A stretch of DNA of 64,000 bases, taken from contig JBFMGO010000013.1 of the NCBI GenBank assembly GCA_040752695.1, forward strand, positions 15,858-79,857. The letters run 5' to 3'. Below the pieces are notes generated by a model, which had not been told where the DNA came from, did no database searches, and saw nothing but the letters and a program-made list of their open reading frames with translations. This document shows, piece by piece, positions 1-64,000 of this stretch (its first letter is position 1; the number at the start of each line of letters is the position of its first letter). The translations under genes were made by a program, and so were the position numbers. This DNA comes from a bacterium. GTDB taxonomy: Bacteria; SZUA-182; DTGQ01.

Positions 1-1
1 T

Positions 2-1153
2 GATCAATTGGCTGAGATAGCCGTGATAAGCTTCAAGGCTGTCAGGATTCTCCAGCAGTTTGGCAATCAGTGGCCGGTCACTCAGTTTGCCCATGGTAGG
101 CTCGTCAATCATAAACTCTATTATTCCGGTACGGTTGCCACTCATACTGAAGGCGCCGAAAGACATATTTAAATCCCAGGGGATAAGGGTAAAAAGCCCA
201 TTTTCTTCGTAGAGATAGTAATTTTGTGCAAAAGACCCCTGATAGCTGTCAAGGTTGGTCAAAGCAGTGCTGACAGCAAGATAGCGAAGCATCGCATCGA
301 CATTCACTACCTGTTCGTAATCACTGCCATTATCCAACTCATCGAGCATGGTCAATAGGGCACTGTGATCGCTGGTGTCCTCATTGGTTTTCAACTCCAG
401 CGTTGTATAGCTGTCGATATTGTCTCCCTTCCAGAGTAAATCGCTCCCCATTTCCGCTTTATACAGGTCGCCGTCGCCCCGCTCAAAATGAGCTTTAACA
501 AATTCATCATCCACCGCTTCCACGGCTGTATAAAGTCCAAGGTGCTCATTATTTATGGAAAGGTCGATAAAAGCGGTTCGTGGTGTAGGAAGGTCCATAG
601 CCCGCATCAAATCATAGGAGAGATACTCCCTCATAAAGGTCGGATCACTAAAGCCGTTGTTAAGGCAGAGCTTCTCAATCCCACGGAGATCCTGTCCCTT
701 AACGTAATGGTTCATATCAATCTTGAAGCTGTAACGATTGGAATTCGGATTGCCAGCCACACTCATGAGACTGGATTGTCCCTTGGTTCGAACGGCCACC
801 TTATCGAGCCTGATGCCATTATATACGATATTGCCCTCTTGGTATTCCTCTGCCTGTGGATCAGCCAGCATTGCCTGCCATGCCTCATCACTCAGCTCCA
901 ACCGGACTTCTACGACTCTGTCAGATAAAAATAGCCCGGTTTCCACATTTTCCTCTTCCTCTCTTGGATCTTGTTCAATCTCGGAATTAGAATCCAGCCC
1001 AGTCTGAGAACTGGATTCTTGTTCAATCTGGAAGCTGGAATCTGGCTCCGTCTGGGGAACCGTTACCTCGCCATTGTCAAGACATGCTGAGAGGAACAAG
1101 GTGCAGACAAATATGGCAATCAATTTGACAGTGTGCTTCAAGTTTTTATCCAC
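2..1153 (-). CDS. CotH kinase family lipoprotein (3' end runs off the window)
   Basis: Not in the ORF track; translated by hand from GTG at 1153 (GAGG RBS at 1160-1163). MDKNLKHTVKLIAIFVCTLFLSAC gives a lipobox, followed by CotH motifs GIRLKG..S, RYSFKID, LNNGFSDPTFMREYLSY, GLYTAVE, DSYQGSFAQNYYLY and IPWDLNMSFG. The same frame is read at the window edge. Confidence 0.85.
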   Translation of the reverse strand, partial: MDKNLKHTVKLIAIFVCTLFLSACLDNGEVTVPQTEPDSSFQIEQESSSQTGLDSNSEIEQDPREEEENVETGLFLSDRVVEVRLELSDEAWQAMLADPQAEEYQEGNIVYNGIRLDKVAVRTKGQSSLMSVAGNPNSNRYSFKIDMNHYVKGQDLRGIEKLCLNNGFSDPTFMREYLSYDLMRAMDLPTPRTAFIDLSINNEHLGLYTAVEAVDDEFVKAHFERGDGDLYKAEMGSDLLWKGDNIDSYTTLELKTNEDTSDHSALLTMLDELDNGSDYEQVVNVDAMLRYLAVSTALTNLDSYQGSFAQNYYLYEENGLFTLIPWDLNMSFGAFSMSGNRTGIIEFMIDEPTMGKLSDRPLIAKLLENPDSLEAYHGYLSQLI

Positions 1154-1277
1154 TGGGTACCTCACTGTTAAAATAGTTCGTTATTAAGCGTTTGAATGAA
1201 ACATGGAGATTATCGCCCTGCTTATTACGCACTGCGCCTTTTGCTGTACAGCTTTTCTGAAATCTTTATCATTAAAC

Positions 1278-1293
1278 TCAAATATCGTGCCAA
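1278..1293 (-). promoter_or_regulatory. sigma54-type -24/-12 promoter (TTGGCACGATATTTGA)
   Basis: TGGCACG core with GG-N10-GA spacing, about 125 bp upstream of the CotH start. Confidence 0.65.
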
Positions 1294-1465
1294 GTGTCCC
1301 TGCATAATATAAGCTATTGAAAAAATATGCGTATCATAGACTTGTCATATCCCGATCGATTCGCCCATTCAGTCGGTTTTCAAGACAAGGTGGACGAATG
1401 ATGAGGGAGGTGCGGGAGGCTTATAGTACAGGGATTGGAAGCTACACAGGAGAAAACAAAGACAA

Positions 1466-1499
1466 AAGAGGGCACAGTCAGCAGTGACTGTGCCCTCTT
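1466..1499 (-). terminator. Rho-independent terminator
   Basis: Inverted repeat AAGAGGGCACAGTCA/TGACTGTGCCCTCTT followed by a T-tract on the minus strand, just after the stop at 1521. Confidence 0.85.
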
Positions 1500-1520
1500 A
1501 TCCAGTTATAACGGTGAATG

Positions 1521-4500
1521 TTAATCCAGACAGCTTGGCTGTGTTAAATATTTTTTAAAGATACAAAGAGCGTCCGATGGAGTAACACTGCCATCCATGT
1601 TTACATCAGCATTATCGGAGCAGGTGGCTAATCCAAGGTAGCACTGAAACGCAGCAAGAGAATCTGCCGGAGTAATATTTCCATCTCCGTTAAGATCGCC
1701 ATTGTTGGGCTGTACAGGGGGATTATTTACATCAGGGCCGGTCTGGCTTACAAAATTCGAGGAGCCGGGAGTAGCATTTTCAAAAAACACCCAGGATTCA
1801 CCACCATCATACATCCTCCCTTGAGAAATATTCGTGGTCTGCTGTTCAAATACCACGGTATCAATGGCCACATTCCCCTTTGCCTCCGTATCGAACAGCC
1901 CAATTGCTTCACCGCCCTTGCCGAGTTTGAAGTTAGTATGAGTATTGCCCTGCTTTTGATCTTCATCGGCCCAGAAAATCAGATAACCTCTGGCCGGGAT
2001 GCTGACTCCCTCCGGGATCTGCCACTTGGTCGGATTATTCAGATCATCGGTCAGATACATCCCAGCCATAAGTACAGGCGAATCAGCCGGATTATAAATT
2101 TCGATCCAATCCTCAAAACTCCCTGGTTCATCAGGGTCTTCGATCGTGTTGTCATTGTCAGCCATAAACTCGTTAATAAAGAGTAAAGAAGTTGACCCAA
2201 CCGGTGGCTGGAGTCCCGCGGTATCACCTGCCAGGATTTCAAATGCGGCTGATTTGGTAAAGGTTATACCCTGCCCGCCCTGCATCGTGCCCCCGGCGAC
2301 TGAAGCCTGAGCACCATCTGGGAATTGAAATCCGGCTGGCGGCTGGGCGCCGCTTGGAGGCTGAAATCCCGCAGGCGGCTGGATACCGCCCGGAGGCTGG
2401 AACCCCGTGGGTAGCTGAGTACCACCTGGAGGCTGGAATCCGGTCGGTGGCTGCATATCAGTTGGAAACTGAAATCCGGCCGGTGGCTGGATACCGCCTG
2501 GCATCTGGCCACCAATAGGCTGTTGAAAGCCACCTGTCCCCGATATCTGCGGTGCAGGAAATTCGATGGATACATCCTTCATTCCAGGTGGTTCGTTTCC
2601 TGGAATGTCAAATATGGACGTTATCTCCAGTCCATTGCGACTTGTGTCTTTCCCTGTCAGAGTACCAATCTTCACACTCGATGGCAGTGTATCAGAAGGA
2701 AACATGGTAATCATCCGTTGATTTAACGTTATGGTAACCACTACACCCATATCACCCTGTTTCGCTTGAAGAGGAGAGATAAGTTCAATCGCTGACGGCG
2801 CTTCATTTGCTGACGGCGCTTCGCCTCCGGAAACTGTCCCTGATCCAGGATTCTCACCAACGGAACCGTTCCCAGGGTAATGAGAAAGGAGATTATCGCC
2901 ATTCGGAGTCGGCCAGGGCAATATCTGGAATGGGCCTGTTCCGTTCGGATTTCTCCCATAGGATACATTCGCCTCTTGTTTTCCAAATGCGACCAGATCG
3001 ATAAGGTCATTCCCCAACTCGTCCGTATTCACCAGCATGACGCTTTCCCCATCGGTCGAGAGCTTGAAATTGGCGTGGAGACCAGGCGTATCGTTGTCAT
3101 CTTCATCCGCCCAGATTATGAGATAAGCTCCGGGGTCCAGTGTTGTCCCTTGCGGTATTTTCCATTTTCGCGGTGTGTCTTCCGTATCGCTCAGATACAT
3201 TCCCGAAAGATCTATCCGCTGATCGCCGACATTCAAAAGCTCGATCCAATCCTCATACTCTCCCTGCGGGTCCTGGATAGTTGCTTCGTTCTTCGCCATC
3301 ACCTCATTGATGACAACAGGAGTGTATTCGTCGGTGGCTATGAATACACGGTATGCGAATACGCGATCTTCGGCCCCGGATGGCGCAAAGGTGCTGCTTT
3401 GAGCGGTATCAGTGGCAGGTGCTCCCTGTGCCGCAGGGGCTCCCTGGACTATGGAGCCCTGGGAAGCACGGGCTTCAACGTAATAACGGACCAGACTGCC
3501 AGCAGGGAAAGGAGGAATTATGCCGCCGAAGATCCCATCGCCCGCTTCGCCATCTCCATGTGCACCATCATCGAACATGGAAACCTGCACGAATGGACCA
3601 GCAACCCCTTGAGCGTAGTGAAGGATCACCTCCAGGCTGCCGCCCGCTCCTTCAACATCGGCTGTTATTTCTACGGATTGCCAGGAGAAAGGCGACTCAC
3701 CAGCTTCCGGCGTTATGGTACGGACAACTGAATAAATGTGAGGAACCTGCCTGTTTATCTCCGCGTAGTTGAGCAGGTAATCCCGGCGATTATTGATAAA
3801 ATCCTCGATATCCGTGAAACTTGCTTCAAATTGATCATTGGAATACAATTTCTTGGTATCCGCCCTGACTTCATCGGCAATCAGTGCCTTATACGCTTCA
3901 ATTTTCGGTGCGAGGGCGTTCCAATTGAACCATTCGTCTAAAATGGTCCTCACGTGTGCCAGGTAACGCTGACGAAACTGAGGGACGGCTAAAAGCCTGC
4001 TTATTACAGGCCGGCTTGCACTGTTCGTGCCTTCAACCGGACTCAGGTTGATAAAACGAGCATCGAAGGTCTCATTGCCATCGTGTTCCAAGGGATGGAT
4101 TCGACCTGTTTCCACTTCGTAATAGATCTGATAATCCCAGCCCTTAGTAAGATAGCCATCCTCGTCCGTAAAGATGTTTTCCACTGCCAGAAACCATAGC
4201 CATCGATCGACAGCCAGGACAGTGTCCACAACGCCCGGCAGTTGCTCCAGGGGCGTATTATTCAGGATGTTACAGGTCGTTATCAGGTGCCCCCACGGAT
4301 CATCTGTTTTCGCTGTCTTTAATTCGTAGGCCCGTTCATATGCAGTTGTGTCAGTTCCTAACCAACTTAAAGCGCCGTCACTACCACCAAACATCATGAT
4401 ATTACCACCGCCAATTCCACCACCAAACCTTCCACCGGCATCAATCATGTTAGCATCAACAAACGCCCCGCCAAAGCCACCCGTACCCCATCCAGCAGTA

Positions 4501-5924
4501 CCCCAGGCACCCCATGCAACAGCTCCGCCCGTGCCGCCGGCAGCAGGAACCATGTTGGGATCACCAGCCGGCATCGCCCAGGGCGTACCGCCTGGAACCA
4601 TGCCGCCAGGAACCGTACCACCTGGAACCGTACCGCCAGGGGCCGTACCACCAGGAATCATGCCGCCAAAAAAGCCAATTGTACCGCCGGCGGCAGGAAC
4701 CATGTTGGGATCGCCAACTGGCATCGCCCAGGGCATGCCACCAGGTACCATGCCGCCAGGAATTGTACTACCAAGAACTGTACCACCAGGAATCATGCCA
4801 CCAAAAAAGCCAATTGTACCGCCGGCGGCAGGAACCATGTTGGGATCGCCAACTGGCATCGCCCAGGGCATGCCACCAGGTACTCCAGGAACCGTACTAC
4901 CAGGAACCATACCGCCAGGAACCATACCGCCAACCATACCGCCTGCACCAGGAACCATGTTGGGATCGCCAATTGGCATCACTCCAGGTTGACCTTGAAG
5001 GTTCGTCCAGAAGTCCATAAGAATGGTATAATCATCTTCCGTAATCTGGCCATCACCATTCATATCCATCGCCATAGGACTGGCTGCCCATTCCTCAAAA
5101 GACATCTGTTGCGGGAATCGATTGGAAGGAAACCTCTGGCTGCGCATAAGAATGGTATAATCTTCCTCCGTAATCAGGCCGTCACCATTCGCATCCTGCG
5201 CCTCAGGACTATCCAGCCAATCTGAAAATGACGGCTGCTGAGCGGCGGTAAAAACTCCTCCCTGGCCGCCACCCATTCCCCCTCCTACCTTCCAGCGGTC
5301 ACCATCACTGCTTTGGAACCATTCTTCGATGAGGTCTGAATTGTTTTGTTGCGCATTGACGTAAATTCCCCAATTCTCGCCGTTAATGATCAGCTTGACA
5401 AAATTTGCTTTAGGGCATGGTATATATTTTCTCGCAATATCGAAATAGAGTACCTCGCGAATAAACGAGGGGTCCAAAGCGGCGTTATTCAGATTCAAGG
5501 TCTTATATCCCATCAGTCTTTGATCAGGATCTGTTTCATCGATCTCGATGTTAAAAGATTTCTTCTGGGAATTTCCTGCCATCATATATGATGTCATTCC
5601 CTTGAATCTGACACCAACACCATGATACGTAACCCCATCCATGGTAAGATCAGCCAGAACATTCGCGTCTCCACCTGCGTTGTGGTTATTTATCATCTGC
5701 TGCCACCAGTCCTGCTGGGCAAAATCAAGGCTTATCGTACGTAATACAGTCTCGTCATATAGGCTGGATTTGGCTGGAGCAGCCGTATCGGAAACTATCT
5801 CGTCTATTGCTGTTGACTCAGTTATTACCGCCTGTTGTGCTCCTCCAGCATACCCTGCTGATAAATAAAACACAGCCAGTGCTGCTGCAAAGGTTACATA
5901 TTTTCGTATCGTGAAACTCTTCAT
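1521..5924 (-). CDS. Large secreted CotH kinase with lamin-tail domains and C-terminal dockerin
   Basis: Signal peptide; CotH motifs GVRFKG, KKSFNI, LNLNN..DPSFIRE and HDGNETF; FDDGAHGDGEAGDG module; two LTDs (INEVMA..DWIEL, INEFMA..DWIEIYN); terminal GDLNGDG..ADVNMDG dockerin pair. Confidence 0.85.
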   Translation of the reverse strand: MKSFTIRKYVTFAAALAVFYLSAGYAGGAQQAVITESTAIDEIVSDTAAPAKSSLYDETVLRTISLDFAQQDWWQQMINNHNAGGDANVLADLTMDGVTYHGVGVRFKGMTSYMMAGNSQKKSFNIEIDETDPDQRLMGYKTLNLNNAALDPSFIREVLYFDIARKYIPCPKANFVKLIINGENWGIYVNAQQNNSDLIEEWFQSSDGDRWKVGGGMGGGQGGVFTAAQQPSFSDWLDSPEAQDANGDGLITEEDYTILMRSQRFPSNRFPQQMSFEEWAASPMAMDMNGDGQITEDDYTILMDFWTNLQGQPGVMPIGDPNMVPGAGGMVGGMVPGGMVPGSTVPGVPGGMPWAMPVGDPNMVPAAGGTIGFFGGMIPGGTVLGSTIPGGMVPGGMPWAMPVGDPNMVPAAGGTIGFFGGMIPGGTAPGGTVPGGTVPGGMVPGGTPWAMPAGDPNMVPAAGGTGGAVAWGAWGTAGWGTGGFGGAFVDANMIDAGGRFGGGIGGGNIMMFGGSDGALSWLGTDTTAYERAYELKTAKTDDPWGHLITTCNILNNTPLEQLPGVVDTVLAVDRWLWFLAVENIFTDEDGYLTKGWDYQIYYEVETGRIHPLEHDGNETFDARFINLSPVEGTNSASRPVISRLLAVPQFRQRYLAHVRTILDEWFNWNALAPKIEAYKALIADEVRADTKKLYSNDQFEASFTDIEDFINNRRDYLLNYAEINRQVPHIYSVVRTITPEAGESPFSWQSVEITADVEGAGGSLEVILHYAQGVAGPFVQVSMFDDGAHGDGEAGDGIFGGIIPPFPAGSLVRYYVEARASQGSIVQGAPAAQGAPATDTAQSSTFAPSGAEDRVFAYRVFIATDEYTPVVINEVMAKNEATIQDPQGEYEDWIELLNVGDQRIDLSGMYLSDTEDTPRKWKIPQGTTLDPGAYLIIWADEDDNDTPGLHANFKLSTDGESVMLVNTDELGNDLIDLVAFGKQEANVSYGRNPNGTGPFQILPWPTPNGDNLLSHYPGNGSVGENPGSGTVSGGEAPSANEAPSAIELISPLQAKQGDMGVVVTITLNQRMITMFPSDTLPSSVKIGTLTGKDTSRNGLEITSIFDIPGNEPPGMKDVSIEFPAPQISGTGGFQQPIGGQMPGGIQPPAGFQFPTDMQPPTGFQPPGGTQLPTGFQPPGGIQPPAGFQPPSGAQPPAGFQFPDGAQASVAGGTMQGGQGITFTKSAAFEILAGDTAGLQPPVGSTSLLFINEFMADNDNTIEDPDEPGSFEDWIEIYNPADSPVLMAGMYLTDDLNNPTKWQIPEGVSIPARGYLIFWADEDQKQGNTHTNFKLGKGGEAIGLFDTEAKGNVAIDTVVFEQQTTNISQGRMYDGGESWVFFENATPGSSNFVSQTGPDVNNPPVQPNNGDLNGDGNITPADSLAAFQCYLGLATCSDNADVNMDGSVTPSDALCIFKKYLTQPSCLD

Positions 5925-6253
5925 AACCTTATCTTCCTCTTTCTCTATAGTATAATATAATTTTATTGGTGGGAATTTTTATTTTGTATGTAAGGCTTCC
6001 CAGGAGCTAAGTACAGACAGCGATAAAAAAACGACAGGATAAACCGATATCAACAAAGCACACTAATCGTTATTCCGAATGAAATCGGAAATGACAGGTG
6101 GCCGCGATTTTGCTTGAGAGTGTCCGCAAAAAGGACAAGGTCAACCAAACGCGTAATTCCCGCGGCCTGCACTAAGTCTCCTCTTACAATAACTCTCTCC
6201 CCTTCAGGGGCAATGTTATTAACTTTTGATTTCCATACCATTCCCTTTCCCTG

Positions 6254-7507
6254 TTACGCCGGATTGAAAAAGCCCACCCCCCCAGCGTCTTTCCTAAAAA
6301 TTAACGTTACGTTACGCGAGGCTGAAGCATTTGGGCAGGGTGGGTAATTGCTGCCACTTAGAAATATGCCTTTATCATCATCCAGGGCAAATTCCCGGTC
6401 AAAGAGTAAAGTTACCTGACGAAAAAGAAGCGATGGAGGAGATGTTCCATTAGCCCTACCAGGAGTTGGAGTCAGAGTCTGACTATCTCCCGTGCCATCG
6501 GGCAGGCGGCCGAAGCTCGTGCCGCCTGGCGCATCCCCTGCCTGCCAGTCCAGTACATCCACAATGTTGGAATCCAGATAATAGAGCGTAACACAGTCAT
6601 CAGAGCCTAGTTTAAATGGTACATAATACGAGCCATCATCAGGCTCTTTATCCGTAGCCTGGATAACGATAAATTCCCCAGGCTCTAAAAGAACAGTGGG
6701 CAGGGGTGCAGGCTCACGCCCTTCACTATCGTCAACCAGCGAGTAATCTCCCAGAGAAACCGGCTCCTCACCAGTGACATAAAGCTCAATCCAGTCACTG
6801 CCGCCGCCAGCGTCATTGGCTGCAATCTCGTTGATGACCAGCGCAGGTTTTGCAGCCCCTGACGGCGGAGTTTCATTTGAAGGCGGAGTTTCACCTGAAG
6901 GCGGGGTTTCCCCGACCGGCGGAGTCTCACCGGATGCGGCAGCAGCCTTGTTCATTGCATTCGGAGTCGGAGTCAGGGTTTGACTATCTCCCGTGCCATC
7001 GGGCAGGCGGCCGAAGCTCGTGCCGCCTGGCGCATCCCCTGCCTGCCAGTCCAGTATATCCACACGATAAAAATCCAGATAATAAAGAGTGACGCAGTCA
7101 TCAGGGCCCAGTTTGAATGGTACATAATAGGAACCATCTTCAGGCTCTTTATCTCCTGCCTGGATAACGATAAATTTACCGGGCTTTAACGTAATGTCAG
7201 GCAAAGGTTCGAGCTTACGACCTTCGTTATCGTCAACCAGGGAATAATCTCCCAGGAAAACCGGCTCATCACCGATGACATAAAGCTCAATCCAGTCATT
7301 GCCTCCATCAGAACTCTCGGCTAGGACTTCGTTGATGACCAACCCGCCAGGGCCGCTCTTAACCTGGTCACCACATGCCAATTGAAATAACATGCCTATG
7401 AATACTGCAATCAGTCCAATTTGCCTTAGCTTTTTACTCACCGGGCACTTTAGCCTTTCATGGTTAATTATTTCTGTACTGTTGTTCACTCCGAATCCAT
7501 AGTGCAC
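6254..7507 (-). CDS. Lamin-tail-domain lipoprotein (two tandem LTDs)
   Basis: Hydrophobic segment ending QLAC; two INE..DWIELY..SFGRLPDG..PTP domains separated by a GETPPS repeat linker. Confidence 0.8.
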   Translation of the reverse strand: MHYGFGVNNSTEIINHERLKCPVSKKLRQIGLIAVFIGMLFQLACGDQVKSGPGGLVINEVLAESSDGGNDWIELYVIGDEPVFLGDYSLVDDNEGRKLEPLPDITLKPGKFIVIQAGDKEPEDGSYYVPFKLGPDDCVTLYYLDFYRVDILDWQAGDAPGGTSFGRLPDGTGDSQTLTPTPNAMNKAAAASGETPPVGETPPSGETPPSNETPPSGAAKPALVINEIAANDAGGGSDWIELYVTGEEPVSLGDYSLVDDSEGREPAPLPTVLLEPGEFIVIQATDKEPDDGSYYVPFKLGSDDCVTLYYLDSNIVDVLDWQAGDAPGGTSFGRLPDGTGDSQTLTPTPGRANGTSPPSLLFRQVTLLFDREFALDDDKGIFLSGSNYPPCPNASASRNVTLIFRKDAGGVGFFNPA

Positions 7508-7568
7508 CTTTTAAACCTTCACCTTCTGTTCTGTGATAGAGTTTCCCCCACGTCTATGATCCTTTTGC

Positions 7569-7584
7569 TCAATTATCGTGCCAA
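7569..7584 (-). promoter_or_regulatory. sigma54-type promoter (TTGGCACGATAATTGA)
   Basis: GG-N10-GA, 15/16 identical to the site at 1278. Confidence 0.65.
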
Positions 7585-7807
7585 ACCGATCTGGTCGGTA
7601 TAACATATTGGAAATTAATCAATAGCATTAGGGTTACCAGAGAATGGGGAGATTGGTAAATTCGACCGAACGGACGGTTTGTAAAACCAAACGGGCGAGT
7701 CATAATCAACATAAGGATTTTATGAAGGAAATACCAACTCCCTCTTTTCTATAGGAAGGAGACTGGGGGAGAGGAAGCAGTATCTAAGCCGAAGTAAGAC
7801 ATATGTT

Positions 7808-9211
7808 TCAAGACCGGTCAGATTTATTCTTCAGCCCCAATTTTTCCAGTCGGGAGCGCAGGTGCCTCTCCGTGATGCCTAACAGTCTGGCTGCTGCACT
7901 TTGGTTCCCATTGCTGCGTTTCATTGCTTCTTTAACCATTTCACCCTCGAAGGCTCTCATTTTCTCTCCATAACCATCAGATATATTGCAGGGATTTAAG
8001 ATCTCTTTTCCGGAAACGGTCTGGAGTTGTCCAGGTAAGTCATTCTGCGTGATATACTCAGTCCTGCACAGGACCACAGCTCGTTCAATGATATTTTCCA
8101 GTTCGCGAACATTTCCCCGGTATTCGTATTTCATAAGGTGATCCAATGCTTCTCGAGTAATACCTTTAAGCTTTTTATTATTTTCACTGGAAAATTTTTC
8201 AATAAATTGGTCGATTAATACGGGAATATCCCTTTTTCGACGCCGCAGCGGCGGAAGCCATACCGTGACCACATTGAGGCGATAATACAGGTCCTCTCGA
8301 AATTCTCCGTTTTTGATCATTTCTTCAAGGTTCCTATTGGTGGCTGCAACGATGCGCACATCTACCTGAATGGTTTTATTCCCACCCAGTCGCTCGATTT
8401 GTCCAAATTGAATGGCCCGCAATAATTTCACCTGAACTGACAGAGGGATATCACCAACTTCGTCAATAAATAACGTCCCGCCATTGGCCTGTTCGAAACG
8501 GCCGATTCTCTGCTGTGTTGCGCCGGTGAAGGCTCCTTTCTCATGGCCGAATAATTCACTCTCCAGCAGACTTTCCGATAAGGCAGCTACATTTACCACT
8601 ACCCAGGGTCTATTCTTTCTGGGACTGGCATAATGAATCGCTCTTGCGATCAATTCCTTGCCAGTACCGCTTTCCCCGCGCACCAGAACGGTCGTTTTAC
8701 TTGGTGCAACCCGGCCTGCCATGTTCAGTACCTCTTCCATGTCACTACTTTGGGAAAAAATACCATCGAGTTTACATCTATCCTGCAACTGCTGCTTCAG
8801 GTTTCGGTTTTCAGCGACGAGCTGCCGCTTTTCCCGTACCCGTTTGATAAGATGTTCCAGTTCATCCAGATCCACCGGTTTAGCCAGATAATCATAGGCA
8901 CCAGCTTTCATAATTTCTACAGCATTCTCAACACTTTCATATCCCTGGTCGTTATAATGGCCGGTCATGATAATCACTTCAATGTCCGGATTGACCTCTT
9001 TGACATTTTTTAAAACCGTAAGCCCATCACATTCAGGCATACGAAGGTCCGATATCACCAGATCGATAGTATTTTTTCGGACGATTTCACAGCCGATTCG
9101 ACCATTTGCGGCAGTGAAGACTCCATAGCCCTGACGGGTTAAAAAAGTGTTGAGTAATTTTAGCTGTTCATCTTCATCGTCTATTAATAAAATAGTTAAG
9201 GGCATAGTCAT
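7808..9211 (-). CDS. NtrC-family sigma54-dependent response regulator (REC-AAA+-HTH)
   Basis: REC domain, GESGTGKE Walker A, intact [25 protein letters not shown], Fis-type HTH. Confidence 0.97.
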
Positions 9212-9542
9212 AAGTAAGGATTCCTATGGTAGTTGTTCACGGAAGTTATTCATGGTAACTGTTCATGGTAATTGTCCCGATAAGAAAACTATTCCCGCTG
9301 ACGAGGGGGGTATTCTTGATTCTGTTTTTCCATAAAGGATTAAACTGGTGAGTTTATCGAAAATACCGCCTTGTTTCGGGCAATCGGCTTGGGGTAATTC
9401 CACCATTCCTTATGCCTCCTTTCTTGTTTTTTCGGGCATAAGGCAGTTAGAATTCACCCCATCTATTAATATCCGTTCCGGTCCAAAATCTGTTCCGGTC
9501 TCTATTGATTCTTAATCAAGGGTGGTTCTGTTATATCCATAA

Positions 9543-9558
9543 TCAAATATTGTGCCAG
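9543..9558 (-). promoter_or_regulatory. sigma54-type promoter (CTGGCACAATATTTGA)
   Basis: GG-N10-GA, third copy of the motif, upstream of the activator gene. Confidence 0.55.
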
Positions 9559-9867
9559 ATTACCTCTATGAAACCCAGTCATTCAAGACTTTGAAAACCA
9601 ATGCACAATACATAAGGAACACAGAAGGGAATCTTTTCATTTATACGACCAATTGGTCGAACGACTCAAAAAACCGGATGAATAACTCAGAAAATAGAAG
9701 CAATAAAATCGGTTGATGTAACGATCGCCTGTCAGATAATTGTGAATTCCCAAAACATCCTGTGGCTCCTCCGACAAGCAACCAATTTAGTGCAAGTCCG
9801 GCCTTCGATCGACCTCTGTAATGCTACGTGTCTATAGTAATTCGACTAAAAGCATACGGGAGTTTAC

Positions 9868-9883
9868 AGGCATTGTTTTTGCA
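9868..9883 (+). promoter_or_regulatory. possible sigma54 promoter (AGGCATTGTTTTTGCA)
   Basis: Canonical GG-N10-GC about 200 bp upstream of the TonB receptor. Confidence 0.45.
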
Positions 9884-10081
9884 GATAGTAAGTATACTGG
9901 CCGGGAATTCCCCAGCCAATTATGGAATGGGGCCATGAGTCGACCAAGGAACGAAGGGGAGAAATGTCGTTCAGGTAATGAAGAACGAGTGGTGGCCTAT
10001 CATGACCTATCGTAAGGTAATTATCGCCTATCAGGTTTCCCGCTTCGCTCGAAATGATAAAAAAGCTTTAGGGAGGAATGC

Positions 10082-12217
10082 ATGAAATGCTTGTTATGGA
10101 GCCATAACGACACATTATGGGGTCATGGCTTTTTCATAGCTATATCTGCCGTTATGATTTTATTGCTGTCCGGATATATAACGCCGGCATGCCGGGCCGA
10201 CGACGGCGGCGGACAGGCAGAACCCCTCGACTTTACCTCGATGAGCCTGGAAGAGTTGAAGCAGGTTATGATCATCTCCATATTAAAAAAGCCGCAAAAT
10301 CTTTCCGATGCAACATCAGCGATTTCTGTCATAACCCAAGACGATATTCGCCGGTCCGGAGCCACGAACATCCCTGACCTGCTCAGATGCCTGCCCGGAA
10401 TCCAGGTGGCGCAGATCAATTCCAACACCTGGGCGGTAAGTGCACGCGGATTCAATCACCGTTTTTCCAACAAGCTGTTGATCCTTATGGATGGCAGATG
10501 TCTTTATACACCGCTTTTTTCCGGTGTTTACTGGAACGTCCAGGATACGGTCCTTGAGGATATCGAACGGATCGAAGTTATCCGGGGACCAGGCGCGACA
10601 TTGTGGGGGGCAAATGCTGTCAACGGCGTTATTAACATTATCACCAAAAAAGCCAGGGATACCCAAGGGGGACTGATCGTATCAGGCGCAGGCAATAAAG
10701 AGCTGGGATTTAATGCGTTCCGTTATGGTGCCAGATTGGCGGATAATGCTTATGGCAGAATTTACCTGAAATACTTTATGAGGGATGGCTTTGTAGATGA
10801 AGCCGGTAATCCCGGGAATGACGATTGGAATTTGCTCAAGGGTGGAGGGCGGCTTGACTGGTCTTTCTCAAGCAGTGATTCGCTTACGGTGCAGGGTGAT
10901 ATGTACAATGGCAAGAACGGCGAAAAGACGGCACGGTTTTTTCTGCCAGACATAACAGAAGAAAACATCAATATCGATAATACCTCTTCCGGTTTCAACC
11001 TGTTGAGCAAGTGGAAACATACCTTCTCTCGTTCCTCCGATATGGCCCTCCAGCTCTATTACGACAGGACAAAACAGGACAAAATCAATAGCGACAATAG
11101 CCGGCACAGAGAAAGTTTTGATGTTTTCGACCTGGATTTTCAGCACAACTTCAGCTTAAATACGCATCAGGAAATGATTTGGGGTTTTGGCTATCGCTTC
11201 ATAAGAGACCATTTTAATATACAAATAGTGCATAACAAAAACGATGAGCCACACTTTTTTCCCAAAAGCGACAGCCATGATACACACATTGTAAGCACTT
11301 TCCTTCAGGACAGCCTCTCCCTGATCAGAGACAGGCTCCAACTAACAGCAGGATCGAAGTTCGAGTATACTGAGTATAATGGATTTCAATTTCAACCCAG
11401 TATAAGAATACTCTACAAGATAACGAAAGATCAGAATATCTGGACTTCTGTTTCCCGTGCACTCAGGACCGAACCACGTTATGAGCACGATATAAAAACC
11501 CCTCCTCCTCCCGGCCCACCGCCTTCTGACACGGAGTCATCCGGCTCACCTCCTCCTGGTCCGGCGCCGGATTCTGTCATTCTCTTTCCGGAAGTGAGTA
11601 ATAATATCAAGCCCGAAGAACTTATCGCCTATGAACTTGGATACCGCATTCAGCCGGTAGACTTCTGTTCTTTTGACTCAGCGGTATTTTATAACGACTA
11701 TGATAACCTCATCATAGACAGCCCTGATTACCCTGGAAGGGCAGAGTCCTACGGCGTAGAACTGGCTGCAAACTGGGATGCATTAAAATGGTGGACTTTT
11801 CGTACTTCCTATACCTACTTACATATACATGTCAGCAGGGATAGGAACTTCATTAATCAGAATTTCTGGGATCCAAACGATGAATGCGTTATGGATTCTC
11901 CTGAAGCTTTTCTTGAAAAGACCAGCCCTCGTCATCAATGGATGCTTCGCTCTTCCATGGATCTGTCCCGGAATCTGGAGTTCGACCTGGACTTCAGGTA
12001 TGTTTCTAACCTGGGCGATTATATCAAAAGCTACCGGGAAATGGACGCCCGCCTTGGCTGGAGCCCGGTGAAAAACCTGGAATTATCCATCGTGGGACGG
12101 AACCTGCTTGACAACCACCACTCTGAATTCGTGTTCCTGGGATACCTGCCGAATTCATCGGGGGGTGACATGGAAGTAGAGCGAAGTATCTACGGGAAAA
12201 TAACATGTCGATTTTAA
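10082..12217 (+). CDS. TonB-dependent receptor
   Basis: Plug motifs (VITQDDIRRSGA, IERIEVIRGPGATLWGANAVNGVINIITK), beta-barrel, C-terminal Phe. Confidence 0.95.
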   Translation: MKCLLWSHNDTLWGHGFFIAISAVMILLLSGYITPACRADDGGGQAEPLDFTSMSLEELKQVMIISILKKPQNLSDATSAISVITQDDIRRSGATNIPDLLRCLPGIQVAQINSNTWAVSARGFNHRFSNKLLILMDGRCLYTPLFSGVYWNVQDTVLEDIERIEVIRGPGATLWGANAVNGVINIITKKARDTQGGLIVSGAGNKELGFNAFRYGARLADNAYGRIYLKYFMRDGFVDEAGNPGNDDWNLLKGGGRLDWSFSSSDSLTVQGDMYNGKNGEKTARFFLPDITEENINIDNTSSGFNLLSKWKHTFSRSSDMALQLYYDRTKQDKINSDNSRHRESFDVFDLDFQHNFSLNTHQEMIWGFGYRFIRDHFNIQIVHNKNDEPHFFPKSDSHDTHIVSTFLQDSLSLIRDRLQLTAGSKFEYTEYNGFQFQPSIRILYKITKDQNIWTSVSRALRTEPRYEHDIKTPPPPGPPPSDTESSGSPPPGPAPDSVILFPEVSNNIKPEELIAYELGYRIQPVDFCSFDSAVFYNDYDNLIIDSPDYPGRAESYGVELAANWDALKWWTFRTSYTYLHIHVSRDRNFINQNFWDPNDECVMDSPEAFLEKTSPRHQWMLRSSMDLSRNLEFDLDFRYVSNLGDYIKSYREMDARLGWSPVKNLELSIVGRNLLDNHHSEFVFLGYLPNSSGGDMEVERSIYGKITCRF

Positions 12218-12846
12218 TACGGGGATCCAGTCAAAAACTTCACCTGAAGGCATTGATAGCATTATGCGTCATCGTGGCCGTATGCACCGGCGGGTTTCCC
12301 CAGGTCCGTTCAGATGCCAGGGATCTATCGGGTCTGGAGTACCAGGTCAAAGCAGGTTTCATCTATAATTTTGCAAAGTTTACTGAATGGCCAAAGAACT
12401 TACCCTATGACAGCAACAGTTCTCTTATCCTTTCGGTCATCTCTAACAACGATGCCGTAAGCGATGCTTTTCTCGCCCTGAACGGTAAAATAGTGGGGGG
12501 CAAAAACATACAGGTAAAAATGTGCGTTACCGTAAGAGACTTGAAAGACTGCCATATCCTTTTCCTCGACTCAACAGACAGGAAATTCATACAGGAGGTT
12601 TTGAGAACCGTTAAGGACCGGCAGGTATTGACGGTGGGACACGGTCCAGGCTTCACTCAGGAAGGGGGAATCATCAATTTCTTTATTGAAGATGGAAAGC
12701 TCAGATTTGAAGTAAACCGGGATGCTGAAAAGCGTGCAGGAATAAAGCTGGGTTCACAAATCCTCAGGTCTGCTGAAATTATCACGGAAGGGAGTCCCTC
12801 CTCCCTCCTGGAAGAGATCGGGAGTGAGGGGAAGGAGCGTCAGTAG
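12205..12846 (+). CDS. YfiR family periplasmic protein (DUF4154)
   Basis: [19 protein letters not shown] and [26 protein letters not shown] motifs. Confidence 0.92.
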
Positions 12847-12847
12847 C

Positions 12848-14920
12848 ATGTTCTCCTTAACAAGCATGTTTTCTTTCCGGAATATCTCTATTAAGCGCAA
12901 GCTCAACCTGATTATCATTCTCACCAGTTGGGTTACTCTGCTGGCTGCCTCGATAGCTTTCATGGCTAAAGACATTGTTACCTTTCGCCAGACACTGACC
13001 AACGATATCTCCAGTCTGGCGCAGGTTATCGGAACAAACAGCTCCGGCGCACTCGTTTTTGACGATCAGCACGCAGCAGAAGAAAACCTGTCAGCCTTAC
13101 ATGCCAAACCACATGTATTCTTCGCCTGCATTTACGACAAGAATGGTAAAGTATTTGCCACTTACTATCCTCGTAATCCTCACACCTCTCGTCAGGGCAT
13201 ACTGCCGCCAAAGCCGCAGAGAACAGGTCATTTCTTCGAAAACAATTACCTCTTTTTATTTCAGCAAATCTTCCTTGAAGAAGAGATGATCGGAACGATT
13301 TTCATCCAATATGACCTGGAGGAGATCAGCTCTCGAATGAAACAGTCTGGAGGTATCGTGGCCGGAATCATATCAGTGGCCTTTCTACTGGCTATGATGC
13401 TTTCATTTTTACTCCAGCGCATTATTTCCGAGCCGGTTTTAAACCTGGCACGGACAGCAAGGACTATTTCACAGCATAAAGACTATTCGATCAGGGCACA
13501 AAAGCACAGTCAAGACGAAATAGGGACTCTCATTGACGGATTTAACAAGATGCTGGCTGAAATCCAGGTTCGGGATAATGAACTGGAGCGTCATAAGGAA
13601 CACCTGGAAGAAGAGGTAGTCAAGCGCACAGCCGAGTTGGAAAGTCAGCGCAAGGAATTGCAGGATGCCTTAAGCCAGGCCGAACAACTGGCAATTAAGG
13701 CCGAAGCAGCCAACCGCGCCAAGAGCGAATTTCTGGCCAATATGAGCCATGAAATCCGCACGCCGCTGAACGCTATCCTCGGTTTTACGGATTTGCTCGA
13801 TTCTCTCATTGCTGATAAAAAGCAAAAAAACTATCTCGAAACAATCAAATCGAGCGGGAAGAGCTTGTTAACGTTAATTAATGACATACTCGACCTCTCT
13901 AAAATCGAAGCAGGTAAAATGGAGCTTCGGTATGAGCCTGTCAATCCCTATGCTATTTTTCATGAAATCAAGGATATCTTTTCCTTGAACATATCCCGGA
14001 AAGATCTTGCCTTTATCATGGACATTGCTCCTGATATTCCTGAAAGTCTCCTCCTGGATGATGTGCGCCTGAGACAAATCCTTTTTAATCTGGTGGGGAA
14101 TGCTGTAAAATTTACTGAAATGGGACAAATAAAACTCTCGGCCAGGGGAATTATGCAACAAAATGACCAAAATAGTATCGATTTAATGATAGCGGTAGAA
14201 GATACTGGAATCGGAATCGACCCCGAATCCCATGATAAAATATTCGAAGCATTCAAGCAGCAGGACGGTCAAGACAATAAGAGATATGGAGGGACCGGCC
14301 TGGGCCTGACCATCTCAAAACGGCTGGTTGAAATGATGGGGGGAACAATATCCGTTAAAAGCCAGGTAGCCAGGGGAAGTGTTTTTCAAATCATCCTGAA
14401 GAACGTACCGATCGCGACAACCGGCCGGAAGCATCAAACCGTTGAATGCTATCCGACCGGTGTAACCCATAAAGAAAAAGATAAAGCGTTTGACAGCGGT
14501 TATCTTCCCCTTGAAAAGGCAGGAGAAAGGGATGAGGGAAAAGAAACAACAGAGGAACCGGAAAAACTCCTGCCTGAAGTCCTGGCTAATTTCCCTGAAA
14601 TCATAAATAAACTGGAAAATGAACAGATGGAATCATGGACAGCAGCCCGTCAAAACGGGCTCTTCGACGACATTGCTCTTTTCGGCAATCAGATAAGAAA
14701 ATATGGTGATAAATATTCGATGAAGATTCTTCAACAATTCGGCGATGATCTAACCTTGCAAGTGAGCACTTTCGATATTGAAAAGATGATGGCCACCCTA
14801 AATTCCTATCCGGGATTGGTCGCCAAAATCAAATTATTATATCAGGAACAAAGTCAAGAACAGACTCAGGGACAAACTCAGGAACAAACTCGATTAAAAA
14901 CTCAAGGAGAAAAGCAATGA
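12848..14920 (+). CDS. Membrane sensor histidine kinase (YfiN-like periplasmic sensor, HAMP, HisKA, HATPase)
   Basis: Two TMs, HAMP ([14 protein letters not shown]), [27 protein letters not shown]; start could be 12824, 12848 or 12866. Confidence 0.93.
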
Positions 14921-16239
14921 TCAAGGATAACAAAATAAATTCCAGAATCTTGATCGTTGATGACGTTCCCCAGAATATCCAGGTACTGGCCAATATATTA
15001 AAGGAAGCAGGCTATCAGATGGGATTTGCCAAGGACGCCAAAACTGCCCTTGCTCATGTTGAATCTACGCAATTCGACTTGATTCTCCTTGATATCATGA
15101 TGCCGGAAGTCGATGGCTATGAAGTATGCAACCGTTTGAAAAAGGATCAAAGAAAGAAGGACATTCCGGTTATCTTTATTACAGCGAAGGGAGAAACAGC
15201 GGACAAGACCAGAGGGTTCGAACTCGGAGCAGTAGATTACATTACCAAACCCTTTGACGTTCAAGAGGTTCTGGCACGGGTCAAAACCCATTTAACCATA
15301 CGTAATTACGCAACAAAACTGGAGCAGATGGTTGAAGAACGAACCGGTCAGCTCATTCATGCAGATCGGCTGGCTACTCTGGGCACGTTTTCTGCCGCCA
15401 TCGTCCATGAAATAAATAATCCATTATCCCATATTATGGGGAATGCCAAGCTCTTAAAGCTCCTGTGGGACTCTTTACGGTCAACTATAGAAATGCATAT
15501 CGATAAAGATGACGCCGCTCAGGAGACTGAAGACGGAAACGCCATGAATGGGAATCTCATGAATGGGAACGCGATGGATGCGAATGCTATTGATAGGAAT
15601 GCTATGGATGGGAATGCGACAGGAAAAAATGCCATAGCTTGTAAGGAGGTAAATGATAAGGACTTGATTCACAAAGACATACATGGGGTGGATGAAGCAT
15701 TGAAAAGCCTTCTGAATGGCTGCTATCGCATATCCCGACTTGTACACAGCCTGAGAACATATTCCAGGCAGAACAATAATACCAGTACCCCGAAGGGCAA
15801 ATCCCTCCTGATCGATATCCTTCTCGACGCCCTCAGTGTCGTGGGTCATAAACTCAAGTTCAAGGGTGTAACCGTGGATGTGTCTGTTCCTCCGGAGTTA
15901 ACGATCTATTGCGATCAGCAAAAAATGTCGCAGGCCCTCATCAACCTTATCGATAACGCCTGTGATGCTGTTCAAGAGCGCAGCGGAGCGATCACGGTCA
16001 GTGCAACCTCCGTGAATGATCAGATCGATGTGAAGATCGCTGATAATGGCCCTGGCATACCCGATGAAATAGCTGATAAGATCTTTGATCCTTTTTTTAC
16101 CACGAAAAATAATAATGAAGGAACCGGACTCGGACTTTTTATCGTCAGGAATATTATTGAGGGACATCAGGGAAAGATTTCATTATCCCCTTTTGATGGA
16201 AAAGGGACCGAATTTCATATCGTCTTGCCTTCCACCTGA
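14917..16239 (+). CDS. Hybrid REC-histidine kinase
   Basis: N-terminal REC, HEINNPL H-box, [21 protein letters not shown] overlap with the upstream gene. Confidence 0.93.
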
Positions 16240-16326
16240 TCACACTGGGTGTGAGGACAATAGCCGACTGGCTGCGTATTGAGTGCGATGTTGACTCAGT
16301 GCGCCTCAAGGAGAGGCCCGCAATGG

Positions 16327-18996
16327 TCAATTTTTTTTTCTTCTTCCTGGCTCCATTATCTCTCTCAAAGTGAGAAGCAGGTCAGGCAGAGCATAAGGTT
16401 TTTGAAGAAATCGAAAACCCTTTTTTTTGATAACAGGCCATTGTGATTTATAGTCAGTATAGCCACTCATCAGGAGAATCTTCAGTTCAGGTTGGCGCAA
16501 AAGGAGCTTATCGACTAATTCGAGCCCGTTTTGATCGGGCAGCACCACATCACTGACTATCAGGTGAAACGTGCCTTTTTCCTGCTCAAAGATATCCAGT
16601 GCCTCCTGTGCAGTTGAAGCCTCGTTCACCCTATAGTGATTTTTTCGAAGCATTCTTACCGTCAATTTACGAACCTCTTCTTCATCTTCCACCACTAAAA
16701 TCCGCTCACCCTTACCCTGAAGATCCTTGAGAGAAATTTCCTCTTTTGTCTCCCTTTCTGTCATGGCCCTGAGAAGGGCGGGCAGGTAAATCTTAAATAC
16801 TGATCCTTTCCCCGGGCTGCTGAAAACATTGATCCAACCCTCATGCTGCCTGACAATGCCGTAGACCACCGATAAGCCAAGACCGGTCCCCCTTCCGGCC
16901 CCCTTGGTGGTGAAGAAGGGTTCAAAGATCCGTTCAGTGGTCTTCGCATCCATACCGCATCCCGTATCCGCAATTGCGATGCAGACAAACCGGCCAGGTC
17001 GTGCCTCGGAAATGCCTTGAGAATCATCTGCATTCAGGATTACGTTTTCCGTTTTTATCGTAAGCTGACCCCCTTGAGGCATTGCATCTCTGGCATTGAC
17101 CGCAAGATTCATAATAACCTGCTCGATGGTTCCCGCATCAGCCAGAATTGGCCAGATGTGAGGCGCAAATTCAACAGTGATGGTAATGTCCTCGCCAATG
17201 AGGCGATAGAGCATCTTGAGCAGATTATCGATAAGATCTCTCACATTAACGGAAGACGGCTCCATTGGCTGCTTGCGGCTGAAAAGGAGTAATTGCCGGG
17301 TAAGATTAGCTGCCCGGCCAGCCGCCTGCCTTACCTGGTTAAGATCCCTGGATGCAGGATCCGAGTCAGGTATACCCATCATTGCCAGAGTGGTATATCC
17401 CTGGATAGTGGTCAAAAGATTATTGAAATCATGGGCTATACCTCCAGCCAGGATGCCAATGGCTTCCATCTTTTGAGACTGAAGGAGTTGGGCCTGGATT
17501 TTGGCTTTCTCCTCCTCTGCCCGCTTACGCTCGGTAATATCGCGGATAACTAGCATATCAGCAGGTCGTTCGTTGTAACGGATGATAGCGGCTGATAATT
17601 CTACATTCTTTATCGTGCCATCCTTACACAGAAATTTTGTCTCATAGAAAGAAGGAACCTTTCTCCCTGAAAGGCGCATTTCGTACCTTTTGCCGACCAT
17701 GTCTCTGTCTTCAGGAGCGACAAGGTCCAAAAGAGATCTGCCGAGCAATTCTTCGGTTGTATAGCAGGTAATTTCTGCCATGGCCTTATTGACAAACTGA
17801 TAAATCTCATCCTGTACTACAGCCACCCCATCTTTAGCCCGCTCGACAAGCGTTGAATATTTCGCCTCCGATTCTTTCAATAATTCCTCGGCCAGCTTGC
17901 GCTCGGTGATATCACGGGCAATCCAGACAATCCCGGCTATATTTGCCTCCTCGTCTCGCAAAATGGAAGTCGAGAGGCTGGCTGGAATCTGGGCTCCGTC
18001 TTTTGCCCTGAGGGTAAGATAAAAATTCTTGAGTTCCCTTCCGTTCATCATTTCCCTTAAGTACCTGTTTTGCACCTGTTCCTGGGGGAGAAGAATAGTC
18101 AGTGGTTTGCCCTTGAGCTGATGTTCGGAATATCCCAGCACGTTGAGACATGCCTCATTGGCAAGTTGCATGGTTCCTTTCGGGTCCAGCAGAATAAAGC
18201 AGTCACTCATGGTGGAAATAATATTTTCGGCTGCCGTGACCAGGTTGACGGTAAAAAGTTTGTACTTGGCGATCGCATAGACCAGGCCAGCCGCCCAGAG
18301 CAGGATAAAATTAACCGCCATTGCCTGAACGACATGAATTCCTAACTGCGGAAGGAAAAAATCGGTCATCGCCCCAAAAGTGAAGGCGATAGCTTTCGTC
18401 GTCAGGATAATCGTGGCATTTTTTTTCTTGATTGCAGATTTCGTTTTACTGCGAAAATCAATCAGCAGGTAAAATGTCACTGCATTAGCTGAAAAAAAAT
18501 AAAAAGTAAAGAGGTCTGCCCATATTGAATGTGCCCAGACTATCGTCCAGCCGTAGCTCACCTTCAATACATCTTCTATAATTGCATGATAGTTCCACTG
18601 AAAATAAATGAATAAAAGAGGGAAAAAGAAGTTAACGATATAGAATATCTTTTTCTCTGCTATGGCTTCTCTTTCTGTAAAAATAAGATAAAACCAGGTG
18701 GTAAGACTGGTAAATCCTCCCGCAGAAAAGAAGCAAATGTCAATAAAAAACATTGCTACATCCTTGGGGATATAGTGATTATGGATGAATATAAAGCAAA
18801 AGCTCCAGAGGCCAAAACAGCCGATAACAGTCGAACTCACCCTGTTGAGCAAGGACCCTGGATTTTTTCCTAATACATAAATCGCCAGGGATATATAGAT
18901 GAGAAAACTGAGAATGTTAATAAGTGTCATTAAGACCATGACGTAACTCTTTAATCCATCAAAATGAACATAATTAGGAATCTCTATCACCGTCAT
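16327..18996 (-). CDS. Hybrid histidine kinase (7TM sensor, 2 PAS, HisKA, HATPase, REC)
   Basis: About 7 TM helices, two PAS domains ending RDITERK, AHDFNNLL, GTGLGL, C-terminal REC. Confidence 0.95.
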   Translation of the reverse strand: MTVIEIPNYVHFDGLKSYVMVLMTLINILSFLIYISLAIYVLGKNPGSLLNRVSSTVIGCFGLWSFCFIFIHNHYIPKDVAMFFIDICFFSAGGFTSLTTWFYLIFTEREAIAEKKIFYIVNFFFPLLFIYFQWNYHAIIEDVLKVSYGWTIVWAHSIWADLFTFYFFSANAVTFYLLIDFRSKTKSAIKKKNATIILTTKAIAFTFGAMTDFFLPQLGIHVVQAMAVNFILLWAAGLVYAIAKYKLFTVNLVTAAENIISTMSDCFILLDPKGTMQLANEACLNVLGYSEHQLKGKPLTILLPQEQVQNRYLREMMNGRELKNFYLTLRAKDGAQIPASLSTSILRDEEANIAGIVWIARDITERKLAEELLKESEAKYSTLVERAKDGVAVVQDEIYQFVNKAMAEITCYTTEELLGRSLLDLVAPEDRDMVGKRYEMRLSGRKVPSFYETKFLCKDGTIKNVELSAAIIRYNERPADMLVIRDITERKRAEEEKAKIQAQLLQSQKMEAIGILAGGIAHDFNNLLTTIQGYTTLAMMGIPDSDPASRDLNQVRQAAGRAANLTRQLLLFSRKQPMEPSSVNVRDLIDNLLKMLYRLIGEDITITVEFAPHIWPILADAGTIEQVIMNLAVNARDAMPQGGQLTIKTENVILNADDSQGISEARPGRFVCIAIADTGCGMDAKTTERIFEPFFTTKGAGRGTGLGLSVVYGIVRQHEGWINVFSSPGKGSVFKIYLPALLRAMTERETKEEISLKDLQGKGERILVVEDEEEVRKLTVRMLRKNHYRVNEASTAQEALDIFEQEKGTFHLIVSDVVLPDQNGLELVDKLLLRQPELKILLMSGYTDYKSQWPVIKKKGFRFLQKPYALPDLLLTLREIMEPGRRKKN

Positions 18997-19702
18997 GCAC
19001 AGGGCAAAGTATGAGCGCTATAAAATAATTATTAAATACTATTGTTCTATATACAGTGTATCATTGCCCAATCTTTTTATCATATCATAATTTTATGTTT
19101 TTATCAATCTCAAGGCATTAAAGTATCAGTAAAGTAAAACTTTTTACCTTTCCCCTCGGCTTTTCCATTCATCTTTCTCACTACCGGACACTTTTTATGA
19201 TCGATACGTAATCGATATATCGAGATAATCGATGTGGGCTAAAAACAGCCGTAATAATCTGCCCATTGATCTATCATTGATTTATCGAGCCGAATCCTCT
19301 CATTATCCTCTCATTGCATTTTGCTCCATTTAGCGATAAAATAGAGGCGAAAAAGGTTAAATCAAAATCAACAATAAGGCTAAATTATAATTATTTGGCT
19401 GCGGCAGCGTTCTTGCTTGATTATTGAATCTCGATGCCGCACTCCCTTAGGGCTTCAAGATTCAGGGGTATCGCTGTGCGCCGGTTCCACGCTTCGCTCG
19501 GAAAGACACCGCTCACCCGCTGACAACCCGTATCACTCAATACAGGGCGCGGGAGTTGCCCCGCGCCAGTTATCGGAATGAGACCAGGTGTCGAAAATCT
19601 CCCCCTGAATCCCCTTTACGAAAGAAGGATGGCCACAGGCAGGGATACCCCCCCGGCAGCTTCCCGCATGCTATACTAACAATCTCGTGAGGAGGACAAT
19701 GA

Positions 19703-20197
19703 ATGTCGGATAAACCATATGTCGGAATCGTGATGGGCAGTGATTCGGACCTACCCATCATGTCGGAGGCGGCCAAGATGCTGGATAAGTTTGGCGTGGA
19801 GTATAGGATCGATATCCTCTCCGCCCACAGGACCCCGCAGAAAACCGCTGAGTACGCCCAAAACGCAATTGATAAGGGAATCGGAGTTATTATCGCCGGT
19901 GCAGGAGGAGCGGCCCACCTGGCCGGGAACCTGGCTGCCTGGACCGTGCTGCCTGTCCTTGGGGTACCCATTGCATCCTCTTCATTGCAGGGACTGGATG
20001 CGCTTTTGGCAACAGTGCAGATGCCCGCAGGGGTGCCGGTAGCCACCCTGGCCATTGGAAAAGCAGGGGCAAAGAATGCGGCCATCCTGGCTGTTCAGAT
20101 ACTCTCGCTCCAGTTTCACGAATTGCGGCTGAAGCTGATCCATTTCAAAAAAGAAATGGAAGAGGAGATAGAGCAAAAGAATGCAGCGCTTTCATAA
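19703..20197 (+). CDS. purE: N5-CAIR mutase
   Basis: GIVMGSDSD, SAHRTP, IAGAGGAAHL, QMPAGVPVAT; GGAGG RBS. Confidence 0.98.
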   Translation: MSDKPYVGIVMGSDSDLPIMSEAAKMLDKFGVEYRIDILSAHRTPQKTAEYAQNAIDKGIGVIIAGAGGAAHLAGNLAAWTVLPVLGVPIASSSLQGLDALLATVQMPAGVPVATLAIGKAGAKNAAILAVQILSLQFHELRLKLIHFKKEMEEEIEQKNAALS

Positions 20198-21062
20198 TAA
20201 CTCCGCAGATAGCGCCTTTCATAATACCGCCGACCGTACCTTTGATAGTGCCTCCGATAACTCTCACTCTCATGGCATTTCTCCTGATGCTTCCCATGAT
20301 GTTTCTCCTGATGCTTCCCATGACGTTTCTGCTGATGCCTCCCATGATGTTCCTCACAATGATAATGCCTCTTTTAGAGCTTCTGCCCGTGCTGCCGGCA
20401 GTTTCTCCAGCCAGGTTATCGGGGTTGATTTTCGACATCCCGGCCAGCCGGAGGCCGGGGCTATTCAAAGGGCAGCGGAAGTGGTCAAAAGGGGCGGTCT
20501 TTTGATCTTTCCCACGGATACGGTCTATGGGTTGGGATGCAGTGCTTTTCATGAACCTGCCCTTGAGCGGATCTTCTCCCTGAAGGAGCGGCCTTTAGGA
20601 AAACCATTGCCTGTCCTGGTGAGCGGCCTTGAGCAACTGACCTGTCTGATTCGCGGTCCGGTTTCTCCTCTGGCCAAAAAAGTTATCCGGGAATTCTGGC
20701 CCGGAGCCCTGACTCTTATCTTCCCGGCCAGCGATCGAATCCCTGACCTGATTACCGCAGGGACTAAAACAATCGGGGTGCGGATGCCAGGGTGTCAATC
20801 GATCCTTGACCTGATCACCTTAACCCGGCTTCCCCTGGCTGCTACCAGCGTGAACATATCCGGAATGCCGGTGGTGCAGGAAATGAGCCGCCTGATAGCC
20901 GAATGGGCGCCGAAAGTCGATCTGATCCTGGTCGGAGGAACTGGGGGAATTGCCTCCACTGTCATTGATCTTACGGTACATCCACCGAAGCTGTTGAGAG
21001 AAGGAGCCATCAGTGCCAAAAAACTGCAACGATATCTCAGCCCCGACCCTGGCCCGGATTAA
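20181..21062 (+). CDS. tsaC: L-threonylcarbamoyladenylate synthase (YrdC/Sua5 family) with repetitive N-terminal extension
   Basis: FPTDTVYGLG, K.RP..KP, FWPGALT, TIGVRMP, ATSVNISG, STVID, LLREGAI. Confidence 0.92.
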   Translation: MQRFHNNSADSAFHNTADRTFDSASDNSHSHGISPDASHDVSPDASHDVSADASHDVPHNDNASFRASARAAGSFSSQVIGVDFRHPGQPEAGAIQRAAEVVKRGGLLIFPTDTVYGLGCSAFHEPALERIFSLKERPLGKPLPVLVSGLEQLTCLIRGPVSPLAKKVIREFWPGALTLIFPASDRIPDLITAGTKTIGVRMPGCQSILDLITLTRLPLAATSVNISGMPVVQEMSRLIAEWAPKVDLILVGGTGGIASTVIDLTVHPPKLLREGAISAKKLQRYLSPDPGPD

Positions 21063-22857
21063 AAGGCAACTGACCGAATCACGGGTTCTTCTCAAGATCT
21101 GCACCCTTCTTGAAGAAATGGACCTGTCCGGCTACCTGATCGGGGGGACTATCCGCGACCTTGTTCTGGATCGTCCGGTCAAGGATATCGATATTGCCAT
21201 TAACACCAACCCGGAATATTTCCTCAAGAGGCTGTCCAGAAAAGTTGCCGGACACTCGATATGCCTGGATAGAAAATTTTTCACCTTCCGGTTCATGCCA
21301 AAAGGCCAGAGTCTGATTTTTGAGCAGGGGCAGAAAGGTCAGGCCAGTGAGCAATGCCGGACAAAAAGGGGGCAGCAAACTCAGGACCAGCATCAGACTG
21401 AAAATCAGCACCAGGGCGAAAATCAGCACCAGTACTGGTTTGATTTCACACCTCTTAAAGGGGATTCCATTGCCATGGATCTGCTCAAAAGAGACTTTAC
21501 CATCAACGCCATGGCCATTGATCTTGAGGACCTCCTTACCCCCGATGCACCCTTGCGCCTGATCGATCCCCTTGGCGGAATCCGCGATCTGGCCAAAAGG
21601 ACCATACGGGCAATTTCCGAAGAGGCATTGAGCACTGACCCTTTAAGGATACTCAGGGCTTACCGGCTGGCAGGGCAATTGGAATTCGGGATCGAGGAGA
21701 AAACCAGGCAGCTTATCCACCGTGACGGTAATCTGGTCAAAAACACGGCACCTGAGAGAATCCGGGAAGAACTGTTTCTGGTTCTTTCTCTGGGAAAGAG
21801 CAGTTCTACCTTCAGGCTGCTTCAGCAAAACGGCCTCTTTCCTATCCTCTTCTCTCCTGATTTGCCAGAATTGCCGCAGAGAGAATCATCACCCGATGTT
21901 CCTGCCACAGCATGGTCCGCTGCCCTTCACACCCTGACCGTGGCCGAGGAAGTCCTCTCGAACCTGCCGATTGGCGATCCTGACTGCCTCCGGACAATTC
22001 AGGATATGCTCTCACAAACCGCAGGCCATCAAACAACCTATCGATCCCTCCTGAAACTGGCCGCCTTCCTCTCTGCCCTCCCTCAGGTGTGGACTCAAGG
22101 TCGGGCTCCGGCACGAACTCAAGGGCAGCAGGCAGGAGAGAATCAGCCGGGGGTTAATCAGGCTGAAGTGAATCAGGCGGGTATGAAACAAAAAGGTGAG
22201 AAACAGCAGGGAGTGAAACAGACCGGGAAGAACGTGAATTGGTTCGACTCGTTCATGAGGTGGCTGTGCCTCAGTACTCCCCAGCGCAAATACGCCACAG
22301 CCTGTATTCAGGGAATGCAAAGAGCATTTGAGATGATCCGAAACTGCCACTGCACCCCCAGGTATTTCTACCGCTTTTTTCGTGATTATGGTGAGGCAGG
22401 CATTGGCGCTTTGATCCTCAGTATGGCCCACCTGAAAGCTGCACGTGAAGCTGCTGCCGGAGGGGCTGGCGGCTGGCCTATCCCCCCTCCTGATATGGTG
22501 AGTGACATGATGAGCGTCCTGAACGCATGGTATGCCCCGGATGCCCTGACTGGGCCGGATGCCTTGACTGAGCCGGATGCCTTGGCCACTGCCCTGGATG
22601 CCTTGACTGACCTTTTTACCCAAATGATACGCTTTTACCATGACTGGCAGAAAAGCAGACAAAAACCCCTTGTGGATGGAAAATTCCTCCTTGACCATTT
22701 TCACCTTTCTCCAGGCCCTGTCATCGGCGATATCCTCAATCTTCTGGAAGAGGCCAGGGCTGAAGGGGAAATCCAAACCAGGGAGGAGGCCATAGAACTG
22801 GCCAGACGGTTTTTTCAGGCAGCAGATGGCTCTATCCATGCGTGCCCAAAACTATAG
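21013..22857 (+). CDS. Class II tRNA nucleotidyltransferase (probably CC-adding)
   Basis: GGTIRD..DIDIA, RDFTINAMA, DPLRILR, ERIREEL, C-terminal PGP..G..L domain. Confidence 0.88.
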   Translation: MPKNCNDISAPTLARIKRQLTESRVLLKICTLLEEMDLSGYLIGGTIRDLVLDRPVKDIDIAINTNPEYFLKRLSRKVAGHSICLDRKFFTFRFMPKGQSLIFEQGQKGQASEQCRTKRGQQTQDQHQTENQHQGENQHQYWFDFTPLKGDSIAMDLLKRDFTINAMAIDLEDLLTPDAPLRLIDPLGGIRDLAKRTIRAISEEALSTDPLRILRAYRLAGQLEFGIEEKTRQLIHRDGNLVKNTAPERIREELFLVLSLGKSSSTFRLLQQNGLFPILFSPDLPELPQRESSPDVPATAWSAALHTLTVAEEVLSNLPIGDPDCLRTIQDMLSQTAGHQTTYRSLLKLAAFLSALPQVWTQGRAPARTQGQQAGENQPGVNQAEVNQAGMKQKGEKQQGVKQTGKNVNWFDSFMRWLCLSTPQRKYATACIQGMQRAFEMIRNCHCTPRYFYRFFRDYGEAGIGALILSMAHLKAAREAAAGGAGGWPIPPPDMVSDMMSVLNAWYAPDALTGPDALTEPDALATALDALTDLFTQMIRFYHDWQKSRQKPLVDGKFLLDHFHLSPGPVIGDILNLLEEARAEGEIQTREEAIELARRFFQAADGSIHACPKL

Positions 22858-23082
22858 CTAAAGAGTCCACCAATTTTGTAACCGCCCTTGTCGGACTTTT
22901 TTCATTGCTATAGCCTTTGGCATCTCTTATCTACCTTCCCTTCTTATCGATGATAGTTATTACCTCTTCTATACTATTATTTTTAGCAGTGCAAAAGTCG
23001 AGCCCGTAATTTTAACCTTGCCGCCTGCTCTTATTTTCTGATATGATACGAACCGGAAAAAATTCCTGAAGGGAGCATTCTA

Positions 23083-23946
23083 TTGTTTATGAGAACGTCT
23101 TTAAACTGTTTTCCCTGCTTCATCCACCAGACCCTGAATGCCCTGGAAATGCTTGGGGCGGAAGGTTGTGTCCGGGAACGGGTGTTGCGGGAGGTACTCC
23201 ATCACTCCAGCAAGATAAGTCTTTTTGATCCTCCTCCTGCCATGGGCAAGGTAATTCACGATCTTATCCAGAAAGAATGCCGGGTACCGGACCCTTACCG
23301 GGATGTCAAAGAGCGGTTTAACCGTCTCGCTCTGGCCCTTTATCCTGATTTAGCCAAGAAAGTCAGGAATTCCCCTGATCCGCTCGATACGGCCGTACGG
23401 CTGGCCATTGCCGGTAATATCATTGACTTTGGAATTCATACCCGGCTGCAAATGTCTCAGGTACATCAATCTATCAAGGCTGCCCTGGATGCTTCACTGG
23501 AGCCCTCGGTTTTCAGGCTGTTCAGACAGTCAGTGAAAGAGGCAGGCCGGATCCTCTACCTGGGCGATAATGCCGGAGAGATTGTCTTTGACCGGCTTCT
23601 GATCGAAATTCTTCCCCATGAAAAGATTACTTTTGCGGTCAAGGGGGGGCCTATTATCAACGATGCTTTAAAAGAAGACGCCGAATTTGCAGGATTAACC
23701 GATCTTGTACCGGTCATCGACAATGGAGCGAACGCACCGGGAACGATCCTAAATTTATGCTCTCCGGAATTTGTCCGCACATTTCATCAGGCCGATCTGG
23801 TGATCGCCAAAGGGCAGGGAAATTTCGAGTCCTTAAACGATTCTCCCAAGAGGATTTTCTTTCTCCTCAAAGCCAAATGTTCGGTAGTGGCCGAGCATGT
23901 TGGTTGCGAGATGAATTCCATGCTCTTTTTGCCGCATCTTTCCTGA
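23083..23946 (+). CDS. DUF89/ARMT1-like metal-dependent phosphatase
   Basis: C..C N-terminus, GNIIDFG, DNAGEIVFD, PIINDA, AKGQGNFESL, KAKC. Confidence 0.92.
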   Translation: MFMRTSLNCFPCFIHQTLNALEMLGAEGCVRERVLREVLHHSSKISLFDPPPAMGKVIHDLIQKECRVPDPYRDVKERFNRLALALYPDLAKKVRNSPDPLDTAVRLAIAGNIIDFGIHTRLQMSQVHQSIKAALDASLEPSVFRLFRQSVKEAGRILYLGDNAGEIVFDRLLIEILPHEKITFAVKGGPIINDALKEDAEFAGLTDLVPVIDNGANAPGTILNLCSPEFVRTFHQADLVIAKGQGNFESLNDSPKRIFFLLKAKCSVVAEHVGCEMNSMLFLPHLS

Positions 23947-23968
23947 TAAAAGCTGAGGAGGAACAAAA

Positions 23969-24325
23969 GTGCTTATCGTCTACATTCTCGTAGGAATTAC
24001 AGCCGGTATGTTTGGTGGTTTTTTCGGGCTTGGTGGAGGGGTGATTATTATTCCCGCACTGATCTGCCTTTTTAAATACAGCCAGCATCAGGCCCAGGGT
24101 ACGGCCATTGCCACTTTGCTTCCCCCAATCGGGCTGCTCGCTGCACTCAAGTACTACAGGAGCGGATATGTACATGTCAAACCCGCCATCTTTATTTCTC
24201 TGGGCTTCTTTATCGGAGGATACCTTGGCGCATTGATCGCCACCAGGCTTTCTGCGGATAAGCTGCGGTTTTGCTTTGCCTGTCTGTTATTGATTCTTTC
24301 CCTCCGCCTGCTTTTCAGTAAGTAA
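23969..24325 (+). CDS. TauE/SafE (TSUP) family membrane protein, half-size
   Basis: GFFGLGGGVIIIPAL, QHQAQGT, LPPIGL. Confidence 0.88.
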   Translation: MLIVYILVGITAGMFGGFFGLGGGVIIIPALICLFKYSQHQAQGTAIATLLPPIGLLAALKYYRSGYVHVKPAIFISLGFFIGGYLGALIATRLSADKLRFCFACLLLILSLRLLFSK

Positions 24326-24401
24326 GTACCCGTTATGGGAAAAAAAATCACCGCTCATATGAAGGTCATATCGACGGACAGTACACCGGGAATAACGATG
24401 G

Positions 24402-26507
24402 ATGGAGAAACGAGAGAAAATGGTGAAGAGGCATGTATCGTTCATTCTGATCGTTTTTCTTCTTTGCTTTCCTGGTTGTGCGCCTTCCGGGTCCTCTGAC
24501 GGCTCTTCAACTCATGCTCTTTTGGTGCAGAATCCGGGGTTTGAGGACCTGCAACCATCCTCCATGCAGCCTGTCGGATGGTCCGCGCTGCCGGAGGGCT
24601 GGTCGATCGTTTCCAATAAAGCACATGCAGGGAAAAACAGCCTGCGGGTCCAAAACCACTCGTCTTCTTCATCCGGCCACCCTTCTCAGGAAATTTTCCT
24701 GTCTAGCCATAAGAGCTATCGAATCGGCCTCTGGGTCAAAGGGAAGGAATTGATCAGTCCCGGTCAGGGGCATGAGGGGGCCACCTTTTGCATCGAGTAT
24801 TTCGATGACAACTGGACCTGGCTTGGAGGAGTGGATTCGATTCCAGGACGTGCAGGCACCTTTGACTGGCAAAAGATCCTTGTAGAAGAGGTCATAATCC
24901 CTTCCCGATGGATGCAAAAACAAGTAGCCCACATCGTGCTCTCCCCCATGCTGATGGAAGGCACTACGGGCACTGCCTGGTTTGATGACCTTTCCATAGA
25001 AGAGTGTGTTCCGCCGCTCCTTCAGACCTTCCTGCTGGAGCCGAATTACCGAGGGATGTTGATGCTTGAATCATCGCCGCAAATCCGGCTTCGAGCAGTT
25101 CTGCATCCTGAAGAAGCCGGATTGAGCTTTCAGTCTCTGGCTCTTCACCTCTCTTTAGTCAATGATGCAAATGAGGAAACGGTGCAGGAGGCTGACTTCT
25201 TCCCGCTCGACGGCAGCAGGGAAGTCGAACTGTCTATGCCCCTCTCTGACCCTCTTTTGGAAGGAGACTATCATATAAAGGTACAGCTCAGAGAAAAAAA
25301 GGGGGATCACCTGCTCGCTGAAGTTGAACATCCACTCCGGGGAATCTCGGATTGCAGCATCTTTACTGCCTTTATTGATCGGGATAACCGGCTCTTGCGC
25401 CGTGGGATCCCCTCTTTCCCTTTGGGAATCTACACGGCCAATACCGAGCTTTCCGCCGATGACCTGAAAGCCGAGATCAGGAAAATTGCCGACAGTCCCT
25501 ATCATGTTCTTTTAAACTACAACACCCTTGCTCCCTTAAACTGGGAATGGCCGGGGAGTACGGACCAAGACAGGTATCACTTCATCCTGCATAATTATCT
25601 GGATGTTTTAGATGAATATGGTCTGAAAATTTTCTGCCCCCTCCCCTCCTCCGAACTATTTGATCTGCCTGAATCGGCTGCCCTGGAAAAAGTACACCAG
25701 ATCGTGAATGCACTGAAAAGCCACCCTGCCATACTGGGCTGGTACACCAATGACGAGATCGGACCGGCTTACTACCATCAACTGATGGCTTATGACCGGG
25801 CAATAGCGGCTTTAGATCCCGATCACCCTACCTGGTCGGTCCAATATCAGCTTCAAGTTCTGGAGCGGATGGCACAGACCACTGATATTCTCGGTGTGGA
25901 CCCGTATCCGGTCCCCCATACACCGCTGGTCTACGTGGCCGAGGCAGCAGAGGCAGCCCGCGAAGCGGGGCAGGGAGTTAAGCCCTTCTGGATGGTTATT
26001 CAGGCGCATGGGAATCCGATGCCGGTTGACCAAAGACAGAGGCCCACGCAAGAGGAGGTTCTGTGCATGACCTATCTTGGCCTGATTCATGGAGCCCGCG
26101 GTCTTTTCTACTATTCTTATTTCGATATCTGGCGTTTACCAGATGCAGCGGCCCGATGGGAATGGCTGAAAGAAATCGGTACCGAGGTAAAATCGCTTGA
26201 GCAGACCCTGCTTTGCGGGGTGGAGGTTACAGGCATGTCATGCAGCCAGCCGGTGATTCACTTTGTGGTAAAGCGCCATCAGGATACCTTCTACCTTTTC
26301 ATGACCAACCCGTCAGATATCAGAATCCAGGCTGCCTTTACAGGAAGCGGTCATCTTACCCTTAAAGAGCCACTCCGGGATTTCCTGCAGCCCGAAGAGA
26401 GCGGGCCGCAGGAAGTCATCCGGAATAACGGGTTTATCGTTACGCTGCCGCCTTTGGGCAGGCGGGTTTATTCCTGGCCGGCAGTGACCAATTCTGCAGG
26501 AACATAG
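24402..26507 (+). CDS. Lipoprotein with CBM4/9-like domain and glycoside-hydrolase-like TIM barrel
   Basis: Lipobox FPGC; NPGFE..W..GTAWFDD; HPAILGWYTNDE, DILGVDPYP, HGARGLFYY. Confidence 0.7.
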   Translation: MEKREKMVKRHVSFILIVFLLCFPGCAPSGSSDGSSTHALLVQNPGFEDLQPSSMQPVGWSALPEGWSIVSNKAHAGKNSLRVQNHSSSSSGHPSQEIFLSSHKSYRIGLWVKGKELISPGQGHEGATFCIEYFDDNWTWLGGVDSIPGRAGTFDWQKILVEEVIIPSRWMQKQVAHIVLSPMLMEGTTGTAWFDDLSIEECVPPLLQTFLLEPNYRGMLMLESSPQIRLRAVLHPEEAGLSFQSLALHLSLVNDANEETVQEADFFPLDGSREVELSMPLSDPLLEGDYHIKVQLREKKGDHLLAEVEHPLRGISDCSIFTAFIDRDNRLLRRGIPSFPLGIYTANTELSADDLKAEIRKIADSPYHVLLNYNTLAPLNWEWPGSTDQDRYHFILHNYLDVLDEYGLKIFCPLPSSELFDLPESAALEKVHQIVNALKSHPAILGWYTNDEIGPAYYHQLMAYDRAIAALDPDHPTWSVQYQLQVLERMAQTTDILGVDPYPVPHTPLVYVAEAAEAAREAGQGVKPFWMVIQAHGNPMPVDQRQRPTQEEVLCMTYLGLIHGARGLFYYSYFDIWRLPDAAARWEWLKEIGTEVKSLEQTLLCGVEVTGMSCSQPVIHFVVKRHQDTFYLFMTNPSDIRIQAAFTGSGHLTLKEPLRDFLQPEESGPQEVIRNNGFIVTLPPLGRRVYSWPAVTNSAGT

Positions 26508-27862
26508 CTGGAACTTCCGGTATTGCCGGCTGCATAGCCCTGACGCTGACTGTAGCGCAGGGAATTGGGCCGGACCGGACATTCTTCGGCAATTTTGAAG
26601 CCGTCGATGATCTTCTTGTCCCGCAGCTCATACAGGCGGGGAACCATGATATCACGCAGATCAGTCAGCCCCATCGGATTGATAAAGATCTTGGTTCCAC
26701 CTTCAAAGCCGGCGGGTGTATTGACTCTCCACTTAATGAGGATGTGCCAGGGCATGGGGATGATTGCATCCCGTGGGCAGTAATACCATTCCTCGTTACA
26801 GGAAATAGCGGTCCCCATGGCTGCGTGGCAGGCATGCACCAGATCGCTGAAACCCCGCAATTCCTCGTCAGTATGCTCATTGGGCCTCAGATGCTCGCTC
26901 TTGGAATAAATTACCAGAGTGGGATGCACGTGGCCAACATCCACAAATGCCATGGCATAATCGTTTTCAGCAATGACCAGATTATTATAGCAGGCAAAAT
27001 TGGCTGCCATGTCATTGTAAATATTCGGATGGGATTGCACCAGGGCCAGTTCCTGCTCAACCGATGTACCCCACTCGTCCAGGGCAACCAGTTGCTTGTG
27101 CAGATGGTCGAAGGATGCTCCTGCATCCCGCAGCCAGTTTTGGAAGATACTGATGTAGCGGACATACCGGTTCTGGGCATAGATGTCTTCCATGGCATCG
27201 ATGGTGAATTTAAAGTACTGGAAATGTTCTTCCTGGGTAAGCTCACCTGAAGAGCACAGATCGATATCATACTGCGCACCCGGCTTCAGGTGCCTGGCCG
27301 CTACGATCAATTCATGTCCGCCGCTGAAAAAGGCATTGGCCAGCCTCAGTTTTTCTTCAATGGGCTTGGAAAAAATTTCATCCGGTGTCAGGCCGGACAG
27401 CTTCAATTTCAGTTCGATAATACCCAGTACATGCCGCAATCCTTCATCACTGGAAACATATCGCTGTTTCCACTCTTTATTTACGCCATCCAGCTTATAA
27501 TTATAGTTTTTTTCCCAATAATCTGTGGTCACGATCTCAAAAAGGTTGGGGATTCGTCGAAACTCAGCTTCCTCAGAAAAAACCCTCTCCGCGTCCAACC
27601 GGCTTAATATCTCATAGCCCCGCTCGGTTTTTACAAGACGGGCTTTTTCCGGCGGGGTATTCTTATAATTAGCGGAACAGAAATTACAATAGTTTTCCGG
27701 ATATCGTGGCGTAATTTCCTTGGGTGCTGTCTTGAAGCTGTTATAACTGGGTTTATTTTTCCGTCCGGGAATTGTCCAGACCTCTCTTCCGGTAAAGGGA
27801 TTAATCTGTTTTCCTGTCCCGTCCGGCATCACGCGATAAATCATCTTGTGTAAACGATACAT
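26468..27862 (-). CDS. DUF4921 family protein (GalT/HIT-like nucleotidyltransferase)
   Basis: PDGT.KQINPFTG.EVWT.PGR, FQNWL..AGASFDHLHKQLV, AGFEGGTKI. Confidence 0.85.
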   Translation of the reverse strand: MYRLHKMIYRVMPDGTGKQINPFTGREVWTIPGRKNKPSYNSFKTAPKEITPRYPENYCNFCSANYKNTPPEKARLVKTERGYEILSRLDAERVFSEEAEFRRIPNLFEIVTTDYWEKNYNYKLDGVNKEWKQRYVSSDEGLRHVLGIIELKLKLSGLTPDEIFSKPIEEKLRLANAFFSGGHELIVAARHLKPGAQYDIDLCSSGELTQEEHFQYFKFTIDAMEDIYAQNRYVRYISIFQNWLRDAGASFDHLHKQLVALDEWGTSVEQELALVQSHPNIYNDMAANFACYNNLVIAENDYAMAFVDVGHVHPTLVIYSKSEHLRPNEHTDEELRGFSDLVHACHAAMGTAISCNEEWYYCPRDAIIPMPWHILIKWRVNTPAGFEGGTKIFINPMGLTDLRDIMVPRLYELRDKKIIDGFKIAEECPVRPNSLRYSQRQGYAAGNTGSSSYVPAELVTAGQE

Positions 27863-28471
27863 ATTTGATCACCTCATTGTTAGGGAAAATGAATAAGAGA
27901 ACCTTGGCAGATACTCATCAGATGACTTTAGAAACTCCTCCTTCCCTCTTCAAGCTCTTCTTTCAACAAAAATCCCGGTCTCCTTTCGCAAGCTGTCAGC
28001 AGGTGGTCAAAAGGCTCATAATTTTCCTCTGATTCCATGAAAATATCCTTTTGTTTATGGTACCTAATTCTGGATTTTTGAGTCAAGCTTTTCTCGTGGC
28101 AAGAAAATCGCGATGCCTTTTAGGGATAAACATTGGTTCTATCTGGTCACTAGTATAATCAAAGATATTCCCGCTTGTTCTGCCTGAAAGTATTATCGAC
28201 ATAATCTCGCCATGAATATGGATACAATCGTGAGAAAATCTGCGAAAAGATAACACTGCGAGGAGGAACTGGTCTCGTGCAAGAAGTAAAGGTTCTTTCT
28301 TATTGCCTTCATTACCAAAAATAAAAAGTTATTTGTCGATTTCGGTTTTTAACTCCTGATAGCGTTCAGGCTAATTTTATTCCACTATCAAAAAGATAGT
28401 CAAGGTAAATCTGCATGCCGGGCATAAAAAAAATACCTGTCTGTCAGACTATCGCGTTTTTTTCAGTCAGC

Positions 28472-28487
28472 AGGCATAATTTATGCT
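28472..28487 (+). promoter_or_regulatory. possible sigma54 promoter (AGGCATAATTTATGCT)
   Basis: GG-N10-GC about 150 bp upstream of the sulfatase-TPR gene. Confidence 0.35.
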
Positions 28488-28634
28488 TCTTAACATATAA
28501 AAATGAAGAAACTTGTCATCTCCGGTTATTTGTATTAGAATAAAAATTTATGACAATGCATTAAAATTATGCAATCATGATAACTCAAACGCAATCTATT
28601 TCCACCACGAGTCATAAATGAGAGGGCACAAGAA

Positions 28635-31496
28635 ATGGGAATGAGTAAAAGAAGAGCTTTGCTCTGGTGTGCAGGTATGGTTTTGGTTTTTTTTACATAC
28701 GGTTGTCAGCACCTTAACACTGGCATCCAGCAGGTTGCAGCACCCGAATGTAATGTCATTATTGTCACTCTTGATACCTTAAGAGCCGATCATCTGGGCT
28801 GTTATGGAAATACGAAGATAAAGACTCCTTATATCGATTCCCTGGCCAAAGAAGGCGTACGATTCAGCCGGACCTATACGCCGGTGCCGGTAACTTTGCC
28901 TTCACATACCTCCATCATGACCGGTCTTTATCCCGTATACCATAAGGTGCGGAACAACGGCACCTTCGAGGCGAGCGAACAACTGGAAACCCTGGCTGAG
29001 GTATTGAAGAAAAAAGGTTTCCACACCGCAGCCTTTATCGGCTCCTTTGTTCTGGACAGCCGGTACGGATTGGGACAGGGGTTTGATTATTACGATGATT
29101 ATCTGGAAAGAGATTCTAATCAGTCGATCATGGTGTATAACGAGAGACCGGCCGGTGATGTAGTCAAATCGGCTAACCAGTGGCTTGAGAAGAATAGCGG
29201 GAGTCGTTTTTTCATGTGGCTGCATTGTTTCGATCCTCATGCGCCCTATGATCCTCCCCTGCCTTTCAGTAAAATTTACCAGAAAAATCTCTATAACGGT
29301 GAGATTGCCTATGCCGATTATGCCCTGGGAAGATTATTGGCCACCCTCAAGAAAAAGAACCTGCTCGATGAGACTCTGATCGTGATTACCGCAGATCACG
29401 GAGAAGGACTCGGTGAGCACGAAGAAAAGACACACGCGATTTTCATTTATGATGCAACCTTGCACGTTCCTCTTATCATGCGCTATCCCAAGGCCATTCC
29501 AGCCGGTCTGACTGTCCAGAATACAACATCGGTTATCGATATCATGCCCACCATTCTGGATATCCTCAAGGTGAAAGACAAGCCCCAGTGTGAAGGAACA
29601 AGTCTTTTCAATCTTATACAGGGGGAGAAGGAATTTCCCCGCCATGAACTGCTGTGCGAAACCTTTTATCCTCTCTATAATCATAACTGGAGCCCGATGG
29701 AAGGACTCAGAACCGAACAGTGGAAATATATCAAGGCACCCAGGCCCGAGCTTTACGATCTGAAAAACGATCCGGGTGAAAAGGTTAACCTCTATGACCG
29801 GAAAAAAGACCTGGCTACGGAATTAGATGCCCGGATGAGAGAGCTGCAAAAGGAAAATTCACCATCAAAGGATGAATTTTCCGGCAATTTCAAAATGGAC
29901 AAGGATACCCAGGACCGGCTCAAAAGTCTTGGTTATGTCTGGACCATACCGGCAGACACCAAGGACAGCACTAAGAAGGACTATTACTCTTTGCCGGACC
30001 CCAAGGACATGATCGCCACCCTTGAATACCTGAACACGGGAACCTTTTACTATACGCAGGGAAATTACGATAAGGCAGTCGAACAATTTCAATTGATGCT
30101 CAAGGCCAACCCAAAGGATGTATTCACCCATTTTGTCCTGGGGTACATTTATGACAAGCAGGGTCTTACGGACCAGGCCATTCAGGAACTGCAAGAATCC
30201 ATACGGCTGGACCCCTCCTATATCAACGCTTATAATAACCTCGGAACCATCTATAACCGCCTTGGAAGGCAGAAAGAGGCGCTCGACGTATTCAAAATAG
30301 CTTTGCAGTTGAACCCTGATTATCTGGAAGTGCATGATAACCTGGGAGTAGTCTATTTCGCCCTCGGTGAATATGACAAGGCGCTGGAATCATTCCAAAG
30401 GGCAGCAGAAATCAACCCCAACGGGTACGAGTACTATAATAACATGGGAAGCGTGTACCTGGCCAAAGGTGATTATGAGAACGGGGAGAAAATGATTTTG
30501 AAAGCTCTGGAACTCAACCCAAAGACTGTCGATGGCCTGAATAATCTGGGAAGTATTTACATTAACCAGGGGAAATATTCTCAGGCCATTGAAAAATTTC
30601 AGGAATTAGTCGAGCTCGATCCCAATCATGCTGACGGATGGACGAACCTTGGAACAGCATTTCTTGGAAGTGGAAAATTCGACGAAGCCCAAAAAGCGCT
30701 GGAAAGAGCTATCCATATCAAACCCGCTGTTCCTAAAGCTTATGGGTCCCTGGGAACGCTCTTCATGAAGCAGGGGAAATCTTACCAGGCAGTGGAGCAA
30801 TTTCAGAAGTCTCTCAATCTGGAGCCGGATTCTTCAGAGGCCCACTACAACCTGGGCATTGCCTATTACAGCAACGGCCAGATTAACCAGGCTATTGAGG
30901 AGTACAACCGCGCCATCGCCCTTGATCCCCAAAATCCTTCTGCCCATGTCAACTTAGGCATCGTGTATTTCGCTACGGGACAGATCGATAAGAGCCAGGA
31001 CGAGTATCAAAAGGCACTCAGCCTTGATCCGCACCACCTGGAAGCCCTGATCAACCTTGGCGTAATCTACTACAACAAGGGAGAATATGACCTGGCTATC
31101 AAAACATACCAGGATGCCCTGCTCGTTAATCCGAACAGCATTCAACCCTATGTGAATATGGGACTGGCTTACCTGGCCAAGGGAATGACCAGGGAAGCGA
31201 TCGCCGAGTACCAGAAAGCCCTTAAGATCAACCCCCGGAATCTGGAGGTTCACGTCAACCTGGCCAGCGCGTATTTTAACCTGGGTGAATACCCCAGCGC
31301 CCTGGCCGAGTATCTGAGTATTACGGAGCTTGATCCGAAAAATCCGTTAGGCTTCTATGGCCTTGGATACAGCTATTTTTATCAGGGCCTCTTCGATCAG
31401 GCAATATCGGCTCTTCAGAATGCACTGCGTTTAAAACCGGACTACCTGGAAGCCCGCCTCCTTTTGGATAAGGCCCTCTCCATAAAAAAAAATTAG
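28635..31496 (+). CDS. Sulfatase/alkaline-phosphatase-superfamily lipoprotein with long TPR array
   Basis: Lipobox TYGC; LDTLRADHL, TLPSH, DPHAPY, ADHGEG; about 14 TPR repeats. Confidence 0.92.
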   Translation: MGMSKRRALLWCAGMVLVFFTYGCQHLNTGIQQVAAPECNVIIVTLDTLRADHLGCYGNTKIKTPYIDSLAKEGVRFSRTYTPVPVTLPSHTSIMTGLYPVYHKVRNNGTFEASEQLETLAEVLKKKGFHTAAFIGSFVLDSRYGLGQGFDYYDDYLERDSNQSIMVYNERPAGDVVKSANQWLEKNSGSRFFMWLHCFDPHAPYDPPLPFSKIYQKNLYNGEIAYADYALGRLLATLKKKNLLDETLIVITADHGEGLGEHEEKTHAIFIYDATLHVPLIMRYPKAIPAGLTVQNTTSVIDIMPTILDILKVKDKPQCEGTSLFNLIQGEKEFPRHELLCETFYPLYNHNWSPMEGLRTEQWKYIKAPRPELYDLKNDPGEKVNLYDRKKDLATELDARMRELQKENSPSKDEFSGNFKMDKDTQDRLKSLGYVWTIPADTKDSTKKDYYSLPDPKDMIATLEYLNTGTFYYTQGNYDKAVEQFQLMLKANPKDVFTHFVLGYIYDKQGLTDQAIQELQESIRLDPSYINAYNNLGTIYNRLGRQKEALDVFKIALQLNPDYLEVHDNLGVVYFALGEYDKALESFQRAAEINPNGYEYYNNMGSVYLAKGDYENGEKMILKALELNPKTVDGLNNLGSIYINQGKYSQAIEKFQELVELDPNHADGWTNLGTAFLGSGKFDEAQKALERAIHIKPAVPKAYGSLGTLFMKQGKSYQAVEQFQKSLNLEPDSSEAHYNLGIAYYSNGQINQAIEEYNRAIALDPQNPSAHVNLGIVYFATGQIDKSQDEYQKALSLDPHHLEALINLGVIYYNKGEYDLAIKTYQDALLVNPNSIQPYVNMGLAYLAKGMTREAIAEYQKALKINPRNLEVHVNLASAYFNLGEYPSALAEYLSITELDPKNPLGFYGLGYSYFYQGLFDQAISALQNALRLKPDYLEARLLLDKALSIKKN

Positions 31497-31529
31497 AAAT
31501 GCCGGATTGAGAAGCCGTCAAAAAGCAGG

Positions 31530-31566
31530 GACAAAAAAGAGGGTGTGTCTCACCCTCTTTTTTGTC
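31530..31566. terminator. Rho-independent terminator
   Basis: GACAAAAAAGAGGGTG/CACCCTCTTTTTTGTC inverted repeat after the stop at 31496. Confidence 0.85.
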
Positions 31567-31785
31567 TCGTAAAGTTGTCCGCAAAAAAAACCACGCCTTG
31601 CACAAATAACCCGTCCCTTCCTGTCTTTTTACCCTGGTATGTGTAGTCTGCCGCTCTTGTAGTCTGCCGCAGCGGCGAACCGCATTACTCAACGATCGAA
31701 GCCATTATCACCGCCCATAAAGACTGTTTCTCCGACAGGCTGCCAGGTGACAAATTTTAAAAAATTTAAAATATATATTCACTAT

Positions 31786-31815
31786 TTGACATTAGATACT
31801 TTATTTTAGTATACT
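31786..31815 (+). promoter_or_regulatory. sigma70 promoter
   Basis: TTGACA-N18-TATACT with an AT-rich UP region, upstream of the NHL gene. Confidence 0.6.
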
Positions 31816-31860
31816 ATTACAGTACATAGGTTATAGGTATAATTATTAATTATAAATTAA

Positions 31861-31944
31861 AGAGAATAATAAATAAATTAGGGAGGATAATAAATAAATT
31901 AGAGCAGATAATAAACAAGTTAAAGAAGATAATAAATAAAGAGG
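31861..31944 (+). repeat. 4 x 21-bp tandem repeat (core ATAATAAAYAA)
   Basis: AGAGAATAATAAATAAATTAG / GGAGGATAATAAATAAATTAG / AGCAGATAATAAACAAGTTAA / AGAAGATAATAAATAAAGAGG. Confidence 0.85.
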
Positions 31945-32020
31945 CTGGGCACCATAAGCTGTTATTCCAAGCTTTAAACTACATTATATTTTACCAACCT
32001 TAGACAGGAGGATTTGTCAT

Positions 32021-33400
32021 ATGAAGGGAAAAAGATTTAGCAAAAAGTTTCTCACCGGCCAGATATTCACCTATTTTATCCTCATTTTTCTCTTTTATTG
32101 TTTACTTCCTTTAGGTGTAGCTTCTTCAGAAGCACCTCCTCAATTCGTCGTTACCTGGGGATCAGAAGGCTCTGGAAACGGGCAATTCGAAATTCCTACC
32201 GGAATAGCTACCGATATGGGGGGAAATGTCTATGTTGCTGATACGTATAACCACCGCGTACAGAAGTTTACCTCTTCGGGCAGTTTCATAACTTCATGGG
32301 GCGATGTGCCAAAAGGCAATGGAAATGGAGAATTCGATACACCTATAGGAATTGCCGTAGATGGAAGTGGGAATATCTATGTCGCTGATATGGGAAATTT
32401 CCGTATACAGAAGTTTACCTCTTCGGGTGGTTACATAACTGAATGGGGTTCTCAAGGCTCTGGTGATGGGCAATTCGAGTATCCTTATTCAATAGCTGTT
32501 GATTCGAGCGGCAATGTCTATGTCGCTGATACTAACAATAACCGCGTCCAAAAATTTAACTCTTCGGGCAGTCACCTGCGTACATGGGCATTAGGAGACT
32601 TTGCGGGAGAAATAATTCTTCCTTATGGAATAGCCGTTGATGAGGATGGGTATGTCTATGTCGCTGAAATAGCGACCAACCGCGTCCAGAAATTCACCTC
32701 TGAGGGTGTTTTCCTGACACGGTGGGGATCAGAAGGCTCCGCAGATGGACAATTCCATGAACCTTCTGGAATAGCCGTGGATGGGAGCAGAAATGTGTAT
32801 GTAGCTGACTCTCATAACAATCGTATCCAGAAATTCACCTCTGAGGGTGTTTTCCTGGCCAAGTGGGGATCAGAAGGCTCCGCAGATGGACAATTCTCTT
32901 CTCCGCAGGGAATCGCCGTGTATGCGAATGAAAATGTCTATGTGGCTGATTCTCTTAATAACCGCATTCAGAAGTTTTCCTATCAGCCAACCTTGATCAC
33001 GTTGGACCAGTTTACCGCGGTTCCAGAAAAGGACCGAATCACCCTTACCTGGACCACCTTGAGTGAAATCGACAACGCAGGCTTTAACCTCTGGCGCAGT
33101 GAATCAGAAAATGGAACTTTCATCAAGATCAATGCCGGAATTATAGAAGCAGAAGGCGGAGCCACCCTGAGCGCAGAGTATTCTTACCCCGATACTACAG
33201 CCAGACCCGGCGTCAGTTACTTCTACCAACTCGAGGATATCGACACCAAGGGTATCAGCACCTTTCATGGGCCGGTTTCCGCCATGCTTCCAAAAGCTAC
33301 GGTCTTCTACCCACCTTACTGGTTTGGTGGATGGTACACGGAAGTATTGCGCTTTACGGTTAACAACACAAGCTATCCTCTTTGGTGGCCATCAAGATAA
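32021..33400 (+). CDS. Secreted NHL-repeat 6-bladed beta-propeller protein with C-terminal Ig-like domain
   Basis: Six GQF..P.GIA.D..GNVYVAD..N.RVQKF repeats; LTWTT.SE.DNAGFNLWRS domain; AGGAGG RBS. Confidence 0.93.
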   Translation: MKGKRFSKKFLTGQIFTYFILIFLFYCLLPLGVASSEAPPQFVVTWGSEGSGNGQFEIPTGIATDMGGNVYVADTYNHRVQKFTSSGSFITSWGDVPKGNGNGEFDTPIGIAVDGSGNIYVADMGNFRIQKFTSSGGYITEWGSQGSGDGQFEYPYSIAVDSSGNVYVADTNNNRVQKFNSSGSHLRTWALGDFAGEIILPYGIAVDEDGYVYVAEIATNRVQKFTSEGVFLTRWGSEGSADGQFHEPSGIAVDGSRNVYVADSHNNRIQKFTSEGVFLAKWGSEGSADGQFSSPQGIAVYANENVYVADSLNNRIQKFSYQPTLITLDQFTAVPEKDRITLTWTTLSEIDNAGFNLWRSESENGTFIKINAGIIEAEGGATLSAEYSYPDTTARPGVSYFYQLEDIDTKGISTFHGPVSAMLPKATVFYPPYWFGGWYTEVLRFTVNNTSYPLWWPSR

Positions 33401-33464
33401 GGCTTCTTCGTATATCTCTCAAGTCAGAACAGGCTTGCAGGCATTGAGACTGTAAGCATTTAAC

Positions 33465-33503
33465 AAAATCCCCCCTTGCGAGATGAGAGCAAGGGGGGAT
33501 TTT
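33465..33503. terminator. Bidirectional terminator
   Basis: AAAATCCCCCCTTGC/GCAAGGGGGGATTTT between convergent genes. Confidence 0.85.
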
Positions 33504-33514
33504 TATCAATAGAT

Positions 33515-34225
33515 CTAGGAAAGATTCCTTACGGAAAGTGAGTCTTTGAGGATATATCCTCTTCCCCTTATGGTATGGATCAGGCTCTTTTTTCGTCCCT
33601 GGTCGATCTTTTTGCGCAGGAAATTAATATAGACATCGATGACATTGGTTCCTGAATCAAAATTCATATCCCAGACATGCTCGGAAATCATGGTCCTGGT
33701 AACGAGCTTCCCCGCATTGCGCATGAGGTATTCAAGGAGAGCGAATTCCTTGGCAGTCAAAATGATTTCCTCATCGCACCTGACAACCTGATGGGTAAGT
33801 AAATCAATAACGAGATCTCCCGCTTGAAGCTTCGTGGCTGTCTGACCATTCTTTTTTCTCAAGGCAGCCCGTATTCTGGCCAGGAATTCCGCAAAGGCAA
33901 AAGGTTTGGTTAAATAATCATCCGCGCCGGAATCCAGACCCCTGACCTTATCTTCGGTTTTATCTTTGGCCGTAAGTATGATAATCGGCGTGATCTGCCC
34001 ATCTTCCTCCCTCAGTTTCCTGCACAGCGTCAATCCGTCAACTTTGGGCAGCATCAAATCCAGAACGATCAGGTCATACTCGTTGGTAGTAGCCAGGAAA
34101 TGGCCCTCTTCGCCGTCATAAGCAATATCTATGGAATATCCTTCCTCCTGCAGGCCCCGTTTTATAAAACGTGCTATCTTCTTCTCATCTTCTATAACAA
34201 GGATGCGCATACTGAGACCTTTCAT
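33515..34225 (-). CDS. OmpR-family response regulator (CusR/CzcR-like), no adjacent kinase
   Basis: REC plus winged helix; GADDYLTKPF, TNVIDVYINFLRKK, HTIRGRGY. Confidence 0.95.
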   Translation of the reverse strand: MKGLSMRILVIEDEKKIARFIKRGLQEEGYSIDIAYDGEEGHFLATTNEYDLIVLDLMLPKVDGLTLCRKLREEDGQITPIIILTAKDKTEDKVRGLDSGADDYLTKPFAFAEFLARIRAALRKKNGQTATKLQAGDLVIDLLTHQVVRCDEEIILTAKEFALLEYLMRNAGKLVTRTMISEHVWDMNFDSGTNVIDVYINFLRKKIDQGRKKSLIHTIRGRGYILKDSLSVRNLS

Positions 34226-34387
34226 AATAATTATCTTTCCGTAACGTGAGGATGACTCAAGGAGTCGAGCGGGGCCATCCAGGTCAGGCGGTCCTCCAGA
34301 TCAGGCGGCTTTTCCAAGGTCAGGCAGCTTTCCATACCGTTCGGATAACCATTTCTCTATCCTGGATATGTCTTGAGTATGCCCTGC

Positions 34388-35158
34388 TCATTCCTCAGGC
34401 ACATGACCAAAGCCCAGCAATTTATCCATCCTGCTGAAAACATATGAGAACCCTTGGACCCGTGGACTTCTGTTTCCCTCGATAGTGTAAAGCATACCAT
34501 CTTTCAACTGATGAATCAGCCCCACGTGCCCCTGCCATCCATCCATTCTTACCCGCCACCAGAAAACCAGATCGCCCGGCCTGGGCAAATAGCCATTCTT
34601 GGCCACACAGGCCCAGCCTTTATTCTTGAATTTCCTTAAAAGGTCTCTTGCACCAGGCGAGTAGGGGAATGGCATCTGGTTCTTTTCTTCTCCGCACGCA
34701 TGGAAAAAGCACCAGCTTACAAATGATGCACACCAGGAGTTTCCCTCACCAAGGCCACAAGGCTCTAAATATTTGTGCACCCATGGACCCAGATTGTCCC
34801 CGCCAACCTCACAAGCTCCGCATTTCAGTTCCCCGATGGCTGTAGACAGGGCTGCCCGGCCCAGCCTGCTTCCTCCCATCTCTTCAGGTGGCATCTTTCG
34901 ATAGTCGATGGCGCACGGTATCTCTATCGTCGGTTTTGGATGAGTCAGGCTCCACCAGGTCAAAGGCCCTGCCTGACCGTCCACCTCAAGAGGCTGACCG
35001 TGCTGATCGAGGTTCTGCGCTTGAAAAGCCCGGACTGCCTGGTATGTCTTTATCCCAAAAATACCATCGACCCTGATAGAATAACCCCGCTTGACCAGGA
35101 GATTCTGAAGTTCCAGAACTTCTGGCCCTTGTGCTCCTTTTTTAAGCGATTTAAACAT
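34388..35158 (-). CDS. Peptidoglycan-binding plus CHAP-domain hydrolase
   Basis: PG_binding_1 (LKKG..G.EV..LQ..DGIFG..T..AV.AFQ); WCASFVSW, GHVG, TIEGN. Confidence 0.85.
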   Translation of the reverse strand: MFKSLKKGAQGPEVLELQNLLVKRGYSIRVDGIFGIKTYQAVRAFQAQNLDQHGQPLEVDGQAGPLTWWSLTHPKPTIEIPCAIDYRKMPPEEMGGSRLGRAALSTAIGELKCGACEVGGDNLGPWVHKYLEPCGLGEGNSWCASFVSWCFFHACGEEKNQMPFPYSPGARDLLRKFKNKGWACVAKNGYLPRPGDLVFWWRVRMDGWQGHVGLIHQLKDGMLYTIEGNRSPRVQGFSYVFSRMDKLLGFGHVPEE

Positions 35159-35404
35159 ACATAGCTCTCCTTTATCGTATACTCATAAGGATGTCAAATT
35201 CTCGGACAGCTCCCTTGTACCTTGGATATAGGCATCAGGGTAAATATACGTATAAGTGTGAATATAGCCAATCAGTATATAAACCTTTTCTATGATAAAA
35301 GTGTACTAGACTTAAGTAAACCGTGTCAAATGGAAAAAGAGATTACAGTAAAAAAATTGCGGTAAATTATGAGTAAAAGAGCTATGGCATATGATTCTTC
35401 AGTG

Positions 35405-35977
35405 CTATCCTGAATTGGTCGGCCCAGGCTGACTGGTTAACTCATCAGCCAGTATCCTGGCAAGCTCATTCCGGTTGGCTTCAGTCACCTGCACAAGGGT
35501 CACATCTTTACGGTTTTTTACTACATCGATGAATCCTGCACCTTTCAAGGCAATGGTGGCCATCACCCTTTTATTGGAGTCCAGCGCCTCAATTACTTTT
35601 TGCTTAAAATTTTGTGAAAAACATTCCATCTTGCCAATTTCATCAATCACGATTATGGATACCTCTGGCTGGCTGCCGCTCATAGATGGAATGGCCACCC
35701 GCTCAAATTCTCCCAGATCGATCCCATATCTTCCTACCCGATAAGGGGATTTTATCTCGACGTGGGATAATACAGCCTCATCACCAGAGAGTGTCTTAAT
35801 CTTAAATCCCTTTCTCCATCCACCCTCCCTGATTTCCTCGGTGTAAAAGCCGGTGATGCTTCTTTTCCGTGTCTCGATGCCCTTTGTTTGGGCCACAAGA
35901 TTAAGAACTTTATGAATCAGCGTCGTTTTTCCGATACCGGGAAGCCCGGTCAGGAGGATATTCTTTCGGTAGTGCAT
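35405..35977 (-). CDS. NTPase, THEP1 family
   Basis: TGLPGIGKTT, GFYTEEIRE, VGRY, IDEIGKME. Confidence 0.93.
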   Translation of the reverse strand: MHYRKNILLTGLPGIGKTTLIHKVLNLVAQTKGIETRKRSITGFYTEEIREGGWRKGFKIKTLSGDEAVLSHVEIKSPYRVGRYGIDLGEFERVAIPSMSGSQPEVSIIVIDEIGKMECFSQNFKQKVIEALDSNKRVMATIALKGAGFIDVVKNRKDVTLVQVTEANRNELARILADELTSQPGPTNSG

Positions 35978-35998
35978 GGCCCTGACCTCGTATCGTAT

Positions 35999-37069
35999 TT
36001 ACGAGTACCTTTCGATAATGCCCCTTAAAAGATCGACCGTTGCCTTAAGATCATCAAGCGAGACGGTTTCAACCATGGCGTGAGTGTACCGGCAGGGAAT
36101 GCAGACAGGAAGAGTCGGGATTCCTCCTCCGGCCAACTGGACTGCAGCCGCATCTGTCGTTCCTCCGACCACGCCCAGTTGAAAGGGAATGTTCTGTTCC
36201 TGCGCCAGTCCTTCAACAAAGCTCCGCAGGCCCTGATGGGCAATCATGCGGCCATCGACAAGCCTCAGCAACGGCCCTTTGCCCAGTTGAAACTGACCTT
36301 TGAAAATCTCGGGTACGCCGGGAAAATCAGGTGCGCTGGCTGTGTCGATAATAAATGCACCATCCGGCCTTGCCCGATAACCGGCTGTTGATGCTCCGTG
36401 TAAACCGTATTCTTCCTGAGTAGTGAAGATAAAGCTGATCCGGTGCTCAGAGGCAACTTCCTTCGTGCTCTGGATTAAGGCGACCAGGGCTGCGCATCCT
36501 GCCCGGTTGTCGATCCCCCGTGAAGCCATGAGGTTATTGGCCAGTCTGGATATCTGTTTCGAAAAAACGATCGGATCGCCGATCCTCACTCCCATGGCAG
36601 TGACCTCTTCAGCATTGCGGGCTCCGAGATCAATGACCAGCTCATGCCAGGCTGCCACCTTGTCCAGGCTCTTTTGGCCGTCGAGAGCCATATGCGGTGG
36701 AATCCAGGCAACAACACCTGGAATTTCCGCCCCCTGGGCGGTAAACAGCTTTACATGCCTCGAGGGAAGAACGCGATCGTCCAGACCACCCATCTTTTTG
36801 AAACGAATAAATCCATCCGATGTGATATTCGTCACTACCAGCCCAAGCTCATCCATATGGGCAAAAAAGGCTATATGGCGTTTCCCGTCCCCCTCTCTCA
36901 AGCCGGTAAGATTGCCAAGCGCGTCCACTTCCACCCGATCGACACAACCTTCGATCAACTCCTTTATCCTTTTCCTGACCGGGTCCTCATACCCGATAAC
37001 ACCAGGCACCATGATGAGTTCTTCAAGCAGTTTGTCGATTTCCAAAAGGTTATCGATTTCCATAGGCAC
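35999..37069 (-). CDS. M42 family aminopeptidase
   Basis: AHMDE, DNRAG, QEE.GL.GA, GGTTDA, RYTH. Confidence 0.95.
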   Translation of the reverse strand: MPMEIDNLLEIDKLLEELIMVPGVIGYEDPVRKRIKELIEGCVDRVEVDALGNLTGLREGDGKRHIAFFAHMDELGLVVTNITSDGFIRFKKMGGLDDRVLPSRHVKLFTAQGAEIPGVVAWIPPHMALDGQKSLDKVAAWHELVIDLGARNAEEVTAMGVRIGDPIVFSKQISRLANNLMASRGIDNRAGCAALVALIQSTKEVASEHRISFIFTTQEEYGLHGASTAGYRARPDGAFIIDTASAPDFPGVPEIFKGQFQLGKGPLLRLVDGRMIAHQGLRSFVEGLAQEQNIPFQLGVVGGTTDAAAVQLAGGGIPTLPVCIPCRYTHAMVETVSLDDLKATVDLLRGIIERYS

Positions 37070-37500
37070 TCTCTCCTTTCATGGTATCTTCCTTCCTTGC
37101 AAGGAAGGGAGATACTTTTTCTTTACCAGATCGGTATTGCCGATTTGGCAAAGCTACGTGACGGTATCAAGAGAAATTTGACTCTCCCCCTTTTCTCAAG
37201 GTATTATTGAGGCGCTATCGATATGCTGAGATTCTATGAAGGAGCAGGGTTTTTGAAGGCACATTATTATCCAGGCAAATCGTCTTTCAGGTAAACCATC
37301 TTCGCCGGCAAACCGTTTTTAGCTGGCAAATCAAGACCAGCGATATTTTACCATAAAGATACGATAAATTTAGTAGCTTTATCAAGCTCAGGCGAAAAAA
37401 TTTCTCCGGACAGCCTTCTGGCCACACAGTATATATTGCCTTAACCTCTCTGGCATAGAACCATAGAGCTGAAAGCCGGAAAAGAGGGAGACGGAAGACG

Positions 37501-38445
37501 ATGCATGAGGAAAGCTCAGGAAATCACATGGATTGCGTTATCGAGGCAGAAAATTTGAGAAAGGCATTCGACGGTTTTATAGCGGTCGATGGCATATCCT
37601 TTCAGGTAAATGCCGGCGAGTGTTTTGGCATCCTCGGCCCCAACGGTGCAGGGAAGACATCCACTATTCGTATGACCTATGGCTTTTCCCCCATATCCAG
37701 TGGCAAACTCAAGGTTTTCGGCCTCGATATAACCAAAAGGTGGCGTGAGATCAGGGCCCGTATCGGCGTCTGCCAGCAGGAGGACAGTCTTGATACGGAT
37801 TTAAGTGTACGGGCAAATCTGGAAACCTTCGCCCGCTACTTCAATATTGCAAGGAAAGACGCCCAGGCCAGGGCCCAGAGTCTCCTTGAGTTTATTGCTC
37901 TTGATCATCGCAGGGATGACGATGTAATGGAACTCTCGGGTGGAATGAAGCGAAGGCTTATGCTGGCCCGCGCCCTTATGAACGATCCGGATCTTTTAAT
38001 TCTTGACGAGCCTACCACCGGCCTTGATCCCCAGTCCCGGCACCAGGTTTGGGCGCGTCTGGAAGAGCTCAGGTCAAAAGGTCTTTCCGTCCTTTTGACC
38101 ACCCATTATATGGATGAGGCATCTCGCCTGTGCGATCGGCTGATTATCATGGACCACGGCCGTATCCTGGTTCAAGGCAATCCTGCAGATCTCATTCGTG
38201 CGCAGGTAGGTCATTACATTATCGAAATTGACAGCCCCAGTCCGGAATTGCGAGACTACATTCAAACTCAGCATCTGGAGTACGAGGATCTGGGCCATCG
38301 CCTGATCGTCTATAGCCAGGATCAGGATGACGGCAAGCTGTTCCATGCGATATGTGACCATTTCGCCCAGGAGAGTTGCATCCTGCGTATGACAACTTTG
38401 GAAGATCTTTTTCTCAAATTAACCGGCAGGGAACTGAGAGAATAA
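37501..38445 (+). CDS. ABC-2 exporter ATP-binding protein (NodI-like)
   Basis: GPNGAGKT, LSGGMKRRL, LDEPTTGLDPQ, TTHYMDEA. Confidence 0.95.
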   Translation: MHEESSGNHMDCVIEAENLRKAFDGFIAVDGISFQVNAGECFGILGPNGAGKTSTIRMTYGFSPISSGKLKVFGLDITKRWREIRARIGVCQQEDSLDTDLSVRANLETFARYFNIARKDAQARAQSLLEFIALDHRRDDDVMELSGGMKRRLMLARALMNDPDLLILDEPTTGLDPQSRHQVWARLEELRSKGLSVLLTTHYMDEASRLCDRLIIMDHGRILVQGNPADLIRAQVGHYIIEIDSPSPELRDYIQTQHLEYEDLGHRLIVYSQDQDDGKLFHAICDHFAQESCILRMTTLEDLFLKLTGRELRE

Positions 38446-38591
38446 AATGCCCAATGGGACTGGAAGGCCAAGAGGAAATAAAATCCACACAAAGGATGAA
38501 ATCCAGAAAGTGAATGAAACAGAGGGAATGAAACAGACATAAGGAATGAAACGCGGGATATGGAGCAATGTAAGAATATGAAGCATCTGAT

Positions 38592-39386
38592 ATGAAATAT
38601 AAGACACCTCATTTCAATATCTCCAGACGGTTTATACGGATTTGGCAGCGAAACTGGACTGTCTATCAAAGAACCTGGAAGGTCAGCTTTCTCCCTCCTC
38701 TTCTGGAGCCGCTTTTTTATCTGATGGCCTTTGGGGTCGGATTGAGTTCCCTGGTTGGCGAGATCCCTTACCACGGCTTGCATGTTTCGTATATGAGGTT
38801 TATCGCCCCTGCCCTGCTCGCGGTCAATATTATGTATAATGCCTTCTTTGAGAACACCTACACCTCTTTCGTGAGGATGTACTATCAGAAAACCTTCGAC
38901 GCCATGCTGGCCACACCTCTTTCCCTCGAGGAGATCATTACCGGAGAAATCATGTGGGGTGCGACAAAATCGGTCATGGCTACGGTGATTATGCAGGGGG
39001 TAATCAGCCTGTTTGGCCTAATCCGCTACCCGCAGGGCCTTCTCATTCTCCCCCTGGCTTTTTTCGGTGGATTTGCGTTCGGATCTCTTGGCATGTTCAT
39101 AACCAGCATCATGCCTAACATTGAACTATTCAACATCCCCGTATTCCTGCTTATTACTCCTATGTTTCTTTTCAGCGATACCTTTTTTCCGATTGAAAAT
39201 TTACCCTCCTGGGCACAAAAGCTCTCCCTCCTGTTTCCCTTGACCCATCTGGTCAGACCTGTCAGGGCTTTCAGCTTTGCGTTTGCAGATGCCAGCCTGC
39301 TCTGGAATATTGCTTACCTTGCGGCTTTCTCGCTTATTTTCTTCCCCCTGGCCCTGGCTAAGATGCATCGGCGGCTGATCAAATAA
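38592..39386 (+). CDS. ABC-2 exporter permease (NodJ-like)
   Basis: LEPLFYL, QKTFDAMLATPL, TPMFLFS.TFFP; 6 TMs. Confidence 0.92.
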   Translation: MKYKTPHFNISRRFIRIWQRNWTVYQRTWKVSFLPPLLEPLFYLMAFGVGLSSLVGEIPYHGLHVSYMRFIAPALLAVNIMYNAFFENTYTSFVRMYYQKTFDAMLATPLSLEEIITGEIMWGATKSVMATVIMQGVISLFGLIRYPQGLLILPLAFFGGFAFGSLGMFITSIMPNIELFNIPVFLLITPMFLFSDTFFPIENLPSWAQKLSLLFPLTHLVRPVRAFSFAFADASLLWNIAYLAAFSLIFFPLALAKMHRRLIK

Positions 39387-39579
39387 CGATGGATGCTGAT
39401 TGGTAGCCGGTACCGCTCATGCCTGGTGCTGATTGATAGCTGGTGCTGCTAACGCCGGGTGCCGATCGGCGCATCCGGTATACCGGCTGGAATGGTGGAT
39501 ATGGGATGATGAAGGCCTAATGCGGCAAACAGGTGTAAAAAGAACCTGGAGGGGAGATTTTTTAACCTTCCGGCAATTC

Positions 39580-40110
39580 TCAATGGCTTTTTTCCTTAAG
39601 ATACGTGGGGGCTTTTTCCGGGGTTTTCCCTTTTAAGTGTTCCTGGTAAAAGGCATAGGTAAGCGGTCTTCCCTCTTTCAGGATCTGCGTATTGATTACT
39701 TCTCCGATAAACAGAGTGTGAGAGCCTACATCAACCTGCTGAGTAACCCTTGTTTCCATGACCGCGAGTGAATTCTCGGTAACCAGAGGACAACCCGTAA
39801 TTCCCTTTTTGAAGGCAACGCGGGATAATTTATCAATGTCCCGGCCGGACCTGAATCCAAAGAGCCCTATAAAGGTCATCGGTGTAGATTCATCCAGAAT
39901 AGAGAGGGCAAATTCATGGCTATGCATGATATATTCATGGGTGAGCTCGCTTTTATGAATACTGATTCCAATGGCCACCGGCTGCCGAGCAACCTGGGCA
40001 GCGGCATCACAGATCTGGCCGTTCAATTTATCGCCAAAATGTGAGGTAATAACATAAAGCCCATAGGTCAATAACTTAAGTACTCTGAGATCCAGATTCT
40101 TTTCGTTCAT
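39580..40110 (-). CDS. Flavin reductase family protein
   Basis: LTYGLYVI, FGFRSGRD.DK, GSHTLFIGEV. Confidence 0.9.
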   Translation of the reverse strand: MNEKNLDLRVLKLLTYGLYVITSHFGDKLNGQICDAAAQVARQPVAIGISIHKSELTHEYIMHSHEFALSILDESTPMTFIGLFGFRSGRDIDKLSRVAFKKGITGCPLVTENSLAVMETRVTQQVDVGSHTLFIGEVINTQILKEGRPLTYAFYQEHLKGKTPEKAPTYLKEKSH

Positions 40111-40272
40111 CCACTGATACCTTATACCTCATCTGCTGGTGCATTTTATACCATGAAGAAACCCTCTCCTTCATTCTCGGCATAAGGTAAAAAAGTTGCT
40201 ACCTAGAGCCTGTTCTTTAGCCTGTTTTAGCCTGTTCTTTAGCCTGCTCCCGGAACTTACCCTGGTTTTTTC

Positions 40273-40698
40273 CTAGTGCCTTTCCAGCCAAGTCTTGATG
40301 GCCTGATCCATCTGATCACGAATCTGGCGAAATTTCATCAATCTTTCCCCAGCCGATCCCTCACAGGCTGCCGGATCCTCAAATGGCCAATGGAGCCTGT
40401 GATTGGCGGCAGGGAAAGCGGCGGGGCATTTCTCTTCAGCATCACCGCATACGGTAATAAGATATTCAAAATGTACTTTGTCCATGTATTCCTGAACACT
40501 TTTGGAATACTGACCACTCAGGTCGAGGCCGATCTCTGCCATTACCTGTCTGGTGCAGGGATTGATGCCTTTTGGTTCGGTACCTGCGCTATATACCTCA
40601 AACCGGTCACCGGCATACTTCCTGAATAAAGCCTCAGCCATCTGGCTGCGGGCCGAGTTACCAGTGCATAAGAAAAGGACTTTTATCTTCTCCATCAT
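40273..40698 (-). CDS. arsC: Thioredoxin-coupled arsenate reductase (LMW-PTP fold)
   Basis: LCTGNSARSQMAEA, TVC......CP, HWPFEDPA. Confidence 0.88.
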   Translation of the reverse strand: MMEKIKVLFLCTGNSARSQMAEALFRKYAGDRFEVYSAGTEPKGINPCTRQVMAEIGLDLSGQYSKSVQEYMDKVHFEYLITVCGDAEEKCPAAFPAANHRLHWPFEDPAACEGSAGERLMKFRQIRDQMDQAIKTWLERH

Positions 40699-41302
40699 CA
40701 GCCTCCCATAAAAATTACAATATTACTACTCCTAACGGCCTTGATCCATTCAAAAGATAAACAGGGACATTGCACGGGGGGAGAGGGTAATGCCCTGGGT
40801 TCTTTCACCAGGGGGCGGGGTGCTCCCTGAAAAATGGGTCTTGAGGGGGCTGCGATGCGCCCCCTCCTTGCAGTTTTGGTTTTGTGACCCAATCTATCTG
40901 TTCTATCTTTTCTTTGCAAATATGAAGATCGGATTGGAATAAAACCATAAGTCGGCATAAGTTTCTTCGGGTAGACGAAGCGAAGCTGCTGGATAATGGG
41001 ATAGGAACAGTAAGCTAATGACTGCCATCGCCACATGGCAACATGGCTGTCATCACCAGCAGTAACCCTGGTGACCTTATCCCCCAGAATAACCGGAACA
41101 GGGGTAAGAATGTCCCAATAGTAGTATCAGTAAAGTAAATGATCAAGTCCTATTATAAAGATTGAATGTGAGACGAATCTTAAGGCTCTGTGAAATTTAT
41201 ATGAGCAAAGAGGAAGCCCCCGCTTCACATGGGGATGGGGCAGACTTCCTCCTTCCAGGCAGGTTTTTGGTAATCTGCAAAGAACAAGTACACGCAGGGC
41301 GA

Positions 41303-41377
41303 GGCACAGGTATTTCACGAAAGAAACTGCTCAGCCTCATGAGCGGGGCACAGGTATTTCACGAAAGAAACTGCTCA
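41303..41377. repeat. 31-bp direct repeat (period 44) duplicating the Hpt stop region
   Basis: GGCACAGGTATTTCACGAAAGAAACTGCTCA at 41303 and 41347. Confidence 0.9.
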
Positions 41378-41682
41378 AGCTCGTGAAAGGATGTTTTCAG
41401 CCTGGCCATATCTGCCTCAACAGCCTTTTTATCTTTATCATTCTTGCTGCCAAGCTCTATGGATCTGGCAATGTTTTGGATTTCCTCGATCCGGAAATTT
41501 CCCACCATGCCTCTCAGAGCGTGGGCGATCCTGGCTGCCTGATCAAAATCATCCGCATGAATCGCCTCATCCAATTTCTCTATGAAATCTTTGGCCTGTA
41601 TGATGAGCTCACCAAGGAGCTCGTGGTACGTTTCTTCATCGATCCCAAGTTCCTCCCGGATTTTTTCCCTGTCCAGATACAT
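41359..41682 (-). CDS. Hpt phosphotransfer protein
   Basis: Helical 107 aa protein with AHALRG..GN motif. Confidence 0.85.
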   Translation of the reverse strand: MYLDREKIREELGIDEETYHELLGELIIQAKDFIEKLDEAIHADDFDQAARIAHALRGMVGNFRIEEIQNIARSIELGSKNDKDKKAVEADMARLKTSFHELEQFLS

Positions 41683-41696
41683 CGTTTATCCCTCCG

Positions 41697-42731
41697 CTAA
41701 TGCAATACAGGTTTACCCTTATAACTTATTGACTTGATGATATTTTCGGCTTTTTCAACAGCAGCCTTCGGCAGTGGGGCGTACTTATTGGGTACAATGT
41801 ATTCCTGTCCTTCGTGGGTCATCCACCATAACAGCTTTACGGTCCGCTCAGCCTGTTCCAGCGATCTTTTCTGATAATCCTGCTCCTTATACAGGAGTAT
41901 CCAGGTGAAACTGCTGATCGGATATCCATCGGAAGCGTCGGTATCAGTGATCGATACCCGCGTATCGTCCGGTATGCGTATATTCGCTGCCAGGCTCGTT
42001 GAATCAAGATTCGGCTTCACGAATATTCCGCTCCTGTTTTTGACAGAACCTGCCGGCATACCATGTGAAAGGGCATAAACTATTTCAACATAGCCGATAC
42101 TTCCTAAAAATTGCTTCAGCAAACCGGCAACCCCGCCGTTTCCTTTTGCTCCCAATCCAGTTGGCCAGTCAATGGATTTATCTCTTCCAATCTTTTCATT
42201 CCACTCATGATTTACCTTTGACAGGTAATCGGTAAGGATGAAGGTTGTCCCGCTTTCATCAGACCGGTGAACAACGACAATATTGAGGGCTGGAAGCTTC
42301 ACGCCTGGATTTACGGCCTGTAGTTGGTCCCATCTGGTCACTTTACCGAGGAAAATATCTGAAAGCAGGTCGGGAGTGAATTTCAATTCAGGATTCCCCG
42401 GCAGGTTATGCGTTATGGATACCGCACCCAGGCATATAGGAATGTGGAGGATCTCGTCAGGTATCATTTTCAGTTTTTCATCACTTAAAAAGGCGTCAGA
42501 TGCTCCGAAATCCACGGTTTTTTCGAGAAGCCGCTTGAGACCACCACCGGAGCCGATGGCCTGATAATTGACTTTGACCTTAAATTGCCGGTTATATTCA
42601 TCGAACATCTTCGAATACAAAGGATAGGGGAAAGTCGCTCCTGCACCGGACAATTCCTGGCTCTGTGCTCTGGTAGAAGAATACCCGGATAGCAACAGCA
42701 TGGTAAGAAAAATCAGGAACAATCTTTTCAT
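41697..42731 (-). CDS. pstS: Phosphate-binding protein PstS
   Basis: Signal peptide from ATG 42731; GAGATFPYP, GSGGG, VDFGASDA, HRSD.SGTT, GYPISSFTW. Confidence 0.93.
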   Translation of the reverse strand: MKRLFLIFLTMLLLSGYSSTRAQSQELSGAGATFPYPLYSKMFDEYNRQFKVKVNYQAIGSGGGLKRLLEKTVDFGASDAFLSDEKLKMIPDEILHIPICLGAVSITHNLPGNPELKFTPDLLSDIFLGKVTRWDQLQAVNPGVKLPALNIVVVHRSDESGTTFILTDYLSKVNHEWNEKIGRDKSIDWPTGLGAKGNGGVAGLLKQFLGSIGYVEIVYALSHGMPAGSVKNRSGIFVKPNLDSTSLAANIRIPDDTRVSITDTDASDGYPISSFTWILLYKEQDYQKRSLEQAERTVKLLWWMTHEGQEYIVPNKYAPLPKAAVEKAENIIKSISYKGKPVLH

Positions 42732-42831
42732 TTTCCATCTCTTTTGTACACAACGGAATGAATGGTTATGAAAAAAAATATCAGGAACACTTTTCATCTT
42801 TCACCTCTCTTTGTACGTCTCTCTATACTCT

Positions 42832-45576
42832 TTATACGTCTTTCCATACATGGAGCGGTTGTTTTACCCACTTGATGATTTTTTCTTTTAACATCCTCGG
42901 ATTGACCGGCTTTGACAGGTAGTCATTCATGCCGGCAGCAATGACCCGTGTTTCATCCTCTTTCATGGCATCGGCTGTCAGGGCGATAATGGGAAGATCG
43001 TGATTGCCGCTTGAGCGAATTCTACGAGTGGCTTCGAGTCCATCCATAACAGGCATCTGAAGATCCATCAAGACCAGGTCATAGTGATGGAGTTTTAATT
43101 TCTCGATGGCCTCTTGCCCATTTAATGCCAGATCAACATCACAGCCCCAGTTTTTCAGGAGTATCTTGATAAGCTTCTGATTGACAACCATATCTTCGGC
43201 AACGAGAATCTTCAAGTCAAGGGCAGGTGAAGATGCATCGTTGGGGGGCTGACTTGCAGGTACTCCTTGTGCTTCCGGTTGTCCGCATCCCAATGCAGTC
43301 TGCATGACTCTCAGAAGGTCCGGCCTCATGATCGGCTTGGACAGGTAGGAATCAAACCCGGCTGTAATCAGCTTTCTGACGGCACCCGACCCTGAATCGG
43401 ATGGCAGGGCAACGAGCTTTATTTTGTTGTACCTCTCCAGTTTTCTTATACTCCGGGCCAGCTCATAGCCATCCATATCCGGCATCATGATGTCGGAAAG
43501 GATGAGATCGGGCAACTCGCTCTGGCCGGACAACCGATCCAGGGCAGCCCGGGCGGAAGATGCTTTGGAGAGAACCACCATCTGGGCTTCCCGGCAAAAA
43601 TTTTCCAGGATATAACGGGAATGCTCATTGTCATCGACGATAAATACTTTTTTCCCCTGAAGGTGCGCCGCCGGGCAAGATGGCCGCAGGTCAACGCCGG
43701 GTGCGTGGACGGACTCCTGAAGTTTGAGGGTGATGATAAATTCACTCCCCTTTCCTTCTTCGGATATGAGCCGGATTCCTCCACCCATCAGTTCAACGAG
43801 GGCCTTGGTGATGGCCAGTCCCAAACCGGTCCCCCCATATCTTCTGGTTGTAGAAGAATCGGCCTGAGTGAATGGACGGAATATGAGCTTTTGCTTATCC
43901 TTGGGAATGCCTATGCCGGTATCCCTCACCGATATTCGCAGGCTCTTTGTTGCATCATTCCCATATGTCCCGTTCTTCCCGTTGCATGTTTTGTTCGCTT
44001 CCTCATGACCTATACTCACTCCGATTTCACCCTCCTGGGTAAATTTAATGGCATTACTCAAAAGGTTTAACAATATCTGTCTTATCCTGGTCGGGTCGCC
44101 GCGAAAGCTCTTGGGAGTATTTTCTTCAAACCGGCAATAGAGTTCCAGGCCGCTTCCCTTCAGCTTGGATTTTACAATCTTAAATACACTGCTTATTAAA
44201 GACTCAAGGTCGAAATCGACCTGCTCAAGCTCGATTTCTCCAGCCTCTATTTTGGAGATATCCAGGATATCGTTAATGAGGGATAAGAGCACTTCTCCGC
44301 TTTTGCGAATCGTGTCTACATAATCCTTCTGTAAATCATCCAGGGATGTGTTACTCAAAAGATCGGAAAAGCCGATAACCGCATTCATGGGAGTGCGTAT
44401 TTCATGGGACATGTTAGCCAGAAATTCGCTCTTGGCCTGGCTGGAAATCTCCGCCTTCTCCTTGGCATATCTCAGCCCCTCGGTTTTTATGTAGTAACAG
44501 GCACCGGCAAAAAAAATGAAGCTCAGCAAGACCAGGATGATGAAAAGATTTCTTGCGTGCTTTTTGATGGAATCAGTAATTTCGTTATAATCCAATGTAA
44601 CATCTATTGACCACGTACTATCGCCTATCATGACAGGTGCATAGGCCATCAATTTTTTTGCCACCCGCTTCCGGTTGCCATTCGGGCCATGCAGCGAAAG
44701 CCCTCCTTTGGAAAAGCTTTTCAGCATGGTTACCAAATCATCCCCGTCATCATCACCTGAGCGATCCTCACCCCCTCGCTCATGCAGGCGGAAGATGGCA
44801 ACACCATCCTCTCCGCTGCCTGCTTTTTCTAAAATGGCCTTTGCCTCTAGCCAGTCCTCAGGCGGAATCATCTCTTCTCTTAAGGCTAAAATATTCCTGC
44901 CAATGTACTTAGAGTTGGGATGACTTACGATTATGCCGCGATCATTGATGACCTGGACCACGGTATTGGGACACACCCTGATCTGATTGATGAGATTGTT
45001 TATTACATAGACATAGATTACGGCCCGAAGAATACCGATAAACTTTTGCTCTTCAAAGACGGGAAGACACAGAGAGAAGGATTGAATCCCCTGTTCTTCT
45101 GGAAGCAGGTTACTGATATGGAGCTTGTGGCTGCTCAAAACGAATTGCACATCCGGTTTCTGTGCAAGGCTCTTTCCAAGCTCATCCTTATTGAAAGGAA
45201 TTGCACTCCGGACCGTTCCTTTGTCGTCAATCAGGTAGAGCAAACGGACCCACCCTCTGAAATTTACGAAAGCGTATTCAAGAGGGGAATACGTATCGTG
45301 CGAGGAAGTGAAGTTCTTCTCCGGATCCTGTGAAATGCTCCTTTGAATGAAGGGATCTAAAGACAGGATTTCCAGCTCATCCTGAATGTGATTGATAATC
45401 GATTGGACGGTTTGTGCCTCTGATTTCGCAAGAGCCAGCAGATGATGCTGGTTTATTTCGGTAATCGATCTTTCAAATTCCCCAGTATCCAACTGACCCA
45501 TGTAAATAACACCGGCTATCATCATGAGTAAAGTGACAGCTATCAGCCGGTATTTCCATGTACTTTTCCTATCCAT
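42832..45576 (-). CDS. Hybrid histidine kinase (dCache-like sensor, HisKA, HATPase, 2 REC)
   Basis: Two TMs flanking a Cache-like domain; [26 protein letters not shown], two REC domains. Confidence 0.93.
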
Positions 45577-45646
45577 GTATGGTCCTGGTCAGGAGAATTT
45601 CTCGTGCCTTCAATGTCGGGGTTCCTTTTGTTCCTTAACCCTGTCA

Positions 45647-47128
45647 TCAGCCGTTAACCATCTTTTGTAAACATTCGACCACTCTCTTATCCAACTTTCC
45701 GTCCTCTGCCTCTTTAAAGAGGATAGCGAAAGCTTTTTCTTTCGGCATTCCTTTGCGGTAGGGCCGATCCGTGAGCAGAGCGTCAAAAATATCAGCCACG
45801 CCCATTATCCTGCTGACCAGCGATATTTCCTCTCCTTTGATCCCATCGGGATAGCCGCTTCCATCGAGCTTTTCATGATGATGCCGGATAGCTTCAAGGG
45901 CAGGTCCGAGCGTTTTCTGGAGAGGCAAACATACCTTATAGCCAATATCTGCATGGCTTTTCATTATTTCCCACTCTCTTTTGTCCAAAGGACCCGGCTT
46001 ATTCAAAATCTCACCGGGGATGGTGATCTTGCCGATATCATGCAGGATACCCCCAAGCCTGATAGCCCCGATTTCCCGTACAGACAGCCCCATTCTCCTT
46101 CCCAGGTCCACGGCCATGCTCGAAACCCGCTGAATATGCCCCTGGGTATAGGCATCCTTGGCTTCGACGATATTCGCCAGAGAGATCAGGACATTCTCTA
46201 TGCTGGTCAGGTTACTGTTGAGTGCCTTGACTTTAAGCAGGGATGAAGTCCTGGCCAGAAGCTCCATCCTGTTGACCGGTTTGTGGATAAAGTCATCTGC
46301 ACCGGCTTCAATTCCCTTGATCTTGGCATCGATCTCATCCAGGGAAGTCAGCAGAATTACCGGAATCAGCCGCGTGGATTCACTCTCTTTCAAGCGGCGG
46401 CAGACCTCATAACCATCGAGGCCAGGCATTACGATGTCCATTATAACCAGATCCATATCCACCTTATTGACTAAATAAAGGGCCTCTTCTCCCGAATAGG
46501 CCCGATAGACCTCATACTGTAAGGGAATCAGCATGTGCTCCAGAATCTTCAGGTTGAATTGCTGGTCATCAACTACCAGTACTTTTGGCTTCTGGATATC
46601 AGAAGGCGATTCTTCCTTTTTATAGAAGAAAAGCTTGTTTTTTCCTCTGATTTTGGCCTGGAACAACGCTTCCTGTGCCTTCGCGATCAGGCTCTGCTGA
46701 TCGGTGGCATCAGAGGGAAAAGAAGCAATACCTACACTGACAGTCAGGCTTCCGCCATAGACTTCCGCTATGGAGCTCCTGATCCTTTCCATAGAAGAAA
46801 AGTGATTGTCGGATTTTATAAGAATAACAGCAAATCTGTCATTGACATATCTGGCCGCCAGATCGGACTGCCGGATATTCTCTTTGATCAGACCGGCTAT
46901 TTCCCTGAGTGTGCGGTCCCCCTGCACCGGCCCATACTGTTTGTTATAATTGGCATAGGAATCAATATCGATGAAGGCCAGCGTGAGCGGGTCACCATAC
47001 CGCTTCGATTTTCTTATTTCCCAATCCAGACATGCCAGGAAAAAACCGTGGTTGAATAATCCGGTCAGACTATCCATAAAAGGAGCGTGAGTTTCTCTCT
47101 CGTAGTCTGCCCCAAGCTGCTGATCCAT
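45647..47128 (-). CDS. Degenerate GGDEF - REC - HD-GYP c-di-GMP phosphodiesterase
   Basis: DSLTGL..RQSD..RYVNDRF; REC; HDIGK, HHEKLDGSGYP; GGAGG RBS before ATG 47128. Confidence 0.9.
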   Translation of the reverse strand: MDQQLGADYERETHAPFMDSLTGLFNHGFFLACLDWEIRKSKRYGDPLTLAFIDIDSYANYNKQYGPVQGDRTLREIAGLIKENIRQSDLAARYVNDRFAVILIKSDNHFSSMERIRSSIAEVYGGSLTVSVGIASFPSDATDQQSLIAKAQEALFQAKIRGKNKLFFYKKEESPSDIQKPKVLVVDDQQFNLKILEHMLIPLQYEVYRAYSGEEALYLVNKVDMDLVIMDIVMPGLDGYEVCRRLKESESTRLIPVILLTSLDEIDAKIKGIEAGADDFIHKPVNRMELLARTSSLLKVKALNSNLTSIENVLISLANIVEAKDAYTQGHIQRVSSMAVDLGRRMGLSVREIGAIRLGGILHDIGKITIPGEILNKPGPLDKREWEIMKSHADIGYKVCLPLQKTLGPALEAIRHHHEKLDGSGYPDGIKGEEISLVSRIMGVADIFDALLTDRPYRKGMPKEKAFAILFKEAEDGKLDKRVVECLQKMVNG

Positions 47129-47217
47129 GCCACCCTCCATAAAGTACAGGTGTCCCTTTTCTCTTTTCATCGGCGGGTATACGGAGAAACTTCAGAAGTG
47201 ATTTTGGGTATAAACTG

Positions 47218-50200
47218 CTACGGCTGAAGGGAAATAACGATAAGATCATCGTCTCCGATAGTCCTGTCAAGGCCGCACGGCTGTTCAAAAAGCTGGTATA
47301 CGGACCCGGCCAGTTCTGTCAGGCTGTCGTAGATGAGAAAATGCACGTGCTGGAAAGTGTTCCTGCCTGCCAGTTCAAGATCCGTACACAGATAGGTGGC
47401 TTCTGCCATACTGACATGACTGGGCGTACCCTGTCCGGCAGTATTGTGATAGAGCCTGCAATTGAGGATAACGGGCTCGGAATCGGATGTCCAGTATATC
47501 CCCCCGCCGGCAAAGTCAGCGCTGTTCTCGGCTATGATGCAGCGGGTAATCGAGGCTGAGGATCGCTCACAGTATATCCCTGCGCCGTAAGGGGCACTGT
47601 TCCCCGATACCGTACAGTTTAAAATAGCGGGTGAGGAATTGAAGCAGTATATACCGGAGCCTCCAGAGCCTCCGGTGCCTCCGGAGCCAGGGGAACCGCT
47701 GCCGCTTCCGCCCACTGCCAGTCTCCTTTCCGGGAGGGTTACATTTGTCCGTGCCGTATCAGAGAGTGTTCCCGCCATACATCCGGACATTGTTCCCGAT
47801 GTCCGCAGCCTTTTCAACAAAAGGCTATTCAAATCGTGGGTGATCGTCAATCCGTCAATCTCAGCCTGATTGGCATCGGTAAAGGCTATGACCGGCTGTG
47901 CGGGTCTGCCGATCAATATGACAGGATAAAGAGCCGGGTCCCTTTTGCTAAAATCGCTGTTCCATCCTCCCTCAAGCCTGATTCCATCGCGTATCGTGAC
48001 CTGAGTATCGAAGTATGAGCCCGTAGCCAGCCGTATGGTATCTCCTTTGCCTGCATGGTCTATGGCATCTTCAATATTTGCATAGTGATATTCCAGGCCG
48101 CCGGGATGATCGGGATTTACGAAGAAGACCCGCTTGATGGTCACCTTCTGCTCCTGGTAAGCGGTATTGCCGCTGCCATCATGAAAGGTCCAGATGACGG
48201 TATGATTGCCTTTTTCGGTATAGGTGAGGGGGCTGGCTGCACCCATAATCTTTCCCTGGCAGCGATCGGTTGCAGTGGGAGGAGTAAGCGTAAAAGAATT
48301 CTCGGCTACGATATCCGGCAGGACATCGAGGTCCGGCACCGGCTTTTTCGTATCAGTCACCACGATTTTCTGCATCTGATAGGAAGTGTTGCCATAGATA
48401 TCCCTGTAGTTCCAGGTCAGGGTATAGGTACCAGGCGGGGATGAGGGTGTGGGCAAAGGATCGTCGGTTGTGCCTGTGATCCATCCTGTGCACAGATCAG
48501 TGGCAGTTGGTGAAGTAAGATGTACCTGGTCACCGCACTCTGTACCTAAGTCCGGCAGGGGATTATAGTCGGGCTCGGGGGGAGTGGTATCCTGCACGGT
48601 GACTAATTGCTCCTGCGAGGTGGTATTGCCATGGCCGTCGTCGTAGATCCAGGTTACCAGAAAGCTGCCCTGACCGGTATAGAGAGTCGGGTCTTTGGTT
48701 GTGGCGCTAACCGTTCCGGCGCAGTCGTCGGTTGCCGTCGGCGGGGTGAGGACAACCTGGCATTGCCCTCGGGCTGCGGGCAGAGGGTTCTGGCAAGGCA
48801 CCGGTTTTTGATCGTCGTAGTATTCATAGGCACCGAGGTCAGGCATAGGCTGGCCGTCGCAGTCCCCATCGTAGGGCCGTGCTCTGCCATCCCTGTCCAC
48901 AGCCGGTGCATCGACATTGGTGCCTGCATCGATGCAGGGAGATCTCTTCGCAGGGCTTGAGGAAAGGTAAAAATTGCGCCGTGAGGTGTCTTTAAACAAA
49001 GGATCTTCCTGAAGATTATGGGTAACTGAAGGATCGCCGAAACCACCCTGAATGACTGAGTAGGTTATGGTGCAGTTCGATCGGCTATCGAGCCTGGTCT
49101 CGTCTGGAGCATCCTGCCACAAAATGCTGTTCGTTACCGTAAGCTGGGCATTTTCAGAAAATATGCCGCCTCCCCAACGGGAAGCAGTAGATCCGTTACC
49201 CCACAGGGTGCAGTTTACTATCTTCAAGGATGAGTCTTTGGTAAATATTCCGCTGCCCTCATACGAGGCGTTATTACACCAGAGCGTGCAATTGGTGACC
49301 GTTACGGTGGATGTGCCGTCGCAGCATACCCCGCCTCCATATTTGGCCCAATTTTCCGAGATCGTGCAATTCTGGATGACAAGAGAGGAATTGATGCAGC
49401 AGATCCCGCCTCCATACAGATCCGATCGGTTTCCCGCTATGATACAGTCGGTTATTACCGGAGAGGAATTAACGCAGAACAGGCCGCCACCTGCCTCATA
49501 AGCCCAATTGCTGCGTATCTCGCTGTTTGCTATGGTCGGTGAAGAATTCTGGCAGTATATGCCGCCACCGGAATAGGCGATGTTGTACGAGATAACTTCT
49601 CTGAACCGTACCCGGTTTGACGGCGCAAGGGGAGGCACATCCTCCTCGAAGCCGGCATGTGCATATTCAACGATGAAACCATCCATACCGGAGTTTTCCG
49701 CGTCCATGAAAACGATAGAAGCACCGGAAAGGATCGACCTTCCAGTTTTCTCATCCCTTTGGGTAAAGCCCGATTCCCATCCGCCTATCAGTTTCATTCC
49801 ATTACGTATCGTAACTTTCTGCTCGAAGCGGTACTGGCCTTTTGCCACCCTGATCTCACCCACCTCAATCTCAGCATCCGTCTTCACCTTCCCCATAGCA
49901 TCGATTGCATCCTTTAGGTTTTTAAATGCCTGATCCTGCCCAACGCGGGCAACGGCGGTTAAAACGAAAAGCTGCGGCTGATTGTTTTCATTGCCGTGGC
50001 CATCATTATAGATCCAGGTTATCTTGTGGTCACCGGGTTTTTGAAAGTTCAAGGAATCTTTGGTAAATCCGGTTATTTCTCCGGCGCATGGATCTACGGC
50101 CCTGGGAGGAGTTACCGTGCCTGTTTTACAGGCCCATTCGGGTCCGGTCACCGGATCGTAGGCGATCATTACGCACTCTCCGGTAATAGGGGGCAGCGAA

Positions 50201-51684
50201 GGCTGCATCGGGACAGGCTCGTCTCTATCAACTACAACGACGGTTTGCTTCTGAGTCAAGGCGATCCCGCTCCCTTTCCCGTACCGGTAAGTCCAGCTTA
50301 TGGTATACGTCCCAGGAATATTGGAGGGTATATCCCTGGCAGCTATATCCGGGGTTGCTGTTATCTTATGGCCGGTGCAGTCGTCCGTGGCCGTGGGCAA
50401 TCTGAATTCGATCTTCTGACCGCAGGTGAATTCCACAAGGCCCAACGATATTTCGTCCGGCTGCAGCGACGGGCCAGCCTCCTGGTCAGGATTATAGTAA
50501 TCCGGACACAGGTCGCAGGTATCTCCTCTTCCATCACGATCTTTATCTGTCTGATCCTTATTTTCCACAAGGGGGCAGTTATCACAGGCATCTCCAAAAG
50601 GGTCCTTATCGCTGTTGGTCTGCTGAGGATTATACACCTTGGGGCAATTGTCCGGAGCCTCCAGGACATAGTTTCCCCGTGGCTGCTCACACTGAACCAC
50701 GAACCTGTCCTTGTCGCCATACCCATCCTTATCCTCATCGAAATACCAGATGGTTTTCGGGTTAATCCTGGCCTGACTGTCGTCGCAATCATCAGCATTG
50801 GACACATAGCCGGCAGGCTGCTCGGACTGGGTTTGGCTCACATCCCTTGTGCCATACCCGTCTTGATCCCCATCCCTGTACCACATCCTGGCCGTGGCCG
50901 AAGTGATGCATACACATGCACCGCTGGCAGTAAAACGATCTATGTCATCCACCAGTTCTTCAACCTGCACCGGATAGCACTCACCATCGCTCCCACCCTT
51001 GATTTTAAATTTCAACCAGACCAGACAGCCGCTTGTCCCTTTTGCAATACCTCTACCGAAAGAATAGCCGCCTCCTCTCAATCTGTCTCTGTCCGTAGTA
51101 TAGACATCGAAAGTGCTGAGGAAAGCAGATAAGCTTCCTTTACTAAAGCCCGTATACTCCATGATGCTGGCATCGTAGGTAACTTCAAAGCCGAAGGTAA
51201 AAATCTGGCTGGGTATGGACTGAAACAGCACCGCAATGAGAATCTCATCTCCCACTTTTGCACTGACCCCTTTAAGGTCCAGCACTCCTGAGTCATCTTC
51301 CCGGCACCTGAAGAAGATTTGTTTGAGTCCCTCGGGTTGCAGGATAATTGGATTGCCGGACTTATCAACAACTGGCTGAAGATCAGGCTGGAGATCAGAC
51401 TGGAGATCAGGCTGGATAGTTGGATGGAGATCAGGCGAAAGAGAGATGAAAGCGCCTGGATTGGTTAAAGGGAGTGCGGCATCGCTGCCGCCATCATTCA
51501 GCGGGCGATCAGCACCTGGACCGGCGGCCTGCTGGAAAGCGGCACCCGCGGTCTTTCCTGGTGATAGAATCATCGAAAGCACGAGGAGCAGAATAACAAT
51601 GACACCCTCCCACCTTTTCGGAACCGTTATGCGGCTGATTATGGATCGTGTTCGTGCCATGGAAGAAAATAGCATATTATTCAT
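47218..51684 (-). CDS. Giant secreted/surface protein (cohesin, Ca-binding TSP3-like repeats, HYR-like repeats, parallel beta-helices)
   Basis: Signal/TM segment; cohesin-like FGFEVTYD..LKFKIK; WYRDGDQDGYG; DNCP..NP.Q..D.D..GDACD; PTATD.C repeats; GGGIYC..SSP.I.N beta-helix; SPCIDAG..DLGAYEY. Confidence 0.8.
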   Translation of the reverse strand: MNNMLFSSMARTRSIISRITVPKRWEGVIVILLLVLSMILSPGKTAGAAFQQAAGPGADRPLNDGGSDAALPLTNPGAFISLSPDLHPTIQPDLQSDLQPDLQPVVDKSGNPIILQPEGLKQIFFRCREDDSGVLDLKGVSAKVGDEILIAVLFQSIPSQIFTFGFEVTYDASIMEYTGFSKGSLSAFLSTFDVYTTDRDRLRGGGYSFGRGIAKGTSGCLVWLKFKIKGGSDGECYPVQVEELVDDIDRFTASGACVCITSATARMWYRDGDQDGYGTRDVSQTQSEQPAGYVSNADDCDDSQARINPKTIWYFDEDKDGYGDKDRFVVQCEQPRGNYVLEAPDNCPKVYNPQQTNSDKDPFGDACDNCPLVENKDQTDKDRDGRGDTCDLCPDYYNPDQEAGPSLQPDEISLGLVEFTCGQKIEFRLPTATDDCTGHKITATPDIAARDIPSNIPGTYTISWTYRYGKGSGIALTQKQTVVVVDRDEPVPMQPSLPPITGECVMIAYDPVTGPEWACKTGTVTPPRAVDPCAGEITGFTKDSLNFQKPGDHKITWIYNDGHGNENNQPQLFVLTAVARVGQDQAFKNLKDAIDAMGKVKTDAEIEVGEIRVAKGQYRFEQKVTIRNGMKLIGGWESGFTQRDEKTGRSILSGASIVFMDAENSGMDGFIVEYAHAGFEEDVPPLAPSNRVRFREVISYNIAYSGGGIYCQNSSPTIANSEIRSNWAYEAGGGLFCVNSSPVITDCIIAGNRSDLYGGGICCINSSLVIQNCTISENWAKYGGGVCCDGTSTVTVTNCTLWCNNASYEGSGIFTKDSSLKIVNCTLWGNGSTASRWGGGIFSENAQLTVTNSILWQDAPDETRLDSRSNCTITYSVIQGGFGDPSVTHNLQEDPLFKDTSRRNFYLSSSPAKRSPCIDAGTNVDAPAVDRDGRARPYDGDCDGQPMPDLGAYEYYDDQKPVPCQNPLPAARGQCQVVLTPPTATDDCAGTVSATTKDPTLYTGQGSFLVTWIYDDGHGNTTSQEQLVTVQDTTPPEPDYNPLPDLGTECGDQVHLTSPTATDLCTGWITGTTDDPLPTPSSPPGTYTLTWNYRDIYGNTSYQMQKIVVTDTKKPVPDLDVLPDIVAENSFTLTPPTATDRCQGKIMGAASPLTYTEKGNHTVIWTFHDGSGNTAYQEQKVTIKRVFFVNPDHPGGLEYHYANIEDAIDHAGKGDTIRLATGSYFDTQVTIRDGIRLEGGWNSDFSKRDPALYPVILIGRPAQPVIAFTDANQAEIDGLTITHDLNSLLLKRLRTSGTMSGCMAGTLSDTARTNVTLPERRLAVGGSGSGSPGSGGTGGSGGSGIYCFNSSPAILNCTVSGNSAPYGAGIYCERSSASITRCIIAENSADFAGGGIYWTSDSEPVILNCRLYHNTAGQGTPSHVSMAEATYLCTDLELAGRNTFQHVHFLIYDSLTELAGSVYQLFEQPCGLDRTIGDDDLIVISLQP

Positions 51685-52097
51685 AGGTTACTCATAATCC
51701 AGATTGTTCCGGACCAGGAACAAGTACCGGCATAGAAACCCCCGGTTCCTTATCTGCCCGTCTATCCTGTTACCCTATCAGATATTTTTTATGTTATGAG
51801 TAGTTATTTAATAAAAATAGCAGGAAATGCATATAAGAGTCAAGCCAATGTTACGGGATACTAAAAAAGCAGTTTCAATAACAAGTTATTAAGGCGGGAA
51901 TAGACTTCTGGAGGTTTTAGCACGGGCTCAGAGCAATGCAGTGAAGAGCAAAAAGAAAAAGAAGGTAGATTTTCAGCACCATGGTGCTGAAAATCTACCT
52001 TCTTTCCACAGGCTTGCGTTCGGATATTTCCTTATTCCGTTTTTCAAGGGAGCCTTGTTTTCGAATGGACAATCAGAGGAACACCTCGGGTGCGGCA

Positions 52098-54671
52098 TTA
52101 TCCGGCCACAACGATATTCACGATTTTATCCGGTACGACAATCACCTTCCTGATCTGTTTGCCGTCGATCAGTTCGCGAACCCTGTCCAGGTCTTTGGCG
52201 GCTCTTTCCAGATCTTCCCGTGGAGCTCCGGGCTCTGCTGGAAATACTCCCCTCAGTTTGCCATTCACCTGCACAGCGATCTCAATCTCCTCCAGCCTGG
52301 CCAGTTCCTCGTCATAAGCCGGATAGCTGGCCAGGAAGATCGATTCAGTATGGTTGAGGTGATGATACCAGAGCTCTTCGCAGATATGCGGCGCAAAAGG
52401 GGAAAGGGTAATCAGGAATTGTTCAGCTAATTCCCTGGTGAAAGATTCGCGGATCGAGCTTGCCTCATTGATAAATTCCATAAAAGCGCTCACTGCCGTA
52501 TTCAGCTTAAAGGCATTCAGCCTTTCGTCGACCTTTTTGATCAGGCGATGGGTCAATTGCTCCGCTTTCCGGGAAGGCTCCCTGGCTTCAAAATTTCCTG
52601 CTGCCATGAACTGCCAGGCTTTTTTCAAGAATGCATAGCATCCCTTGATACCCTCGTCATTCCACTCCGAGTCAGCGGTCGGATCACCGGCAAAAAGCTC
52701 GTACAGCCGCAAGGCATCAGTGCCGTACTTTTCAACCAGTTCATCCGGATTGACCCCGTTACCCTTGGATTTGCTCATCTTCTCCATGGATTTTTGAAGC
52801 GTGCTCTTGCATATCGGACAGGATACCTCATCCTTGCCAAAATCGTCTTTTATCTGCTCTTCGAATATCCAGCGGTTGCAGGTGCTGCACCGGTATGCGG
52901 TTCTGCAGATCATCCCCTGGTTAAAGAGCTGCTGGAACGGCTCATGAAAAGGAACCGCTCCCTCATCGCAGAGGAATTTAGTCCAGAAGCGGGCATACAG
53001 AAGATGCAAAACAGCGTGCTCGATCCCTCCTACATACATATCTACCGGAAGCCATTGTTTGATATCGGACTCCCTGGCTATGGCCTGATCATAGCGGGGG
53101 GAAGCGTACCTGATGAAATACCAGCTCGAACCTGCCCATTGCGGCATAGTGTCAGTTTCCCTTCTGGCAGGCCCGCCGCAGGCCGGGCAGATGGTATTCA
53201 CCCACTGTGTGATAGCGGCCAGGGGTGATTCGGCGTCACCTGTCGGCTGATAGGACTCGACATCGGGCAGTTTGACCGGCAGTTCGTCTTCCGGCACTGC
53301 CACCGCACCGCACTTTTCGCAGTGAACGATCGGAATAGGTTCTCCCCAGTATCTTTGGCGGGCAAAAATCCAGTCCCTCAGCTTATAATCAACCGTGGCT
53401 TTGCCTTTGCCCTCTTTTACCAGCTCCTGAACGACCCTTTTTTTGGCCTGATCGACGTTCAGGGAATTCAGGTAGTCGGAATTGATCAAGGTGCCGTCGC
53501 CCGTCCAGGCACTGACAAGATTCCCCTCGCCGTCCCTTTCGGCCTGCTCCGAGTAGATTACTTCGACAATGGACAGATCGAACTTTTTGGCAAACTCGAA
53601 ATCTCTCTGATCGTGAGCCGGAACGGACATGATGGCACCGGTTCCATAATCCATCAGCACGTAATCCGAAATAAAGACTGGAACGGGCTTGTTATTGACC
53701 GGATTTATCGCATAACTGCCGGTAAAGGCACCGGTCTTTTCCCTTGTGACTTTTTGCCTGTCCACATAGGACAGGGCCTGGGCCCTTTTGATATACCCGC
53801 TCACCTCGTCCTGTCTTTCCGGAGTCGTCAGCCGGGACACTAAAGGATGTTCAGGCGCAAGGACCATGAAGGTTGCACCAAAAAGCGTGTCCGGTCTGGT
53901 GGTAAAGATGGCGAAGGAGATTTCCTCACGGTCGATCGTCTGGGCTTTGAAATCGACAATGGCCCCTTCAGAGCGGCCTATCCAGTTTCTTTGCATCTCC
54001 TTTACCTTTTCCGGCCAGTTCAGATCGTCCAGATCTTTGAGCAGCCGCTCTGCATAAGCCGTGATTTTGAGCATCCACTGCTTTTTATCTATTCTCTTGA
54101 TGTTCGGACCGCCGCAGCGCTCGCACTTTCCCCCTTCCGTTTCCTCATTGGCCAGAACGACCCTGCAGTCGCTGCACCAGTTCACCGGCTGCTGCTTTTG
54201 GTAGGCAAGTCCTTTTTTGAACATCCTTGCGAATATCCACTGCGTCCATGCATAGTAGTCAGGGTCCGTTGTGCTGATTTCCCGTGCCCAGTCATAGACG
54301 CAGCCTATTTCTTTCAACTGGCGCTTGATATTCTCGATATTCTTCCGGGTACTGATTTTCGGGTGTATTCCTTTCTTGATGGCATCGGTTTCCGCCGGCA
54401 GGCCAAAACTATCCCATCCCATGGGATGAAGCACCTTGAATCCCTTCAAAAGCTTGTAGCGACTCCAGATATCGCTGATAACATATCCGCGCCAATGCCC
54501 TACATGAAGCCCTGAACCGGATGGATAGGGGAACATATCAAGACAATAATAGGGAGGACGATCCTGGTATACCGGGTTATCAACAGAGTACAGTTTCTCT
54601 TCCTCCCACTTACCCCTCCAGTAAGCTTCAAAGGTATTCGGCTGGTAAGAAATATCCCTCGTTTTTTTCAT
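52098..54671 (-). CDS. leuS: Leucyl-tRNA synthetase
   Basis: MFPYPSG.GLHVGH, FTTRPDT, GTGAIM.VPAHD.RD, RQRYWG.PIP, KMSKS; AAGGAG RBS before ATG 54671. Confidence 0.98.
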   Translation of the reverse strand: MKKTRDISYQPNTFEAYWRGKWEEEKLYSVDNPVYQDRPPYYCLDMFPYPSGSGLHVGHWRGYVISDIWSRYKLLKGFKVLHPMGWDSFGLPAETDAIKKGIHPKISTRKNIENIKRQLKEIGCVYDWAREISTTDPDYYAWTQWIFARMFKKGLAYQKQQPVNWCSDCRVVLANEETEGGKCERCGGPNIKRIDKKQWMLKITAYAERLLKDLDDLNWPEKVKEMQRNWIGRSEGAIVDFKAQTIDREEISFAIFTTRPDTLFGATFMVLAPEHPLVSRLTTPERQDEVSGYIKRAQALSYVDRQKVTREKTGAFTGSYAINPVNNKPVPVFISDYVLMDYGTGAIMSVPAHDQRDFEFAKKFDLSIVEVIYSEQAERDGEGNLVSAWTGDGTLINSDYLNSLNVDQAKKRVVQELVKEGKGKATVDYKLRDWIFARQRYWGEPIPIVHCEKCGAVAVPEDELPVKLPDVESYQPTGDAESPLAAITQWVNTICPACGGPARRETDTMPQWAGSSWYFIRYASPRYDQAIARESDIKQWLPVDMYVGGIEHAVLHLLYARFWTKFLCDEGAVPFHEPFQQLFNQGMICRTAYRCSTCNRWIFEEQIKDDFGKDEVSCPICKSTLQKSMEKMSKSKGNGVNPDELVEKYGTDALRLYELFAGDPTADSEWNDEGIKGCYAFLKKAWQFMAAGNFEAREPSRKAEQLTHRLIKKVDERLNAFKLNTAVSAFMEFINEASSIRESFTRELAEQFLITLSPFAPHICEELWYHHLNHTESIFLASYPAYDEELARLEEIEIAVQVNGKLRGVFPAEPGAPREDLERAAKDLDRVRELIDGKQIRKVIVVPDKIVNIVVAG

Positions 54672-54907
54672 AATTTCACTCCTTAATCCAGTTTTTTCCA
54701 TTTTTAGCGTAAAGAAGCAAACGAAGTAAGAGGCGTAGAAAGGTGCAGAAGTTTCATATGCACGCAAGGTTTCATAAGCAGACGTGATCATAGCACTAAA
54801 AGATCAAAAAGTAAAATAGTACGAGGGAATCGAATGCTGGTTGATCGGATATTGAAGAACCCGAAAAAGAGTGCTCCAATATCCGATTCTCTGACGCCAG
54901 TATTCAG

Positions 54908-55570
54908 CTAGATAAGAGCTGTTCCCAGAATGGCGGCAGGCCCCAAAAGGCTTGTAGATGGAGGCGGCAAAGCAGGAATCGTCGGTACCGCAGGGGCCAC
55001 TCCCGCTGATAAGAGCGAAAGCAAAAGAGCCAGGGGTACAGGAAGCGGAGCCGGCGGCGCATAAGCGGAGTAGGCAGTCAGGTAAGACGAATTGGCAATA
55101 GGGACCGTATTGAGGATCCAACTGGATGAGGTTGGCGGCAGATAGTCATAGTCGGAAGGTAAAGAAATGGGAAGGGGCTTGCCTGTGACCGGATCAACCA
55201 GATAATCCGGAGGCCAGGGATTGATGCCGTACAGAGGATCGTAAAAAAGGAGACCTGCCGGAGTATTATAGAGAAGCCAGGGATTCGACCATGCCGGGTC
55301 CCAGGTCAGACCGGGTTGAGAGGGGAGTACCGTTGTCGGGAAAAGATCCGATACGATAGGGGTGGGATCTCCGGAAACAGGGTCAATGGGCGATAAGGCA
55401 GGAGACCACAGCGGCCACAGGGTCTCGTAGGGCGGGAGAGCTACCCAGTTGATAACCTGCGCACTTGACAGACTGCTGATGAAAACAAAACCGATCACCA
55501 GGAGAGCCAGTGATATTCCCTTCATACGGGCAATGACGATGCATTTTTTATTCATGATTATATTTCCCAT
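54908..55570 (-). CDS. Secreted Pro/aromatic-rich hypothetical protein
   Basis: Signal peptide ending SAQ; W/P/Y-rich mature part. Confidence 0.7.
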   Translation of the reverse strand: MGNIIMNKKCIVIARMKGISLALLVIGFVFISSLSSAQVINWVALPPYETLWPLWSPALSPIDPVSGDPTPIVSDLFPTTVLPSQPGLTWDPAWSNPWLLYNTPAGLLFYDPLYGINPWPPDYLVDPVTGKPLPISLPSDYDYLPPTSSSWILNTVPIANSSYLTAYSAYAPPAPLPVPLALLLSLLSAGVAPAVPTIPALPPPSTSLLGPAAILGTALI

Positions 55571-55597
55571 ATATTATTTCCCTTACTTTTTAATCTA

Positions 55598-56044
55598 TTA
55601 TAATAAGAAAGATAACAACGTATAGGGTGAAGTACCTGCCAGAACAAGCGAAGTGAGGGCACCGTAAGTTGTGGTGGTTGCAAGAGGCAGAACGGGTGCC
55701 GGCGCTGTAGCAGGAATAAGGGAAGTGACCGTGAACCCTGCGGGCGTTGTTGATGGGGGAATCACGCTGACTACCGGCGCAGCGGCAGTAACGGCCACAG
55801 GAGTTGTCGTGGTGACTACGGCGGCGGACCGGGATAAGGGCAAAAGCGATGGAGCGATGAATAACGGAACACGGGGAGCCGCCAAGGCCACGACCGGCGC
55901 AGGCGCAGGAGGGGGATACCAGGGGTTATAGAGAAACGTGGGGTATACCTGGGCGACAGGAGATGGAGCGGTCACCAGGTGAAATGAAACAAATATCAAT
56001 AAAACGAATATAACGAATAAGACAGATTTCCTCCATTGCTTCAT
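55598..56044 (-). CDS. Secreted Pro/Thr/Ala-rich hypothetical protein
   Basis: AAGGAG RBS, MKQWRK plus hydrophobic signal, low-complexity body. Confidence 0.65.
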   Translation of the reverse strand: MKQWRKSVLFVIFVLLIFVSFHLVTAPSPVAQVYPTFLYNPWYPPPAPAPVVALAAPRVPLFIAPSLLPLSRSAAVVTTTTPVAVTAAAPVVSVIPPSTTPAGFTVTSLIPATAPAPVLPLATTTTYGALTSLVLAGTSPYTLLSFLL

Positions 56045-56434
56045 ATTCAATTCTCCTTCAAGGTTGCATAAAAGTAATGACAAATCATTACTACTGATAT
56101 TGTCTTTCTGATCATATAACCGGTTACACTACGACCTTTCGGTTTCACCATCCTGGCTGTCTCATGGGACGAGTGATGATAGAGGAACCCCCTATAGCTC
56201 TAGAGGTTACAATCAGTCTAACGGGCGTTAGAGCTTGTTTATTACTATTATTTTATACCTTTGATCCAGGTTTTATCAAATTTATTTATCTGTATTCTCT
56301 GGGTCAGGATAAGGGCGGATGAATCTGCGTTCTTGCTTTTACTGCAAGGGAGGGAGAGGAAAATGAACCAGTATCTTTCTTACAGCGCTTCGAACACTCC
56401 GGACGATCAGGGGGGATTGGTTTTTCAATGAGCT

Positions 56435-56794
56435 TTACCCTATCTCGCTGAGCTCGGCAATGTTCCGCATCTCTTCTTCGGTCGGTTTTTTACCCCGTAT
56501 GGTTCTAAAGAATTGAGGCAATTCTGTAACCAGGTCTTTGTCTCCTGCGCTGATCGGGAGCAAGTGAACGCTTTCAACGGAAGCAAGATCAAAAAAGGTG
56601 TACCAGTCACCGGTACCGGGCTCAAGGCCGAGCTGTGATGCCCACAGGTGCAGCTTGTCATCATCTCTCGTAGGCGGCAGAATGCCCCGCTCAAGCTTGC
56701 TCCAGTTACTTGGATCATGACCGTTTTTTTTGCAAAACTCACACAACCCTATCTTTTGCTTTATTCTTAACTTCTTGATAAATTTTCCAAACAT
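56435..56794 (-). CDS. XRE-family HTH regulator
   Basis: FGKFIKKLR...DPSNWSKLERG..PP; AGGAGG RBS. Confidence 0.8.
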   Translation of the reverse strand: MFGKFIKKLRIKQKIGLCEFCKKNGHDPSNWSKLERGILPPTRDDDKLHLWASQLGLEPGTGDWYTFFDLASVESVHLLPISAGDKDLVTELPQFFRTIRGKKPTEEEMRNIAELSEIG

Positions 56795-57058
56795 GGACAG
56801 TGACCTCCTTTACTGTTTGATAATTATCAAGTGCGTGTTCTAAAATTTAACACCATATACATAATCGGTATTTTTTAAAATATTGTCCATTCGTTTTGAA
56901 TAGCATCCATTCTTTGGAAAGGTCTTTTTGGATTTACAAAAAGAATTATCATGATACGTTTTGAACCACAAAGAACATCATGTATGCTATGATAAAAATC
57001 CTGGCAGCAGCCAAAAGACAGCCGGTTCTGGTACCAGACTTTTACAAGGAGGGAAATC

Positions 57059-58252
57059 TTGTCACATTTTCTTTTTATCTTTACTTTTTTGGCAATATAC
57101 GGCGGCATTCACGCTTATGCTTACAGCAAAGTACAATCTGCCTTCCATCTGACATCAGTCGCCCAGGCAGTTCTTCTGATGCTCATGGCTTTAATGGTAT
57201 CCGCTCCGATCCTGATCCATCTCCTCAACAAGAGGGGGCTGACGATTACAGCCCGCTTTGCAGCTTATCTGGGATTTACGTGGATGGGGTTTCTCTTCCT
57301 CTTTTTTTCGATATTTCTGGCAGCCGATCTCTATAACCTGTTGGCACGACTTGTCGGGACAGTCTTTCGGTACGATAGTGCACAATTTGCTTTAGCAGGA
57401 AGAAGCTCCTTTTTTCTCCTGGCCCTTTTGGTTGTGGCTGTGGGATGTTACAGTATTTTCGATGCTCAAAGGATCAGAACCGAAAGGGTAGTCCTTACCA
57501 CTTCCAAGCTCCCTGAAGGAGTCAAGCGTGTTACCATGGTCCAAATAACCGATGTCCATCTGAGTCCTCTGGTGAGCCGTCAATTTCTGGAAAAGCTCAT
57601 AGGGGTCATTCGTGATGCCGGGCCCGATATTCTGGTCTCGACAGGAGACCTGGTGGATATGGAAATCAGCCAGATAATGGACATGGCTGATCTATTCCAG
57701 GAGATTAAGCCCCGATATGGTAAATTCGCCATTATGGGCAACCATGACTTTTATGCAGGCATTGATGCGGCTATGGATTTTACCACACGGGCGGGATTCA
57801 GGGTTCTTCGTGGAGAAGGGATAACGGTTGCAGGCATTCTCAATATGGCAGGCGTCGATGATCATGCGGATGCCCGTTTCGGGCAAACGACAGTCCGCCG
57901 CACCGAGAGGGAGATTCTTGCTTCACTGCCGCAAGGCCCTTTTACCGTTTTTTTAAAGCATAGGCCGGACGTCATGGAGGATAGTACCGGACTTTTTGAT
58001 CTTCAGTTAAGCGGCCATACGCATGGAGGGCAGATTTTTCCCTTTACATGGATTATCCACTTCTTCTACCCGATGCAAAATGGATTATACACACTTCCTC
58101 CTCATTGTTATCTCTATACCAACACCGGAGCCGGAACCTGGGGACCTCCCATGCGCTTTCTTGCTCCGCCCAGGATTACGGTTATCGAGATAAACAACAC
58201 AGAACCAGAAGCGCACTATTTTCGTCTACCGGGTACAGGTTCCTACAGGTGA
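57059..58252 (+). CDS. Membrane-anchored metallophosphoesterase (YkuE-like)
   Basis: 4 TMs; DVH, GDLVD, GNHD, HRP, SGHTHGGQ, GTWGPPMR. Confidence 0.93.
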   Translation: MSHFLFIFTFLAIYGGIHAYAYSKVQSAFHLTSVAQAVLLMLMALMVSAPILIHLLNKRGLTITARFAAYLGFTWMGFLFLFFSIFLAADLYNLLARLVGTVFRYDSAQFALAGRSSFFLLALLVVAVGCYSIFDAQRIRTERVVLTTSKLPEGVKRVTMVQITDVHLSPLVSRQFLEKLIGVIRDAGPDILVSTGDLVDMEISQIMDMADLFQEIKPRYGKFAIMGNHDFYAGIDAAMDFTTRAGFRVLRGEGITVAGILNMAGVDDHADARFGQTTVRRTEREILASLPQGPFTVFLKHRPDVMEDSTGLFDLQLSGHTHGGQIFPFTWIIHFFYPMQNGLYTLPPHCYLYTNTGAGTWGPPMRFLAPPRITVIEINNTEPEAHYFRLPGTGSYR

Positions 58253-58566
58253 GTTACTATCCAGCTCATACTCACGATAAAAACGAGTACAGGCCTTAGA
58301 ATATCAAAATTATGCCTGGCTCCACGGATAGCATCATTAGCGTCCTGAAGCGGAGTACGGTATAATGACCTGATTACCCTGATATATGCCAAAAGAAACG
58401 ACCCGAGAGCGAAAAGCCACGCTAAAGCCGTTATATATCCATTGATTGCCAAATACCTGATACAATTATATAACATCAGCCACGAACCCCTCTTATATTC
58501 ACTCACTAACCATCTATTCATTTTCAACCGGCCCGCATCCCCCGATTGAAGGAAGGATACAGGCAC
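58243..58566 (-). CDS. possible small membrane protein
   Basis: ORF with two hydrophobic segments only; no recognised motif. Confidence 0.25.
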   Translation of the reverse strand: MPVSFLQSGDAGRLKMNRWLVSEYKRGSWLMLYNCIRYLAINGYITALAWLFALGSFLLAYIRVIRSLYRTPLQDANDAIRGARHNFDILRPVLVFIVSMSWIVTHL

Positions 58567-58864
58567 GACATCTCAACACTCCACCTTCCATCATATCTCA
58601 TATGGGGTGGAGATACTTCCCCCGTCCTCATCGCTCCTTCAGTGTCTTATCTGAAGAGCTAAAATAAAGAAAACTATTAACTCTGGTCGAGAATAGCACT
58701 ATACATAAATAGTATAGCCGGATGTTTACTTGAAAGTCAAACAAATTTGACCTGCAAAAAAATCAGGAAGAGATTCCGGGACCCAATTTTCTTAAAAATG
58801 ATATGACAAGGATTTTGGTTTCTTGTATAATATAAATACTTTTATGATATATCGAGGTACAAAT

Positions 58865-60922
58865 ATGAAAAGTAAAGCAAGACCTAAAAATCAATTTATA
58901 CCAGAAAAAACAGATGAAAAATGGACAGACTCACATCCCGGCCGGCTTCATGAACTGATGAAAGAGCAGATAGCCCGGTCTGAGGCAGTCAATGAACAAC
59001 TGAGGCAGGAGATTACCGAGCTCAGAAGGACAGAGGAAATACTGAGAATCAATGAAGAGAAATACCGCTCTTTATATTTCTCGATGAGCAAAGCCGCTGC
59101 CTTCCATGAAGTAATCTATGATCAGGCAGGCCAGGCTGTGGATTACATGGTGCTGGATGTTAACCCATTATATGAAGCCATGGTCGGATTGCAAAGAGAA
59201 ATGATCATCGGCAGAAAAGCATCCGAGATTTACGGTACTGACAGGGTGCCACACCTTGAAATTTATGAAAAGGTAGCTGCCACAGGACATCCGACTTCAT
59301 TCGAAGTGTTCTTCTCTTCACTGGGGAAATACCTGATTATCTCTGTCTTTTCATCCTGGCCAGGACGGTTTGCCACTCTGTTTACCGACATTACCGAGTA
59401 CAAACAGACAGAGGAGGCCTTAAAAGAATCCGAATCCGAGTACTCAAATCTGGTGAACAAGGCCAAAGATAGTATAGCCATTGTCCAGGAAGGGCTTCTT
59501 CAGTTTGTTAATGAGGCTGCGGAAAAAATGACCGGCCATACGGTCGAGGAGTTGAGAGGGAAACCGTTTCACGACCTGATAGCTCCTGATTACAGAGAAC
59601 TGATCAGCAGAAAACATACGCTGCTTCTTGCAGGCGCAGAACCTCCCTCCATCTGTGAGGCAAAACTGAAAACCAAAGACGGGCTCACCAGGGATGTGGA
59701 GTTTTCCGTCAGTATTATCCAGTATCATGGAAAGCCAGCCCTCATGGCTATCGTCCGTGATATTACCGAACGCAAGAAAATGGAAGAGGAATTACAAAGG
59801 ATTCAGAAGCTTGAATCCATCGGCACTCTTGCCGGAGGCATTGCCCATGATTTCAATAACCTGTTAACGGCCATCGGCGGCAACCTTTCCTTTGGAAAAA
59901 TGCAGGCCAAAGAGGAGAGCAGTATGTATGAAATATTGACCGAGGCGGAAAATGCATGCCAGCAGGCCAAAAATTTGACACAGCAACTCCTCACCTTTTC
60001 CAAGGGTGGCGAGCCGATCAAAAAAGCCGCATCCATCCCGGAATTGGTAAAGGATACGGTGAGCCTCGCCCTCTGTGGTTCTAAGGTAAAATACGAACTA
60101 TCCTTTCCGGACGATCTGTGGCAGGTTGAAATCGATAAGGGGCAGGTAAGTCAGGCTATCGGTAACCTGGTGATCAACGCAGACCAGGCCATGCCTGAGG
60201 GCGGTGTAATCAGCATCAGGGCTGAAAATATGATGGTTAGGGAAAATAATAAATTATCTCTCAAGGGCGGCAGGTATGTAAAAGTGTCCGTAAAGGATCA
60301 GGGAGTCGGCATCCAGAGCGAGCATCTCCAGAAGATATTCGACCCCTACTTTACCACCAAACAAAACAGAAGCGGTCTGGGACTGGCCACCGCCTATGCC
60401 ATTATCAAAAAACATGCAGGATACATTACCGTAGAGTCGAGGGTGAAAGGCGGAACAACCTTCTCTCTTTTTCTTCCCGCTTTAGACGAACAGACCCAAG
60501 GGGTGAATGTCCCGGTCAAGGAAAAGCTCTTCCACGGCCAGAGGAAAATTTTATTCATGGATGATCAGAAGATTATCAGAGATATGGTAAGGAGGATGCT
60601 GGCTCATTTAAAATATGAGGTTGAACTGGCCAGCGATGGCCATGAGGCGGTAGAGTTGTTTAAGAAAGCAAAAGCATTAAAACAGCCTTTTGACGCCGTT
60701 ATCCTGGACTTAACCATTCCAGGCGGACAGGGAGGCAAGGAAGCCATCCAGATACTGCGTGAAATAGACCCCCAGGTGAAGGCCATTGTTTCAAGCGGCT
60801 ATTCAAATGACCCGGTGATGTCCGACTATAAACGCTACGGCTTCAGCGGAGTGGTTGTCAAGCCATACGACTTTGCAGAATTGACTGAAGCGCTATCCAG
60901 GCTGATAAGCAGCCGACCATGA
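58865..60922 (+). CDS. Cytoplasmic hybrid histidine kinase (2 PAS, HisKA, HATPase, REC)
   Basis: PAS domains ending DITE, AHDFNNLL, NADQAMP, GLGLA, REC DLTIPGG. Confidence 0.95.
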   Translation: MKSKARPKNQFIPEKTDEKWTDSHPGRLHELMKEQIARSEAVNEQLRQEITELRRTEEILRINEEKYRSLYFSMSKAAAFHEVIYDQAGQAVDYMVLDVNPLYEAMVGLQREMIIGRKASEIYGTDRVPHLEIYEKVAATGHPTSFEVFFSSLGKYLIISVFSSWPGRFATLFTDITEYKQTEEALKESESEYSNLVNKAKDSIAIVQEGLLQFVNEAAEKMTGHTVEELRGKPFHDLIAPDYRELISRKHTLLLAGAEPPSICEAKLKTKDGLTRDVEFSVSIIQYHGKPALMAIVRDITERKKMEEELQRIQKLESIGTLAGGIAHDFNNLLTAIGGNLSFGKMQAKEESSMYEILTEAENACQQAKNLTQQLLTFSKGGEPIKKAASIPELVKDTVSLALCGSKVKYELSFPDDLWQVEIDKGQVSQAIGNLVINADQAMPEGGVISIRAENMMVRENNKLSLKGGRYVKVSVKDQGVGIQSEHLQKIFDPYFTTKQNRSGLGLATAYAIIKKHAGYITVESRVKGGTTFSLFLPALDEQTQGVNVPVKEKLFHGQRKILFMDDQKIIRDMVRRMLAHLKYEVELASDGHEAVELFKKAKALKQPFDAVILDLTIPGGQGGKEAIQILREIDPQVKAIVSSGYSNDPVMSDYKRYGFSGVVVKPYDFAELTEALSRLISSRP

Positions 60923-61429
60923 ACACCATTTCCTCATAGGTAGTCTGCAAATACTACAGAGCGGTTTTCCAGTGCTCAGCCCTGAATCTCATTTCAATTC
61001 CTGGTAGGTAAGCTCCATTTCTTATGCTCATCATTTCAATTCCTGACAGGTAAGCGTCATTTGTAATGCTCATGGTGGTGGACGGCAGTCCATACCGGCT
61101 TGAACGAATCTGCGTGGACAAAGCACTTCAAGCGCTGGCAGAACAGCTCATTACTACGGAAAAGCAATTACGGAGAAGACAAATCCGATTCCTTATAGGT
61201 ATACTCCTAAAAATTTCTAAGACAAGCATCCGGTGATGCCGCTTTTCCAACCTTAATTTCAATTCCTTTCAAGGTATGCTAAAAGCCGGAACGAAAGCTG
61301 CATTCTGCTGCGGCATGCGTTCGGTTATCACGCCTTTTGTCATCGGTCCTCGTAGGTATGCTGATCATGGCACTGTTGGCCACCTGTATTTATCACCTGG
61401 TTTCAATTCCTTATAGGTTCGGCTCGGTT
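60923..61429 (-). CRISPR. Degenerate type I-B CRISPR repeat cluster (7 clear plus 1 vestigial repeat)
   Basis: About 30-bp repeats resembling RTTTCAATTCCTnnnAGGTAnGCT on + at 60923, 60991, 61033, (61125), 61182, 61256, 61339 and 61400; they end in ATTGAAAY on the minus strand; adjacent to cas5. Confidence 0.8.
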
Positions 61430-61496
61430 CGTATACCATCTCATGGATGGAATTGTTTTTCGCGGGACATGCTTGTGTATACACGGGGCTGCAGAG

Positions 61497-62273
61497 TCAT
61501 ATAAAAACAATATCCGTAGTCTGCCCATCATCCGATGAAACAGCGGCGTATTCTTTCAAGTCAGCCTTGAATGGCTTGCCGGATCTTTCATAGATAAGGT
61601 TAGACACTTTCCAGAGCTCCCTGCCCTGTTTAAAAGCAATCGGCATACGATCCTTTACGAAATGGCAGCCTTCGGAGGCAAGGAAATCGATTCCCTGATG
61701 GCCTAACTTTTCCACATTCACCACTGATGAAACCTTTTCAGCCATACCTTTTTTCATATCGTACTTTTTTTCTCCTCTGTAGTGAAAACCGGCAATAAAT
61801 TCCGAGATTCCCAGGTAAAGAGGATAAATACTGTAATCGCTGGCCAGTTGATGCTTCAGACTCCTCATGACGGCCTCATCCGCATGTTTGAAATAGATAC
61901 GGTAGGTAAGGCTGTTGCCCTCTTCCGATGAAAGCACAACCTCCAGCGGCACCTGGTAGGGAACCCTTGATCCCCGGAGAAACCGCACCAGAATGCTTTT
62001 CGGGCTCGAAAAATCATTTTTATTGGTACGTACGTAATTTATTGTCTGCATGATCTTACGCACGGGCTGCTGCACGGATACGGAGATCATTGTTCTTTCA
62101 GGTGACAGGAAATCATAATAATTATCCTTTTCGATACCGAGAATGGCACCGATCACCCCGCGAACGACTGTCGGGGGGGGGAAGTCATAGGTCAGTGAAG
62201 AGGAGTTGGTATAAAATTTTTTGAAATGGGCTAATTTTCCAATAAGGTCGAATACCAGCAGGCTCTGTGTCAT
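61497..62273 (-). CDS. cas5: Type I-B Cas5
   Basis: FDLIGKLAHFKKFYTNSSSLTY.FPPPT...G..GAILG, YPLYLGISEF; GGAGG RBS before ATG 62273. Confidence 0.93.
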   Translation of the reverse strand: MTQSLLVFDLIGKLAHFKKFYTNSSSLTYDFPPPTVVRGVIGAILGIEKDNYYDFLSPERTMISVSVQQPVRKIMQTINYVRTNKNDFSSPKSILVRFLRGSRVPYQVPLEVVLSSEEGNSLTYRIYFKHADEAVMRSLKHQLASDYSIYPLYLGISEFIAGFHYRGEKKYDMKKGMAEKVSSVVNVEKLGHQGIDFLASEGCHFVKDRMPIAFKQGRELWKVSNLIYERSGKPFKADLKEYAAVSSDDGQTTDIVFI

Positions 62274-62351
62274 TGTTCCCTCCGGATCTCTCGTTGGTCT
62301 TAACGCACAACGCCAAACTCCTGCGCGTCTTATCATATCCTGACTCCTGCA

Positions 62352-63314
62352 TCAAGCACCCATGAATTCTATCTTATCGTGGAAATAATCTCCTCCTCCC
62401 CAGCCTGAGATTTTTAAATCAGCGTGTTGCCAGAACAATATCCGGGATATCTTGGAGATCTGTTTTTTCAACAGGCAGCTCAGCCGGGTTACATCGAGAT
62501 GAAAATCGGCAATGCTTCTCAGGCCGTCTGTTTTATCCAGAACGATCTGATCCCGCAGGTCTCCAAGGAAGGTCTGGTTGTCTTTATATTCCACTCTGAT
62601 ATACAGGCGGGGAGTCTGGCCGATCTTGCTCCTGGTTGTAGCCTCCAAAGGTATGGATCTGATTATCGATTCATCGAAAAGCAGAATATCATCTTTATTC
62701 AGGCTGGTTCTCTCCGCCCTTCTGGCACTGATAATCCCGTGGAAGGCGATCAGTGAATAATATACCCTCCAGTCCTTCCCGATGGCACCTTGAGCTTTTT
62801 CAGCTTCAGAACTGAAATGCGAAGTAATGGAGCTGGAATCGAGCAACTCCACCCTGTTCAGGGAATACCCCCAGTTAAACTGGATAGGACCGGTAAAGGT
62901 TGCCGAGGCTCCTGCACCTTCCTTGGCCTTGATAGGCATGGTAGCTCCAAAAAAACGAACATCGACTAACTGTGAAAGGAGCCAGTTGATATGTTTTCTT
63001 TCCAGCTTGGTCAAATTCAGGTTGCGGGAATAATCGTTTTCCTGGCAGGCGAGAAATAACATCTCCAGCCTTTCGGTAACACTGAGCGCTTTATTGTCCA
63101 CCTTGGCTACGAAGATGTCCTGGCCCCTGTAATCCTGGAGGTAATCTCTGATGTATCTTTTCAGCCGGACATCGCTCACCAGGTTCCTCGATGATTCATA
63201 ATCCATGCGGGGCTTGTTCTCGTCGTCAGGATCACCGTTCGGATTTGTCTGTCTGGCATCATAAATAAACAGAATGTCGCTGTTTTGAGTTATCAGGTTA
63301 CTTGGAATATCCAT
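62352..63314 (-). CDS. cas7: Type I-B Cas7 (Csh2)
   Basis: NPNGDPD.ENKPRMD, VSDVRLKRYIRDY, DVRFFGAT, TGPIQFNWGYSLN, TRSKIGQ.PR. Confidence 0.95.
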   Translation of the reverse strand: MDIPSNLITQNSDILFIYDARQTNPNGDPDDENKPRMDYESSRNLVSDVRLKRYIRDYLQDYRGQDIFVAKVDNKALSVTERLEMLFLACQENDYSRNLNLTKLERKHINWLLSQLVDVRFFGATMPIKAKEGAGASATFTGPIQFNWGYSLNRVELLDSSSITSHFSSEAEKAQGAIGKDWRVYYSLIAFHGIISARRAERTSLNKDDILLFDESIIRSIPLEATTRSKIGQTPRLYIRVEYKDNQTFLGDLRDQIVLDKTDGLRSIADFHLDVTRLSCLLKKQISKISRILFWQHADLKISGWGGGDYFHDKIEFMGA

Positions 63315-63331
63315 TTTTCAAACTCTCTCCC

Positions 63332-64000
63332 TTACTCTTCCGTATTCTTAGACATGATCTTATTTGTCCTGTAGGCATAACCGGACAAGATGTAGAACAC
63401 ATTCTGCTGAGGGCTCAGGGTCCAGCCAGTGATCCTCTGGTCGAGCAGTTTTTTTACTCCGGCAAACATTTTTTCGTTTTCGGGAGATAACCTTCCATAG
63501 TGCAGTAACCTGGAAAATACTTCATTGGTGAACCTGATCAGCATCTCTTTACTCATTCCCTGAAAAGGCAGCTTTTCAAGAATCGGTTTATTCTTGATCC
63601 TGGCATTGAACTGGGCACTGCCAACTTCTCCGGTTAGAATTCCCAGTCCAAAAAGCGCCACCTGCTCTTCATCGTAGTTCATCTCATGAATATAGGTCTG
63701 GATCTCTTCGGGAAAATCCATCAGCCGAATATCTGTCATTTCTCCCCTTTCCCCTTTCAGCGTACCTAACCTGTCCAAATAGAGAAGCAATAAATTGGAC
63801 TTCAGTATGGAGGCAACTAAAGCCTGATCACCATTTCCATCTTTTCCGAGGTTGAACTGCTCTCCCTGATCACAGCGGCAGACTTTGGCAAGCCGGATGA
63901 ACTGCTGAATCAGGAAGGCATGCTCTACCTTCCTGCCGGTGAAAATTGCATCGTAAAAAGCAAGGATTTTTTTAAACTCATATGGGTTCTTTTTCCTGTC
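63332..64000 (-). CDS. cas8b: Type I-B Cas8b (C-terminal part; 5' end beyond the window)
   Basis: Frame open from 64000 (DRKKNPYEFKKIL...); C-terminus ALF.LG.L.GEVG.AQ...KPILEKL.FQGM...NVFYILSGY; directly upstream of cas7. Confidence 0.85.
   Translation of the reverse strand, partial: DRKKNPYEFKKILAFYDAIFTGRKVEHAFLIQQFIRLAKVCRCDQGEQFNLGKDGNGDQALVASILKSNLLLLYLDRLGTLKGERGEMTDIRLMDFPEEIQTYIHEMNYDEEQVALFGLGILTGEVGSAQFNARIKNKPILEKLPFQGMSKEMLIRFTNEVFSRLLHYGRLSPENEKMFAGVKKLLDQRITGWTLSPQQNVFYILSGYAYRTNKIMSKNTEE

Follow-up and report, generated by a model that had tools for sequence, protein, structure and literature searches.

The closest described relatives of the locus studied here are the CreA and CreR RNAs of type I-B, I-E and V-A systems, in which a pair of degenerate repeats surrounds a short fixed spacer (bioRxiv 10.1101/2023.03.10.532045; PMC9458426). 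As these reports describe them, the handle is kept, about the first 11 nucleotides of the spacer matter, and Cascade is expected to bind its target without cutting, all of which applies to the module reported here as well. The CreA/CreR examples presented there belong to complete, immune-competent systems having Cas3 and arrays, occur one per locus, and are directed at a promoter of the same locus, whereas in our case four units follow one another and neither Cas3, adaptation genes, an array nor a cis target was found. A second related group is that of the regulatory mini-arrays for cargo genes (bioRxiv 10.1101/2023.03.03.530964), in which positions 6 and 12 are free, as in the present guides, and the predicted targets are promoters of neighbouring non-cas genes, as the candidate target described below may be. 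According to that survey, class 1 mini-arrays were mapped on a Cas3 tree, so that modules devoid of Cas3 may not be covered by it.

In the archaeon Haloferax volcanii, the crRNA-like small RNA s479 lies beside type I-B cas genes and has been linked to the expression of a zinc transporter (PMC8155600); it resembles the guides described below in being a crRNA-like RNA associated with a type I-B Cascade and acting (in our case by prediction) on host genes other than cas, but it is presented as a single RNA in a complete and active type I-B system. In parallel, the scaRNA-Cas9 pair of Francisella represses a lipoprotein operon (as described in PMC9458426), and here also a CRISPR effector is made to repress host genes by a degenerate-repeat RNA of short complementarity, as we propose for our module, with the difference that scaRNA-Cas9 is described as a class 2 effector keeping its nuclease and its immune function. 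Type I variants without Cas3 are known too, namely CAST I-B2 and I-F3, the HNH-bearing I-E2 and I-F4, and an incomplete I-C “DNA binder” (PMC12669027; Altae-Tran et al. 2023, PMC10910872). As reported, they share with our module the retention of the effector, the loss of Cas3 and of the adaptation genes, and the few fixed guides that are left; unlike them, our module shows neither a transposon nor a nuclease domain in place of the lost one, sits in the chromosome, is inherited vertically and has seeds conserved between species. The crRNA-like regulators known so far have been described as accessories of working immune systems.

Effector Genes and the Missing Cas3

The window, that is, the whole stretch of 64,000 nucleotides analysed here, comes from a genome that we call the source genome, and it was compared with the genomes of the other two species of the genus (G001 and G002) and with a metagenome contig (L019). 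The end of the window is also the end of its contig, and it falls within cas8b (Csh1), whose C-terminal 222 codons occupy positions 63332..64000 of the minus strand, open at the window end, and match positions 407-601 of Pfam Cas_TM1802. The N-terminal 435 codons lie on the minus strand of another contig of the source genome (C94:2-1306) and match positions 1-394 of the same Pfam family, and a complete orthologue of this cas8b scores above the cut-off of the NCBIfam Csh1 model TIGR02591. Downstream of cas8b on the minus strand, cas7 (Csh2; 62352..63314, 320 aa, intact) matches Pfam Cas_Cas7 with an E value of 2e-60 and NCBIfam TIGR02590 with 223.6 bits, and cas5 (Cas5h; 61497..62336, 279 aa, intact) matches Pfam Cas5 and TIGR02592 with 112.5 bits, both bit scores being above the cut-off. 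These matches bear out the earlier identification, made from the sequence alone, of a Csh-type cas8b-cas7-cas5 set on the minus strand. Following the sequence past position 64000, as had been advised, revealed, after the cas8b N-terminus, cas6 (C94:1486-2256, minus strand; Pfam, and NCBIfam TIGR01877 above cut-off) and then a divergent sigma-54 activator, with no cas3 or adaptation module. The effector set of Cas8b/Csh1, Cas7/Csh2, Cas5h and Cas6 is of type I-B (Csh/Hmari). In Pfam searches the proteins of the module showed just their Cas5, Cas7, Cas8b and Cas6 domains and no replacement nuclease domain.

It had been assumed that in type I-B operons of this kind cas3 normally follows cas5, and this was borne out in more distant type I-B relatives, since all five carry a helicase gene directly after cas5; four of these genes match Cas3-like_C_2, and the fifth is truncated by a contig end. 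To judge from this comparison of gene orders, Cas3 is missing from the module exactly at its expected place. In the whole source assembly, neither Pfam Cas3_HD (PF18019) nor a tblastn search with four type I-B Cas3 queries gave any match, and the NCBIfam cas3 core model TIGR01587 found nothing above cut-off in the source genome or in G001. Cas2 was likewise not found in the source assembly, where the sole adaptation genes detected are an isolated cas4-cas1 pair on a distant, other contig, and a crude array finder flagged 43 regions there, none of which resembled a CRISPR array; this assembly is 96.6% complete in 239 contigs, and its gaps could hide a cas3 gene or an array. Draft genomes often leave CRISPR arrays unassembled. 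G002, for its part, has two further complete systems and encodes Cas3 proteins elsewhere in its genome.

The Mini-Array

Convergent to the cas genes lies a hybrid histidine kinase gene (58823..60922, plus strand) with a PAS-HisKA-HATPase-receiver arrangement of Pfam domains. Its translation probably begins at the in-frame ATG at 58844, because the listed TTG overlaps a predicted -10 box. Between this gene and cas5, the minus strand holds seven repeat-like units of 30 nt, with the 8-nt 5′-handle end intact in four and broken in three. The original prediction had the repeat cluster begin 67 nt past the cas5 stop and run to the kinase stop codon, with no two repeats identical, and on both counts it was right; of its irregular spacings, 52 and 12 nt are exact, while 31, 44, about 119 and 38 nt were each off by one, the gaps on re-measurement being 32, 52, 45, 118, 12 and 39 nt.

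The four intact handles define four guides, named a to d. The leading repeat of guide a (61400..61429) is followed by a spacer of 32 nt (61368..61399) and by a trailing repeat (about 61338..61367) that keeps its 5′ part and has its handle part destroyed. Guide b consists of a leading repeat (61256..61285), a spacer of 45 nt (61211..61255) and a trailing repeat with a broken handle (about 61181..61210); its leading repeat resembles Rfam CRISPR-DR2 below threshold (29.3 bits against a gathering score of 37, E 0.012). The leading repeat of guide c (61033..61062) is included in a 42-nt tandem duplication (60989-61072), and its spacer of 12 nt (61021..61032) directly abuts the leading repeat of guide d (60991..61020), which doubles as the trailing repeat of guide c. 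After the spacer of guide d (39 nt, 60952..60990), a terminal repeat with a broken handle (about 60922..60951) overlaps the kinase stop codon (60920-60922). An 11-mer of the repeat occurs four times within 410 nt at this locus, compared with 24 single occurrences elsewhere in 6.05 Mb, and all three occurrences of a longer composite repeat pattern in the whole assembly are at this locus. On folding, the repeats are essentially unstructured (z-scores of -0.94 to +0.52). The mode of degeneration, with the handle lost from the trailing repeats and no two repeats identical, matches the published CreA design, and degenerated repeats are reported to resist recombination (Cheng et al. 2022, PMC9458426).

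The cas5 stop codon of L019 and that of G002 fall within the first repeat, with no room for a leader or promoter, which supports the earlier proposal that the guides would be co-transcribed with the cas genes; a simple scan predicted no promoter on the array strand.

Conservation of the Guides

The same layout of cas6-cas8b-cas7-cas5, mini-array and kinase is found in G001, G002 and the metagenome contig, the kinase being syntenic with the cas module in all four sequences. All 14 intact-handle repeats of these four related sequences sort, by our assignment of orthology by eye, into the four groups a to d, always in the same order. Since G001 lacks guide a and G002 lacks guide c, not every guide can be indispensable. 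In the aligned groups the handle varies in 1 of 32 columns and spacer positions 1-5 and 7-11 in 2 of 40, while variation reaches 7 of 8 columns at positions 6 and 12 (Fisher p = 3.7e-6), 68 of 72 at positions 13-30, and 31 of 32 in the 5′ third of the leading repeats. Taken singly, guide a is identical at spacer positions 1-5 and 7-11, and guide c at positions 1-5 and 8-11, in the three sequences that have each of them; guide b is identical at positions 1-11 and 13 in all four, with position 12 variable, and guide d at positions 1-5 and 7-10 in all four. Over its first 19 positions, guide d of the source genome differs from that of the closest relative only at positions 6 and 12 (17 identical), the guide positions that, according to Shmakov et al. 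(2023, bioRxiv 10.1101/2023.03.03.530964), do not contribute to pairing by Cascade.

Judged by these alignments, the footprint is as expected for Cascade-bound guides with a seed of about 11 nt and not for random decay; the relatives had been named as a place where unconstrained decay of the repeats might show, and it is conservation of handle and seed that they display instead. Selection confined to about the first 11 nucleotides, with every sixth position free, is typical of CreA/CreR RNAs, and so is the arrangement of degenerate repeats round a short fixed spacer, with the handle kept and cas genes beside it, which is seen here in four units. The Cas proteins are intact in all the species and 63-81% identical between them (cas7 77-78% against its orthologues of the genus, cas5 66-79% against three relatives), and the neighbouring kinase is 68-74% identical across species, levels that fit ordinary vertical inheritance under purifying selection.

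Proposed Mechanism and Alternative Explanations

We think it reasonably probable that the module is a domesticated type I-B Cascade without Cas3, supplied with fixed guides of the CreA/CreR kind. The original prediction of a Cascade repurposed as an RNA-guided regulator, or for another non-defence role, is supported at the level of sequence, neither an upstream cas3 with adaptation genes nor unconstrained repeat decay having come to light. In the proposed mechanism, the cas6-cas8b-cas7-cas5 operon would have lost cas3, cas4, cas1, cas2 and its adaptive array and would carry in their place four fixed crRNA-like guides, each framed by a leading repeat with the 8-nt 5′ handle and by a trailing repeat that has lost its handle part. 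The guides would form the 3′ end of the cas operon transcript, as the anatomy in two relatives indicates, and would presumably be cut by Cas6 and loaded into Cascade. Lacking the ability to cut because there is no Cas3, this Cascade would bind PAM-flanked DNA by means of the seed of about 11 nt and would work as a sequence-specific roadblock or repressor, like the CreA/CreR RNAs, probably in gene silencing rather than in an antiviral role.

Four other explanations were weighed. The first is an addiction module similar to CreTA, with the guides as CreA-type antitoxin RNAs repressing one or more toxin genes. The architecture is that of CreA, a handle-bearing leading repeat being followed by a short fixed spacer and then by a degenerated trailing repeat, beside Csh cas genes, and addiction would account for the retention of Cascade, with all four cas genes in four species, despite the lost immunity. 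Published descriptions of CreTA, however, have the RNA target the linked creT promoter (Shmakov et al. 2023, bioRxiv 10.1101/2023.03.03.530964; PMC9458426), and at none of the four loci is there a seed match of at least 9/10 inside or beside the array; moreover, the sequence between the guide units is not conserved, and neither a small ORF nor an RNA was seen to be conserved there. We regard addiction as unlikely.

Less likely still is a decaying remnant, in which cas3 to cas2 were deleted and the leftover array and cas genes are becoming pseudogenes. The degenerate repeats, the irregular spacing, the units a and c each missing from one species, the 42-nt duplication and 12-nt spacer of the source genome, and the fact that no target was found could all be read in this way. 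Decay would nevertheless strike handle and seed as it strikes the rest of the spacer, contrary to the column counts given above, and in every species the four cas genes keep open reading frames as strongly conserved as the neighbouring kinase, so that we disfavour this explanation clearly.

Auto- or cross-regulation of the CreR type, with the guides tuning only cas genes, in their own operon or at other CRISPR-Cas loci, seems to us just as improbable as decay. In type I-B, mini-arrays are reported to be common near cas6 and in composite loci (bioRxiv 10.1101/2023.03.03.530964), and the two further complete systems of G002 would offer something to regulate. Against this, no seed match exceeding 8/10 was found in the conserved cas6 promoter; the source genome has no other effector module, only the lone cas4-cas1 pair, near which there is no seed match; and four distinct conserved seeds exceed what autoregulation would need.

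Finally, a guide module of a CAST-like mobile element, or an interference module borrowing Cas3 in trans, is the most improbable of all, for although type I-B modules without Cas3 and adaptation genes are described in Tn7-like transposons (bioRxiv 10.1101/154229; Makarova et al. 2025, PMC12669027) and G002 encodes Cas3 elsewhere, no transposase, TniQ or transposition domain was found by Pfam in the neighbours on either side (window positions 39580-58252 and C94:1-18483), a genome-wide TniQ search was blank (a weak result, its positive control being equally silent), the context is chromosomal and syntenic with a leucyl-tRNA synthetase gene near, no relative of Cas7 was found among viral contigs, no Cas3 to borrow was found in the source genome or G001, and the conserved part of each guide is just about 11 nt long.

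If the domesticated-Cascade explanation is true, Cascade has been retained in its own right, with Cas3, the adaptation genes and the array all gone, which would be a clean natural exaptation of CRISPR for gene control, with guide seeds preserved between species sharing just about 65-80% protein identity. The binding rules of a short-seed Cascade could then be read from evolution, from which positions are constrained, and the compact four-gene Cascade with its recombination-proof multi-guide array could serve as a template for CRISPRi tools. We also put forward, more tentatively and as something we would not yet bet on, that throughout the genus Cascade has become a chromosomal, multi-guide, RNA-programmed transcription factor, whose four hard-wired guides come from the 3′ end of the cas operon and regulate promoters of the host, probably including the one of the adjacent kinase, in what would be a nuclease-free CRISPRi regulon with no immunity left. 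Should the link to the kinase hold, RNA-guided DNA binding would be tied to two-component signalling.

Candidate Targets

Seed matches in the source genome number 31 for guide a, 16 for guide b, 168 for guide c and 85 for guide d; they are mostly in coding sequence and, genome-wide, no commoner than in controls, and no flanking trinucleotide is enriched among these 300 matches that could indicate a PAM. Extending the match along the guide gave a best non-self score of 17/20 in the same genome, compared with 16-17/20 for reversed-guide controls, and in G001 and G002 the seed pattern of guide b is no commoner than its backwards control.

Several single candidates were dropped. The three TTA-flanked matches of guide a in the source genome are all inside genes, and guide-b-like sites that seemed linked to kinase paralogues turned out to be PAS-domain coding sequence or stretches resembling ribosome-binding sites. 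In both G001 and G002 a TTA-flanked guide b site precedes a gene for a secreted protein, the two genes being orthologous, and this gene was rejected as a target since the source genome has no site upstream of its orthologue.

On suggestive evidence from seed matches, the best candidate is the region that holds the promoters of the adjacent hybrid histidine kinase and of its divergent neighbour, where the variable stretch between the two promoters (58741..58802) may be a landing zone for Cascade. In the source genome, guide d matches at 9/10 seed positions within this stretch (58770-58780, plus strand), with the mismatch at seed position 8 and the flank GAA, against TTA or TTG in the relatives; the kinase promoter region of L019 has no seed match. 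In G002 the stretch contains a perfect seed match of guide b, with 12 of 12 pairing positions and TTA adjoining, and 9 nt separate this site from the -35 box of the kinase promoter downstream of it. At the corresponding place G001 has matches of 9/10, 8/10 and 8/10, two of which adjoin TTG.

A Cas3-less operon with mini-arrays at its tail

On the minus strand, the C-terminal part of Cas8b (63332-64000), Cas7 (62352-63314) and Cas5 (61497-62336) are recognized by Pfam, and NCBIfam, with scores above its curated cut-offs, classes these proteins as type I-B of the Csh (Hmari) kind. Repeat mapping also confirmed the original prediction that a repeat cluster follows them up to the stop codon of a hybrid histidine kinase with a PAS-HisKA-HATPase-receiver arrangement by Pfam (plus strand, ORF end at 60922). 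The window and its contig end together, and the rest of cas8b, its N-terminal 435 codons, stands at the start of contig C94 of the same assembly (G000), next to cas6. Beyond cas6 a divergent sigma-54 activator and an HDOD protein are encoded, so that the operon consists of cas6-cas8b-cas7-cas5 only, and no cas3 or adaptation module stands upstream. Among the window neighbours there are no transposition genes, only ordinary chromosomal ones, including that of leucyl-tRNA synthetase.

Cas3 was not found in the whole G000 assembly (96.6% complete, 239 contigs): Pfam Cas3_HD gave no match, the NCBIfam cas3 core model reached 34 bits at best, far below its cut-off, and a tblastn search whose queries were four Cas3 proteins of related type I-B loci found none. 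Cas2 was not found in the whole assembly, TniQ gave no match in a search whose control was silent too, and a crude array finder marked 43 regions, of which none was array-like, the closest candidates being coding repeats. Gene clusters at G000:C94:8600-14500 and C44:39100-39650, adjoining M4 and S8 protease genes, encode Gly/Tyr/Met-rich repetitive proteins with no Pfam match, and their DNA repeats imitate arrays in simple repeat finders. A lone cas4-cas1 pair lies among unrelated genes at G000:C6:62643-64396 (locus L005 7638-9595, minus strand), with the gene of an AMP-binding enzyme on one side and genes for large secreted proteins on the other; its Cas1 measures 402 aa, ~65 of them in an N-terminal extension, and no cas2, effector or array was found near it.

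Read on the minus strand, seven 30-nt repeat-like units lie between cas5 and the kinase gene, four of them with an intact 8-nt 5'-handle end (61400-61429, 61256-61285, 61033-61062 and 60991-61020) and three in which it is destroyed (about 61338-61367, 61181-61210 and 60922-60951), the last overlapping the kinase stop codon. The trailing repeats keep their 5' part and have lost the handle, so no further guide is produced downstream. The gaps measure 32, 52, 45, 118, 12 and 39 nt and differ by at most one base from the irregular spacing first read from the sequence (31, 52, 44, ~119, 12 and 38), and all repeats differ from one another, as was also predicted; the cited CreTA study links such degeneration to recombination resistance (Cheng et al. 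2022, PMC9458426). The motif is confined to this locus in the 6.05-Mb assembly, with a sub-threshold Rfam CRISPR-DR2 match for one unit. A 42-nt tandem duplication of "spacer c plus repeat" (60989-61072, 86% identity) accounts for the 12-nt spacer of this species.

In G000, 67 nt separate the cas5 stop from the first repeat, unlike in the related metagenome contig L019 and in G002, another species of the genus, where the first repeat itself contains the cas5 stop codon; the guides must therefore be co-transcribed with the operon, as had been proposed, and there is no leader for adaptation. A simple promoter scan predicted no promoter on the array strand.

The module among relatives

A Cas5 search of 61 genomes gave close orthologues in the two further species of the genus, G001 and G002 (65-67% identity), and only distant matches, 36% or less, outside the genus, nine of the 61 genomes having matches in all; a metagenome scan added L019, with a Cas5 of 79% identity. 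G001, G002 and L019, the last cut upstream, share the layout cas6-cas8b-cas7-cas5, degenerate repeats and orthologous convergent kinase, and the upstream neighbour of cas6 differs from species to species among the three. All four cas reading frames are open, their products sharing 63-81% identity between species, and the adjacent kinase is 68-74% identical. In each of five remoter type I-B loci the gene directly 3' of cas5 encodes a helicase, four of these helicases matching the Cas3 C-terminal domain and the fifth being truncated by its contig, and cas4 and cas1 come next where the locus reaches far enough; the mini-arrays hence occupy the cas3/cas4/cas1 place in the G000 lineage.

G001 has Cas1 genes and no Cas3 above the cut-off. 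G002 holds two further systems, unrelated and complete, that have Cas3 and long arrays of their own, at L065 (G002:C10) 15590-19887 and L067 (G002:C33) 5094-8329; these arrays consist of at least 60 and 42 unrelated repeats, and one lies ~130 kb from the Cas3-less module on the same contig.

Conservation footprint of the guides

Across the four related sequences, with units extracted by seed-based patterns and grouped by eye, we compared every intact-handle repeat (four in G000, four in L019, three in G002 and three in G001; n = 14, none omitted), and these form four groups, a to d, in constant order. Variable columns number only 1 of 32 in the handle (the last 8 nt of the leading repeat) and 2 of 40 at spacer positions 1-5 and 7-11, rising to 31 of 56 in the repeat middle, 31 of 32 in its 5' third, 7 of 8 at spacer positions 6 and 12, and 68 of 72 at positions 13-30; for positions 6/12 vs. 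the other seed positions, Fisher p = 3.7e-6. Guide d is identical between G000 and L019 at 17 of its 19 first positions, the mismatches falling at 6 and 12. Since all 14 handle-bearing repeats were included, the seed-based extraction cannot have produced this footprint.

In Cascade, each sixth guide base is flipped out and unpaired, 6 and 12 included, and for this reason the footprint fits guide selection. A validated mini-array RNA likewise leaves its positions 6 and 12 unpaired (Shmakov et al., bioRxiv 10.1101/2023.03.03.530964). Judged from sequence comparison, the pattern is the trace to be expected of selection on a Cascade-bound guide with a seed of ~11 nt and is unlike neutral decay; neither the upstream cas3 and adaptation module nor the random repeat decay in relatives, which would have told against the proposed repurposing, is seen. 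The Cas3-less mini-array module is real, under selection and unusual in its architecture.

Proposed mechanism and comparison with known systems

Cas6 would cleave the mini-array transcript, the four RNAs would be loaded into Cascade, and the complex would bind PAM-flanked DNA via the short seed, such binding, with no Cas3 at hand, presumably amounting to occlusion, that is, repression. Cascade of type I-F1 does repress with a mini-array RNA and without Cas3 (Shmakov et al., bioRxiv 10.1101/2023.03.03.530964). This mode of action would be nearest to that of the CreA/CreR RNAs as the cited reports describe them (bioRxiv 10.1101/2023.03.10.532045; PMC9458426), and also near to the cargo-regulating mini-arrays (Shmakov et al., bioRxiv 10.1101/2023.03.03.530964) and the Haloferax s479 RNA (PMC8155600; bioRxiv 10.1101/2023.03.03.530964).

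The G000 mini-arrays have the structural and evolutionary features of the CreA/CreR-type class. The module lacks the type I signature, Cas3, as well as adaptation genes and an array, and we therefore group it with the "derived" Cas3-less variants, among which are transposon-borne ones (I-B2, I-F3 and others), those with an HNH nuclease (I-E2, I-F4) and an incomplete I-C system put forward as a DNA binder (PMC12669027; PMC10910872); none of these features (transposon, HNH nuclease, incomplete I-C) is present in the G000 module. Searches of open-access papers and preprints, supplementary tables aside, turned up no account of a type I-B module that lacks Cas3, is chromosomal and carries several conserved guides. 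The Myxococcus dev operon, type I-B-like and tied to development, may be a functional parallel.

Candidate targets

Seed, extended-match, flank, cas6-promoter and array searches established no target in G000: seed matches occur as often as chance predicts and mostly within genes, no trinucleotide flanking them is enriched, no extended match exceeds the reversed-guide controls, and no seed match in the conserved cas6 promoter exceeds 8/10. The array region contains no self-target, which counts against a CreTA module in cis.

One candidate survives: the intergenic region upstream of the kinase is conserved except in the segment that separates the kinase promoter from a divergent one. In G002 guide b matches this segment at 12/12 positions, the site adjoining TTA and preceding the -35 box by 9 nt; in G001 guide b has matches of 9/10, 8/10 and 8/10, two adjoining TTG; in G000 guide d has a 9/10 match on the other strand (58770-58780), adjoining GAA; and in L019 no guide matches. 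Chance would give fewer than 0.1 such matches in this segment by a rough, post hoc estimate, and we regard these alignments as suggestive of a target, not as proof.

The divergent gene is a small membrane-protein ORF (58243-58566, minus strand; upstream region 58567-58740) kept in all four sequences, with a strong, sigma-70-like predicted promoter on the minus strand (-35 at 58735-58740, -10 at 58711-58716) and a leader of about 150 nt; Rfam gave no match. The TTG listed as start of the kinase ORF (58823) overlaps the extended -10 box predicted for this gene (58824-58831). With the in-frame ATG at 58844 as start, the 5' UTR would be only a few nucleotides long, so that the mRNA may be leaderless. 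Elsewhere, at G000:C19:65916-66050, directly past an ORF end, two copies of a 13-nt sequence that equals the guide-b seed except at position 6 lie 120 nt apart, on either side of a segment with 12-nt inverted repeats at its ends.

Follow-up and report, generated by a model that had tools for sequence, protein, structure and literature searches.

What keeps a type I Cascade under selection in a chromosome from which the other parts of a CRISPR immune system have gone? The question is raised by a 64-kb stretch of bacterial DNA (hereafter the window), towards the end of which an operon of cas effector genes and the gene of a hybrid histidine kinase converge on a gap filled by short, degenerate CRISPR-like repeats. 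To answer it we compared the genome of the window (G000) with two genomes of the same genus (G001 and G002) and a metagenome contig (L052), asked which parts of the repeats and of the sequences between them have been retained, and weighed what the retained parts may be doing.

A type I-B effector operon and its missing partners

Read along the minus strand, the genes run cas6-cas8b-cas7-cas5 and are followed by the mini-array, and the type I-B effector set is present. The cas6 gene is intact, opens the operon and matches the Pfam family Cas_Cas6_C. The contig of the window, C13, ends inside cas8b, and a second contig, C94, continues the gene. The two pieces align to residues 431-647 (73% identity) and 1-425 (62% identity) of the intact Cas8b of G002, and the break is therefore an assembly gap, with about five codons missing. 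The mini-array occupies the whole interval between the stop codon of cas5 (61497, minus strand) and that of the kinase gene (60922, plus strand). Upstream of the operon, and divergent from it, lie genes for a sigma-54 activator and an HDOD protein, and a phosphoesterase gene is also found among the flanking genes. The true start of the kinase is likely the ATG at 58865, which is kept together with its ribosome-binding site in L052, and all four species share a sigma-70-like promoter (ATGACA-17 nt-TATAAT, 58803-58831), identified by eye in their alignment. Neither open reading frames nor Pfam matches in the operon and its flanks gave any cas3, cas1, cas2 or cas4 gene at the locus. Pfam detected no HNH or other nuclease domain in Cas5 or Cas8b, and Rfam returned no family match in the 64-kb window. 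Coordinates are collected in Table 1.

The same operon and mini-array are present in G001, G002 and L052, and three further contigs carry a version near-identical to that of G001. In all four species the kinase gene converges on the array; the downstream flank is syntenic and the upstream neighbours differ. Cas7 is 75-76% identical to its G001 and G002 orthologues (pN 0.14-0.15 against pS 0.64-0.77), and the Cas5 orthologues in G001, G002 and L052 show 66-79% identity. Over cas6, cas7 and cas5 as a set, pN among these species is 0.09-0.20 against a saturated pS of 0.55-0.78, values on which these genes are under strong purifying selection.

The nuclease that ordinarily works with this effector is the conspicuous absentee. 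G000, whose assembly is 96.6% complete, gave no match to the Cas3_HD profile and none in tblastn searches that used five I-B Cas3 proteins of related loci as queries; it thus has an I-B Cascade without a detectable I-B cas3, the signature helicase-nuclease gene of type I. The Cas3 C-terminal profile PF22590 proved too unspecific to serve as a marker, being matched in 14 of 14 control genomes. We examined 69 more distant cas5 loci and tested 35 of them by Pfam; all 35 have a Cas3-type open reading frame directly after cas5, and the loss of cas3 is therefore derived. G004, from another genus of the same family, has cas5 followed by cas3, and a 37-copy array with a 37-nt repeat ending in GGATTGAAAC.

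Table 1. Positions in the window of the cas genes, the converging kinase gene, the repeats (R1 to R7) and the guides (S1 to S4).
Feature	Position	Strand	Remarks
Divergent promoter region	58700..58865		lies between kinase gene and an ORF for a small membrane protein; in G000 a weak candidate target zone
Hybrid PAS histidine kinase with receiver domain	58823..60922	+	Pfam HATPase_c, HisKA, PAS, Response_reg; converges on array
Terminal repeat R7	60923..60945	-	stem kept, handle lost (5/9); adjoins stop codon of converging kinase gene
Guide S3	60953..60990	-	first 11 nt GAGATTCAGGG
Repeat R6	60991..61013	-	handle intact 9/9
Candidate guide S4	61013..61032	-	begins GATGAGCATAA...; follows R5 handle
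Repeat R5	61033..61055	-	handle intact 9/9; first copy of 42-bp tandem duplication
Repeat R4	61182..61204	-	stem kept, handle lost (6/9)
Guide S2	61212..61255	-	first 11 nt TAAGGTTGGAA
Repeat R3	61256..61279	-	handle intact 9/9; loop 4 nt
Repeat R2	61339..61361	-	stem kept, handle lost (3/9)
Guide S1	61369..61399	-	first 11 nt CAGGTGATAAA
Repeat R1	61400..61422	-	handle intact 9/9; AATTGAAAC
cas5	61497..62336	-	Pfam Cas_Cas5d, 6e-08
cas7	62352..63314	-	Pfam Cas_Cas7, 2e-60
cas8b, C-terminal part	63332..64000	-	Pfam Cas_TM1802, 1.5e-42
cas8b, N-terminal part	contig C94:2-1330		Pfam Cas_TM1802, 1.3e-66

Conservation of repeats, handles and guide starts

Between 60923 and 61429 there are seven repeat-like motifs, which on the minus strand read ACCT-loop-AGG-AATTGAAAY with a loop of 3-4 nt. 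A first-pass annotation of this DNA had described seven CCT-loop-AGG copies with plus-strand loops CAT, GGT, GAC, TAT, TTCA, CGT and TAT, four of them with an intact handle and three without, and rereading the sequence returned the same loops and the same split (Table 1). That annotation went on to describe kept and lost handles as alternating along the array. The split itself stands and strict alternation does not, since the neighbouring repeats R5 and R6, which are the two copies of a 42-bp tandem duplication, both keep the handle. The cluster of motifs is far from chance: all five exact matches of TTCCTNNNAGGT in the 64-kb window fall within 60930-61418, and all four occurrences of RTTTCAATTCCT, against 0.02 expected, lie inside the array region. 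The count of TTCCTNNNAGGT with one mismatch (26 found, 15.8 expected in the window) is uninformative. Elsewhere in G000 the core repeat with its handle gave just two lone, chance-like matches, and a whole-genome k-mer scan for a canonical CRISPR array returned coding repeats only.

Comparison of 23 repeats from the four species shows where the handle is retained. It is complete (9/9) in 14 of the 14 repeats that precede a guide and reduced to 2-7 of its nine positions in 9 of the 9 repeats with no guide after them, and CCT..AGG is retained in 22 of the 23 with variable loops; the four lineages are related and comprise two pairs of sister species, and these counts overstate their independence. 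In each of the four species the last repeat of the array is degenerate. The proposal that the stem is kept and the loop free is upheld by these figures as far as the letters go, and fails as regards a hairpin that is stable by itself, which a 3-bp stem does not form: the seven 40-nt segments fold no better than their shuffles (z from -0.51 to +1.48), and of their seven minimum-energy folds one contains the CCU/AGG stem. Some Cas6 enzymes hold short stems of this kind in place.

The three guides quoted in the first-pass annotation are real, and their sequences and lengths (31, 44 and 38 nt) are exact. As to the number of units, which it put at three, there are probably four guides, judging from the start of S4, which recurs behind a handle in relatives. 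The first of the guides, S1, is present in three species and absent from G001; G000, L052 and G002 agree at its positions 1-5 and 7-11, differ at 6 and 12, and have diverged in the remainder. The first 11 nt of S2 are identical in all four species, with position 12 an A in three of them and a G in G001. S3, also found in all four, varies at position 6 (in L052), position 11 (in G002) and position 12, which is a different base in each of the four. The start of S4 follows a handle in L052, with differences at positions 6 and 12, and in G001, with a difference at position 7; G002 has no S4. S4 may be a guide, or else what remains of a long ancestral repeat, from its 5' half. Across the species, the shortest guides have about 20 nt and the longest about 48.

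Taken position by position over 18 species pairs, positions 1-5 and 8-10 of the guides are identical in 18 of 18, position 7 in 16 and position 11 in 15. Position 6 is identical in 11 pairs and position 12 in 4, positions 13-23 in 2 to 11 and position 24 in 12. Counted as columns, 7 of the 8 that fall on positions 6 and 12, which Cascade flips out, are variable, as compared with 2 of the 40 that fall on positions 1-5 and 7-11 (Fisher p 3.7e-6, a test that, given the relatedness of the four lineages, also overstates independence), and 44 of 48 vary at positions 13-24. Synonymous sites of the cas genes are saturated, and any non-coding 11-mer common to these species is therefore under selection. 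Two earlier proposals are thereby supported. One was that the first 11-12 nt are the working part of each guide, with position 6 free, as the invariance of positions 1-5 and 8-10, the variation at 6 and 12 and the divergence of the rest indicate; the other was that selection on single-guide cassettes, rather than neutral decay, has shaped the array, for which the handles (14/14 against 0/9), the stems, the invariant seeds and the saturated pS all speak.

The four arrays differ in how the guides are packed. That of G002 is compact, with the order repeat-S1-repeat-S2-repeat-S3-degenerate repeat, so that two guides share each inner repeat. The arrays of G000, L052 and G001 are broken into cassettes by unrelated inserts, and the repeats that are now without a following guide have lost the handle. 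These inserts are not conserved even in the closest pair, G000 and L052, and G002 has none. On this comparison the separate-cassette layout is best read as the derived state, because G002 keeps its guides in a compact, ordinary-looking array with shared repeats.

Proposed mechanism, candidate targets and rival explanations

We consider it likely that the degenerate mini-CRISPR supplies three or four crRNA-like guides to an I-B Cascade (Cas6, Cas8b, Cas7 and Cas5) that has neither Cas3 nor an adaptation module. Transcription of the cas operon along the minus strand would read into the array, and co-transcription of the two is likely, because the first repeat, the orthologue of R1, begins at the cas5 stop codon in G002 and L052. 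Cas6 would cut each repeat 8 nt before its end, releasing RNAs that begin with the ATTGAAAY handle, continue with a guide and end in the stem portion of the repeat that follows. Once loaded, Cascade would recognise DNA through some 10 bp beside a PAM (guide positions 1-5 and 7-11) and, without Cas3, could only bind; seed-limited binding by a nuclease-free Cascade would most likely repress transcription, like the CreA and CreR RNAs. That the guides are functional crRNA-like RNAs is suggested by their conservation signature; that they are transcribed and cut out by Cas6, and that Cascade binds DNA with them and represses particular targets, is inferred. A bolder version of the same reading, which we put forward tentatively and regard as possible rather than probable, is that a whole I-B Cascade, encoded in the chromosome and passed on vertically, now acts as a domesticated transcription factor with several guides, directed by three or four fixed 11-nt seeds to host promoters, including that of the adjacent kinase.

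Targets were sought genome-wide in G000, G001 and G002. The first-pass annotation had expected the guide starts to hit promoters sharing one PAM, and this was not found: with position 6 left free, seed matches in the three genomes stood at chance level, and no site was common to all three. Counts for S2 were near those of reversed-pattern controls; S1, S3 and S4 gave higher counts, with most matches in coding sequence. Flanking triplets ACT, TTA and CCT were followed as PAM leads among intergenic matches and did not hold up. Two S2-like 13-mers, 120 nt apart on contig C19 of G000, have no counterpart in the relatives. Searched at full length against their own genome, the guides gave a best E of 0.14.

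The best target lead, exact in one species only, is a putative S2 site at the kinase promoter of G002: 13 nt match S2, a TTA flanks them, and the -35 box follows 5 bp downstream. The corresponding stretch of G001 holds S2-like sites that mismatch at position 7; the site is absent from G000 and L052, though S2 is kept in all four species. G000 has instead, at 58770-58780 on the plus strand, GAGATTCCGGG, which matches S3 except at position 8 and lies on the other strand, and L052 has a TTA-flanked S3-like site with a mismatch at position 11, in kinase codons 11-14. In this kinase-promoter zone the best match to an own guide has no mismatch in G002 and one each in G001, G000 and L052, for which shuffled seeds give probabilities of 0.006, 0.23, 0.14 and 0.16, respectively. 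A joint sum of at most three mismatches arose in 0 of 3000 shuffles, for a zone that was chosen post hoc and in which the G001 and G002 sites are orthologous. In the accessible portion of the work on the Thermotoga maritima I-B system (PMC13199841), the PAM is YYD, which TTA fits; the repeat-adjacent AAC there resembles the AAC/AAT seen here, a mismatch at position 6 is without effect, and the Cas8b belongs to the same named Pfam family. Two further S2 sites are common to G001 and G002 and absent from G000, one of them flanked by TTA and preceding the gene of a secreted protein, the other located at the ribosome-binding site of a radC-like gene.

The main rival to a guide-supplied regulatory Cascade is addiction. 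The cassettes would then be a CreTA-like relic, antitoxin RNAs that silence small toxin RNA genes, with Cascade kept as a selfish remnant since its loss would free the toxins. The arrangement of handle-bearing repeat, guide and degenerate repeat, along with conservation confined to the seed, is that of the two-repeat creA in the accessible text of PMC8501985; addiction would explain purifying selection on the Cascade genes after the loss of cas3, and the variable inserts between cassettes could hide small genes. We nevertheless consider it unlikely. Even with one mismatch and wobble pairing allowed, the four arrays and their immediate surroundings gave no seed match, and none came from the 17-18 kb covered around three loci or the 8.4 kb around L052; the inserts that might harbour toxin genes are unconserved between G000 and L052 and missing from G002; a toxin of novel form is possible. 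The conserved cas6 promoter has no seed match either, so that neither a CreR-type circuit nor a cis-acting CreTA-type circuit is supported.

Ordinary immunity, in which the guides would be old spacers against mobile elements and Cas3 would come from elsewhere, seems very unlikely. In its favour, G002 carries type I-E and apparently I-C systems at separate loci with cas3 genes of their own, and an isolated cas1-cas4 pair, with no array, sits on contig C6 of G000. G001 has a III-A system, and cross-talk with these other systems may occur in G001 and G002. Against this, no I-B-type cas3 was found in G000, no cas1, cas2 or cas4 lies beside the locus, and the guides are retained across species without the turnover expected of spacers, with conservation limited to their first 11 nt. 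A canonical array with this repeat was not found in G000, and the BLAST search that the first-pass annotation had recommended, run with the array as query on 50,697 phage and 72,556 plasmid records, gave a best E of 0.5 and no meaningful match. That the locus is a neutral remnant, a dying array beside a decaying operon, could account for the degenerate repeats, the irregular spacing, the disappearance of cas3 and the adaptation genes, the 42-bp duplication and the inserts, but it is highly improbable: in three or four species the four cas reading frames are unbroken and show a pN well under pS, handle and seed conservation that is specific to position cannot be neutral against saturated synonymous divergence, and protein identities of 65-82% argue against a very recent transfer of the locus. 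RNA-guided transposition, with the guides used for homing by a type I-B CRISPR-associated transposon, has a precedent in the Cas3-less I-B Cascades with short arrays of Tn7-like transposons (accessible portions of PMC12669027 and bioRxiv 10.1101/154229) and is hardly credible here, where the flanks (sigma-54 activator, HDOD protein, kinase and phosphoesterase) hold no transposition genes and the downstream one is syntenic in four species. A TniQ search gave no match, but its controls were silent too, which makes this a weak result.

Significance and comparison with known systems

The CreA, CreR and mini-array RNAs act inside complete immune systems, which they protect or tune; here the immune parts are gone, and selection has nevertheless preserved a Cascade, its Cas6 and a set of fixed, seed-only guides while at least four species diverged. 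If host genes are what the guides regulate, the locus would be a clear natural case of CRISPR machinery converted fully into a programmable repressor, and a domesticated Cascade of the bolder kind, if real, would amount to a natural multiplex CRISPRi regulon that is neither an immune system nor the self-regulator of one. Should the guides silence hidden toxins instead, addiction would be able to preserve a Cascade long after immunity is lost. On either reading the locus offers compact minimal guides defined by evolution, each with a handle of 8 nt, a 10-bp address and a short site for Cas6, together with a four-gene effector.

The nearest relatives in form are the creA genes. In the accessible text of PMC8501985, creA of type I-B systems is a mini-CRISPR whose two repeats have degenerated divergently: the upstream one keeps the 8-nt 5' handle, the downstream one the 3'-handle or Cas6-binding part. 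The creA RNA pairs through guide positions 1-5 and 7-11 with a PAM-flanked promoter, positions 6 and 12 being unpaired. CreA of the CreTA modules of Haloarcula hispanica and Halobacterium hubeiense (PMC8501985 and PMC9458426, as far as their text is accessible) thus resembles our locus in its degenerated repeat pair, its seed and its I-B Cascade. The locus differs in its run of three or four guides, with neither a recognisable toxin gene nor a seed-matched promoter adjacent to them, in its host system, which lacks Cas3, adaptation genes and a canonical array, and in belonging to a bacterium.

Repression of cas promoters by the same mode of pairing is described for CreR and other mini-array RNAs in the accessible parts of bioRxiv 10.1101/2023.03.10.532045 and PMC10120712. 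Like our array, these elements have degenerate repeats within cas loci and short seeds, and those of type I-B are enriched near cas6 (Shmakov et al., PMC10120712, accessible text). Unlike them, the locus shows no seed match at the cas6 promoter, its array follows cas5, the position of a canonical array, and it is multi-guide and Cas3-less, so that there is no immune function to balance. A tie to host genes other than cas, such as we propose, has a parallel in the small RNA s479 of Haloferax volcanii, a crRNA-like RNA of a type I-B locus that links the I-B Cascade to zinc-transporter genes (PMC8155600 and PMC10120712, in the portions available). In Haloferax, however, the immune system is complete, Cas3 and arrays included, and a single RNA of this kind is involved, whereas here the whole locus appears to be given over to guides that do not cut.

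Among type I derivatives without Cas3, the accessible main text of PMC12669027 and PMC10910872 includes the I-B2 and I-F3 systems of CRISPR-associated transposons, the HNH-fused I-E2 and I-F4, CasMu-I, and an incomplete I-C described as a possible 'DNA binder'. These share with our locus a Cascade kept without Cas3 or an adaptation module, and a short array; our locus is set apart by its chromosomal position, its genus-wide synteny, the lack of a detected transposase or HNH domain, and guides conserved in the seed only. A chromosomal Cas3-less I-B system of this kind was not met in the accessible main text of the 2025 classification and the rare-systems survey (PMC12669027 and PMC10910872), nor in literature searches. 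Taken together, these comparisons suggest a chromosomal, vertically inherited, multi-guide regulatory I-B Cascade without Cas3, in which the signature of the guides is the one known from CreA and CreR and the setting in which they are found is different.

Surroundings of the mini-array

The block adjoining the hybrid PAS histidine kinase gene, which itself converges on the degenerate array, retains its synteny in four of four species. Pointing away from the kinase gene is a short ORF for a membrane protein, conserved and preceded by a likewise conserved TTGACT-17/18-TATTAT-like promoter; after this ORF comes a converging gene for a calcineurin-like phosphoesterase. On the other side, the cas8b gene of the Cas3-less type I-B operon is split by an assembly break, with ~5 codons missing between the two contigs. 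A 56-codon open frame crosses the inter-cassette insert on the opposite strand. As this insert is not conserved in the metagenome locus L052, the frame is probably not a real gene.

The lineage of G001, a same-genus genome, carries a repeated, MITE-like element of ~130 nt in the interval between cas5 and the first repeat, with a second copy upstream of the kinase gene; the element is also duplicated in locus L053. Five copies of a motif resembling GCGGCAAGAG, spaced roughly 40-60 nt apart, are found in this lineage only, within the insert that separates guide S4 from the repeat preceding S3.

Sequences resembling guide S2

Within its interior rather than its seed, S2 has an exact match of 22 nt to MT838277.1, an unannotated 'Bacteriophage sp.' record; with E = 0.5, this match is compatible with chance. 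An S2-like seed also occurs by happenstance within a conserved element of the same-genus genome G002, which begins with TAAGGATGGAAGAA, runs into CCCGCAGAGACGCA and is present in at least three copies (L024, L033 and L039, on contigs C2, C10 and C12). In the source genome, the 13-nt sequence TAAGGCTGGAAAA, matching S2 except at position 6, occurs twice, 120 nt apart, with one copy at the end of an ORF and the other just past it. No counterpart of this pair was seen in the relatives.

Locations of the features described
Feature	Genome	Location
Membrane-protein ORF (~85-107 aa)		window 58243-58566 (-); L019:13318-13575; L020 ~13960-14230
56-codon open frame	G000	window 61066-61236 (+)
S2 interior phage match	G000	window 61224-61245
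cas8b break	G000	window 64000 / G000:C94:1
MITE-like element	G001 lineage	L020:10300-10440; L020:13400-13530
MITE-like element, duplicated		L053:1310-1590
GCGGCAAGAG-like motifs	G001 lineage	L020:10700-10940
TAAGGCTGGAAAA pair	G000	G000:C19:65916-66048
cas1-cas4 pair	G000	C6 ~62.6-64.6 kb (L005:8638-10595, minus strand)
Complete type I-E locus	G002	C41 (L226:11958-18926)
cas3-led locus with 34-repeat array	G002	C10 (L234:8906-19000)
Type III-A (Csm) locus	G001	C144 (L227)

Other CRISPR-Cas genes

Elsewhere in the source genome, cas1 (402 aa) and cas4 (189 aa) form an isolated pair, flanked on both sides by genes for large secreted proteins; no cas2 match, effector genes or array were found nearby. 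Among the relatives, G002 possesses both a type I-E locus and a cas3-led locus that, by gene sizes alone, looks like type I-C, while G001 possesses a type III-A locus. The Cas3-less I-B operon thus coexists with ordinary CRISPR-Cas systems in two species.
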